A DNA stretch of 64,000 bases from Paraphysomonas bandaiensis (taxonomy: Eukaryota > Protista > Chrysophyceae). Made by a program: the position numbers and the translations under genes. Below, piece by piece: positions 1-64,000 of this stretch. The stretch spans positions 144,637 through 208,636 of the forward strand of contig CBFFRP010000412.1 in assembly GCA_965644295.1 (NCBI GenBank), given 5' to 3'. The first letter of the stretch is position 1, and every line of letters starts with the position of its first letter. Below the pieces are notes generated by a model that was given only the letters and a program-made list of their open reading frames with translations, did not search any database and was not told where the DNA came from.

Positions 1-1581
1 AGTGTTGTATGGCCCTGCTATAAATTGTTTTACTAAATATATTTGAGTTTCACAAGGAATACCACCTCCATTCTGTTGCAGGCTTCCCATAAAGGACGCC
101 ACATCCATTACAGGCCTCTCCCGGTCAAAAGACGCGCCTACATCGAAATGTCTATCCTCATTACTGGGAGACGGCGGGGCATCAGTAGTAACGGGTTTTG
201 TCAGTCGGTCTACCACGTCCATGCTCACATAGAGTTTAGCAGAGCTCATATTTCTCCTAACGCCCTTAACCTATAAGTTGGATACTATAAACTGGCAAAA
301 CAGAAGAGTGATCAAAGGTACCTTAGGTGTGAATGTGCAGTCCTTTGGAGGTGGTACGACCCTTTCAGCGACCTCTTTTGCCGTAGGCGCCTTGACTTTG
401 TCATACTTCGTCTCTACGTATGAGTATCCACTGCGTCGAGTTGCCACTCGGGGCTTGAACGTACATTCCTGCTCTTGCGCTTTAGCTTCTCGCATTTGCT
501 CCTCCTCAATGAACCGAGCTCGATGCGAAGAGGTCAGTGCGCTACTTTCATACAATCGTAGCGTCGTATCCTTTCCTGTTTCCCCGCGAGCCATCTTTAC
601 CGACCTTGAAGAATTTTTGTTGACTTTCGGGCGGAATGTACAACCCTCTACTTCCCCTTGGCTGCTAATGCTCCGACGCCGAGTGGCCTCGATTTCTTTC
701 TCTCGCTGCCACCGCATAACGCGCTCGTAGAACTGTGTATCTTTGTCCTTAGCCGGGCCGTAAGATGCTGGTAGCGGTTTAACTTTCGGAGCGAAGGTGC
801 ACTCTTTGAACATTTCGGCCCTCGTGGCGGCCTCCTGTTGGGCAATTTTATGGGCCCTCAAATCAGAAACGCGGGAATCGTCCTGCGCTCGACGGGAAAA
901 GGAGGCGGAAGAAAGGTATTGTGTTGGACGCTGTGCCCTACCAGCAGATTGTGGACGAGAGCTACGACTACGAAAACCACTGGATATACTGCTGGCACCA
1001 TCAGCAGTGAATTCATAGGTGTGGCGATACTCTTCCCCACCGGCAGACTGAGGAAAATGTTCGGGGCTGCCGCTGCCGAAAGAGGAATGAGACATACGGC
1101 GGTCGAAATCCTCCTGGCGTTCGGATGCCCGGGTTTGTTCAGGGTAGTCATATTCCGGAAACTCTGATGGCTGTTGCTTGTACTCGGGACCCTGGAGCTC
1201 TTGTGGATCGAAATCAGACGAACGCATCACTCTGTCTTGACGTTTCTTTTCAATCAATTTATTAATCAGTAAGCGACGATCTTCCTTCGAAAATCTAGGT
1301 GTTGTAGAACTGTTGCTAACATGACTATGCGGGGAAAACTCAACAGATTCAGTGGGCATCGGGGGTGGCAGTGGGTCTTCATCAACCTCTTTTATATTAG
1401 GCGAACTGTCCTCTTTGTCTTTATCTTTAACAGGATGTTTTAACATATGGCGAAGTTCGTTAAAAGCATCTGATTTATTTATTTTCCCAGACTTCACTAG
1501 ATTCACTATATCTCGAATATTACTCTGTGTGGCAGCTGTCCCACCCATTTCTTCTCTCGTATCACTCATCTCTGTCGGCAT
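1..1581 (-). CDS. Hypothetical protein with repeated (E/D/G)CTF(K/R/T/A)PKV motifs; 3' end runs off the window
   Basis: 436-aa ORF from ATG 1581 with ECTFAPKV, GCTFRPKV, ECTFKPRV and DCTFTPKV. GT-AG intron 321..271 (51 nt) rejoins in frame to VKGVRRNMSSAKLYVSMDVVDRLTKP...; no terminal exon seen. Confidence 0.75.
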
Positions 1582-2091
1582 GAGAGTATATATGAAATCA
1601 ACGGATATATCAATATAACAGTAATATCAATTAGATAAATATGAAAAGAAATTATAAAGGCATAAATTGCCCTTTGAACATGGTGTAATCTATGTACCTG
1701 TAAGTCAATATAGTAAATGAGTTGTTGTATATATAGGGCCTTATGTGTAATATATCTGCTCATAGCACTCACATCGTCATATTTTTCAACTGTCAAAAAC
1801 ACTCAGATTTTATGCATGTGTGTGCATCAACCACCATTTCATACACAAGATATCACCAGCAGCACAATCATACTACAGTTGTCCTCTGTACTGTACTATG
1901 TCTGTAGTTTCGGTATACAGATTGTCAATCACATGCATGACTGTTGAATTGTACACTGCGCTGTCCACATCTAGGCATCCCATCCTACATCATCACATGA
2001 GAGTCTTATTGGATATACCTCACTAACCCCAATCGTATTACATTACATACAGCTAGATTATACTAACACTATTATATTCCCTTTCGATACA

Positions 2092-4112
2092 ATGGTAACC
2101 CCCTATTACAAACCATACATTTACCTGCCTAATACCTTGAACAGCTGTCGATAACGTCTACCTCAGGGCTTCTTATTATATGCTCTGGTACTGGCTTATT
2201 ATTGGCATTTTTACTATTTACTTATATTGAGGCCACTAGGTAAGTAAAATTTGTACATTACTTATCATACGCTTATGAGGGGGGTCGATAAGGGTAATGG
2301 TTTATGATGAAACAAGTGAAAGGGCAGCTCCTACGTCGTCTAAGTCCATACGACTGTAGAGGCACAGACAAATAAACTAAAAAAAGTGTATGAAGCAATA
2401 TCTGCTGGTGCAGAGGCTTTTTTAAGAGCTGAATATAGAATCTGCTGTAAGTGTGTTGCGGTTTCTGCTGTTATAATATGCATATTAATTTCAAGGGGTC
2501 AGAATATCGGGAAAGGTATCCTTACCACCTTGTCCTTTATCCTAGGTGCAGTGACGTCTATTGCGTCCGGATATGTTGGTATGAAAGTAGCTGTATTTTC
2601 CAATGTACGCACGACCATCAATGCTCAGAGAGTGGGATATTTACACTGCTTAAACACCGCCTTCCGCGCTGGTGCCGTCATGTGATTTGAACTCACTGGG
2701 CTTGGTATCCTTGTGCTCTACGTTACCCTCATGATCTTCTTTGTCGGGTTTGCACAGCAAAACTGGGACGTGATGATGGGCTGCATCTCTGGGTATGGTC
2801 TGGGCGGGTCATCAATTGCCCTGTTTGGACGAGTTGGTGGTGGCATATACACCAAGGCAGATGATGTTGGAGCCGATCTCGTCGGTAAAGTTGTGCACGG
2901 CATTCCTGAGGATGATCCTCTCGCCACTATTGCTGATAATGGTGAGTATTTAACCAGTTGTATTCTTATCAAATGTGCCGCGGTTGTGTGGTGATATTAA
3001 TAATGTGGGTAACAATGTGGGGGATGTTGCCGGCATGGGAGCAGGATCTCATTGGACCTTTTGCGGAATCTATCCGCGCTGCTCTCATAATTGCTGCTCA
3101 AATGGATGACCTTCGTATATGCATTTGTGTCGCGTATGCTTCCTGCAAGCTTTGTTATTAACGGTGTCTCCTCAGTGCGGACCACTTATATTGGTAGAGG
3201 GTGTTGGAGGTCTTATCATAGGACTAATAACTTCTAAGGAGTATAAGCCTGTTAAAGAACTCGCTAACTCTTGCAAAACTGGTGCTGCTACAAATATCAT
3301 ATGTGGCCTCTCACTTGGATACATATCTGTCATTGTCCCGGTTTTCGTGCTTTCCCTAATTTTGTAAATCGCCTTTGACTTGTGTGACCTCTATGGCATT
3401 TCTCTAGCTGCTGTCGGAATGCTCGGTAACGTCGCCACTGGACCCACAATCGATGCGTATGGACCTGTTTGTGACAACGCAGAGGGGATCGCTGAGGTGG
3501 CTGAGCTTTCTGGAGAGGTGAGGGAGAAGACAGATGCACTTGATGCTGCTGGCAATTCCACCGCTGCTATTGGAAAAGGCTTTGCAATCGGATCTGTGGC
3601 CCTAGTTTCTCTCACATTGTATGGTGCATTCGTAGTGCGCTTTCGCCAGGCTCTAGTACTTCGGCGAAGATACCAGTATTTCCGTGGAAATACTACATCC
3701 ACTCACTTTAGTCTTCCTACTCATTGGCTCTAGTAATTGTGCGAAGATACTAGTATTTCCGTGGAAATACTACATCCACTCACTTTAGTCTTCCTACTCA
3801 TTGGGCCTATGCTCTGCCATGACAATGAAGTCGTTGGTGAAGCGGCCATGGAAATGGTCCGTGAGGTCGACAGACAGTTTAAGGACAGCTCAGAAACATA
3901 TCGAGGGCAAAATAGACTTTGCTCTGGGCGGGAAGGGGTCAGACTGTCACAAAGCTGCTGTGGTTGGAGACACTGTTGGCGACCCTCTGAAGGATACGTC
4001 CGGACCCTTTCTCAATATCTTAATGAAGCTCATGGCCATCATTAGTTTTGTATTCGATGATTACTTCTTCGCCATGAATGGTGGTCGCGGTTTGTTGGGA
4101 CTGCCGCAATGA
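2092..4112 (+). pseudogene. Membrane-integral H+-translocating pyrophosphatase (AVP1/K+-dependent type), disabled
   Basis: Motifs [57 protein letters not shown] and [14 protein letters not shown]. In-frame stops at 2683-2685 (GAVM*F, normally GAVMGF) and 3365-3367, plus frameshifts, internal deletions and a 77-bp duplication. Confidence 0.9.
3650..3803 (+). repeat. Tandem duplication, 2 x 77 bp, inside the H+-PPase pseudogene
   Basis: GCTCTAGTA...GTATTTCCGTGGAAATACTACATCCACTCACTTTAGTCTTCCTACTCATTG at 3650 and 3727, with a few mismatches. Confidence 0.9.
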
Positions 4113-4644
4113 TATTGTGCATTCAAAATACTTAATGACAGGGCGTTTTTCGAGCTTCTTGTGTAGTCTGGGCTACATTATACCTTTTTTTTCAATTGGA
4201 GATGTTAGTGTGGTTTACTGCTAAAGTTCAATAAATTGTAGCTTTATAGTATTTTTCATCTTTAATTTTCATGGACCGAGGTTTCATTTGATCCAGACAT
4301 AGTTTACAGTCAGATGATATTATTTCAAGTGCAACAAATGAAATCACCTGCTATGATAGTTATCATCGCTAAACCAGGAAAAATAGTATAAGAATTATAT
4401 TACTGCGTTATGTAAACTACTAATTATGGTGAATGCATATAAACAAGTAAATAAGTCTATTTGTAAATATCAGTTTCTGAGCTGCGGCGAGTGGAATTCT
4501 TGTGGAGATATTAAGTACTAATTGAACTATAATAGATAAGAGTGAAATTGAAGTATATATTGCTTTAATGTTTTTTACTCACATCTTAGCTGCACTGCCA
4601 ACTAAATGCAACTGATGTAACATAACTACATTTTTACTATCTTA

Positions 4645-5490
4645 TTACTTTTTCACTAACTGCATATCTAGAAAAAGGCTCACAAAAAAATTATAATAGT
4701 CTAAATTAAGTGTAGCGTGCATCCATCTATCAGGAAAATATAGCATTTCACCGGGATGCAATACACATTCATATAATACACGCTCCGTATCGTTTATCGC
4801 GTATGGGTACACTGATGATACCCATTCTGCTTGGGATATATCGGGATTAAAAATATTCGTAAGGTCTGTGTCCGCTGGGTAGAGAAAGAAACGCTTGCGG
4901 CCAGTAATCACTTCTGAGAATCCAGGCCCATGAAAATGGAAACTAACACCACTCTGGGCCCCTCCAATACCAATTGTAGTTGCACCAGCAATTTCACAAT
5001 CACGGCACGGTGGCAACGTGTATAATTTTTCTATACTACTCCATATTCCTCCGAAATTATTTCCAAACAAATAATACGTTTCATTCGCTTTAGATGAATC
5101 TGGAGGAGAGTTCATTATAGAGATATACTCAGATAGCCGCATAGATATCTTATCATGTGAGTAGGTATTTGAACTAGAGAGTGTTACGATAGTGTCGCCA
5201 AATGGTGAGTTTGACATCTTTTCTATAGACGTCTCTTGTGCCAATACACTGTTTCGAGTTACTGCTCCTTCATAGATCACAGGCACATGAGGGAGATCAT
5301 GGATAACATGCTCTTTTCCTTGGTGGAATATATTTCTTCTCTCTATATTACATGGGTAGTTGATGTTGTCTTGAGTAATAATATCATGGACATAAGGGTC
5401 CACAGAGTTACTGTGGTATACTTGTGTAGAGTAAGTGGAACTAATGCATGTTATTAGAGGATAAAAGATATAAAAACTGAATGATTTCAT
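4645..5490 (-). CDS. JMJD8: JmjC-domain protein, JMJD8-like, with probable N-terminal signal peptide; intronless
   Basis: GIGGAQSGVSFHFHGPGFSEVITGRKRFFLYP and LHPGEMLYFPDRWMHATLN (HxH...H metal site as in JMJD8). Hydrophobic N-terminus from MKSFSF (ATG 5490). Confidence 0.8.
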   Translation of the reverse strand: MKSFSFYIFYPLITCISSTYSTQVYHSNSVDPYVHDIITQDNINYPCNIERRNIFHQGKEHVIHDLPHVPVIYEGAVTRNSVLAQETSIEKMSNSPFGDTIVTLSSSNTYSHDKISMRLSEYISIMNSPPDSSKANETYYLFGNNFGGIWSSIEKLYTLPPCRDCEIAGATTIGIGGAQSGVSFHFHGPGFSEVITGRKRFFLYPADTDLTNIFNPDISQAEWVSSVYPYAINDTERVLYECVLHPGEMLYFPDRWMHATLNLDYYNFFVSLFLDMQLVKK

Positions 5491-5597
5491 GTTGATATGA
5501 AGGAACGTATATGTCGAGAGATGCAGATACTTCTGGTCAATGTTCATACCTTAATACAATAATATCATGGCGGTATGTGGTACTGCTGTATGCTGTG

Positions 5598-5722
5598 GGT
5601 GGGAAAAAGTGGAACAGGCAAAAAAATCGCCCTTTTCGTAGTGAATATTGAATATTGATCATCAAAAAACTCTATACAGCTAGAAAACTATGATTTTTTT
5701 GCCTGGTCGACTTTTCCCCACC
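5598..5722. repeat. Imperfect inverted repeat (~31-bp arms), possible miniature TIR element
   Basis: GGTGGGAAAAAGTGGAACAGGCAAAAAAATC (5598-5628) vs reverse complement of 5692-5722, GGTGGGGAAAAGTCGACCAGGCAAAAAAATC; 3 mismatches. Confidence 0.7.
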
Positions 5723-6620
5723 ATGGATGTGATCTATCACAAGTATACACAGACAGGATTAATTTTAGAAGGACTTGATAGCCAGTTACTACGTTGGTGT
5801 GTGCGGCCATTGATCATCTCAACGGCATAACTTTAGCAACGCCAGTGGTAGTTCTCCGAGTTCTGTCGTTTTTTATGTGATGTCGCTTCGTCGATCTATT
5901 GCACTACACACCATACTCTCCAGTAGGATTTTCAATGCTACGATTTTTTTATTCGGCTAGATTCTTCGTATTCTGTTTCACTGCGAAATCGTTCAAGCAC
6001 ACTATTTATAAGCTCACCTGCTAACAGTGCTTTCTCCTGATCATCATATGGGAGCATATCCCACTCCCGAAAGTACTGCCCTATCTTGAGGGCTTCAGTA
6101 ACAGATTGAACTGCTTCGAATATGGAAGTTATGCTCGTGTCCTTTTGCCCTAGCTATTTTTCGAGCTCCTCCTTAAACTTGTTGATGGAAGTGATGTCAA
6201 TCGTTCATTGTTGGCGGTTTCACAAGCCGTTCCTAGAGTCCTAAATGGTTTCGATTCTGTACATGAGCAATACATTGAGTTTCTTCGTCCAGTTGATCAC
6301 TCCAAAATGATCAAACTTTGAAAGTTCCCATTCGACATATTTGGTTGGTGAAATAACTTAAGAACTGAACTTGAACTCACACAGTAATCAATTATTAAAA
6401 TTATAATCAACATGACTCATCATTCATTGATATTCGGTACAATTATATTCTCTCAATTACCAATCAATATTTTCACTATCGTAGATAACACAATCAATGT
6501 ATTCCAGTTTCTCGAACTTCATTCATATATTCATATTATATCATTGATTCATGTGGTACTACAGTTTTCAAGTACTACGGTATTATTAAACTAACGATAA
6601 TTACATGTAAGCAAAGCTCA

Positions 6621-6680
6621 AATCATCTGTTGGAATCCTGGAATGAGCGTTAGAGTAATCACTACACTTATAAACACAAC
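6621..6680 (-). repeat. Copy of the kinase gene's last intron plus the start of its last exon (8016-8076)
   Basis: AATCATCTGTTGG(A/G)ATCCTGGAATGAGCGTTAGAGTA(A/G)TCACTACACTTATAAACACA occurs at both loci. Confidence 0.85.
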
Positions 6681-7218
6681 CTTGAGGCAGTGGTCATCAG
6701 TCTGCTTCTTCCGCTCTTCGCTGCAGCAAAGCTCATGATCCAAAATCGAAGTAGACGCTATATCACCCTCCACAAAGGACCCCCTAGGCTACTCCCGCGA
6801 CCACGTCAAAAACGTAGACAACAATGGAAACGCCCAAGGGTGCTACGATTACTAGGAGTCCGCAGACGACCCGAGACTGGACCACCGCCCACCGTACACA
6901 TGAACCCCACCACTCACACCCACAGGAACATATCGCCGTCCCACATGAAACCTTTAGGCCCTCGACAACGACGCTGTCTCCGCCAACTCTACCTATGCCT
7001 CAGACCCAAACGGTGCTCTGAGACAACGCCACATTCCACCTCTCCACCCGCCTCTCAGTACACACATCTAACACTCAGTACACTCAAAACCTTACTACAG
7101 AACCCTGTACCTCCACACAGCCCGGTGGAATCTCATCCCAAGGAGGGGAGACCCCCTGATCACATCCGCCAGTGAGTCCTAGGACACACGATCACGGCGA
7201 ACCTCACAATCCACATTA

Positions 7219-7412
7219 AGAACGAAAGTGGTCGAACCTTGGTGCTTGTGGCGACGCACAAGCAGCTTCTGTAGCGCTAAATAGTAGGATAATAGAGTCT
7301 GTGCTGATTAGTTATGGGTAGAGGTCTAAATAGTCTGCTTAGCACTCAACTAGCCACTACATTGGTGCAGAGTTTTAACGCCTATTGATAAATAATAAGA
7401 CTTTTAATATAG
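7219..7412 (+). repeat. Copy of dispersed repeat family A (MITE/TIR-like)
   Basis: TTGGTGCTTGTGGCGACGCACAAGCAGCTTCTGTAGCGCTAAATAGTAGG and TTAACGCCTATTGATAAATAATAAGACTTTTAATATA; related copies at 21061-21206 (-), 52091-52138 and 53293-53411. Confidence 0.75.
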
Positions 7413-7977
7413 GTGTAATAGAAACCTTGGTTATATATTTCATTAAACAAAAGTGAAGTTTGTAGTGACATGCGTTTTTAGTTCCTCTATCCTTAGAGAT
7501 TGATTAAAATCAGCAGGAGAAATTTGGCGAAAACGTGGGTCTGTAGTATACAGAATATTAGCGACAGCAGATATCGCTACGAATAGACAGACTGTTAATG
7601 CTGAAGGCGACTTATATTTCCTAGCAACAAGGACTTCATGTGAATGTGAAGCTGTGTTTTCTATAAGATCATTGCTCATTCTAATCAACATAGGAATTGT
7701 TTTTTAAACGTGATATGCCGGTCAATACTAACAGCTGGTTTAAGACAATAGCACCTAACACAACTTCATTTTTGCTGGTTTAATGCAAATATCCGTAAAT
7801 TCAGCAAAAAATGTAATAATAACATAACTACGCAACGTAGTCAGTCATAAACTACGCAAACAAAAGTGCAGAAAATGCTGGACCAAGTAGAGTATTCGAA
7901 AATAGCTAATCATAGCTCCAATTGACAATGAGAAGTGTGCTTAAATAAGAGTAGATAATCATTATTGTGCGCCGCAT

Positions 7978-12040
<4,063 letters not shown>

Positions 12041-12605
12041 GGTGCCGATATACCTACTTAAAAGGTCGGCTATATGAGGGTATACTTATTCGGTAGTGAG
12101 GCGGTCGATAGATTTCTGAAACGAAATGTCAGTCCTGCGATTTAACTTCACTTGTGGGCTGAAGATTGGATACGAGCACACATTCCGCAAATAAATACCT
12201 ATTTTCTAGATAAAACCTAGGTTTCAAGAATATGATAATGAAAATGTGTGATTTTGGTACACTTCAAGAAATAAAACACACACCAAAACTTGCCGTCAAA
12301 TTCTCTTCCCTTCCAACAACAAAAAAATTCCCATATTATTGTCGCTTACAAAATACTGCTGTATAATATTGCACAACCCTACGACTTATCTTATAGTACG
12401 TATCGTAGGACTTCTAGACTCGGTACGGTACGGTACAGTATGGAATACAGCAGTATGGTACTGTAGTATGTCAGCGATATATATCTATACAAAAATACAC
12501 AAACAATACATCCACCCACCGAAACACACGCACATACTGCTGTACATATCACTCCACATTATTTCATCCATATCTTATAGAACCATCCAATATATAAAAA
12601 CGGGA

Positions 12606-15600
12606 ATGGAAGAAACGCATCGTATCCCTAAAGTGTGGATACCAGATGACACTGAAGTCTGGAAACTTGCCACATTAGTTCGAACAGACGAGGAGAAGGA
12701 GGAAGTGTGTGTAAATGATGACGGACAAGAAAAGATATATTCGAGTAATAAAACACATCCTCTTGACCCCACACACCTTGAGGATTTAGATGATTTATGC
12801 AGTATGAATAATCTGCATGAGGCACCATTATTGAGTATATTGCATCGTCGATTTCAGAGAGATATTATTTATACAACCACAGGGAATGTGTTGATATCAA
12901 TCAATCCCTATAAAACTATTCCTGGTCTGTATGATAAACCGCTATCATATCTTTCCCGTATCGAGGAGTTTGATGTTAAATCTCTTGATGATAAGTCTGC
13001 TCCACATTTATTTAAAGTTGCTAATAGTGCTTTCAACTGTGTCACGAAAGGCGATGCCAATCAATCAGTTATTGTGAGTGGTGAAAGTGGAGCAGGTACA
13101 TGATATATAATTCGCTATATTTGTTATTTACATTATTAATAGGCAAAACAGAGGCGTCCAAATATGTCATGCAGTTTCTTATCGCAGCTAATGAGGGCAT
13201 GGCGTCTTCTAATATTGGTGATGATATCAGAGATGTATTATTGGATAGTAATGCAGTTTTTGAGTCATTCGGAAATTCGAAAACCGTCCGCAACGACAAC
13301 TCCTCTAGATTCGGAAAGTATATTAAACTTCAGTACAATTCAGAGAACTGTTTGGTCTCTGCCTTCACAGAGACCTTCTTGCTCGAGAAGTCACGTCTAT
13401 CCTACCTTGGCCGAGGGGAGAGAAATTACCATGTCTTCTATCAGATGATTCGTGGCCTGGGGTCAGGCTCCGATGCCTCCGAGAAGGAAAGTCTATGTTT
13501 ATCTAGTGTAGATAATTTTGCCATTCTGACAGCAGGCGATTGTACGGTACTGTCCTCCGAACAAGAGGACATTGTAGAATTCAACACGCTGCACAGAGCC
13601 CTCGCGACCATGGGAACAACGGCGGAAGAGATGCGGTGCCTTTGGGCGATTCTAGCATGCATACTTCATCTGGGAAATTTGGAGTGCGTTGAAGGAGATG
13701 GAAGTGGAACGGAAGAACCCGAAACACCCCAAGGAGTGTCCTTGCGCTCGCCTTGTATGCCTTTGGGGCGTCTGGCTGAACTTCTTGGATTCACTGAGGA
13801 ATTGTTTAAAGATACACTAACACATCACATTGTTAGAATTGCTTCAAAGCGTAGGACGTCCACAATTCGTAAACCTCTGAAGGCGGAAGATGTGAGACAC
13901 AATATTCTTGGACTTAACAAATGGCTCTACAGTGCGGTATTCTCTTGGCTGGTAAGAAAGATTAACCATGCGCACCTCAGTGTCGCTAAGCGGCAGGAAT
14001 CTGGTACCGTAACAGCTGATAATCGTCCTCCCGGCAGGAGGCATTCGAAAGCCGCGATGTCCGAAATGGAAGAGCTTAAAAACATTACTGCAGTAAAGTT
14101 CATTGGTATCCTCGATATATTCGGGTTCGAAATATTAGGCCGCAACTCTTTTGAGCAGCTGTGTATTAACTTTGCGAACGAACGCCTACAACAGCAGTTT
14201 AACGAACACGTGTTCGTTAACGAACAGCTTGAGTATGAGCGCGAAGGTTTAAACTGGTCGACTATCACATACCAGGATAACCAACATGTTATCGATCTAA
14301 TTGCCAAGAAACCATCGGGTTTGTTACCAATATTGGAAGAGTATGGAATGTTAAATCGAACGCCGGATGACCGCGCCCTCCTCTCCAGTTTCAATCAAGC
14401 TCATGACACGAAGGGGGGAAAGAAACTAACCGGGAATACCACAGAGGTATCACCCTCATCGGCTTATGCGAGACCGAGATTCGGAGATCAAGCATTCATT
14501 GTAAAACACTTTGCAGGCAATGTGGAATATGAAATAGACGGTTTCCTGATGAAGAACAACGATTCGCTACAAGATGATATAATGGAGCTACTCCTAACCT
14601 CAAACAATAAATTTCTGTTGAACATGGCATATTTGTTTCCTGTGGAGGGGGAACCGGGCTATCTTCCTGAGTGTGATGGTGGGGTTCCCGCTATTAAAGC
14701 CCCCCCACTTGGCTCAGATGGACGAAGGGCGACTGTCGTCAGTGGATCTAGTCGCCGAGGAAGCTCGCCGCCCCCATCCTCTACGAATAAGAAGATGGCT
14801 GCCTCTAGCACTGTGTCGCTGATATTCCGTTCACAACTGGACGAGTTAATGCAAACTCTCCGTAGTACAAATCCACATTATATAAAGTGCATTAAGCCAA
14901 ATCCAAATAAGGCTGCGATGCAATTCGATGCAAAGTTAGTGATGCAACAGCTCCGATACAGCGGTGCCCTGGAGGTTGTTAGGATAAGGCGAGAAGGGTT
15001 TCCTCAGAGATGCTCTTTTAAAGATTTCTATGACCCCTATCATCTTCTTTCGCATAACAGGGGTTATCGAGCTCGCGCCTTGAGAAGAAGCACACGAGAA
15101 ACATTGGCTCGGCAGAGTTCATTGAATAATTCTTCCACTAATCCCCCTCCTGTCCCCGTTGATTCCGAGTCCACTGCATCGGGTGGCGACAATTCGTCGG
15201 AGCTAGTTACTGATGAGGCCTCTGCTATGCTCATTGCGTTTGCTGTAGATATGGAGTGGAAAGGTCGCGCAGAAGACATGGCAGACACATTCCTTCCAGC
15301 AGATCAATTTCAAGTCGGAAATGCAAAACTTTTCCTCCGTGAGGGTGCCCTTAAGTTGATGAATTTAGCCATGAAGAAGTTTCTAGATGATAGTGCGGCG
15401 AAAATTCAATCCCTTGCACGAATGAAGAGTGCGTATCGATCTTTCGAACGACGTCGGAATGATATCATAGTTGCCCAAACGGTGGCCAGGATGTTCATAG
15501 CGAGACGAAAGTACCACGTGAAATTACGCGCAGTACGAGCTATTCAGTGGTTTGCCATTGGGAAACGACTTCGAAGGGAGTATTTGCAGAGACTAAAAGC

Positions 15601-18600
15601 TGGTCAACTCATATGTCATACCCTTTCTGGATATCGCGATAGAATTCGATACCTAGCACTGTTGAGACGCCGTTTGACGAGTTCCATTCGTATTCAATGT
15701 TGGTATAGATCTATTGTTGCAAGACGCAGTGCGAAAATGCGAAAGGCTGCTGCAGTTGCCATTCAAAGCGCTGCTCGCAGAAAAATATGCCGTCGGCGTT
15801 ACCTGTCATGTCTGGCCAAGACTGTCCTCATGCAGTCCGCAGTGAGAAGACATGCGGCAAGATGCAATTACTCAAAATCTATTGCGGCATGCAAACAGAT
15901 TCAGAGCACTTGCCGTATGATGATCGCAGTCAACAAATTTCGCCTTGCCAAAATATCTGCTGTAACTATTCAGAATGCTGTGAGGAAGCGATATGCTGTA
16001 AAGAATTATAACGTTACTCTACGTAGTTGCGTTCTGATACAGAGCATTTGTCGTATGCTCCAGCAGTCTCGTCGTTACCGTCGCGCGCAAAAGTTCGCTG
16101 TTAAAATTCAAAGCACTGTTCGGCGCAGGCAGGCTGTTGAGCGCTACAATTTTACACTTCGAAGCTGTGTACTTATTCAAAGTGTGTGCCGAATGCTCGC
16201 CGAGAAGGAGAGAATGAGAGTCGCGAAGGAATCTGCCATAAAAATTCAGAGTGCTATGCGAGGAAAAACTGCGCGAACTCAATATACAAAAGTTTATCGT
16301 GGATGTGTTCTGGTCCAAAGCTTGTGCAGAATGATGATATGCTGTAATAAATTGAGGATTCAGAGGAATTCCGCTGTTAAGCTTCAGGCCTCTGTTAGAA
16401 AACAACAAATGCTGCGCCGATTTAAGAAGGCGAAGGCATGCTGTGTACTTCTTCAGTCCGTGGGACGAAAGCATATGTGCAGCCGCCAATACCGAAAATC
16501 GCGCTCATCAGCCACTTTAATTCAAAAGATCGCTCGTGGCCGCCAGGCGTCAAGGGCATATCAGAAAAAATTGCGCCAATACATCATGGTACAGGCGATG
16601 GTACGACGCTGGATAAGTTTGCGCCAGTATCGTATTTGTAAAGAAAGCGTGAAGCGTATCCAAACTGCCGCGAGGCGTTACATTTGCATGAGACATTACG
16701 CCCACGATCGTGCTATGGTGCTAACTTCGCAAGCATTTGCTCGCCGCCATATTGCTCGAAAAAATTATCTATCGGTTTTGGTAAAAATAATTCGAATTCA
16801 ATCAAAGTGGCGCATGTACGCTGAGCGCAAACGATTCCTTCGAGCCCAAAGTATGTCAACTCGAATTTCCTGCCATATACGGGCCGCATTGGTGAGATGG
16901 GAATATTCCAACAAACGTAAGTCTTGCTTACGGATTCAGAAAGCAATAAAATCATTTCTTCGCAACATATACTTGCGTAAGAGTCTTGACTATTTGTATA
17001 CTCTCTGTGCCACCTGTCAGGAATCTGATATGGAACAACTGCTCCTTCCACCCCCTCCGGTAATGGCCTATGGTCTAACAAAAGGCCCTCAAAGGGACAA
17101 CAGTGGGCCCTATGGATCATATACATCTGTCCATTTGCGTGATTTCTTGAGTATTCGCAGGCGAAGTATGAACTTCGCATCTCCTCTTCACGTGGCGCTT
17201 TACCATGGTAACATGGCAGCTGTCCGTGCCTTGCGTCCAGGCCCCGCCGACATTCTTTGCAAAGACAGTAAGGGAAATTCGTCAGTACATTATGTTGCCA
17301 TGCACCCTACCGTAGACGCCATGGATTACTTGGCGGATGCCTTGCAAGTGAGGTACACCTACTCAGCTCTTTTACAGTGCGGCATACTGGGAGACGAGGG
17401 TTCTCACGCCGCTGTTTCTGCAGCTAAAGTCTCGCAAGGCAAGCTTTGGGGGCGTAGGGGCAGCTTCTTGGTTGGAGATGATGATAGTGATGACGAGGGC
17501 ACAAGCGGAAGAGCTTTGGATGAAGGCCTCACTGCCGCTCTCTCTGGTGAATGTATAAAACAGGGTTGGTTAAAGAAGGTACGATTTTGACTTCATATGT
17601 GTTGTATAACGCTTTATCTACTCAGCGACGGGTCGGTGGCAGGTGGCAGAAGAGGTGGACGGTACTGAGTCCAACTGGATTGGCGTACTACAAGCGGAAG
17701 GGTGATGATGTCCCAAAAGGTATAGTGCCCATAGAAGGAAGTGTGGTGTCCAAGCAACAAGGTAGCGATCCTGTATTTGAGATTGTCAACGAACGCCTTG
17801 TCGTAAAGAAGAAGCACGAGGGCAAAAACCCAGCTATGGAGTTTATGGCTGAAAATGAGAAGGACTTGCAACAGTGGCTTCTGCCTCTTCGTGCATTGGC
17901 AGGGACAGGGACGGGTGAGCGGGGATTTCGCCCTGGAGCTGATGAATTTGATATGGATTTCATTCCTATCAACTATGTCAACTCCGATCTCCGTGTAACA
18001 TGGCTGAATGAGACAAATGATGACGGTGAAACACCCCTTCATGTGCTGGCAAGGTTCAAGAATCGGGGCAATGATGGTAGCCCACTTGTACCAACAGCGC
18101 GTATATTGCAATTGGCTATGTGGTTTATTGTCAACGGCTGTGATATCAACGCGCAGAATAACTGCGGTCAAACTGCATTACATGTAGCTGTTCGTTACGG
18201 TAATATTGAACTCGCTCGATGCCTAGTTATGAAGGGCGCAGATAGCACAATTAAAAATCATGATGGCAACACTGTTCTCGACTTGAGCACGCCAGAGTTC
18301 GTTAAGGAGATATCTGCTGGAACGTCAGGCAGTGTGTCCCTAGTGCATTCTGCTAAAACTCAGAACCGTCTGAGAGGCTATTCTTATCTGACCATTCAAT
18401 TTCAGAAGCATTCACAGACCTCAACAGAGCATAGGTTCGTGATTGCGATGTTTGTAAATATGACACTAATCATTTTTATTATCATGCAGGCAAGACTTCG
18501 AGTCGTTGCGCTACCCGTTTCTGTCTATCGCAGTGTATAATTCACAGCGCAAACTAATTGAAAATATTCAGAATATGCCAATACCTGGTGTCCGGCGCTC

Positions 18601-19390
18601 CTCTTATGTGTGGTGGGGATGTGCTTGGCACATGCAGACGCCACTGGAGAACATCAATGAGAATTGTTATGTGGTTATCGAGCTAAAGAACGCCTCTTCA
18701 TGGAGTCAGATTCTCCTCCCGTCCGCGGCACCTGCTCAGCAGTCCAGTAGTAGCGGTGGGTTCAGCTCATTCTTTGGTGGTGGAAGCAGCAGCAGTGAAA
18801 GTGTTTATGCTACGACCAGTCAGGGCACTTCTATAGCCTGGTATATCCATCCGCTGGACCTCACGAAATTGAATTCGACTTCGCAGACATTTGAATTATT
18901 CCAGAGCCCTGTGCTCCTACCACCCGGTCCCAAAGATCCCCCACATCCCGATTCGTCGTATCGATCAGACTGCTCATTCCTTGAAACCAATTTTCTTATC
19001 TCGAAGAGGGGGAAGGATGTGGACCTCAGAGATTATCGCTCCCAGCCGTCATGGGTTCACCATCATCTCCCGAAACCAGGCGAGGATGTGCGCACAGCTT
19101 CGGTTATACGCCAATCGGCAGAGCCACCGCCGAATCGAGAACGCCCCCCCGTAAACATATCTAAGCTTATGGGAGTTACCGCAGAAGAGGAAGAACATGA
19201 GGGTGATACCTTCTCAGAAGAAAATATCAACGCAATGGGAATTAAGGAATTAAAAAGTCATCTGGAAAGTTTCGGTGTTGACTATTCCAGTTTCGTGGAA
19301 AAGAGTGAGTTGCGACAAGCCCTTAAGAATGCCGTGGGTGGTTTGAAAAAAAAAACTTCTCTAGGGGGTATATTCAGTTACGCTACCTAG
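12606..19390 (+). CDS. Unconventional myosin: motor, ~23 IQ motifs, ankyrin-PH-ankyrin, C2(AIDA)-like domain, C-terminal SAP-like helix pair (class XXXI-like)
   Basis: Motor motifs GESGAG|KT, FGNSKTVRNDNSSRFGK and DIFGFE. IQ array at ~15395-16975. GWLKK|RRVGGRWQKRW PH domain between ankyrin repeats (SPLHVAL, GETPLHVLA, GQTALHVAV). Introns at 13096-13142, 17579-17625 and 18435-18489. Confidence 0.93.
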
Positions 19391-20045
19391 CGTGACGTAT
19401 TGTTAGAGTTTAGATAATTAAGAATGCCGAAATGTTATTAAATAAATATAATATGGAAAGTCATCATAAATTTTTAGATCAATGGCAAATTTCAAATAGA
19501 TCTATCTTGCCTAGTAAAATAAAGTAGCAAGTGGCAGTAAATTAAGCTACCGAATTCTTATGGAGTTTGAATTTAAGTAGTTTTCTGAGTGTGTCAAGAT
19601 TAATATGAAGTAAATAAGAAAACTCCGGCAGGAAGAGGATGAAGGTAGCTATGAAAAATTAAATAATGTTGAGTTTGCTCTGAGTTGGACAATTATTCGA
19701 TTCAGTTACCAATATATGACAGTACATATTCATATGGGACACACACAACAACGATAAAAATCGATGAAGATTATAAACTTTTCTTCTTCATCTTTCAACT
19801 TTCATTCTGCTGCGCTTCATACAACCCCCTTTGCAAATGGGGGCTTGAAGTTACAAGAATAAAATATATACTTTATATACATAGTTAAAGATAGCTTTCA
19901 TAGTAGATGATGGGGGAGGGAAAATTTTCTATAAGGATATTTTTCATAAAACCTACTGTAAAGTCTATCTGTGTTACTCCAGGTTGAGTTCTCCTGTCCT
20001 CCATCATGCTCTCTTAGAAAACATGGTTTCAGGTATAACATACTT

Positions 20046-21206
20046 TTTTGTAGAGCTAAATAGTAAATTGTAGGAATCAGAGTTAAGAACTAGTTAGTTA
20101 AATTGTAATGTTAAATTCTGACTCTTACTCCCCTGTTCCTAATAACAAGGAATTCACTACTATAGCATACTTTAAAATATCATTATAAAATACCATTTCA
20201 AGGTAAATTTTGAAAAGTTGCCCGTCGTTTCAACCTCCATATTCGTTTAATCCTTTCTGAATCTGTATCTGCTATGGTGGGACAGACTATGCAGTGCTAC
20301 GCCCAGAGAGGTTCCAGTTAGATTCTGCAGCTTCACCACTGAAGCTATATATATGTTGACCAAGAGGTCTGTGATATAAGTGTCCCCCTTTGTACCACTA
20401 CTAAAAGTAGTCCTTCTAATGCGGAAAGGTAGTTGGTAGTATGTATTGTTATTTTTAACTACTTCTGTATAAATTTAACTCTGATAGAAGTTTAAGTTAA
20501 TAATAATTGCGTTGAAAATTCAGACCTGTATTTTCTTTAACATAACAAAATGTTACTTTTAGTATCTACTATTCACCAACAAAACCTGGTAAAATCACTT
20601 TGTCAGGTTTGGGCATCACAGCCACTTTTATCAAGTTAAATTTCAATTTTTAACACCATTCATATGATATTATATATGACATACAACATTGCTAACAGGG
20701 TTAGCTGGATATTACATCAAGTAAACAATACGCAAATGTGAAAAGCAATTCCCACGTTTTTGACGTTCATTCCTTGTTAAAACTATAGCTAGTTACTAGA
20801 GTGCTAATATATAGTTCTCTGCATTTGTATTTTGATATATTATTGACTTTTTTTGCAATGTCTATAATTGACAATTAATTGCAAATCAATTAGCTATTAT
20901 GCAGCCTTGCGGAGTGTTATGATCAATAGCCATCTTGCGGAGCTGTTAAATTGAATAACCCTGTTTGAAGCAAAGGAGTAGCAGTGAATGTCTAATTATT
21001 AGCAATAGGCGTTTAAGAGTCAGAAATAATGTAACATTATTATTATTGGTGAATGTATTTTTATTAGCAATAGATGAGTAAGAGTCAGAATTAGTGTGGC
21101 ATTTCAATTTAACTAACTAGTACATAACTCTGATATCCTACCATTTAACGCTACAAAAGCTGCTTGTGCGTCACCGCAAGCACCAAGGTGCAACCACTTT
21201 CGCTCT
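20046..21206. mobile_element. Non-autonomous TIR/MITE-like element (family A), ~1.1 kb, with ~100-bp diverged inverted arms
   Basis: 20046-20145 (TTTTGTAG...GTAGGAATCAGAGTTAAGAACTAGTTAGTTAAATTG...AATTCTGACTCTTACTC...CTAATAA) matches the reverse complement of 21061-21160. No coding capacity inside; TSD not identified. Confidence 0.6.
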
Positions 21207-21886
21207 CTCGCTCGAAGCAAACGCAGTGACATCTTCCTAACATCTGCTGACCTCAGGAGCAAAGGATTGATAAATAATAATAGGTAGGATCTAGGAAAAT
21301 AGTATGACTAGGAAATTCAACCAAATTGACTAGGTTGAATAATATATCTCATAATAGGTCCGTCCAAAAATCCATTGTTTGCATCGCTCTACGTTGAGAA
21401 AACTCTGGATTATTCAATTGGACTGTTCCTGAGATTTTACGCGGGTGCCCGTAGGCTCCTTTTAGTATCCTACTATTCCCGACATTTTTGTATTCCGGCT
21501 AGTACCGTGCGTATATATTTAATTTTCAAATATGTTTCTAGGTGGTGCTTATATAAGATCACAGTTCTATATCATGAAATACCGCAGTTGTGCGTCTATA
21601 AATAATAGTTAATTCATCCAGAAGTCAAGCAAAATTTACTCAGAAGTGTAGCTCATGTATCCTTCTACTGAATTCGTCTACAGTTCATATTCTAGTACAA
21701 TTATATTGGTCCAGAAATGACGTTTCAATACAAAAAGATATTAAAAGAGTATCTTGCAAAGGCTGTTATTGAACTAAGCCCTCAGTTAATACAAAATACA
21801 AAATATGAATTTATTATCATTGCTTCTTCTATACACCTGTAGGTAGCACGCATATAAGCGTTCCATTTTACCGCAACAAAAAACAA

Positions 21887-24316
21887 TCACTTCTCAGCAG
21901 CGGGTATTCCCCCCTTTCTGGGATCACTCACTGCAGTTGCTTTCAGTAATTCGTATTCAACATCTAGAGTACGAATAGGTATTAGTGCTATCGGACCAAA
22001 CAGAAGCAAGCCATGATACAAATTACATGCAACACAAAACAGGAAACCAAAAATTCTACCTATAAATTGGCAAACACCAAAGTTAGACCCTGTGGGTATT
22101 GTGATGTTGTGTCCTCTAGAAGTCAGTGCATCGACGAGTTGCTGATCGCTGTAGCTCTCCAACGTAACGGCAGTTCCATCCGACTGAGACTTACAGTAGT
22201 CGCAATCAAGTGTCATGTCTTCTAAGTACACATATTCCGGAAGCAACTGAGAGTGTATTCGAGGGTGAATAACTGCATCCAGCAAAGACATACCCCGACA
22301 AAGGTAGTTTAGTAAAACCTAATCCACAACTAGTCATTGGCCCTGATTGCAAATAAATAGTGATAACATACCTGTGCCGTAGCTGTAATTATTCTAGAAC
22401 CGCCAGATGCTCCTCCCACAAGACGAACCCTCTTATCTGAGTTTCTGACCATGATTGTGGGTGACATCGATGACATTCTTTCCAGGCTACGTGAAGTTGA
22501 ATCACGCAAAACTTCTCAATGTCGGCAATATGTAAGCCGTAATCACCACCTACCTTAATAAAGTTAGTTTCAGACGGGGCCAAACCAAAATAATTGCTTG
22601 AATTTGGAGATGAGAAGTCATCCATTTCATTGTTGAACACAATTCCTACAATATGATCCTATCATAAGTTATCTACGTGCACAAGAATATCTTACCGGTA
22701 CTCGGGGAGAAAATTTTCGATCCAAAGTATGTGTTTACAGTGCTTGTTATTGCGACTGCATGACCCTCTCTATCCACCACAGATATGTGGGACGTTCCAT
22801 AGTCATTTGGGAGATTTGCTGGGACACCATAGTTGCTGCCACCATAGTCGCTTACATCGTCTAACACGCTGTCTTCTCGAGTAATAGACCGCAGATTAGG
22901 TATTAGATCACCATCTAATATATCACTTATAACACCGGTGACGTTAACAAAATCAGGGTCTCCGAGGGCCATTCGAATCTACAATAATTGGTGACGAGAA
23001 ATAATCAAACAAGCATCAAATTACCGCAAAGGAGTGTTTCATTGCCTCAGCTAAGTGATGATAGTACAAACCTGAAATGTGAATCATATTATGATGCATA
23101 ACTAAACCTTACACTGATACCTCCTTGCGACACAATAGGTTCTGTATATCCATCTAAAAACTTCAAAATGGCTCCGACAATTGAACCACCGGAAGATGGT
23201 GGCGGTGCGCCGTAAAATTCATGGCCCATTAAATTCATCTGTATAGCGTCTCTCACTGTTGATTCATATGACCGGATTTCATCTCCTGTTATATTTCCTC
23301 CGGCAGCGTTGATCTCAGCCGCCAAGTTATCAGCCATAGTGTCATGTAGATAACTCGGGCCCTCTGACGCAATCCCCCGTAGTGTGTCGGCAAGAGCAGG
23401 GTTTTCTATGAAATCGCCGGCGGTCTTCATGACAAAACCTTGATCGGTAGTTTTATACAAGAGAGAAATAAGATCAGCATATAGTTCGGGATTGCTCTCC
23501 AGCTCTTCGTGAACAAAGTTAATATACCGAGCAACTGTGCTGGATATCTCCCACTTCTCCGCCAAATCTACAGAGGGTGAAACCACTCGATTCCATGTTA
23601 CCCCTCCACCTTGCAACTGCCACGCTAAATATAAACCTTTAAGCTCTCCAGGAATTGCCACAGCCAGTCCACCATTCAAAGATAACGTTGGGTCATCGAC
23701 ATACATGTCCTCAGTCGCACTCAATGGGGCAATCTCACGGGCGTCGATGAAGAGCGGTGAGGCGGAAGTTGCGTTGTACCCCAGAATAAAACACCCTCCA
23801 CCCAAACCACTAGAAGCCGGACTCACGACTCCTAAACAAAGGGCAGTTGCCACAGCGGCATCCATGGCATTGCCACCGTCTCGCAGTACATCTGCACCAA
23901 TAACAGAACAGCGATAGTCATCTGCAGCCACAAGTCCACCCCCATCCACACTTTCCACAGCAGCTGTAGATGCCCAGTTGTCTTCATTCATCATACATGA
24001 GTAAGAGTCCCCATTATGAGGTTTTGATAGTGATACTATTATTAAAGCGATCACTAATGGCAATATCAGTAATAAAAAACTGCCACAAAACACTTCCAAT
24101 GGATGTCTGATATATATATCAGTTAACTTATTCACTACTCCTTCTTTACGAGTCAATTGAGAGTAATTTCTTTTCTTTTCAATATCGTCATCATCATGAT
24201 CAGGTGTGGATGCTAGAGGTCGTCTATCATCATGTTTCCCATCATGTTCGTCCCAGGAAGTTACCTATAATATATATGAGATTTATAAGATAAGAGAGAA
24301 AAGATACCTCCATCAT
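21887..24316 (-). CDS. GGT: Gamma-glutamyl transpeptidase (type II membrane anchor); frameshift near 22477 in this assembly
   Basis: TM helix, GGNAMDAAVATALCLGVV, SSGLGGGCF, IDAREIAP, PPPSSGG, catalytic-Thr motif YGTSHISVVD, FNNEMDDFS, GASGGSRIIT and SDPRKGG. ATG at 24316, with several short introns. Confidence 0.88.
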
Positions 24317-24882
24317 AACGTAAATGTGCTTATTGTGCTATAACTATGAAGAAGGGGGGAGATGTTATGTTAATTATGTATGTTAGTTATATATGGCACT
24401 GTGGATTACTTCACTTGTTTCAAGATATGATACGGTCAGCTATACTGCACCAGGTACACACTGCAGCATATGATTCATGGCAGGAATTCCTACGACTAAA
24501 CCTACCGCCGTATACCTATATGCAACATCTAGACATATTCATTTCGCGATTTCCTACAAACTTCTCTGGTGCAAATGAATGGCATCAATGATATATACAA
24601 TGGTATACCATGGTATACTGCCGTAGTATATTGTGATGTGCTCGCCAAGCCACCATACTAAACTTAATCCACCAAAAACATGCTCTTTTAGAAAAAACTT
24701 CAGTTTTATAACATCGCTCAAGGGTTTTGATAATATCAATTGGCACTGCAAGTGTCCGGAGGTGGTAAAAAATGTCCATCCGTCCATTCATTTCAGTCAA
24801 GAAGAGGAGGACCATTATTTATTACTCAGCCATAGTAGAACATTATCATATTTATCTTAGGTTTAATACGGGGAGGTACACT

Positions 24883-27800
24883 ATGGCTTCCACCTATATT
24901 ATGAATATCATAGGTGAGCTAGTGAGTAAGGGTATCGTGGAGTCTCATGAGAAAGCAGACAAAGAAACTGACTTGAGTCAACCGATGGTAGTTAGTCGTA
25001 TCTTAAAATCCTTAACATCACAGCTGCTGACGAATAAGATTGATAGAAATATTATTCCTAAATTAAGTCCAGGTACATATATAATATTTTCGTATCGAGA
25101 TTACATTATAACAATGAGTAGTTATTTTAGACATAGTTGAAATCGGAAAAACGACAGCAGTAACTATGGAGCAACAATTGAATTATGCTTCACTTCTGGC
25201 CGATATAATATCATATTCTGTACATTCAGTTGATTTTATGACTGAGGTTTGCGATTTTTTAGTACGATTCCTATTGTGTTACTAACCTCTATCTAGGTAT
25301 TGCCGACTCCAATTTTGTCTGCGACCTTACTTTCTGGTATCGACGATATCAGAATTCGTAAATATCTTCGCGCCTTAAGAGTTATGCTTCAAGCTGGGAG
25401 TATATCAAGTTATAAGCAGCTTGATTATGGCGTTCTTTTGATGTTTTTATCGAAACAGAGAGTTGGCGATAGTGAAGGCCAAGAAGTTCGTTACGAGGCG
25501 CTGATGCTTTTACTTGAAGCATTGAGAATACCACGACAGTACTTAACGTATTTTATGTGTAAACTGTTTGACAACAATGATATTTCTCGACTTCTGCTTG
25601 AGGATATTTGCTATCACAAATGTCCTGGGATAGGCAAGAACAGTGTGGGGTCTTTTTCCTCCAACGAAGTGTCTTATGGCGAGGGCGCACTTGCGGATTC
25701 AGACGTCGTTGTGTTCAAGCCATTCCAGACCAGCACTGTGCATGTATGTGGTCTAGCACTACCCACCCAACGTAAGGAGCTTTCGTGGTCATCAAAGCGT
25801 ATGGTACACACTGAAACGGCGCTGAGGAATATGCGAAGATTGGCCATGGCAGTCAAGATGAATACCCCCGTCATTTTACAGGGAGAGAGTGGATCTGGCA
25901 AATCGTTTTTAATACGCGAGCTCGCTGCATTGATGGGATGTGAAGACACTCTTCTAGAGCTTCACTTGGACGAGCAGACTGATAGTAAGGCATTGATAGG
26001 ATCCTACATTTGTTCGGACGTTCCAGGGGAATTTGTTTGGCAGCCAGGATTGATCACACAAGCAGTCATCAATGGGCGGTGGCTGGTAATCGAAGACATT
26101 GATAGAGCCTCTCTTGAGGTGATCGCTACTATCACACCTTTATTGGAGAAGGGAAAGATTCTTAATGGCGTGTTTGGTGAAGTGGCGGCTCACCCTTCTT
26201 TCAGGATATTTGGAACACGGTTGACCTTGTCGGGTAACGAGGATGCAATGAACACGGTACAAACATTGCCCTCAATGAGACATTTCACAACTTTCTGGCA
26301 TATTATTAACATAGATATTCCACCCATTGAAGAAGTAGAAGAGATACTTCGTCACCGTCATGCAAATATGCAACCCGCTATTTTCAGTTGCCTACTTGGT
26401 ACATACAAACGCCTTTGTGGATATCCCGCTGTTGATAGTTCTGGTGATACTCAAAACGTACGGGACGTTTCTCGACAGAGACGAAAATACCTCCTCAAAC
26501 CATTCACTCTTCGCGATCTTATTAAGACTGCTGATAGAATATGCAGTGATCACCGCATGGTGGTAAAGCAAAATAGCACAGGATTCATTACGGAGAAGCA
26601 GCGCCTGGATTGTCTCTCCGATGTTGTGGATGTATTTCTTGGTTCGATGAGAGAGAAGGGGTTATCCTACAGAGAGGCTGTACTGGACATAGGAGTAGGT
26701 ACTGACGGGTGGGGTTGGAGTTTGAGTGAAAATGCGATCGACACGCATATACTTAATCGCTCTCCGTCTGTTGTGAGCTCTGATGGCAGAGTGTGTATTG
26801 GCCGCGTTGATATTCCGATTATGCCATCCGAAGAAGTTGCCTCTTCACGGTCTCAACAATTTGCCTTTTCGAAGCATTCGTTACGGCTGCTTGAAACAGT
26901 TGCAGCGTGTGTTTCTCAGGCAGAGCCTGTTCTCTTGGTTGGTGAGACAGGCAGTGGTAAAACGACAGTTGTTCAGGAACTGGCGGATATTCTTAACCAT
27001 ACACTGGTCGTGCAGAATATCAGTTTATCCACAGATTCAAGTGATTTGTTGGGGGGGTTTCGTCCAGTTTCGCTACGGCAGCTATTTCAGCCTACCTATG
27101 AGCAGTTCATTACTCTTTTTCGTGATACTTTTTCACAGGCACAGAACTCTGAATATTTGCATCATGTGTCACAGTATTTCCAGAAGCAGCAGTGGAAGAA
27201 AATGTTAAAAGCGTTCAGCAAGGCCGCCAGTAATGCGTCAAAAAAATTAGGATTTAGTCCAGAATCATACCAAGCAAGATCTGCAGTTGATACCCTTCAT
27301 CAGTGTTGGCTTGAATTTGTAGATGTCATAAAACGATTGGAATGCAATCTTCCAAAGATTCTTCACGGATTTGCATTCGCATTTGTGGATGGCCTTTTGG
27401 TCGATGCAATGAAGAAAGGACATTGGGTTCTCCTTGATGAGGTTAATCTCGCGACTCCTGAAACCTTACAGGGTTTGGTTGGAATTCTTGATGGCCAATC
27501 ACTATGCCTTACGGAGAAAGGAGATGTGAAGCCGGTTGTACGACACCCTGACTTCCGTATATTTGCCGCAATGAATCCTCCTACTGACGTGGGGAAGAGA
27601 GAATTGCCGGCGTCTTTGCGAGGAAGATTCACGGAAATATATGTGGAAGAGATGGTAGACCAGCAGGACCTACAGACTGTGGTTCATCGATACTTGAGTT
27701 GTGCTGATGGCTCTGCAACTTCTGGTAAAGCAACTGGTCCTCTGTCGGACGTGGTAGATGTGTACCTAGGTTGTCGAGCTAGCGCAGAGGACAGTCTCAC

Positions 27801-30800
27801 AGATGGAGCTGGACAGCGCCCACACTACTCTCTGCGATCTCTCACGCGTGCCCTCAAAGCATGCAATAACTTCATGAATATGGGTTTCCGACCATTGTCG
27901 CGTGCTTTGTACGAAGGTTTTGCATTAAGCTTTCAGACACAATTGGACCATGTGAGTAGCAGGTTTATGCGGACATTTCTCATGCAATGTCTGCAAGTGA
28001 AAGATGGTAAGAGCATGCTGATGCCTCCTTCTCGACCAGGTGGACGCAAGTCGCAGGCATCTGAGTGGACATTGGTGAAACCCTACTGGATTCGATCTGG
28101 CCCTCGTCCACCAGTTGAGTGGACAGAGCCTGATGCCAGAGGGATTGTCAGATTTGTCATGACCCCTAACGTCGAGGCGAATATTCGAGATCTAGCTCGA
28201 GCAGTCAGTGCCAACGTCACGTCGGTTCTGCTACAAGGTCCAACGAGTGTTGGAAAAACAACAATGATAGAATATCTTGCAGCCAAGTGTGGCTACCGCT
28301 GTATCCGTATCAATAATCATGAGCACACTGATGTGCAAGAGTATATAGGTGGATATGTGACAAGTAGTGATGGAAGTCTGGTCTTTAAAGATGGTATGCT
28401 TGTTGAGGCACTGAGGAGGGGTGATTGGATCATTTTGGATGAGCTCAATCTTGCGCCTTCCGATGTTTTAGAAGCACTTAATAGATTGTTAGATGATAAC
28501 CGTGAGTTGTATATTCCCGAGACAGGAGAGATAGTAAAACCCTCGCCGGGTTTTTTTCTCTTCGCTACGCAGAACCCCGCCGGAGCATATGGAGGGCGCA
28601 AACCCCTTTCACGTGCATTTAGAAATAGATTTATAGAAATTTATATCAGCGACCTTCCGTATAATGAGGTGGAGACTATAGTTGCTGCCACATGTGGGAT
28701 CGCACCGAAGTACAGCAAGATGTTGGTTGCTGTAATGAAAGAGATGCAGATGCGTAGGCAACAGTCGACTTTACTTCAGGGAAAGCATGGGTCGATTACA
28801 ACTCGCGATCTTATCAAATGGGGAAGGCGAAACTTGCATAGTGTCGATGATATTGTGCGTGAAGGCTATATGCTTTTGGCTGAAAGGCACAGAAGTGACA
28901 GCGAACGGAATGAAATTCTAGATATATTGATATCAATTTGCAAGTCATCCTCATTTGATTTGTCGGGTCTGTATGCTCTGCCCCAGGGATCGCCTGATTG
29001 TGATTCCCCACCAGAAAAATCTTGTCTGAAGGAGCTGCAGCAGTTGCAAATCAGCCTTCGTAACCATGAGGTTAAAGTGGAAGGCGTGACTGGATTAGCG
29101 CTAACATATTCGATCACACGATTGTGGACTATAGTCAGTAGGTGCCACGAGTTCAAGGAGCCTGCACTTTTGGTCGGAGAAACTGGTTGTGGGTGAGTTT
29201 ACTCTTCATTTATATTTTTTTACATAACCATTTGTGCAGCAAAACCACTGTGTGTCAATTGTTGGCTGCTTCAAAGGGTCAGAATATTCGAATAGTTAAT
29301 TGTCACCAATCCACTGAAACGGCTGATATCATTGGTGGTCTCCGGCCTGTGAGAGGGCGAGAGAGTCTTCTTGAAGAGGTGTTGACTGGAATTAAGAGGA
29401 TAGTTCATATTCATTGTACAAATGATGATGGGTTGGATAGGCAACGTAAAGGTCAACAAGATAGTTTTGCTCAATGTCGTTTGCTGATTGATGAGTGTCG
29501 AAGTGGTGAAAGAAAAGAACATGTCAACGAAACACTCATTGGAAATGCCGTAGGTGAAGTTATGATGCTGTTGAAGCAGCACGACTCTATCTGCTCATCC
29601 GAAAATTCCAGTGACAGTAGACCAAGCAAGAAGTCTAAAAATGGAGAATCGGCCGAGATTGTACGAAGTACTGTAGTTTCGTCATGCGAATCCGCATCGA
29701 GTTTATCAAATGATACAGTCGCGGATATGAAAAGATGCGTTTCCCAATGGCAGCGGTATATGTCTTTGTTTGAATGGCAGGATGGTCCGCTTGTGGAAGC
29801 TATGAAAAATGGCGACGTATTTGTGTTAGATGAGATTAATCTTGCTGAAGATGCAGTAATTGAGAGATTGAACAGTGTGTTGGAAAGCTCGCGGACCATA
29901 ACTCTCGCAGAGAAGGGTGGGCAATGTACAGATGGAAGTGAGCTAGATAGCAATGTTGTCATTACTGCACATCCGAACTTCCGTTTTTTTGCTACAATGA
30001 ACCCAGGGGATGACTTCGGGAAGCGCGAACTTAGTCCTGCATTGCGTTCAAGATTTACTGAAGTGTGGGTGCCAGGCGTGAATTCAACAGAAGATATTGT
30101 TTCTATAGTTCGTGAGATGCTTCCCCGCCTTGATGACATTGGTGGCACGAATGCGTCAGCTATAGCTTCGTTGATGGTTGATTTTATGCAATGGATCAAT
30201 GAAGAATCAAGTAAAACCACTATGGTTGGTATCAAGGTTTCTGTGCGAGAAGTTTTAGCTTGGGCTCGCTTTATTACCAGCTGGAAGTGTGAAGCAGCTG
30301 TTGATGTTTTTATCGCCTTTGTTCATGGTGCACAAATGCTGATACTTGATGGATTGGGAATAGGTCTGTCTATTTCAAGGGAACAAATAGAACGCCTGAA
30401 GTCGAATGGAATTGACAAGTTAGTGTCGATGTGCCCTATTCAATATCACCAGGCTGTATCCGAATCAGTTATAAGATCATCATCTGATATTACTGATCGA
30501 CATAAAGTGGCGGTAGAGAAGGACAAATTTCACGTGGGTTCCTTTTCTATTCCAATGGGGCCGAATGCAGAGAAGCCATCTTCCACTACTTATGTACTTG
30601 AAGCAAAAAGTACTGTTTTGAATTTTCAGCGAGTATTGAGAGCAATGCAGCTACCGAGACCTATTCTTTTGGAAGGTCCTCCTGGAGTGGTAAGTATATA
30701 TATATGTATTTTCATCGTTTATGTGACTTTCTGATATAGGGAAAAACCTCGTTAATTTCGAATTTAGCTATTTTAACTGGTCATAATCTTGTGAGGATCA

Positions 30801-33800
30801 ATCTGTCTGAGCACAGCGAAATATCCGATCTTATTGGCACAGACTTGCCGAATTCTGGTGTAGATTCCTCTGAGAGTGGGGGCGAAGGAAGTTCGGCGAA
30901 GTTTAAATGGTGCGATGGTGTGTTTTTGACCGCCCTCAAGAAGGGCGACTGGGTACTGTTGGATGAAATGAACTTGGCTCCCCAGTCTGTACTTGAAGGT
31001 CTAAATGCGTGTTTTGATCATCGTGGTGAAGTATATATACCTGAAATCGGCAAATCGTTTGCATGCGCCCCGTCTTTTCGAGTGTTTTGCGCTCAGAATC
31101 CTATGTCAGAAGGTGGAGGAAGGAAAGGCTTACCACAGAGTTTCTTGACACGTCTGTCACGCGTGTATGTTGAGCCGATGACTGCTGGTGATATGGTTCA
31201 AATAGCTGAAGTTGCATATTCTTCGAAGCTTTCTACGAAGTATTCAGTATTTATTGCAAAAATGGTCAGCTTTGTACAAAAACTTCAGGAAGATATTGCA
31301 GAGAAGAATCTCTATGGGCGGTCGGGTGGGCCATGGGAATTCAATTTGAGGGATGTATTTCGTTGGTGCGATATTGTGTATTCGAGAGCAACTGCGTCTG
31401 AGTATATGGACAATACGTCTCTCAGTCAATATATTGTTGCTGATGCCGCGAATATGCTGTTTGTATCACGCATGCGGACGCTGGATGACCGCTGGCACGT
31501 TAAGCAGGCGTTTGAATCCGTATTTGGATATTCATTGGATGTGGATATGGTACCCCTGGTTAATGTAGTGTCATCGTCAGACTGGAATTGCAGTGTACTC
31601 ATTGGCTGTGAAAATATGTCGTACAGTTCTACTGGCCTAAGTTTAATGAACACGTGTTCGATCAAGGTACTTTCCAGTATGATCATGCATGAACACGACA
31701 TGCCATTGCGTGGTGATTTACTCAAGCCGCTGGAGAGCATTGCTACATGTGTGAATTTGAATATCCCAGTTCTGTTAGTTGGGCACACAGGGAGTGGGAA
31801 GAGGCGATGCATTAGGCACTTGGCACATGTGACGGGGAACCTCACTCGTATGGTTGAATTCGCTGTAACACCATCGACGGATGCAACTGAGTTGTTGGGA
31901 TCATTTGAACAAGCCAATATTTACCGTTCTTTATATCGTGGAATGACTTTACTGGATAACCTGGCAGCCAGGCTTTCTATTGTGACGGTGTCTCTTAATC
32001 TCCCTGAGTTGAATGACGTTGTAGCTGTGCTCCTGTCAAGGTGTTTCGAGGCTACAGCTAGAGTTGAAAGCATCTCTGAAAATAATGCTATTATGTTACA
32101 CAAAGCAAAGGAGAAGAACAGTGATAATATATTTAACATGCTCAATGATTTAATAGCAACGTTTCACAATGCATTGGCTTTGTTACATAGTCACATTTCT
32201 TCTTCGACTGTTGTCACCTCAATTGCAATCAACTGCGCTGAGTACGTTGAGATATTGAACGAAGTTTTTGCAATTTTTGATAAATGCTGGAGTGATTGCA
32301 ACAGTCAAAGTTCCGCAGGAAATTTTGAGTGGGTTGATGGTGTAGTCGTAACCGCATTGGAGCGGGGATACTGGTTGCTGGTTGAAAATGTCAATTTATG
32401 CTCGGCTAGCGTTTTGGATAGGCTGAACTCTCTCTTAGAGCCCAGCGGAACGTTACTTTTAACTGAAAATGGCGAAGGGAGGATTGTAACACCACACGAA
32501 AACTTTCGAATATTCTTCTCGATGGACTCCACGTACGGGGAAATATCACGAGCAATGAGAAACAGATGTGTAGAAATTGCGTTGGTGACTTCGAAAGATG
32601 AATTTTCTGATACATATCGTACTTCTCATCCCGTAGGTAGTGATGGGGATGTTGCATCCGTGTATGCACAGTCTGAACTGTGTGCAATATACAGTGAAGA
32701 TGTGTGGCGAAGCCTATGCAATGTACACAACGAACTTTCTCGCTACACAACGAGTGGGGTTGGGCATGATATTCCTGTATATCGTATATTTGCTAGGGTA
32801 TGTCGCATGTTTCATCTTAATTATATGAGTGGAATTCCTGCGCGTAATGCACTGTCAGACGCTGTGTCGGGAGTTGCCCCGTTTATATCGGACGTGTTGA
32901 CCAATGGGAATGTATATACTACGGGGAAATTGGAAACCACTGCAGTTGGCCCCGCGGAGCGGATGTTTGCGCTACTTCAGTGCTGTCATGGAGTCTTACC
33001 CTCTGAGACTGTGAGCGCTCTTGTATTTTTTCTTATCTCCTTTTCTCGTGACACCATTGATATGCGGGACACTTCTGACTGGATTGTGCAGTGGATATTG
33101 GCTGTTGACCAAAGGAAGTCGTCTGTGCTTCCATCTGTAATTAGCCACCTGCGTACTAACGTAAAAGATTTCACGAAAGATACCCCATCGATCGATATTC
33201 TATCGGAGTTATGGAGCATGAACATTGTTATATCATGCCGTATTATACGCGACTTTGCTGTATCTGCTGTCAGAAGAGCCTATTCATATACCTATGACGT
33301 AGTACAGAAGCGGATACTCGACTGTGTTTTCCAATGGATGTGTTCTTTGCTCAATACATCTAATTTTGTAGAAGATATACGGGATTGTGACTCTACTCTG
33401 TGGATTGTAGAGTATATATCAGAATCGAAAATCATGGATTGGGTAGTCGCAAATACTTCTGTACTGAGTATCGCCTATAAACACACACAGACAGATATTG
33501 CTATTGCGAGGCGTGCTCATGCTCTCTTTCATGAGTCTACGGATTCGGCGTACTCAGTGGAAAACATGCGATTGCTTAAGCTGTATATTTCTTTTGTTGA
33601 AAAGTATCACCATGCACGGTGTCCAATACTCTGTGCTGAACAGCGACACACTGCTAGAGTTAAAAACGTTGTGCTTGGATTCTCGATGGCCGCCGAAGAT
33701 AGTCAATCATTTTCTTCAGTGTACTCTTGTTTGTACGAAGTTGCTGTAGCAGCAGCGTCCAATTCAAGTCATTTAAATGATTGCAGGGAGGCGTCCGTTT

Positions 33801-36800
33801 TATGTGCGATACAGCAGCTGCTTCTGAGTATTAACGATGCCTTTAAGCATGTGTGTAGGGTTGTGCTGGCTGTCGGTGTATCCAATGCACAGTGTCATAT
33901 TCAAGAATTTATTGATAGCTACGGTGATCTCGTGATACACAGAGATATTTTGTCACGGATCCTGATTGATGGAGTAGCGGACATGCGCCGGATGCCATGG
34001 GGTCATATCACAGTAGCTCTCAGGTGGATACAGAAGAAATTAAGTGTCATGTACAATCATTCCAAAGCATTGATCAGTTCGCATGTTGACGATGTTAACG
34101 CTGCAGTGAAAGTCGTCTGCAATCACTGTGGTACTATGCAAACAATACACCGGCGGTGCGATGCGGCAATTGCTTCGTACTGGCGAAAAACAGTGCCCTT
34201 TGACAAGGTTCGATTGTGGAAAGAGGGTGGACATGCAGCTTTACCTATTACGCTGAGTGACTGGTCGATAAGGAGTGCGATCTCGAGACTGCTATCTGTA
34301 ACTATGGGGCGTGTTCCTTTGCCAAGCTTCGTTTCCCCATGGCACGAGAAAATGGTACACTTAGTAGACAACCAGTATCAAACTCTGAACAATAGTGATT
34401 CAGGCGGGTTTGGTTCAGTTAGTTTTAATTCATTACGAAGAAATCCGCAGCTGATGCGAGAATGGCTCTGTCTGTTTAGTACATTTTACTGGAGCAATAC
34501 AAATGAAATTCCTCCTATAGAAAGCACACCAGCAGGATTTGTTGCTTCCAAACAATTCAGCAAGAGGAATCGAATCAGAGTCGACTTTGATAAACTTTTG
34601 TCTGCAATAGATGCCAAGTTCAAAAGCTCGATTGAAGCTTTATTGGGTGCTTCTAAAGTGGAGGAAATCGATGCAGGGGAATCAATGTATGAAAATAGTG
34701 TTACTAAATCTGAGTTCGACCGCAGCGTTGAGGTATCGAGTTCTCAAAAAATTGACGATGAAATTCGCCGTAACGGTTCGTTCTATTCGACTTTTCTTGC
34801 TGAGCCTGAGGCTATTCGAGGACTTATTTGTATTGTTGAACTTGTAGCGTCGATAAACACTCTCACAACTGCTACATCATTCAGCTCCCATGACTCCACT
34901 TGTGCTTTACATCGTCAGTTGGAGCTCAAAGGACTGTATTATGAATTCATTCTACCACTTCGGCACCACGCTGCTTACGTTCTTTCACTTACTTTACAGC
35001 ACACCCTTTATGATCCGCATTTATTGCGAGAGTTGCAAACGCTTGTGTGGTTCATTGATTCACTGTTTAAAGACGAGAAAAGTGAGAATTCTGGTAGTGA
35101 GAAGTCTTCTATGGCGTGGTCCGAAGAATCCATTCTTATTTTGAATAAGCTGTCTACCTCCTTTTCTATCATGCTTGATATTAGATTGCACTCAATGCTC
35201 TCGTACAACTTGTCCAATTCCCTTAATTTTGTCGAATTTTTTTGGGGAAGTAAAACGTTGGAGAAATTCAAAACTAATCCTTATCACCAACTCGAAGATG
35301 ACGGTAGCTCTGTGCATAACACGGAGTCAACATCACTTGTCGGTTGCACCGAAATGTATACAACTGGAATCTTAAGGCAGCTGCAACCTGTGTCGATAGA
35401 AGTAATCCTGCGCTTGCTTCACACCGAATCTATGAGACTTCCACTAAGTGACAATTCGACAATGCGATCGCTGACATATCATGACTCTTCTCCTCTCACA
35501 ATATCATCGTACGCTGAGGCGAGAAATAAACTCTTGGGCATGTATCGCATGTCTGTTCACACTGCCAACTCCAGGAAAGCCTGTGCGAATGAGTTTGGTC
35601 AATTAAAGCTCTTAGCATACTATACCATTGTAGTAATTAGAAGCTGTAGGGACTTTATCCACAGCGAAGTGTACGAGAAGTTCCAGTACATAGTGAGTCA
35701 AATTAAGAGTTCTCAAACTGTATCACTGGAGGTGTTCGAGGAACTGTCAGCTCTGAATGTTCAGCTGTACACCAGCAATGTCTATATAAGCAAACTGTTT
35801 GCCGACTGTTTGCCATCAATTTTTGATGTCCTTACATCAAGCTCAATTGTTTCTAATCCTGATGCCCATGTCGTTGATATTGGACTGGCATGGACTTGTA
35901 TTGGTATACTGCGGGTACACCTTTCAGTACCAGTGTCTCATGTAGACCCGGCGGTGAAGTCTGCAACCAAAGCGGAACTCCTCTCACACCATACGCGATA
36001 TATTTCAAACAGCTATATAACTGAGAAATTCGTCTGTTCAATTAAAGGTGGAGCATCGGTTATTCCTCCAATGCATGAATTGGAGTATGTCTATGTAAAT
36101 ATGGAGAGAAAAATATCTCGCTTACGGGACAATGCGATTGAGAGGCCGGATGACATTCCCCAGTTTACTGAAGTGTTTAGTGAGCTGAGAGAAGCTTGTG
36201 AAAGTCTTGTTATCAGTGATCGTATTCTGAACATAGCTTTATCGTGTAAAAAGAACTTGGAAATATTGAGGAGTGTGGAGTGGTCGAGTACGTCCTCTAT
36301 GAACTTAGCGAATAAACTTATGAATGAATTTAAGCATTTGTCGTCTGAGGAGCACGCATGGCAAGAATCTGTAAATGGCTTCTTGTCTCGACTTGATTCA
36401 ATATTCTGTGATTATGAAGACATTACCTCTCCCATAACTTCTGCTTTCCACAGTATATCCATGGGCCTTCGTATGGTAGTGGGATGGAGCTATGCCTTCG
36501 CGGAAGAGTGTTTTACAATGAAATCTTCCGATGCATTTGACACAATAGAATCCGCTGCTACAAATCTCTTTTCTATTCCATGTACAGCCAATATTTCTCT
36601 CAGTGAAGCTTCTAGAGATATTTTTAGTACTGTATGCGACACACTTACCCATACTAACTACCTATCCTTGAGAGCGACAAGACGATTACAGTCGGCGAGG
36701 GATGTGGACGTCACACAACCGAGCCCACGCTCTATCAACTCATTAGCTCCAAGTTTTTCTCGTATTGTAATGTTATCGAAAATTGATTACTATGTTGGAT

Positions 36801-39800
36801 GTGGTATTGTGAATCCTATGCAAGTATATGATTCTTTTTCCAAGATTCTTGAAAATTTTGCTGAAACTTATCGAGTGAAAGAGGCTGAGAGAAAGGAAAC
36901 TGAATTACGGAAGACAGCACTCTTTAGATACAAGGACAGTTCCGAAAATTCCACTTCAAGTAAATTCGGTAATTCAGATAAAACTTTTGAATCAAACGAT
37001 GAAAAAGAAGAAAACGAAGCACTGATGGCTAACTTTCCAAATCATCTTGTTATGTTCGATGATATTATCAGTGGAAATAACGACGCAGCGGAGTATGGTG
37101 ATATGGAAACTGATAGAACGGATGTCGCCTCTGCACCACAAGAATCTGATGGCCTTGTATTGGACGATAGGTGTGTTAGTACATTGATTAATCTGCATGC
37201 AAGAATGGTTTTGGTGCATCTTCCTCTGTCACTGAGCCTCAGGCGATGCATTTGGGAGCGTTCACAGCAAGAAAATACCGCTACAGTGCTGTCAACAAGT
37301 AATTCGAATGCTGCTAAATCGATAGCTAAAGATCCTGGTGTGGAGTACCGCGCATTTCACCTAGGTATCACAGAAACTAAAGAGTTTCGAAATTGTCTTC
37401 GTGGGAACCTCACGGAACACACAGTCTCACTTGGAAAATTGCTAGCTTGGGGAATTGGAAGAGCCATGGTTTCTTCTTTAGAAAAGACACTTCGTGGCTT
37501 GGGATTGGTTACGCTTTCAGCTGTCGCACAAGAGTGTAACGTCGAAAGCAATGAAATAAGTGGTTTTTCCTCGTGCTTGAGAAGTTTTGCAGATTATTAT
37601 GCGACGAATAACCAGCCGATTGATCGAGACTTACTCTTGCTGTTGGACTCGAGACCTGGGACGCCGTGGAACCCGCAAAACTTTCATACGGATGGTAACA
37701 GCAGCGAGGCAATTAAAGCTGCTCCTTGTGTGAGGAAAATGCTTCAGGCTGCAGTGAACCTACTGGTGAAATTTCCCGAGAACGAGTTTCTTTTAAATAT
37801 TTGTAAAATTTCTGCAAGAATTGCACAATTCTCTATTAAAGAGCCGATTGGAAAAATGTTAGCGTCGGTTCAATTATTGCTACGGAGTGCCCAGGATTGG
37901 GAGCAGTATGCGGCAAAGCACGTGTCCCTACAAGAGCCAATGCAGGATTTAACCTCAATAATAACTCACTGGAGAACACTAGAATTGAAGTCCTGGGCGG
38001 ATCTATTGCGATGCCGAGAAGTTGTATTCGCAGAGCGAGCTCGGAGATTCTGGTTTTCACTCTATGGTGTCTTAAATTCGCTGCCTGAATTATCCGCTAA
38101 GGATATTCCTACTGAGCCGTTGTTTTCTGGGACGACGACATGGAAATCTCTATATGCGTCAACTCCAACATGGTTTCATCTACAGAATAGTACTACCCCA
38201 GACGTTCTATCGGCACTTGGTGGTCATTACAACAAGAAAACAGATTCCAGTACAAAGCGAAAAGCGGCAAAGTTGAAAAAGCTCTATCGTGTTTCTTATG
38301 AAAACGAGGCCAGAAGTAGTTTCAACGAATCCGAGTATCTCAAGACAGTATTCGATACATTGGATGGGTTCTTGAGATCATGTGTTGTTGGTGAATTTCC
38401 AACTCGCTTACATTTGGTGCGCCTGTTTTCACTGGAATTGATGCAAACTTCTTCTGTGTCATACTTCAGTGATTTCGATGTATCAACTGTTGAAGACTAT
38501 AAAAAGCTCCTGAAAGTCAAATTAGCGTTTGTATCGTATGGTTTATGGCAGTATTATTCTCAATTTCTTCCTTCCATCAGAAAGTTTCAAGACCTTTTAA
38601 AAAGCCCGATTGAGAAGCGTCTGAAAGATGAAATTAAAATAAGCAAATGGGACCAAATGAATGCCTATGCTGTGATGGAGCACTCTGAGAGAGTACATCG
38701 TAAGCTAAATAAAATAATTAGAGAATATGAGGGAGATGTGCTTGAATATCCGATATCTGCTATATTGCATAAGGAGATCATGGGTGATTTCGTTTCCGAA
38801 CAGGGTGAGCTTCAACCGTCAACAACAGTTCCGCCACATGTGATGATTTTTCCGACACTTGAATTACCTTCAGCGACACCTTCAACATCAGAGAGTGTTT
38901 CGGCTCATTTGTCGTCCAGTAAAAATGCAGATGATTCTGTAACGTCGGAGTATGAAGACGACGAAGGTGGTGATACAAATAAAACTTTGACCAGCAGTGT
39001 TCCGTGTCCTGTGTATATTGAATTGAAAGACTATGCTCCGACAGTATTGTTACATGTCTCTCGGCTGACTTCCTTTAATAGCTATGCATCAATTCCGACT
39101 ACACTTCCGGAACGTTGCCATCGGCTTTATCAAACTCAAAAGTTATTTACGAAAGTATCTCTGTATTTGCATGATATATTTGTGTTAAGTTCGTATACGA
39201 AATCCACTGGCACGACTATTAAAACTGAGAATGATTCAACCGGAGACTCTCAGTCCAATAGCTATTACGGCAAGCTCAGGTATGGTCTTATGGCAGCTGA
39301 AGTGTCGGAAAACATGTGTGCCAATATATTCTACCGCATAGAGGTGTTGCGGTCATCTGTAGATTATACGCCCAGGAGTGTTAAGCATCGAGCTTTTGGT
39401 GATCTTCTGCGGCGGCTGAAGGAAGAAGGTATAACTCATCTGCGAAGTGAAGTCCCACCTCAAGTCAGAGTACCTGTGGATGTGTTTTCTGTACAACCAC
39501 TTCTTCCTGTGGAAATCGCTGTGGATCTTGGCTTGTCAATATATAGTGCAACTAAACGCTCAGAGGATTCAGAAACTTTCCTTCAGTCAATCATCGATAA
39601 ATCTGAGAGCTATTTTTATCGCAATATCTGTGAGATTAATCAAATGAGATCCCAAGCCGCAGCGCCTATCTCGAGCGATATTTCTCAACGTGAAGTGCAA
39701 ATAATGCTGGGCCAAGCTGAGAACATGTTTTTCTCGCTTTTAAAGCATCGAACTGCGATTGGTGCAGCGTTGCATGATATTCACTCGCTGTTGTCTGTAA

Positions 39801-42800
39801 AAGATAAGTTGCACACGCTGCTTTCAATGGATGGACTCGCAGAATCTTGTTCTGTAATTCCTAATCAAGAAACGTTGAGGTGTATATGGGAATATCGACA
39901 GAGGGCTGGAAATTTACTTTTCAGCTCACTTGCGGAGCTAAACGAATTACTGATATCTGCTGCTGTGGTAAATTCTGAGAAGCAGGTGGATGATTCATAT
40001 GGGTTAGACATCTGTATGGAGGATGATATTGTACAACGTATCCCTGACTGGCAAATGAAGTCAGCAATCGATGGGCTGAATAGTTTTCTTCGTGTTTTGG
40101 AAAGCTTCGTCGCATGTAATCTGCGCACTTCACCTGATGAGTGTATCACTGAGAATGCGTGGTCATCTGTTGGAATAAACATCGTGGGCATGCGCCGTGC
40201 TAATACTCTTGGTTTTGTATTTGGAGTTGGTGACGTGACGAAACTAATCGAGTCATCCAATGTGTTAGAAACGAATAGGACTGACATGGAGAGTGTCTTT
40301 CACTATCTCAAGAATATTTTATCTGAAGATGTAGTGGATAAAGTGGTAGAGCAGTACAAGGACTTCATGCAAGAAATTGGAAATCAGCGAAAACAATTGG
40401 ACGGTATGCTCTCGCTTTGCTCACGAGGTGATGACAGTAATAGCACGGCACTTGTAAACAACTCCGCTGGCACACTAGCCAATGTCGTAAATATGTGCCT
40501 TGTGTCAGTACAAGAACTTCGTACATTAGCCGGAAGGGTTCCAGCCGCAGACACCAAGGAAACTATATCACAAAGAATTGACTGTTTCGGTAATTCTGTA
40601 CCGATTCCACAATGGTCAGATCAAAAGGACGCATTCGATAGCGGCTCGGATGTGTCCTTGACGGAGAGCTTTAGAATGAGTTCTCTCTCTTTTTCTGCTC
40701 TTAAAGTTGCTGATGTATCCTCAAGTCTGAATTCGTTTTTGAATTCCTTGTCCTGTGCTTCTTCTGAATTAAACTCGATTCAAGGAGACCCTGCGCATGT
40801 ATTACGGACATTGTTTTTTAACGTAGCCCCTCTTTTAGACTGCCTGACCGCTGCGTCCAGAATACTTGTACAGGACATGTTGGCATCGTATAAGTCTTGT
40901 GGGAAGCTTTTATACATATGTCTACGCGTGTTTCGCGTTTTATTAGCGAAGGGATTTTGTGCTGACACAACCAAGGAAGGGGATGGTGGAGGTGAAGGCT
41001 CCGACGATATTTCCAATATGATATTTGAGGACGATGTAGAAGGCACTGGTATGGGTGAGGGAGACGGTTCTAAGGATGTCAGCGACCAGATCGAAAATGA
41101 AGAGCAGTTGTTGGGATTGAAGGGTGAAAAACCGGACACCGAAAAGGATGCCGGTGATAAGAAACTCAATGAAGAAGAGCGGGATCAAGGTGTTGAAATG
41201 ATGCAGGACTTTGATGGTGAAATGTACGATCTCCCTGAAGAAAAGGAGGACGAGAAGAAAGAAGATGACAATGAAGATGATGGAGAAGATCTGGATCGTG
41301 AAATGGGAGGTGAGTTGGACATGGATAATATTGTCGATGAGAAACAGTGGGGCGATGATGAGGACGAGGAAGACGGACCACAAGATGACGAGACGTTTGA
41401 GAAAGACAGCAAAATGCAGGGTGAAACTATCGATGGCGAGATGACAACCAAGACAGATGAAGACGAGCCTGAAAATAGGGACAATGAGGCATCTAAGCCA
41501 GATAAATCCACTGCAGATGATGGTGGTGCTGATGAAAACGAGGGGCCTGAAGAAGAGAACATAAATGAGGAGGCACAACAGGATAAACCTTTAGGTGTCG
41601 ATGTGCAACAAGATCCACAAAAGGATGACGGGGAGGTCCCAGATGAAGCATCCGATGGCGAGGGTGATGAGGGAGGGCTTGGAGAAGAAGATGCCGCACA
41701 GGGAGAACAGCCAGAAGGTGAAGATTTACCTGATAACATGGAGCTCGGGGATGATCAGAGTGATGGTGATGCTGAAGACAATGGGGCCGAGCCGATGGAA
41801 ATACAACCAGAAAACGATGAGGAAGGCTCAGGTGATGAATCTCCCGCAGAGGACGATGAGAATGACGATGTAAGTGAAGCAGAAGATGGGCCAGAGAAAT
41901 CTCAAACGCTTGGCGGTAGTGGGTCAATGAACGATCCTAATGATGCGGAGAAGCCTCAGGACGAGGAAGATGACCAGAATGACGAGGATGCTGAAATGGA
42001 CAGAAATCCTTTGTCGAATCCGGAACATAAGAACGCTGCCCCAGTTTTTGGGGTTCAGTCAATGACTGGAAAAGATTCAGTGTTGAATGCTGAGGATGAG
42101 GTGCATGATGATACTGGTGAAAATGAGGCAGAAGCAGAAGAGGGCATAGATAATACAAAAGAACCTTCTGGAGGAGCTGCATCTAGCGGTCATGGTGCAC
42201 AGTCGTCATCCAATGAGGACGAATCCGACAAGCAGCCAGAGAATCCGAAAAATTCTGCGACATCTGGGGCGTCATCAGCTGGTGGTCAAAATACTGAGGG
42301 TCAGGGCAGCGACAAAAAGCAGAAGGACCGACGGACAATGGAACCACCGAATCCTTTCCGCAAGCAGGGTGACATAACGGAAATGTGGCACAAGAGGCTG
42401 AATATAGAGTCTACTGCGGACGAAGCGGATGAATCTAATCAACAGAGAAGTCAGGATGATGGAATGGGGTCTTATGAGTACGAGAGAGAGACCGCTGAGG
42501 AGGGAGAGAGTAAAGATAGTGGTGGGATGCAAACACTTGCGGAAGCCAGTGAGAAAGATGTTTCTCAGCTTCCTCAGGCTAATGAAGACGAGAATGGAGA
42601 AGATGGTGCTCAAGAAATGAGTGATGAGGAGGGAGAAAATGATGAGAATGATACTAAAGAACCGCCGAGTACAGCCCGTAGCGAAAAGAGGGATCGAGAA
42701 AGAGCTGCGGCTGAAGATAATCTGTATGACGACTCCGACGAGAGCGCAACAAAGCGAAAGCGTGCAAACCCAACCCTTGAAGACTCTGACGATAGCGACG

Positions 42801-43909
42801 TGGATATGTTAGAATTTCCCGACGATAAAGAAGAAAATCAGGAATTTAACTCTAAAGAAGGTAATATGAAGGACGATGATGAATTATACAAAGGCGGAAT
42901 TACCGTGCAAAATGTCGACTCATGGATGGCGAAAAATGATACAGAAGGTGTCGGAACCTTAGTTGAGAATGACGACGAGGATGGTCCCTGCGACGATGTT
43001 GAAGTGATAGAAAATCAGGAATTATTGGACGAATCACGTCTGCGTGAAGCCCAGGAGCAATGGATGCGCCTCTCTGCGCAATATCAGAGTTCAAGTATTC
43101 GATTATGTGAACAGCTACGTCTTGTATTGGAGCCCACACTAGCCAGTCGACTACAGGGTGACTACAGGACTGGTAAGAGAATTAATATGAGGAGAGTAAT
43201 TGGTTACGTAGCATCGGGGTTCAGAAAGGATAAAATATGGATGCGGCGGACCAAGCCAAGTAAGAGGGAATACCAAGTAATGGTTATGATTGATGACAGT
43301 AGCTCCATGGGCCAGGCGGGGCCTCTTGCAATGGCCTCCCTGTCAATGCTTTCTGGAGCGCTTACACGACTTGAAGTAGGAGATATATCTGTCTGCTCAT
43401 TTGCTGAGAAACTGAAGTTACTTCATTCTTTTGGCAAACCTTTCTCAGATACAGTGGGAGCAAAAGTATATTCTCAATTTACGTTTGGTGCCAAGCAAAC
43501 TCGAATTGCATCTGCGTTGCAGTCAGTGGTGCCTATATTCGAAGAATCAAGGTTATCCTCTGCTTCGTCATCTGCGGGGAATGTGACATTGCAAATATGT
43601 TTACTTATCTCTGATGCAAGGATCGATTCGGACAACAGAGAAAACCTGAACAGAATTGTCCGGGAAATGGCAGAAAAAAATATTCTTGCTGTACTTATAA
43701 TTATTGATAAGAATGACAACGCCAAAGACTCCATATTTGCAACTAAAACTGTCGAGTTCACACCGACAGGGCTTGTGACAAAGGGCTACTTGGATGATTT
43801 TCCGTTTCCATACTATGTAGCTATTCAGCAAGTTGACGCGTTGCCAGAAGTTCTGGCCGATGCATTGAAGCAATGGTTTGAATTAATAAGAACACAGCTC
43901 GACAGTTGA
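24883..43909 (+). CDS. MDN1: Midasin/Rea1 AAA+ ATPase (six AAA modules, linker, D/E-rich tail, MIDAS), ~6,270 aa
   Basis: Walker A motifs GESGSGKS, GETGSGKT, GPTSVGKT, GETGCG|KT, GPPGV|GKT and GHTGSGKR. Long acidic tail, then LQGDYRTGKRINMRRVI and MIDAS IDDSSSM. Introns at 25073-25130, 25247-25296, 29193-29239 and 30690-30739. Start codon is tentative. Confidence 0.96.
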
Positions 43910-44516
43910 TTCTGATATATAGTTTGAGAAGTATTGAATGAAATTTTTGTGTCATTTAGTCAAGTGCTTATATTGTTTTAGTAAAATTGAGTATGAATTG
44001 TTATTTTTAAGGAAGTTGTTTTTCTTTTTGTAAGCTACAGTTATGTATTGCTGTGTTGAAAATAGGCACTGTGATGGAACATAGGGTTGCACTTTATCGA
44101 TAACGACGACAGATATTACCGCGCCGTGTACTGTGCGTTGTAATGTAAATGGTATTGTGTTGTATGAAATCGAATCCGTCCATACATTACTTCTTGAATA
44201 ATAGTGCTTCAAAGTGAAATAATGTTTTCTAAAAAGCTATGCTGAACGGAATCGGCCAGGCGCCACTCTTTACTCTTTAGTATTGTACGCGATGGTAATC
44301 ATCGTTCATTGTGCCTTCTCCATAGCTTCTAAAAGAAGTGTAGAACTAGAAACAAACTCTCGGAGGTGTCATAAATTGATATGCTAGAAGGATAGTAAAA
44401 TATAAAAACAGTATATACTACGTAGAATATAGAGCTTGGAGGAAGGCCGTATGCGAATTATGAAAGCTATTTTTCAAATTCCTCTACCGTTTATAGCATA
44501 GTCATTTCGTCGCCAC

Positions 44517-44808
44517 TAACAGAAGTTGACATTATTTGCTAAGGTTTACTATTCTCAACTGATAAGATGAAATTATAAACATTACATGATAAAGAACCTA
44601 AGTTGTGTTCGATGTGTTCAACACCATTCATTTACTACTATAGTGTACAACCACACACTCAGTCATCGTATCCTGTATAGTCATCCACTTCTACTTCAGT
44701 TTCATACTACATAATATAATGTACTAATTACATATATATCTTTCGATCCTTGCATCTCACATAATACTGCACTCAATTGCAAGTATATAGAATCTTCAGA
44801 TCTCAACA
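44517..44808 (-). repeat. 3' LTR (292 bp, TGTTGAGA...CTGTTA on the element strand)
   Basis: Direct repeat of 49515-49806. Confidence 0.95.
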
Positions 44809-44817
44809 CTCCCCCTC
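44809..44817 (-). other. Polypurine tract
   Basis: GAGGGGGAG immediately upstream of the 3' LTR on the - strand. Confidence 0.85.
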
Positions 44818-44932
44818 AATTGAGTGTTGTACTATGACGCCTCCCAGCTATTGAATGCCTGAGATAAAAAAATTCTTGACAGTAAAATAGACTCATCTCT
44901 AAGTCTAAACCTCTGTCTAAAAAACTCAGTAC

Positions 44933-47326
44933 CTACTTGCGCCTTCTTTTATCCCTTGGTCCCTCATTAATCACTTCAGTGGAACTCTTAACTTTCTCTC
45001 CAAGATTTCTCTTTCTCTGCTCCATATATGATAAACCAACCAATGACTTTGTATAAATATCTGCTGCTTGTTGCGATGTATGCACATGCACTAACTTAAT
45101 CGTATTGAACTGATTGGGATCCACGTGCTCTCTCACCATGTGATACTTAATCTCAATGTGCTTCGACTTCTTGTGAAACACTGGGTTTTCGGCCAAATCC
45201 TGGGCACTCTGACTGTCGATGAAGAATGGTGTGGGTTTGATGAGCCTCAACTTAATCTCACCCGTCACCCCCCGAACCCATAGCACTTCTTGGAGACCCG
45301 AGTAAATACACTGATACTCAGACTGCATGCTTGACGTTGCCACTGTCGTCTGCAGTTTGGACTGCCAGACTATAGGCCCTCCCGCTGCAAACCCAACGTA
45401 CCCCGACGTGGACTTCCTGGAGAGCTGATCTCCCGCCCAATCCGCGTCAGTAAACATATGGAAGTCGAACCGTCTACTCCCATATTGAATCCCTTTGTCA
45501 ATAGAACCACGAATATATTGCCATACATGTGTTAATAGCTTGCATACTTCAATATTCACCTTATTACTGAACCGAGACAGTACTCCCACTGCATAGGCAA
45601 TATCCGGCCTCGTGTTCATCGATAGATATAGTAATGCACCTATCAGCGGCCGATATGGGAAGTTATCTACTATAAGCTGTTCCTCCTCGGTATGCTCATG
45701 CCGCGCCCCTTTTGCCACTAAATCCATTGCTTCCGCCGGTAGAGGACTCTTCCGTACCTTTCGCGGTGGCCCAAGATACTTTTCAAACTTTTCTAAGATC
45801 TTAGCCGCATATACTGATTGGTCAAGACGAATATACTCTGGCGTTCTTGTGACTCGAACATTCAGAAAATGTTCCATCTCGCCCATATCCTTCATATCAA
45901 ACCGGGCACACAGTTGAGCTTTAATATCCTTCACTATGTTGACATCACGACCTAACACTAGGATATCATCCACATATATCGTTAATAATATCAATTCATC
46001 GCCCTTATACTGATAATACAAACACGGGTCTAATACACATGGTTTAAAATGCATAGATCGTATGAATTTATCCAATGTTTTCCACCACGACCGCGGGGAA
46101 CTCCGAAGCCCGTATAACGACTTCTTCAACTTAAAGCAGTACCCCTCAGGCAGCTGAAAGTCCGGAGTTGCCTTCATATATACATCCCCCTCTATATCTG
46201 CATATAGAAATGCGTTAGACACATCCAGTTGATGAATTACCATGTTCATCACGAAAGCTATGGCGATTAACAGTCGCACTGTTACCCCCTTAACAACGGG
46301 TGCGAAATGGTTCGCCCAACCACTCGACTGCTGTCCACAACCGATTGCTACAAGACGAGCCTTATATCGGCGGACCTCTCCCTCCTTATCGTACTTCTTT
46401 CCATAGACGTACTTGGAGTGCAGTGGGACGACTCCGTCCGGTATACGAGTCACCTCCATGGTATCTCGCTTCGCCAAACCCTCTCGCTCTACACGGCGAG
46501 CTCGTCTCCACTCCCTGTGCTCGGCACTCTCCAAGGACTCACGATGTGTCTGAGGCACTGTCGACTCTTCCGCTGACATCCACACTGAGTCTGCCTCCTG
46601 TAAAAGGTCACTCACATCACTCTCATCACTCAAATGATGGATTTGTCCTAACACCGACACATTCGTTACCGTCCTTGGAGTTCTTGCGCGTTTGCCGTGC
46701 GGATGATTCTCGGCAGGGGTCCCTTCCCCCGAAGGTAATGCTGAGTCAGCCTGGGGCTGCACCTGCCCACTTTCCGACTGCTGTGGCACCACTCCGCTGA
46801 TACCGCCGTCACGGTTGTCAGTAACTCTGGCCCTAACCACCCTCTGCGCAAGATCCTCTGTCATCTTCTTGATGTCAGCAATATGAATAGGAGTTTTATC
46901 CTCCACTTGAACCTGGTTACCAGTAACCAACGACCGGTATCCCACAATAAGTCCCTTCCTTATCACCACTCTGTTAGTCTTGTATAGCAGACCACCATCC
47001 TCATGGTGCTTTCCGATAAGATACTCAAACTCACCCGGTTGACGAGCCTCGGGATCTATAGCCACTTGAGCCTCCTCCAGCTCTCTATAATAATCCTGAG
47101 ACCTCTCAGGTACCGATTCATCAAATAATACATGTACAGAGTGTACTACGGTGTCCCCCACTAGCACCTTGTATCCTTTTCGATCAGCTGGATACCCTAT
47201 GAAATAACCTGTCATTGCTTTGTCCTCCCAGTCCTTCCTCCTGTCGGCCTTGGGTGTTAGCACATATGCTTTGCACCCCCATTTCCGTAGCCACGATAGG
47301 CTGGGAACGCTCCCCCTGGGACACAC
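44933..47326 (-). CDS. Copia pol, 3' part (integrase C-terminus, reverse transcriptase, RNase H)
   Basis: WGCKAYV, RYKARLVA, HQLDVSNAFL, LKKSLYGLRSSPRSW, YVDD, FTDADWAG, KSKHIEIKYH and ADIYTK. Confidence 0.93.
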   Translation of the reverse strand: MCPRGSVPSLSWLRKWGCKAYVLTPKADRRKDWEDKAMTGYFIGYPADRKGYKVLVGDTVVHSVHVLFDESVPERSQDYYRELEEAQVAIDPEARQPGEFEYLIGKHHEDGGLLYKTNRVVIRKGLIVGYRSLVTGNQVQVEDKTPIHIADIKKMTEDLAQRVVRARVTDNRDGGISGVVPQQSESGQVQPQADSALPSGEGTPAENHPHGKRARTPRTVTNVSVLGQIHHLSDESDVSDLLQEADSVWMSAEESTVPQTHRESLESAEHREWRRARRVEREGLAKRDTMEVTRIPDGVVPLHSKYVYGKKYDKEGEVRRYKARLVAIGCGQQSSGWANHFAPVVKGVTVRLLIAIAFVMNMVIHQLDVSNAFLYADIEGDVYMKATPDFQLPEGYCFKLKKSLYGLRSSPRSWWKTLDKFIRSMHFKPCVLDPCLYYQYKGDELILLTIYVDDILVLGRDVNIVKDIKAQLCARFDMKDMGEMEHFLNVRVTRTPEYIRLDQSVYAAKILEKFEKYLGPPRKVRKSPLPAEAMDLVAKGARHEHTEEEQLIVDNFPYRPLIGALLYLSMNTRPDIAYAVGVLSRFSNKVNIEVCKLLTHVWQYIRGSIDKGIQYGSRRFDFHMFTDADWAGDQLSRKSTSGYVGFAAGGPIVWQSKLQTTVATSSMQSEYQCIYSGLQEVLWVRGVTGEIKLRLIKPTPFFIDSQSAQDLAENPVFHKKSKHIEIKYHMVREHVDPNQFNTIKLVHVHTSQQAADIYTKSLVGLSYMEQRKRNLGEKVKSSTEVINEGPRDKRRRK

Positions 47327-49530
47327 TCATATGGAGACATCCATCCTTGCCACGTCCGAGTTGGCATTCGTCGCACAATGTAACATGCAGTTTGATAAGC
47401 ATCAGACCAGAACGACTTTGGAAGTCCAGATGCCGTCAACATCGTCAGTGTCATCTCCCCAATTGTTCGGAATTTCCTCTCAGACACCGCGTTGAGCTCT
47501 GGCGTGTCTCGTGTTGTATGTGACACCCGAGTCCCATATCGCTGCAACAGATACTCTCTTATCTGCTGACTAATAAGTTCGGATCCTCCATCGGCATGAT
47601 ACTCCACTATACGGTTCCACCCCTCGTACTTCACTAAGTGGACCTCGCACAAGTGTCGTAGACATTTGAACACCTCCTCTCCGCTTCGAGTCCTCAATCC
47701 ATATTCCCATATCATCTTTGTTGCTAAGTCCGTAAATAGGAGCACGTACTTATACCCTTGTCTGGATTCACAATTGAGATAGACGGAGATGTCCGCTGTT
47801 ACTCTTTCCAGGAACCTGACTGCGCTTAGCTCTTCGTTGTCCCGTGATTTGAACGAATGCCTGGTTATCTTCGCCTTGGCACACCATTTACACAGGGGTT
47901 TCTTGCAACTCTTCTCCTTTGCCTTCGAAAGGTGATGTCGTTGTAGTCCTGATCCTCTGAATAACATGTGTCGGTGAGCTTCTAATAACTTCGATTTCGA
48001 GACATGTCCAGTACGCTCATGTAAGCGATCCAACGCATCTTGTCCTGTATTATCCGACAAATTTACCTCCTCCATCTGATTGCACATAGACACATTTGGC
48101 AGATTTAACACCTCCATCAAGTCCACATACGGCATCCCTCCATGCTCATCGTACTCTCCAGTCAACACCTCGTTTCCAGAGTCCAATTCCACGATTTTAG
48201 GCTTTCGAAGCAGTTGTAATCCGTATCCCATTGATCTCAGCATCCCTCCTGACACAATGTTCTTCACCGCTTCTTCACTAACTCTGATGTCTCTCCATTC
48301 CCCGAATGTACCAGCCCCCTGTGTCTCCAATTGAGAACCCTTTCTAGTTAGTTGGATTGCCCCAAACTCAGGAGTAAATGACTCCAGTGCAATTTTATCC
48401 TTTACTATAAACAGTCTTTTACTTGCACAACTGTCCAGATATACACGAGGTTCTTCCGACGTATCCACCGATAGCAAAACCTCTTCTCCAAACATATTCG
48501 CTTCATCATCCGACGACTCTCCGTCGTTGACGTATTTCTTCCATTCTGTCTCGAATTTCCTGTTCGATTTTCGAGGATTCTCATTATCCGGGTTTTTTAT
48601 GTTCTTCCGTTTTTTCGACTTGCACTGTCGGGCTTTATGACTAAAATCTCCACAGATATGACAACCAGTATAATCCTTTGATCCTGGCTGCTGCACACTC
48701 TTCGAAGCCTTTTCCTTTGTCTTCCCTTTTCTTTTGAACTTATCCATTTTTCTTTGTCGTTCCTTAGCATAACAATTCGCTGCTACATGTCCCTTCTTCC
48801 GACAAAATGAACAAACCACTGGCTCCTTCGACGCCGTAAAATTGATCTCTTCAGATTTGTCTCCCTTTAGTTTCTTCAGCTGCGTCATAGCCTCGTCATA
48901 CTCTTCACAAGCCTCTTTCACCGAATCAAATGTAGTTGTTGCTTTAGGCATCATCGCTACCGACATCCATAAATCATGTAATTCCTCTATCTGCAGCGCT
49001 GCTTTTATCTTTGCTAATTTACTTGCCTCTGTCTGCGGTTGTCCCAATTTTATGAGCTTCTGGATTATACCGTTCAGTCGATCTACCCCAACAGACACCT
49101 TTTCCCCCGGCCTTATTTTGAACGAATGGTATTCTGCCGTAGTCTTCTCCAATACAGTCCCAATCTCGCCTCTGAACCTATCAACCAGTGTCTGAAGGAG
49201 CTCACTGGATAACACCTCCTTAGCAGGATCATCAGCAGGTAAAATTGCCTTCCCCTCCAAATATTGATTGGCTACCTCCAACACATCAGGGTCATGCTCG
49301 CAAGCCTCCCAAATAGTACTAACACAGGTATCATTACGCTCTCTCCATGACTCTAAATTCCTTCCTCCGGCTGGCGGGTCCTCCAAGCCAAGATGGTTTC
49401 GGTTTTTCTTCATTAGATGCATCTTGATTTTTCTCGCTGAATAGTCTGCTTGGTTCTTGTCAAACCGTAGCTTCTTGTCATCTTCCCCATCCCTACAACT
49501 AGCATTCGCTACCATAACAGAAGTTGACAT
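47257..49530 (-). CDS. Copia gag-protease-integrase (5' part of the polyprotein)
   Basis: Two CCHC knuckles (CSFCRKKGHVAANC, CHICGDFSHKARQC), protease YLDSCAS, integrase H-H-C-C (LHERTGH...CKWC) and DDE core (TADI, HADGGSE, NAVSERKFRT). Confidence 0.92.
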   Translation of the reverse strand: MSTSVMVANASCRDGEDDKKLRFDKNQADYSARKIKMHLMKKNRNHLGLEDPPAGGRNLESWRERNDTCVSTIWEACEHDPDVLEVANQYLEGKAILPADDPAKEVLSSELLQTLVDRFRGEIGTVLEKTTAEYHSFKIRPGEKVSVGVDRLNGIIQKLIKLGQPQTEASKLAKIKAALQIEELHDLWMSVAMMPKATTTFDSVKEACEEYDEAMTQLKKLKGDKSEEINFTASKEPVVCSFCRKKGHVAANCYAKERQRKMDKFKRKGKTKEKASKSVQQPGSKDYTGCHICGDFSHKARQCKSKKRKNIKNPDNENPRKSNRKFETEWKKYVNDGESSDDEANMFGEEVLLSVDTSEEPRVYLDSCASKRLFIVKDKIALESFTPEFGAIQLTRKGSQLETQGAGTFGEWRDIRVSEEAVKNIVSGGMLRSMGYGLQLLRKPKIVELDSGNEVLTGEYDEHGGMPYVDLMEVLNLPNVSMCNQMEEVNLSDNTGQDALDRLHERTGHVSKSKLLEAHRHMLFRGSGLQRHHLSKAKEKSCKKPLCKWCAKAKITRHSFKSRDNEELSAVRFLERVTADISVYLNCESRQGYKYVLLFTDLATKMIWEYGLRTRSGEEVFKCLRHLCEVHLVKYEGWNRIVEYHADGGSELISQQIREYLLQRYGTRVSHTTRDTPELNAVSERKFRTIGEMTLTMLTASGLPKSFWSDAYQTACYIVRRMPTRTWQGWMSPYECVPGGAFPAYRGYGNGGAKHMC
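49503..49514 (-). other. Primer binding site, probably tRNA-iMet
   Basis: TGGTAGCGAATG directly after the 5' LTR, complementary to a tRNA ending ...TTCGCT-A-CCA (A1-U72-type acceptor stem typical of initiator Met). Confidence 0.7.
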
Positions 49531-49806
49531 TATTTGCTAAGGTTTACTATTCTCAACTGATAAGATGAAATTATAAACATTACATGATAAAGAACCTAAG
49601 TTGTGTTCGATGTGTTCAACACCATTCATTTACTACTATAGTGTACAACCACACACTCAGTCATCGTATCCTGTATAGTCATCCACTTCTACTTCAGTTT
49701 CATACTACATAATATAATGTACTAATTACATATATATCTTTCGATCCTTGCATCTCACATAATACTGCACTCAATTGCAAGTATATAGAATCTTCAGATC
49801 TCAACA
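49515..49806 (-). repeat. 5' LTR (292 bp)
   Basis: Direct repeat of 44517-44808. Confidence 0.95.
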
Positions 49807-50912
49807 GCCACTGTTACCAGCGAGTCTATTCGTCTCCGGTGCCTTGCCATCATGCACTCCACAGAACATACAGAATTAAACGTTGCCTGTGTCTGCTTGA
49901 AGTATAAAATTTGACTTCGGTCTGCTAATGTGTACCTTTATCACTTTCGACATATCCTCCTATAAGTTACTTCGCGCTGCGGGTTACATCAATGACTTGT
50001 GCGTCAAATTACATACCCTGTAGGAACGCCCGGTCAAAAGCACCTCAAACTTGGATGACATTTGCTCGACAATTTACCTGTAATATCTGCAGATAACATG
50101 CCGACACCGTCCTGAATTGCTGCATTCAGGTTGCCATAGACACTTCAGTGATGGTTGCTGATATTGTTTTACATACGTCGTCATATGTCTCATTGTACAG
50201 ATGTCCTAAAATGACTGCGCCTAGTAAAGAAATCGTTGAATCATTTTACTATTGACCTGAGAAATGTACCTCGTCACCAGGACCTCGAATTCAAGGCCCT
50301 TGTGCTTCATTCTAGACACACAAGCAGTATGCCTGACGACAGCGAGAGTGAGTTTCCCATTCACGAAACATGACTTTAAATTCGATATCCTGAAAGACGA
50401 GGTGCACCCCTCACATCAAGAAGGTAAAACGATTCAATGAGTGTATTACCCAATGACATAGTGGTTAAAATGCAGGTTGTTGTCAACGTAAATATCGTAG
50501 ATAAACCGCCTCACAGACACATATATCTGGATTCGTTGGAGCTCAGCTACTTCTCCAAGTTCACCATTCAGTAGTTCGAATATGTGCAGATTAACGAGAT
50601 TAAGCTTGAGCCAGCCCTAATAGAGCAGACGTGTACGAAACCTACTTATGTTCAATAACGAAATGACGTATTCGATGTTTGTCAAGTTGAATGCTCAGAG
50701 TTTTTGTGAAATGATAGCGAAGTGACCAAAGTGCTATCCAAAGTTGAGTTTATTGCAACTTTGCGTCACGCTCTGAGATTCCTTAAACCCCTAGTTTGGG
50801 AATCAGTGCGTTGCTGAGGAATTTCGGTTTTTCTTTTGCTATATGTACCCGCTGTCCCGACTACACTAGATTTCTGAGGAAAACACGGCCAACAGTCTCA
50901 GAGTCATCTAAT

Positions 50913-51950
50913 TTGTATGAGAGCACTGTACAGCCAGGCTGATAATAAGGACTCTTCACCAAAGCACCAATCTCATACTCTTGCGGTGCAATTTCATCGA
51001 CACTTATGCCATTGCTACTCAGCAATTACACCTTTATCACCGGTATCATCAGGAGACACCCTCTGAGCCGTTAGCCTTCGGTAATGTCAGGACGAGCCCC
51101 CAGGCCTAGGCAAGATCTTGCGTAGCCCTTTCGACTTGTCCGCGGACATCTGAGACAGCTTCGTCATCATTCACTTCTAGTCTCGCGTGCAACTGCCTCG
51201 TTGTGCCCATGAACATGTTTACACTCTTTTCCGCGATATGAATTCCATACAAGGTAAAAGCTACACATCCTCGGGTTACTTCTACCATCTTGCAAATATG
51301 CATTAGTTGTTCCATGGATCCTCGATCTGACTCCCCAACAACAGGTAGCATCATCCTTCTTTGATTTCCGTCGTGTCTTCTTTTAAGTGACAGGATGCAG
51401 AATTTGGAAGACAGAGTACAAAAGGTGGAAGATGTTGATCAAATCAACCACAACATTCAAAGAGCTCCGATGCACCAGCAGTTTCAAAGCGCAAGAAATC
51501 TAAGAAAGCGGAAAGGAAAGCCAGATATTCAACTCTATAGGACCAGAGAATTGGTCCCGAAATCAACAACATCTTGGACTTGTATTGACTGCTTTCGCCT
51601 CATCAATGAGGTAATTGACACTCATAGGCGCCATATCCAAAGAGTGGGAGGAGAGACCCTGACACACAGTAGTGGCGTATAAAGGCTATGTACTGTCAGT
51701 CTGTCAGTTCGTTGAGCGTTATCAGAGTGGGATGCTTCTCCCACAGCCACGAACTTTACACTTTTTACCTCTTTTTCGATATGACACTGAAGGTTTTACG
51801 TAGATATCTCCTGATGATACCGGTGATAAAGGTGTAATTGCTGAGTAACAATGGCATAAGTGTCAATGAAATTGCACCGCAAGAGTATGAGATTGGTGCT
51901 TTGGTGAAGAGTCCTTATTATCAGCCTGGCTGTACAGTGCTCTCATACAA
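50913..51950. repeat. 144-bp near-perfect inverted repeat (50913-51056 / 51807-51950) with a 750-bp spacer
   Basis: Arms are reverse complements with 2 mismatches by eye. Confidence 0.93.
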
Positions 51951-52090
51951 CGGCTGAGGGAGGACGTATGAGGCTCAGTTCGATAACGACGGCGATATTC
52001 GAACAATCCTTATGACTTTTCTGTGCACTAGTTAGTAACAACAGGGAGACATCTATCTAGCTTGACTAGTTTTCTTCTAGCTACTAAACT

Positions 52091-52138
52091 GGTGCTGATT
52101 CTTAACTCCTATTGCTAATAATAAGACTTTTAATATAC
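52091..52138 (+). repeat. Fragment of repeat family A
   Basis: GGTGCTGATTCTTAACTCCTATTGCTAATAATAAGACTTTTAATATA resembles 7364-7412. Confidence 0.6.
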
Positions 52139-53292
52139 ATATTATATTCAACAGATAATATTTTTTAAATTCTTTGTATGTTTATACCCATTTCTATTGT
52201 TGCAGTTTTCTATGTGTTGTTATGGTTATATGTATTCCATTGCTACAGAGAACACTGGCTAGGCTATATCATGCCCACATATGTCTCATGTTTAAACCAA
52301 ATACATAATATGATATCATAAAAACGATTCAATTTTTATTAATTGTTCTCAATAGTGTCTCTTCCGTTTGCTTCAAGCCAATAGAGCGGCGACGAAGATT
52401 GCTTACCTGTAATACTTGGGTATAATATTAAATATTATATTTATTTATAATACCCTTTCAAATATCCAATAAAAATCGTTTTTTTGTATTATTTCTCCCT
52501 ACAATTTTTAGGCACGGTTATTTTTACAGTGTAATTTTGAACTTGATTTAATATGTTTATTGTAGACCTTTTCTGAGTGCTTTCATGGAGTGATAGCGGA
52601 AAGGTAGAGGAAAGCGAAGGGAAATAATGTTGCAATATATTGTAAGCTAGCTTATCAAAACAATAAAAGCGTAGTTTTTCTAACTGGGCGAACAAAACAT
52701 ATTACAACAATACCGTATATTATTCCCTATGCTTCCTGTAACGACTTCATCCATACTACTAGTGGCACCGATTGTTGTTTTGGCTCGAAGGAAATCTTCT
52801 AATGATCTAATGACTGATTCCAGGTGTTTCAATGATATTTATACTTTGCAGCATGTTGAGATGCTGACTGGCTCCTTAGGTTTGAAAACTATAGGTAATC
52901 TAGTTTTCCATGGAAGACCCCCTCAACAAAGTCGGACTCGCACCTTTTCGTGGTGTTCTGGGGGATAAGTACCGGAGATATTTCTCCCGGAAACTAACGT
53001 GAGCCGCAAACATAAGTAGCAGATAATGTTCTGCCCACTCATAGCTAATAGCCAAATGCGTGCGTGGTACAAGGTACACTAAATAGTGTCACTTGTGTAG
53101 ACGTCTTTGAGTGACAAATAAACAGGCACACGAAAATGGGCCCACATCAAGGGCATCCGAGATATTGAGTTGCCTGCTGAAGTCAAGCATCCGGGATGTT
53201 CACCTTAAGGACTCAAAAATCCTGAAGTCAGCAAATGTCAGGTATATCAACATACTGCTTGCTCACTGCGTACTGCGTTTGCTTAGAGTGGT

Positions 53293-53411
53293 AGAGCGAA
53301 ACTGGTTGCATTTTGGTGCTTGCGGTGACGCACAAGCAGCTTTCGTAGCGTTAAATAATAGGGTAGCAGAGTTAAGCACCAACTCTTAAACTCCTATTGC
53401 TAAGAATCAGA
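53293..53411 (+). repeat. Copy of repeat family A terminus
   Basis: AGAGCGAAACTGGTTGCATTTTGGTGCTTGCGGTGACGCACAAGCAGCTTTCGTAGCGTTAAAT matches the reverse complement of ~21143-21206. Confidence 0.8.
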
Positions 53412-53579
53412 CAATCACTATACTATGAACGACGCAGTAATTTTGCTGTTAATATATCAGCTGTAGCAACGAACAACCTTGTTTGGTATAAGTATGTCCC
53501 CTCCACTAATCATTCAGCTGGCCATTTCGCGAAGCTATTGCCGCAGCCTACTCAGTTCGCAACCTTCACAGTGCCGTAG
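53408..53579 (+). pseudogene. Decayed Copia RNase H C-terminal fragment
   Basis: YYERRSNFAV...VWYKYVPSTNHSAGHFAKLLPQ resembles the Copia consensus H.R.KHI...L.YVPT..Q.AD.FTK.L; weak match. Confidence 0.4.
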
Positions 53580-54219
53580 TTAGAAAAATTGATTCGTTAC
53601 TTACATGTGTCACTGCAATTCTTCTACTCTTTAACATATATATTAAAGATAATAGCGTGACTATGTTATATAAACACAACTACTATATTCGCAAGTGTTT
53701 ACGTACAGGACATCGGGACTACAGAAAGTTCAGTAAAAGCTTGTGAACTTCCTGGGTAAGGGCAATACAAGCCCTTACGAACAGGGATATCCAAGCGACA
53801 GGCATAGTTGGAGCACAAATGTTATAGAGGAGAGTTTTTTCTTCCTTTCTTCACTTGATCTGTTACGATCTTTGTAAATTATTCGTCCCATATATATACT
53901 CCTGTGTCGTCGGTATTCGTAGTCACACAAGGTTGAGTAACTTCACAAAGTATCACTGTGCCGATCTAATGGGTTACGACATTGTCATGCTATTAAAACT
54001 AACTGGTGAGCAATTCTTGTTGCCTCAGAAGAAATGATATAGAAATACATTCTGAGCACACCGAGATAGAGTAACAGTCAACCACACACTCACGTGTGCA
54101 TACCACCACATATAATATTCACTCAATACCCTCTCTACATGTGCTCCGATACGCAAAATCTTACATATATCGCTGTTGCTAAGAGTGATAGAAGATGATG
54201 TTACATGAGAAGTCTGATA

Positions 54220-55476
54220 TCATAGTGGCTCCAACATAGCATACTGTATCTCCCCCGAATATCTCCGATCATAAGCTGCAGAAAACAAATTCTTCAGATA
54301 TGAATAACCTGGAGTCTCGAAATATCCCAACCCTTTCACATGCTTAAAATATAAGCAGATCTCTTCTGATAATAGAGAACTGTGAGACGCATTAAACTCA
54401 ACGCAAAACCACAGCGCTACCTGGCAGGCCTTCACACAGAATGGCCAGCGGGGTCCGAGCCATTGAGACCATAATCAGCTCCAACCTCTTACGCTTGTCA
54501 GAAGTCGCATCAATATGCTTTCTCCATGGAAGAATATAGTCAGGATACATGGATGCGATCGTGTATCCGAGTGCCTCCACATCGTCTCGACGTGTCTCCG
54601 CTGCAACACAAGTTATCAGTGAAAATATTATAAACAATAGCATTATTATGACATACTCATTCCACCAAGTTGCCTTACCTACTCCAAGCATTGTGTTAAA
54701 TGCCATAAACTCAGGTGTACCTGTTACTGCTAGCCCATCCATGTACTCGACATGGTGGCCAGTACTGTCCATATACGTAGAGGATCGGCCAAAGTCTATT
54801 AGATATATAGTCGAATTTTCACTATCCAAACCAACGACAAAATTCTCAGGTTTAATATCTACCTCCAAAATTCAACAGGGCCAGCAAACGACAAGCACCG
54901 TACCTGAATGAATAATTCCTGAAGAGTGTATCCTCTCTAAAAGACGTACAGCTTGATACGCAAAAATCAGCAAATTCTTAATGCAGTTTTCTCTGTGCCG
55001 CTCTGTTGGCCACAAATTAATTTTAGTTTTCAACTCCTGATGCATATTCCCTCCCAGCCGTTGCTGAACTAAAGCACTGTACTTACCATCTTCAGTGTCT
55101 CCAAACCAATACGCATGGGCTATACCCTCTACATATTCATGGAGTTACATTCGTACCACATAACTATACGTACCTACCCGTGTTGTTCAGAAGACTCAAC
55201 ACATTAAATTCATGTTGAAGTTCATCTCTATTGCTGTGTGGCTCAAACTTTACCACAACTTCAACTCCATTTAGAGTATTTAGTCCCAAATACACAGTAC
55301 CATGTCCTCCACTCCGCAGATAAGAGTGTATCTTGAACTGAAACACGAACCCATAATATTATTAGTAAGAAACATTTCTAGTAAGGCTGACTTACCTTGC
55401 CACCAATCAAAGAATCTTTGTGAGGTATTGTGGAATGGAAATGAGTCGATTGCACATAATGCAAATGTATTATCAT
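54220..55476 (-). CDS. Casein kinase 1-family kinase, divergent
   Basis: Spliced reading: IGGK|FKIHSYLRSGGHGTVYLG...VVVKFE, IIHS|DIKPENFVVG, YLIDFG, TGTPEFMAFN, RRDDVEALGY, LPW, LCEGLP|EEI and PGYSYLKNLF. ATG 55476 is tentative. Confidence 0.85.
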
Positions 55477-55627
55477 AAAAAAAGCAACAGAGAGCATAAA
55501 TGACAATAAATATCATTCCATGATAATGATGAACAGCTTGGGTTCCATAGCCGATCACAGAGGCTATTATATATGGGTTATATGAGTCTGGTGTGGTCAT
55601 GGACAATGCATGCCTCAATATGATTGA

Positions 55628-55698
55628 CATACATACACACACTATACAGTACACACATACGTACCTACCTACCTACCTACATAAGTACATACATACAT
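55628..55698. repeat. Compound (ACAT/ACCT)n microsatellite in the CK1 / cyclophilin-nucleoporin intergenic region
   Basis: catacatacacac...catacgtacctacctacctacctacataagtacatacatacat. Confidence 0.7.
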
Positions 55699-55891
55699 AT
55701 CCTACGAATGTATATGGCATGCATTGATTTCCCTGCCACTCAAAATACGGTGCTGTATTCTCCATCCATCTCATCTCTCACTTCTCACTTCTCTCATTTG
55801 GATTTGAAAGGACATCAACGAAGTCATTTTATGAAGTATGTGAATTACCTCTCACAACCTCTGAGAGTTGCTAATTTCCCCATATTTCAGT

Positions 55892-58800
55892 ATGGATGCC
55901 TGGAAATTAAGGAGAAAAGCAAGGCAGAAAGATACGAAATCAACAGTATCATCTCCTGTATCAGACATCTCTAAACAATCGTATAGAAATAAGCTTGTGT
56001 TATCATATCAAAATGCCCGTTTGAACTGGGAAAATAACCGGACTAAGACAGTAGCAGTATCTCATTATGAGACGAATAGTAGCAATGATCCATCACTCAA
56101 TGGTTAATACTTATTGTTACATATACTAATATGTAACATGTTGTATATAGAGCCCTCATGTAATTCCAGCACTGTAGTATCAAGCCATGAAGAAGATAAA
56201 ATAGCAGATATTAGAAAAGAAATTGAAGAACTATATCGACAGTATAATCCATCTAAGTTGAGTTCTGTGGATAAGCTGTTGAATGACAACAAAGGACAGG
56301 AGCATGTGCTCCTTGAGCGTATAAAGAAAAAGTATACCGGTGGATTGGAGTACCCCTCAGATACAGATCCTGGTAGCAGGGTGTTTATGGACTTCAGTGT
56401 AGATGGTGTAGTGTTGGGACGGGTTATGTTCAGGCTATATGATAATGAGGTGCCTATCACAGCAGAGAATTTCCGGTGCCTTTGTACTGGCGAAAAGGTA
56501 ATACACCGTTGAGAATACAGTATACGTAACAGTGCTGTGATCAGGGTTTATGTGCCCGCACTAGAGCACAGCTGTACTACAAAGGGAGTCGGGTACATCG
56601 CATCGTGCCTGGCTTTGTCGTACAGGCCGGGGATATTACCAAAGGGGATGGCTCGGGAGGTGTCTCAATTTATGGCGGCACAGAGCTTGGGAATATATTT
56701 GCATTATTCAAGGATGAGAGACCTTTCTTGGCCCACCGTAGACCTGGGCTGCTATCAATGGCAAACAATGGGCCGAACCGCAATGGGTAAGTAAAGGTGT
56801 TATTTCTTTCCTAGCTCACGGTTACGTAGATCACAATTCTTCATCACTCTATCTGCCAGTCCCCACTTAGACGGTAGTGTATTTTATATAACTTCATATT
56901 GAAGGACCTGACATTTGTTGGCAGGCAAGCATGTAGTCTTTGGAGAAGTTGCTGATGCAGATAGCTGGAAAATTGTCCAAGATATAGCGACACGTTCTCC
57001 AGACAAAAATAACATCACTATACATGACTGTGGTCAGATATCAAGTGGAACCAAAGCTGAAAGCAAATCTTCAACTACTGACGAGCAGAAGACCAGTAGA
57101 ATAGCTACATTTTCATCCCGTACACCCGAGCACAGTAGCAAGTCCATATTTCCATCAACAGGAACTTCTAGTTTTGGCACATCAGGAGCTGCACCATCAT
57201 CTGGCGGCTTCAGCTTCGGAACTTCAAGCCAGGGAGGAGCTGTATTCGGATCATCCGGTGGAAGTATGTTTGGCGGTGTTAGTGGCAGTTCTGCTTTAGG
57301 CGAGTCTGGTAAAACATCTTCGTCATTTCCGAAGAGTTCTGATGTCAGTGATGGAACTTCAAGCCAGGGAGGAGCTGTATTCGGATCATCCGGTGGAAGT
57401 ATGTTTGGCGGTGTTAGTGGCAGTGCTGCTTTAGGCGAGTCTGGTAAAACACCTTCGTTATTTCCGAAGAGTTCTGGTTTCAGCTTCGGAGCTTCAAGCC
57501 AGGGAGGAGCCGTATTCGGATCATCCGGTGGAAGTATGTTTGGCGGTGTTAGTGGCAGTGCTGCTTTAGGCGAGTCTGGTAAAACATCTTCGTCATTTCC
57601 GAAGAGTTCTGATGTCAGTGATGGAACTTCAAGCCAGGGAGGAGCTGTATTCGGATCATCCGGTGGAAGTATGTTTGGCGATGTTAGTGGCAGTGCTGCT
57701 TTAGGCGAGTCTGGTAAAACACCTTCGTTATTTCCGAAGAGTTCTGGTTTCAGCTTCGGAGCTTCAAGCCAGGGAGGAGCCGTATTCGGATCATCCGGTG
57801 GAAGTATGTTTGGCGGTGTTAGTGGCAGTGCTGCTTTAGGCGAGTCTGGTAAAACATCTTCGTCATTTCCGAAGAGTTCTGATGTCAGTGATGGAACTGC
57901 ATCGTCTCCAGTTACGAAGGCGGGTAGTTGCGTATTGAGTGCATCAGAGTATGTTCGTAAGCTACAGTTAGGCGAAAGTGATGATGATGAGGATGATGTC
58001 GAGGACTTAGTGGAGGATGTTGAGTCCGAGATTGATAATGCCAAGAAGGCATGGGACTCTGTGGTCGGCAGTGGGATTTCGGAAGTAGTTGTAGGGGATA
58101 TCGTTCCAGCAAGTGACACGGATGGTGGTGATTCAAGTAGTGTGTTGGATGAGTTAGTAACTGCCCTGGGCACAACTTACTGCGAGGAGAAGCATGGTAC
58201 TGCGTTACGTGGTTTGTTGTCAAATGCGCCTGGGAAATCAACAACGGATAGTGCTGACCACCTCGATAGGGATGTGTTTATAGACTGGTATATTCATTAC
58301 GTGTTTCAAACAGATGGTGCGGACAGTGATGGCGACGAATGTAGCACCCGAAGTGATAGTAAAGGAGAATCTGCGACTGAGGGTTGGTCGTCTGTGAATT
58401 GGTCAGTGGCCCCTGAGTCAACGTCAGAGGGTGCTCGATGGAAGTGCAGTAGTTGTTTGGTAACGAATGATTGGGCTTGTACCAAGTGTGTGGCTTGTGA
58501 ATCAGCTGCACCTCACGCTAAATCTTCCACTGCGCCTGTTGGATTTTCAGCATCGAAGTCTGTGGGAAGCAACGAATCCAATGCTGCTGGTACTGGAAAG
58601 TTCACATTTGGATCGAGTGGTACAACTGAGAGTACTAGCGGTTCTAATGGTCCTTCAACAGGAGGCTTTAGTTTTGGCACGTCAGGTGCTGCCCCAATCT
58701 CTGCAGCAGCACCATCATCTGGCGGTTTCAGCTTCGGAACTTCAAGCCAGGGAGGAGCCGTGTTCGGATCATCCGGTGGAAGTATGTTTGGCGGTGTTAG

Positions 58801-61800
58801 TGGCAGTGCTGCTTTAGGCGAGTCTGGTAAAACATCTTCGTCATTTCCGAAGAGTTCTGATGTCAGTGATGGAACTGCATCGTCTCCAGTTACGAAGGCG
58901 GGTAGTTGCGTATTGAGTGCATCAGAGTATGTTCGTAAGCTACAGTTAGGCGAAAGTGATGATGATGAGGATGATGTCGAGGACTTAGTGGAGGATGTTG
59001 AGTCCGAGATTGATAATGCCAAGAAGGCATGGGACTCTGTGGTCGGCAGTGGGATTTCGGAAGTAGTTGTAGGGGATATCGTTCCAGCAAGTGACACGGA
59101 TGGTGGTGATTCAAGTAGTGTGTTGGATGAGTTAGTAACTGCCCTGGGCACAACTTACTGCGAGGAGAAGCATGGTACTGCATTACGTGGTTTGTTGTCA
59201 AATGCGCCTGGGAAATCAACAACGGATAGTGCTGACCACCTCGATAGGGATGTGTTTATAGACTGGTATATTCATTACGTGTTTCAAACAGATGGTGCGG
59301 ACAGTGATGGCGACGAATGTAGCACCCGAAGTGATAGTAAAGGAGAATCTGCGACTGAGGGTTGGTCGTCTGTGAATTGGTCAGTGGCCCCTGAGTCAAC
59401 GTCAGAGGGTGCTCGATGGAAGTGCAGTAGTTGTTTGGTAACGAATGATTGGGCTTGTACCAAGTGTGTGGCTTGTGAATCAGCTGCACCTCACGCTAAA
59501 TCTTCCACTGCGCCTGTTGGATTTTCAGCATCGAAGTCTGTGGGAAGCAACGAATCCAATGCTGCTGGTACTGGAAAGTTCACATTTGGATCGAGTGGTA
59601 CAACTGAGAGTACTAGCGGTTCTAATGGTCCTTCAACAGGAGGCTTTAGTTTTGGCACGTCAGGTGCTGCCCCAATCTCTGCAGCAGCACCATCATCTGG
59701 CGGTTTCAGCTTCGGAACTTCAAGCCAGGGAGGAGCCGTGTTCGGATCATCCGGTGGAAGTATGTTTGGCGGTGTTAGTGGCAGTGCTGCTTTAGGCGAG
59801 TCTGGTAAAACATCTTCGTCATTTCCGAAGAGTTCTGATGTCAGTGATGGAACTGCATCGTCTCCAGTTACGAAGGCGGGTAGTTGCGTATTGAGTGCAT
59901 CAGAGTATGTTCGTAAGCTACAGTTAGGCGAAAGTGATGATGATGAGGATGATGTCGAGGACTTAGTGGAGGATGTTGAGTCCGAGATTGATAATGCCAA
60001 GAAGGCATGGGACTCTGTGGTCGGCAGTGGGATTTCGGAAGTAGTTGTAGGGGATATCGTTCCAGCAAGTGACACGGATGGTGGTGATTCAAGTAGTGTG
60101 TTGGATGAGTTAGTAACTGCCCTGGGCACAACTTACTGCGAGGAGAAGCATGGTACTGCATTACGTGGTTTGTTGTCAAATGCGCCTGGGAAATCAACAA
60201 CGGATAGTGCTGACCACCTCGATAGGGATGTGTTTATAGACTGGTATATTCATTACGTGTTTCAAACAGATGGTGCGGACAGTGATGGCGACGAATGTAG
60301 CACCCGAAGTGATAGTAAAGGAGAATCTGCGACTGAGGGTTGGTCGTCTGTGAATTGGTCAGTGGCCCCTGAGTCAACGTCAGAGGGTGCTCGATGGAAG
60401 TGCAGTAGTTGTTTGGTAACGAATGATTGGGCTTGTACCAAGTGTGTGGCTTGTGAATCAGCTGCACCTCACGCTAAATCTTCCACTGCGCCTGTTGGAT
60501 TTTCAGCATCGAAGTCTGTGGGAAGCAACGAATCCAATGCTGCTGGTACTGGAAAGTTCACATTTGGATCGAGTGGTACAACTGAGAGTACTAGCGGTTC
60601 TAATGGTCCTTCAACAGGAGGCTTTAGTTTTGGCACGTCAGGTGCTGCCCCAATCTCTGCAGCAGCACCATCATCTGGCGGTTTCAGCTTCGGAACTTCA
60701 AGCCAGGGAGGAGCCGTGTTCGGATCATCCGGTGGAAATATGTTTGGCGGTGTTAGTGGCAGTGCTGCTTTAGGCGAGTCTGGTAAAACATCTTCGTCAT
60801 TTCCGAAGAGTTCTGATGTCAGTGATGGAACTGCATCGTCTCCAGTTACGAAGGCGGGTAGTTGCGTATTGAGTGCATCAGAGTATGTTCGTAAGCTACA
60901 GTTAGGCGAAAGTGATGATGATGAGGATGATGTCGAGGACTTAGTGGAGGATGTTGAGTCCGAGATTGATAATGCCAAGAAGGCATGGGACTCTGTGGTC
61001 GGCAGTGGGATTTCGGAAGTAGTTGTAGGGGATATCGTTCCAGCAAGTGACACGGATGGTGGTGATTCAAGTAGTGTGTTGGATGAGTTAGTAACTGCCC
61101 TGGGCACAACTTACTGCGAGGAGAAGCATGGTACTGCATTACGTGGTTTGTTGTCAAATGCGCCTGGGAAATCAACAACGGATAGTGCTGACCACCTCGA
61201 TAGGGATGTGTTTATAGACTGGTATATTCATTACGTGTTTCAAACAGATGGTGCGGACAGTGATGGCGACGAATGTAGCACCCGAAGTGATAGTAAAGGA
61301 GAATCTGCGACTGAGGGTTGGTCGTCTGTGAATTGGTCAGTGGCCCCTGAGTCAACGTCAGAGGGTGCTCGATGGAAGTGCAGTAGTTGTTTGGTAACGA
61401 ATGATTGGGCTTGTACCAAGTGTGTGGCTTGTGAATCAGCTGCACCTCACGCTAAATCTTCCACTGCGCCTGTTGGATTTTCAGCATCGAAGTCTGTGGG
61501 AAGCAACGAATCCAATGCTGCTGGTACTGGAAAGTTCACATTTGGATCGAGTGGTACAACTGAGAGTACTAGCGGTTCTAATGGTCCTTCAACAGGAGGC
61601 TTTAGTTTTGGCACGTCAGGTGCTGCCCCAATCTCTGCAGCAGCACCATCATCTGGCGGTTTCAGCTTCGGAACTTCAAGCCAGGGAGGAGCCGTGTTCG
61701 GATCATCCGGTGGAAATATGTTTGGCGGTGTTAGTGGCAGTGCTGCTTTAGGCGAGTCTGGTAAAACATCTTCGTCATTTCCGAAGAGTTCTGATGTCAG

Positions 61801-64000
61801 TGATGGAACTGCATCGTCTCCAGTTACGAAGGCGGGTAGTTGCGTATTGAGTGCATCAGAGTATGTTCGTAAGCTACAGTTAGGCGAAAGTGATGATGAT
61901 GAGGATGATGTCGAGGACTTAGTGGAGGATGTTGAGTCCGAGATTGATAATGCCAAGAAGGCATGGGACTCTGTGGTCGGCAGTGGGATTTCGGAAGTAG
62001 TTGTAGGGGATATCGTTCCAGCAAGTGACACGGATGGTGGTGATTCAAGTAGTGTGTTGGATGAGTTAGTAACTGCCCTGGGCACAACTTACTGCGAGGA
62101 GAAGCATGGTACTGCATTACGTGGTTTGTTGTCAAATGCGCCTGGGAAATCAACAACGGATAGTGCTGACCACCTCGATAGGGATGTGTTTATAGACTGG
62201 TATATTCATTACGTGTTTCAAACAGATGGTGCGGACAGTGATGGCGACGAATGTAGCACCCGAAGTGATAGTAAAGGAGAATCTGCGACTGAGGGTTGGT
62301 CGTCTGTGAATTGGTCAGTGGCCCCTGAGTCAACGTCAGAGGGTGCTCGATGGAAGTGCAGTAGTTGTTTGGTAACGAATGATTGGGCTTGTACCAAGTG
62401 TGTGGCTTGTGAATCAGCTGCACCTCACGCTAAATCTTCCACTGCGCCTGTTGGATTTTCAGCATCGAAGTCTGTGGGAAGCAACGAATCCAATGCTGCT
62501 GGTACTGGAAAGTTCACATTTGGATCGAGTGGTACAACTGAGAGTACTAGCGGTTCTAATGGTCCTTCAACAGGAGGCTTTAGTTTTGGCACGTCAGGTG
62601 CTGCCCCAATCTCTGCAGCAGCACCATCATCTGGCGGTTTCAGCTTCGGAACTTCAAGCCAGGGAGGAGCCGTGTTCGGATCATCCGGTGGAAGTATGTT
62701 TGGCGGTGTTAGTGGCAGTGCTGCTTTAGGCGAGTCTGGTAAAACATCTTCGTCATTTCCGAAGAGTTCTGATGTCAGTGATGGAACTGCATCGTCTCCA
62801 GTTACGAAGGCGGGTAGTTGCGTATTGAGTGCATCAGAGTATGTTCGTAAGCTACAGTTAGGCGAAAGTGATGATGATGAGGATGATGTCGAGGACTTAG
62901 TGGAGGATGTTGAGTCCGAGATTGATAATGCCAAGAAGGCATGGGACTCTGTGGTCGGCAGTGGGATTTCGGAAGTAGTTGTAGGGGATATCGTTCCAGC
63001 AAGTGACACGGATGGTGGTGATTCAAGTAGTGTGTTGGATGAGTTAGTAACTGCCCTGGGCACAACTTACTGCGAGGAGAAGCATGGTACTGCATTACGT
63101 GGTTTGTTGTCAAATGCGCCTGGGAAATCAACAACGGATAGTGCTGACCACCTCGATAGGGATGTGTTTATAGACTGGTATATTCATTACGTGTTTCAAA
63201 CAGATGGTGCGGACAGTGATGGCGACGAATGTAGCACCCGAAGTGATAGTAAAGGAGAATCTGCGACTGAGGGTTGGTCGTCTGTGAATTGGTCAGTGGC
63301 CCCTGAGTCAACGTCAGAGGGTGCTCGATGGAAGTGCAGTAGTTGTTTGGTAACGAATGATTGGGCTTGTACCAAGTGTGTGGCTTGTGAATCAGCTGCA
63401 CCTCACGCTAAATCTTCCACTGCGCCTGTTGGATTTTCAGCATCGAAGTCTGTGGGAAGCAACGAATCCAATGCTGCTGGTACTGGAAAGTTCACATTTG
63501 GATCGAGTGGTACAACTGAGAGTACTAGCGGTTCTAATGGTCCTTCAACAGGAGGCTTTAGTTTTGGCACGTCAGGTGCTGCCCCAATCTCTGCAGCAGC
63601 ACCATCATCTGGCGGTTTCAGCTTCGGAACTTCAAGCCAGGGAGGAGCCGTGTTCGGATCATCCGGTGGAAATATGTTTGGCGGTGTTAGTGGCAGTGCT
63701 GCTTTAGGCGAGTCTGGTAAAACATCTTCGTCATTTCCGAAGAGTTCTGATGTCAGTGATGGAACTGCATCGTCTCCAGTTACGAAGGCGGGTAGTTGCG
63801 TATTGAGTGCATCAGAGTATGTTCGTAAGCTACAGTTAGGCGAAAGTGATGATGATGAGGATGATGTCGAGGACTTAGTGGAGGATGTTGAGTCCGAGAT
63901 TGATAATGCCAAGAAGGCATGGGACTCTGTGGTCGGCAGTGGGATTTCGGAAGTAGTTGTAGGGGATATCGTTCCAGCAAGTGACACGGATGGTGGTGAT
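55892..64000 (+). CDS. Cyclophilin - FG-repeat - (EF-hand-like + RanBP2 zinc finger + FG) x >=6 nucleoporin-like protein; 3' end beyond the window
   Basis: Introns 56103-56150, 56498-56544, 56787-56829 and 56874-56924 join a complete cyclophilin ([54 protein letters not shown]). It continues into a stop-free final exon 56925->64000 encoding GGFSFG/KFTFG repeats and [20 protein letters not shown] fingers at 58439, 59417, 60395, 61373, 62351 and 63329. Confidence 0.88.
57218..57892 (+). repeat. Coding tandem repeat, 5 x 135 bp (45 aa FG unit), alternating A/B variants
   Basis: GGA(A/G)CTTCAAGCCAGGGAGGAGC... starts at 57218, 57353, 57488, 57623 and 57758. Confidence 0.92.
57747..64000 (+). repeat. 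Coding tandem repeat, 978-bp unit (326 aa), ~6.4 copies, nearly identical
   Basis: The ORF-track entries recur at exactly 978-bp spacing, and direct comparison shows only isolated SNPs. Confidence 0.97.

Follow-up and report, generated by a model that had tools for sequence, protein, structure and literature searches.

The 3′ part of the 64,000-nucleotide stretch of Paraphysomonas bandaiensis DNA analyzed here (the window) carries a gene that fuses a cyclophilin, FG repeats and an array of nearly identical modules, each bearing a RanBP2-type zinc finger. As judged by sequence comparison, the gene is a member of a widespread, unnamed and uncharacterized family of ochrophyte proteins. The best overall explanation, to which we assign a probability of about 0.55, is that the product is an ochrophyte FG protein of the nuclear-pore periphery that came to resemble Nup358/RanBP2 by independent domain shuffling, and whose array is under concerted evolution.

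Gene structure

The gene runs on the positive strand from an ATG at 55892 to beyond 64000 and consists of five exons, with the frame still open at the window end.

55892..56102, +, exon 1: 70 codons plus one base; first ATG of the frame (predicted start)
56151..56497, +, exon 2: 'hel' three-helix module and first cyclophilin strands (from ~56369)
56545..56786, +, exon 3: cyclophilin core
56830..56873, +, exon 4: 44 nt
56925..64000, +, exon 5: cyclophilin end, FG repeats and module array; open to the window end

The four introns are short (48, 47, 43 and 51 nt) and all begin with GT and end with AG, in agreement with the splicing proposed in an earlier note on this DNA, and the in-window coding sequence of 7920 nt comprises 2640 codons, matching the more than 2,600 amino acids that had been estimated. 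The frame of the last exon is stop-free over 2363 codons (56912-64000) and passes the window end, hence the omission of the gene from the list of open reading frames. No recognizable domain was found in exon 1; an exon upstream of exon 2 is nevertheless required, since exon 2 lacks a methionine ahead of the cyclophilin, and a TAA follows at 56105. Aligned locally one exon at a time, the gene runs in exact collinearity with P0133, a relative that lacks introns, with exon 2 matching residues 189-308, exon 3 residues 318-388, exon 4 residues 390-403 and exon 5 the sequence from residue 405, one residue being absent at each of two split codons. The fusion of cyclophilin and repeats is real whatever splice model is adopted, because the last ~38 cyclophilin residues and the repeats lie in one open frame and relatives are single uninterrupted ORFs; the two parts are thus not separate genes, as the earlier note had allowed they might be, but one fused protein.

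The 'hel' module and cyclophilin

56186..56353, +, 'hel' module (family alignment, AlphaFold model)
56369..57040, +, cyclophilin (Pro_isomerase), interrupted by introns 56498-56544, 56787-56829 and 56874-56924 (Pfam, PDB matches, collinearity with P0133 and P0052)

The small helical domain noticed ahead of the cyclophilin proved to be a conserved three-helix module, here termed 'hel', with the family consensus R..L..FYQ.HNP.KL..VD.TL.KYKG.EE.LF..L..KY. Its alignment (A2) holds 32 sequences with a mean column identity of 43%, and the AlphaFold model has three helices (pLDDT 87.5). Searches of the PDB by sequence and by fold returned no relative of this module.

The cyclophilin is a full domain, as first read. 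Pfam Pro_isomerase (PF00160) matches exon 2 at profile positions 1-33 (E 2.8e-5) and exon 3 at positions 35-102 (E 3.2e-12), the remainder being read in exons 4 and 5 collinearly with P0133, and PDB matches reach E values down to 7e-18. The catalytic-site residues are legible in the exons (HR..P.F..Q, MAN, SQFF, H-L-D-G-K-H), and mapping by eye, in what we take to be the CypA numbering, places Arg55, Phe60, Gln63, Asn102, Phe113, Leu122 and His126 in the domain, with His at the position of Trp121. From these residues the cyclophilin looks catalytically competent.

FG repeats and the 978-nt array

57209..57898, +, FG sub-repeat: five copies of a 135-nt (45-aa) unit
57746..64000, +, tandem array: 978-nt (326-aa) in-frame unit, 6.4 copies up to the window end

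The FG repeats claimed at first reading are borne out by exon 5, whose 45 FG dipeptides (15 FSFG and 6 FTFG) lie in Ser/Gly-rich linkers, with a combined serine and glycine content of 34%. The 135-nt FG piece also closes each 978-nt unit, which is ordered as FG linker, acidic stretch, EF-hand-like pair, acidic linker, zinc finger and FG linker. Units differ from one another at 0-1 positions per 978 nt, a near-identity that the first reading did not record. Only two sites in the array vary: 58204, where the change is synonymous, and a position at which G is replaced by A (60738, 61716 and 63672), exchanging Ser for Asn and reading G,G,G,A,A,G,A along the copies.

The copy number of a repeat with >99.9% identity is as assembled and hinges on assembly quality. 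It is quite unlikely that, in an otherwise real gene, the six or more units were mis-assembled from a shorter or differently sized repeat. Units varying at only two sites are hard to assemble, and a related contig (L004) shows broken frames of the kind that low-coverage long reads typically give; against this, the unit length is an exact multiple of three, the frame is kept through 6.4 copies, and the non-trivial Ser/Asn pattern is as expected of resolved copies. Like arrays also occur in independent assemblies of relatives, with six units in L004 and four in an Epithemia protein (P0002, 332-residue spacing), and the independently assembled P0048, P0038 and P0147 carry identical module pairs. 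Under the favored reading, unequal recombination would homogenize the array and shift its copy number.

An EF-hand-like domain in each unit

57992..58306, +, EF-hand-pair-like domain of unit 1 (AlphaFold, Foldseek, Pfam on relatives)
58970, 59948, 60926, 61904 and 62882, +, starts of further EF-hand-like copies, with a cut copy from 63860 (978-nt period)

Every unit contains an EF-hand-like domain that was overlooked in the first reading. It bears the family motif LGTTYCEE.H ... F.DWY..(W/Y).F, and its AlphaFold model (pLDDT 76.7) is a twice-repeated helix-loop-strand-helix. A paired helix-loop-helix fold is indicated by this model, by Foldseek matches to calmodulin lobes, CaBP1 and calpain EF domains (probability <=0.97, with E values that are not significant), and by Pfam EF-hand_7, which spans the aligned region in relatives (e.g., P0052 846-907). 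No canonical 12-residue calcium loop (D-x-D/N-x-D/N-G ... E) was seen in the window copy by eye: a longer segment outside the canonical pattern stands in place of loop 1, and loop 2 lacks Gly6 and Glu12. These noncanonical loops make calcium binding doubtful, and this activity has probably been lost.

Zinc fingers

58439..58498, +, zinc finger 1, RanBP2-type (motif, Pfam, PDB and structure match)
59417..59476, +, zinc finger 2 (motif)
60395..60454, +, zinc finger 3 (motif)
61373..61432, +, zinc finger 4 (motif)
62351..62410, +, zinc finger 5 (motif)
63329..63388, +, zinc finger 6 (motif)

Across the six frames of the window taken together, the motif W-x-C-x2-C-x3-N-x6-C-x2-C, reported by the earlier note in at least six modules, occurs exactly six times, always in the coding frame and at 978-nt steps. 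The zf-RanBP profile check that had been suggested gave 27.1 bits for the isolated finger against Pfam Zn_ribbon_RanBP (PF00641; cut-off 27). The Trp, four Cys and Asn of the finger are invariant in 30 family modules.

Ubiquitin and RNA are further ligands of RanBP2-type fingers in other proteins. The best PDB sequence matches of the window finger are human RanBP2, Xenopus Nup358 and Nup153, with which it has the residues C-L-V-x-N ... C-x-A-C in common; the ubiquitin-binding fingers of TAB2, HOIP and TRABID score below these, and no RNA-binding ZRANB2-type finger is found among matches up to E = 1. When the modelled finger is overlaid on Nup153 fingers in their Ran-GDP-bound form, 27 residues align at 0.5-0.6 A with an identity of 48-56%; in structural alignments, identities reach 56% with Nup153 and 54% with RanBP2. 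Ranking, residues and superposition all support the earlier assignment of these fingers to the Nup153/Nup358 type rather than the NZF type.

A widespread ochrophyte family

Far from being a lone oddity, the gene has relatives in diatoms, brown algae and marine metagenomes. One module is matched by 504 representatives, 121 of them at E <= 1e-10. The family is defined by an LGTTY(C/S)EE.H ... F.DWY..W.F module followed by an acidic linker and then a finger, by FG linkers and by 'hel', all of which the window gene has; invariant residues of the module are G, Y, F and W together with W/C/C/N/C/C of the finger. Single ORFs combining 'hel', cyclophilin and EF-hand-like/finger modules are found in P0133 (L001 2258-5740) and P0052, and the domain order of the window gene recurs in L011, L012, L004, Sphacelaria rigidula (CAM9900195.1) and Nemacystus decipiens. 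In the closest relative, L004, introns interrupt the cyclophilin at the three positions seen in the window gene, and the array comprises six near-identical modules.

The cyclophilin may be first, last or absent among members. The "reversed order" relative to Nup358 described in the earlier note holds for the window gene, with its N-terminal cyclophilin, but is not a fixed trait, since in P0312 and P0324 the cyclophilin lies past the fingers, at the very C-terminus, as in Nup358. Cyclophilin-less diatom relatives, namely proteins of Epithemia clementina (KAL7580077.1, P0002) and Thalassiosira exigua (KAL7553465.1, P0019) and an MMETSP transcript (P0151), share with the window gene the EF-hand-like and finger modules, FG linkers, 'hel' and per-protein homogenization of modules; they differ in their length of 2000-3300 residues and in having one to three 'hel' modules near the C-terminus, whereas the window gene has a single one ahead of the cyclophilin.

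Module identity within a protein is 86-100% in the window gene, P0002, P0038, P0048, P0147, P0045, P0024 and P0141, while between proteins the median is 38%, a pattern suggesting, with somewhat better than even odds as part of the overall explanation, that concerted evolution of modules is a family-wide trait. The architecture is widespread in ochrophytes, one half of a condition that the earlier note gave as refuting its proposal; on the other half, prior characterization, our literature search found no paper on an ochrophyte family with FG, EF-hand-like and RanBP2-finger parts. Source annotations of relatives go no further than hypothetical protein, cyclophilin/EF-hand protein or, wrongly, adhesin.

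Proposed role and significance

We take the sequence to be a genuine nuclear gene from an ochrophyte stramenopile, and its very large, modular FG-repeat product is ordered from the N-terminus as short leader, 'hel', cyclophilin, FSFG/xFG repeats and near-identical 326-residue modules. The protein may reside at the nuclear-pore periphery, where its FG repeats would bind transport receptors, its finger array would hold Ran-GDP in a local pool, in the manner of the Nup153 and Nup358 arrays, and its cyclophilin would act on or bind proline-containing clients. Both the nuclear-pore role and Ran binding are plausible proposals.

The protein could instead serve in the cytoplasm or nucleus as a scaffold or condensate protein, with fingers that bind ubiquitin, RNA or another partner, a cyclophilin serving as chaperone and FG stretches acting as low-complexity linkers, a reading we hold to be somewhat unlikely. 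FG-rich low-complexity proteins also occur away from the pore, searches of the window and of relatives revealed no anchoring domain specific to nucleoporins, the annotations of relatives are those given above, and the finger residue just before the conserved Val differs among family members (L/M/S/C/F). The ranking of Ran-GDP-binding fingers above ubiquitin-binding NZFs and the lack of ZRANB2-type matches up to E = 1 speak against a scaffold, as does the pairing of such fingers with FSFG-type repeats in Ser/Gly/Thr-rich spacers, a combination otherwise known from nucleoporins.

Taking the pore reading further, it is a tentative suggestion that ochrophytes (diatoms, brown algae and their relatives) convergently built a giant Nup358-like peripheral nucleoporin, in which an expandable array of paired EF-hand-like domains and zinc fingers tethers many Ran-GDP molecules, the cyclophilin has moved between protein ends and the number of modules is tuned by unequal recombination. 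Of the nuclear pore, the periphery is the part about which least is known beyond animals, fungi and plants. If a second lineage did join fingers, FG repeats and a cyclophilin independently, this would suggest a functional link of the three activities at the pore rather than an animal accident, and the family would offer a first handle on pore-associated Ran handling in the ecologically dominant diatoms and brown algae. The near-identical in-frame 1-kb modules present a clean case of concerted evolution within coding sequence, and the 'hel' module and the apparently calcium-blind EF-hand-like domain offer new, testable interaction surfaces.

Comparison with known systems

Nup153, an FG nucleoporin of the nuclear basket, has four fingers that bind Ran-GDP (PDB 3gj3-3gj8, 7mo1-7mo5). 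It resembles the window protein in finger type, in the close finger superposition and in its FxFG repeats, but lacks the cyclophilin, EF-hand-like and 'hel' modules. Pfam searches of the window and of the long relatives P0001-P0003 gave no match to the Nup153 N-terminal pore-targeting region. Nup153 candidates are listed for chromalveolates (Table 3, PMC2951903), and the Nup153 row in Table 2 of the same paper appears to mark Phaeodactylum, Phytophthora and Thalassiosira, although the column alignment is uncertain.

Nup358/RanBP2 (human, PDB 7r5j; shark, XP_038673803.1, P0058) likewise unites a finger array, FG repeats and a cyclophilin in one giant protein, and its fingers carry the same conserved residues. 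The window gene has FG repeats and a cluster of six fingers of what sequence and model suggest to be the Ran-GDP-binding kind, so that the domain set on which the earlier note based its Nup358 analogue is present. Fingers are spaced 326 residues apart in the window and ~60 in Nup358, and the EF-hand-like partner of each finger, the 'hel' module and the near-identity of modules are features of the window gene without a Nup358 counterpart. The analogy does not extend to the defining parts of Nup358. No Pfam match to Ran_BP1, of which Nup358 has four, was found in the window exons and units (the window ending at 64000), in P0133, P0052, P0312 and P0324, or at the 3′ end of L004. No large N-terminal anchor, alpha-helical or TPR-like, was found in the window gene, where ~95 residues without a Pfam match precede 'hel', or in the complete relatives P0133, P0312 and P0324; and the SUMO E3 region (IR1-M-IR2) has no Pfam match in the window, in these relatives or at the 3′ end of L004, although so short and divergent a motif could escape detection.

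The cyclophilin is no closer to that of RanBP2 than to generic CypA-like or CYP63-like cyclophilins. Exon 3 scores 52 bits against the RanBP2 cyclophilin and 59 bits against CypA, and the RanBP2 cyclophilin is absent from its best 60 PDB matches. In the cyclophilin phylogeny, which the earlier note had called for, RanBP2 stands apart from the stramenopile groups, in a tree whose backbone is weak and in which the exon-3 fragment of the window is unresolved. Nup358 is regarded as an animal invention, having been reported from opisthokonts or metazoa only (PMC2951903, PMC8421043), and surveys have not found it beyond opisthokonts (PMC2951903). Descent from a true Nup358 of an early eukaryote, deeply rearranged since, would account for the three shared domain kinds, the C-terminal cyclophilins of P0312 and P0324 and the finger identities; given the missing Ran_BP1, TPR-like and E3 parts, the cyclophilin without RanBP2 affinity, the additional modules and the taxonomic range, it is disfavored as very improbable, and Nup358 orthology was rejected. 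Of the two origins that the earlier note left side by side, independent assembly is favored over orthology because of the range of Nup358 and the non-affinity of the cyclophilin.

Among multi-domain CypA-like cyclophilins (plant CYP63/PPIG-like proteins and Cyp40), the likeness lies in the catalytic Arg, Phe, Gln, Asn and His, and many multi-domain cyclophilins share the His in place of CypA Trp121. A review of cyclophilin architectures lists the combination with zf-RanBP for human RanBP2 only (PMC7641896). The partners of the CYP63/PPIG-like and Cyp40 domains are RS-rich tails or TPRs, whereas those of the window cyclophilin are FG repeats, EF-hand-like domains and RanBP2 fingers.

Gene Structure and Domain Content

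The gene under study consists of five exons on the positive strand, the last of which remains open at the window end, and encodes a cyclophilin joined to FG repeats and an array of zinc fingers. Its features are as follows.

55892-56102, + strand: exon 1, with the ATG at 55892
56151-56497, + strand: exon 2
56186-56353, + strand: hel module (40-50 residues), before the cyclophilin
56545-56786, + strand: exon 3
56830-56873, + strand: exon 4
56925 to past the window end, + strand: exon 5
57209-57898, + strand: five FG sub-repeats of 45 residues each, after the cyclophilin
from about 57746, + strand: tandem array of a 978-nt (326-residue) unit, 6.4 copies as assembled
58439, 59417, 60395, 61373, 62351 and 63329, + strand: starts of zinc fingers 1 to 6, a 20-residue motif, one per complete unit

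The four introns (48, 47, 43 and 51 nt) all follow the GT..AG rule, and the coding sequence inside the window amounts to 7920 nt, or 2640 codons. Exon 5 stays open in one frame for 2363 codons and leaves the window before any stop, which explains why the gene is missing from the ORF listing, as the earlier note had recognized. Searches were carried out exon by exon rather than with an assembled spliced protein. The splice model was checked by local alignment of each exon translation to P0133, an intron-less relative, with which the exons are exactly collinear (exon 2 to residues 189-308, exon 3 to 318-388, exon 4 to 390-403, and exon 5 from 405), one residue being absent at each of two split codons. 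A (ACAT)n/12-nt microsatellite at 55627-55699, about 200 nt before the start codon, likely lies within the promoter region.

The Pfam family Pro_isomerase covers exon 2 (profile positions 1-33) and exon 3 (35-102), and the remaining cyclophilin sequence can be read in exon 4 (14 residues) and exon 5 (KHVVFGEV...ITIHDCGQI). With residue positions that we take to follow CypA numbering, mapping by eye places the catalytic Arg, Phe, Gln, Asn, Phe, Leu and His all in the protein, and a His, from which weak binding of cyclosporin is predicted, at the position of CypA Trp121. The open frame of exon 5 runs without interruption from the final ~38 cyclophilin residues through the FG repeats into the finger array.

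The cyclophilin is preceded by hel, a conserved module with the consensus FYQ.HNP.KL..VD.TL.KYKG.EE.LF..L..KY (about 45 residues) and a mean column identity of 43% over 32 copies from many proteins. It is predicted to form three helices (pLDDT 87.5) and has no Pfam family, PDB sequence relative or PDB fold match. Further copies occur in the relatives P0002 (3132-3180), P0064 (three copies, 1895-2317) and P0019 (2760-3098); the module stands ahead of the cyclophilin in some members, and in one to three C-terminal copies in others.

Genomic Neighborhood

The neighboring genes encode a myosin with a PH/ankyrin tail, midasin, a gamma-glutamyltranspeptidase and a JmjC/cupin protein, accompanied by a Ty1/copia element. 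A human origin of the contig was rejected in view of introns of 43-51 nt and relatives among the stramenopiles.

13100-18540, + strand: myosin with IQ motifs, then an ORF with PH and ankyrin repeats
25300-43909, + strand: midasin (MDN1), AAA_5 and midasin lid domains in three large open stretches (1298, 530 and 4372 aa)
44933-49530, - strand: Ty1/copia-type retrotransposon, two overlapping ORFs of 797 and 757 aa

The PH/ankyrin ORF is a stramenopile-type myosin tail. The best match of the myosin is a metagenome protein at 55% identity, indicating that the source organism is without a close sequenced relative in the collection searched, and its named matches are all stramenopiles. The retrotransposon looks largely intact, judging from two long ORFs with RVT_2, retroviral SH3-like, integrase core and zinc knuckle domains. 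The roughly 6 kb between this element and the gene (49600-55890) contain no ORF above 156 aa, and the sole match is a weak one to a protein kinase on the negative strand (54398-54868, E 0.004); this region may hold an intron-rich or decayed gene.

The Repeat Array

Each unit of the array comprises an FG linker, in which FSFG-type repeats are set in Ser/Gly-rich sequence, an EF-hand-like pair and a zinc finger. The finger motif, which Pfam names Zn_ribbon_RanBP, is unique to its six sites when all frames of the window are searched. The earlier note correctly described the finger array but overlooked the EF-hand-like domain in each unit: the 105 residues preceding each finger were modeled by AlphaFold as an EF-hand pair (30-sequence alignment, pLDDT 76.7), and Pfam EF-hand_7 covers the corresponding segment in relatives. 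In Foldseek this model pairs with lobes of calmodulin, CaBP1 and calpain, the probability reaching 0.97, at E-values that are non-significant for such small domains. By eye, neither EF loop of the window copy keeps the canonical calcium ligands, making calcium binding doubtful. The hel module and the EF-hand-like domain are both conserved surfaces without a known partner.

The units vary at only two sites, a synonymous A/G at 58204 and a G/A at 60738/61716/63672 that exchanges Ser for Asn and, from copy to copy, reads G,G,G,A,A,G,A. Modules within one protein share 86-100% identity in the window and in seven relatives (P0002, P0024, P0038, P0045, P0048, P0141 and P0147), and modules from different proteins share a median of 38%. 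The family as a whole therefore homogenizes its arrays by unequal recombination while their copy number changes; the array can fairly be called growing in this sense. A unit that keeps the frame, a variant with a pattern from copy to copy, and arrays found independently in relatives all speak against the array being purely an artefact of assembly. Metagenome contigs contained no match to an exact 38-nt pattern taken from the finger region. The array has a strong and constant GC skew (+0.26, 58000-64000), and each unit carries long antisense ORFs (212 and 110 aa) with no family matches. Antisense ORFs across the repeats (212 and 379 aa) likewise gave no credible family matches and were rejected as genes, being by-products of a stop-poor repeat.

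Finger Type and Predicted Function

The fingers are the part of the protein most informative on function. Leu-Val/Ala residues characterize Ran-binding fingers, and Thr-Phe/Met residues ubiquitin-binding ones. When the window finger was compared with all PDB sequences, the eight human RanBP2 fingers ranked best together with those of Xenopus Nup358 and of Nup153, and it shares identical C-L-V-x-N and C-x-A-C residues with them; lower scores went to the fingers of TAB2, HOIP and TRABID, which bind ubiquitin, and RNA-binding ZRANB2-type fingers are absent among these matches. Ranking and residues support the assignment to the Nup153/Nup358 type rather than the ubiquitin type, and superposition of the modeled finger on Nup153 fingers in their Ran-GDP-bound form gives 0.5-0.6 A. 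In combination with the FSFG-type repeats of the linkers, the finger type makes a peripheral FG nucleoporin the best-supported mechanism: the protein would sit at the pore periphery with its cyclophilin attached, and the finger array would gather and concentrate Ran-GDP there. Localization, Ran binding and enzyme activity are all inferred.

The Cyclophilin and the Array Belong to One Gene

The earlier note's main concern, that the cyclophilin and the repeats might be two genes, is set aside by the common open frame of exon 5, by relatives encoded by a single ORF, and by the locus L004. P0133 (1160 aa, locus L001 2258-5740) and P0052 (1150 aa) each contain hel, cyclophilin, FG repeats and EF-hand/finger modules in one uninterrupted ORF, and the single-ORF relatives come from independent assemblies. 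The same domain order is found in the brown algae Sphacelaria rigidula (CAM9900195.1) and Nemacystus decipiens, and in the metagenome loci L011 and L012.

The closest relative, L004, lies on a 52.9-kb long-read metagenome contig and has hel as well as a cyclophilin that is split by introns at three positions shared with the window gene. Six near-identical modules of 415-436 residues are followed by further FG repeats, then by a last, diverged EF-like module without a finger, and then by a stop. As L004 spans about 13.8 kb (8771-22573), the window gene probably extends several further kb beyond 64000, where additional FG repeats and a final diverged EF-like module would be expected by analogy. 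The L004 frame is broken at 16894/17073 and in the FG region at 18.3-20.6 kb, which may be due to introns or to mistakes in a long-read assembly at 7x.

An Ochrophyte Family with Three Architectures

Contrary to what the earlier note had implied, the protein is not unique but belongs to a lineage-wide ochrophyte family. An exhaustive HMMER search with a 215-residue module matched 504 representative proteins (121 at E <= 1e-10), a count that in part reflects generic RanBP2-type finger arrays such as that of metazoan RanBP2; the family proper is marked by the invariants LGTTY..E.H and F.DWY together with the finger. A word-indexed protein search with residues 330-560 of the long exon, against candidates of 1297-4126 aa, returned none at E <= 0.001, a limit of sensitivity and length given the relatives that HMMER then recovered. 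A locus search with alignment A3 gave 18 loci, mostly too short for architecture.

Three architectures can be distinguished.

Architecture A: 2000-3300 residues, FG repeats and two to eight modules, with hel present one to three times close to the C-terminus and no cyclophilin (Epithemia clementina KAL7580077.1, Thalassiosira exigua KAL7553465.1, an MMETSP transcript)
Architecture B, that of the window: hel-cyclophilin, then FG repeats and modules
Architecture C: modules, then hel-cyclophilin at the extreme C-terminus (P0312, L003 2845-6654, cyclophilin 962-1126 of 1269 residues; P0324, L002 6001-11256, cyclophilin 1578-1747 of 1751 residues; both single ORFs)

Architecture C has the domain order of animal Nup358/RanBP2, and the reversed order that had been taken as a fixed trait is therefore one of two arrangements. 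Many more diatom proteins, including those of Seminavis, Attheya and Thalassiosira profunda, combine hel-cyclophilin with an FG-rich tail, in which a simple pattern search detected no fingers; a Mayamaea cyclophilin also has such a tail, and the hel pattern did not fire there. In the long Epithemia protein P0002, the N-terminal residues 54-220 weakly match beta-propellers (those of BBS7 and WDR3, E about 0.005), and this propeller-like region could serve architecture A, which lacks the cyclophilin, as an anchor. Named family members are all ochrophytes, and none carries a functional name. Literature searches found no paper on the family, and those for a cyclophilin with a RanBP2 finger in diatoms or stramenopiles, or for EF-hand/RanBP2-finger nucleoporins, yielded nothing relevant; in a review of cyclophilin architectures, human RanBP2 is the sole entry that pairs the domain with zf-RanBP (PMC7641896).

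Relation to Nup358

The domain set recognized at the outset, of cyclophilin, FG repeats and Ran-type fingers, holds in the Pfam matches to Pro_isomerase and Zn_ribbon_RanBP and in the FSFG-type repeats, and could stem from a deeply rearranged Nup358 orthologue or from independent assembly. Neither Ran_BP1, a large N-terminal anchor nor an E3 region was found in the window, in complete relatives or at the L004 end. The window cyclophilin reads as generic, scoring 52 bits with RanBP2 and 59 bits with CypA, and the 60 best PDB matches of exon 3 do not include the RanBP2 cyclophilin. A quick maximum-likelihood tree groups the RanBP2 cyclophilin with plant CYP63-like and other cyclophilins (SH-aLRT 90), apart from the stramenopile hel-cyclophilin groups, on a weak backbone in which the window sequence, an 80-residue fragment, has no resolved placement. 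Surveys limit Nup358 to opisthokonts (PMC2951903). Together, these observations make an orthologue unlikely and independent assembly by domain shuffling within ochrophytes the better reading, as had been suggested. The same survey lists Nup153 candidates in chromalveolates (Table 3), and a row of its Table 2 appears to mark Phaeodactylum, Phytophthora and Thalassiosira, subject to uncertain column alignment (PMC2951903); we conjecture that architecture A may be what Nup153 screens picked up.

This is an uncharacterized, lineage-wide family converging on the Nup358 domain set, whose members are built like the finger, FG and cyclophilin part of Nup358 and may also work as that part does.
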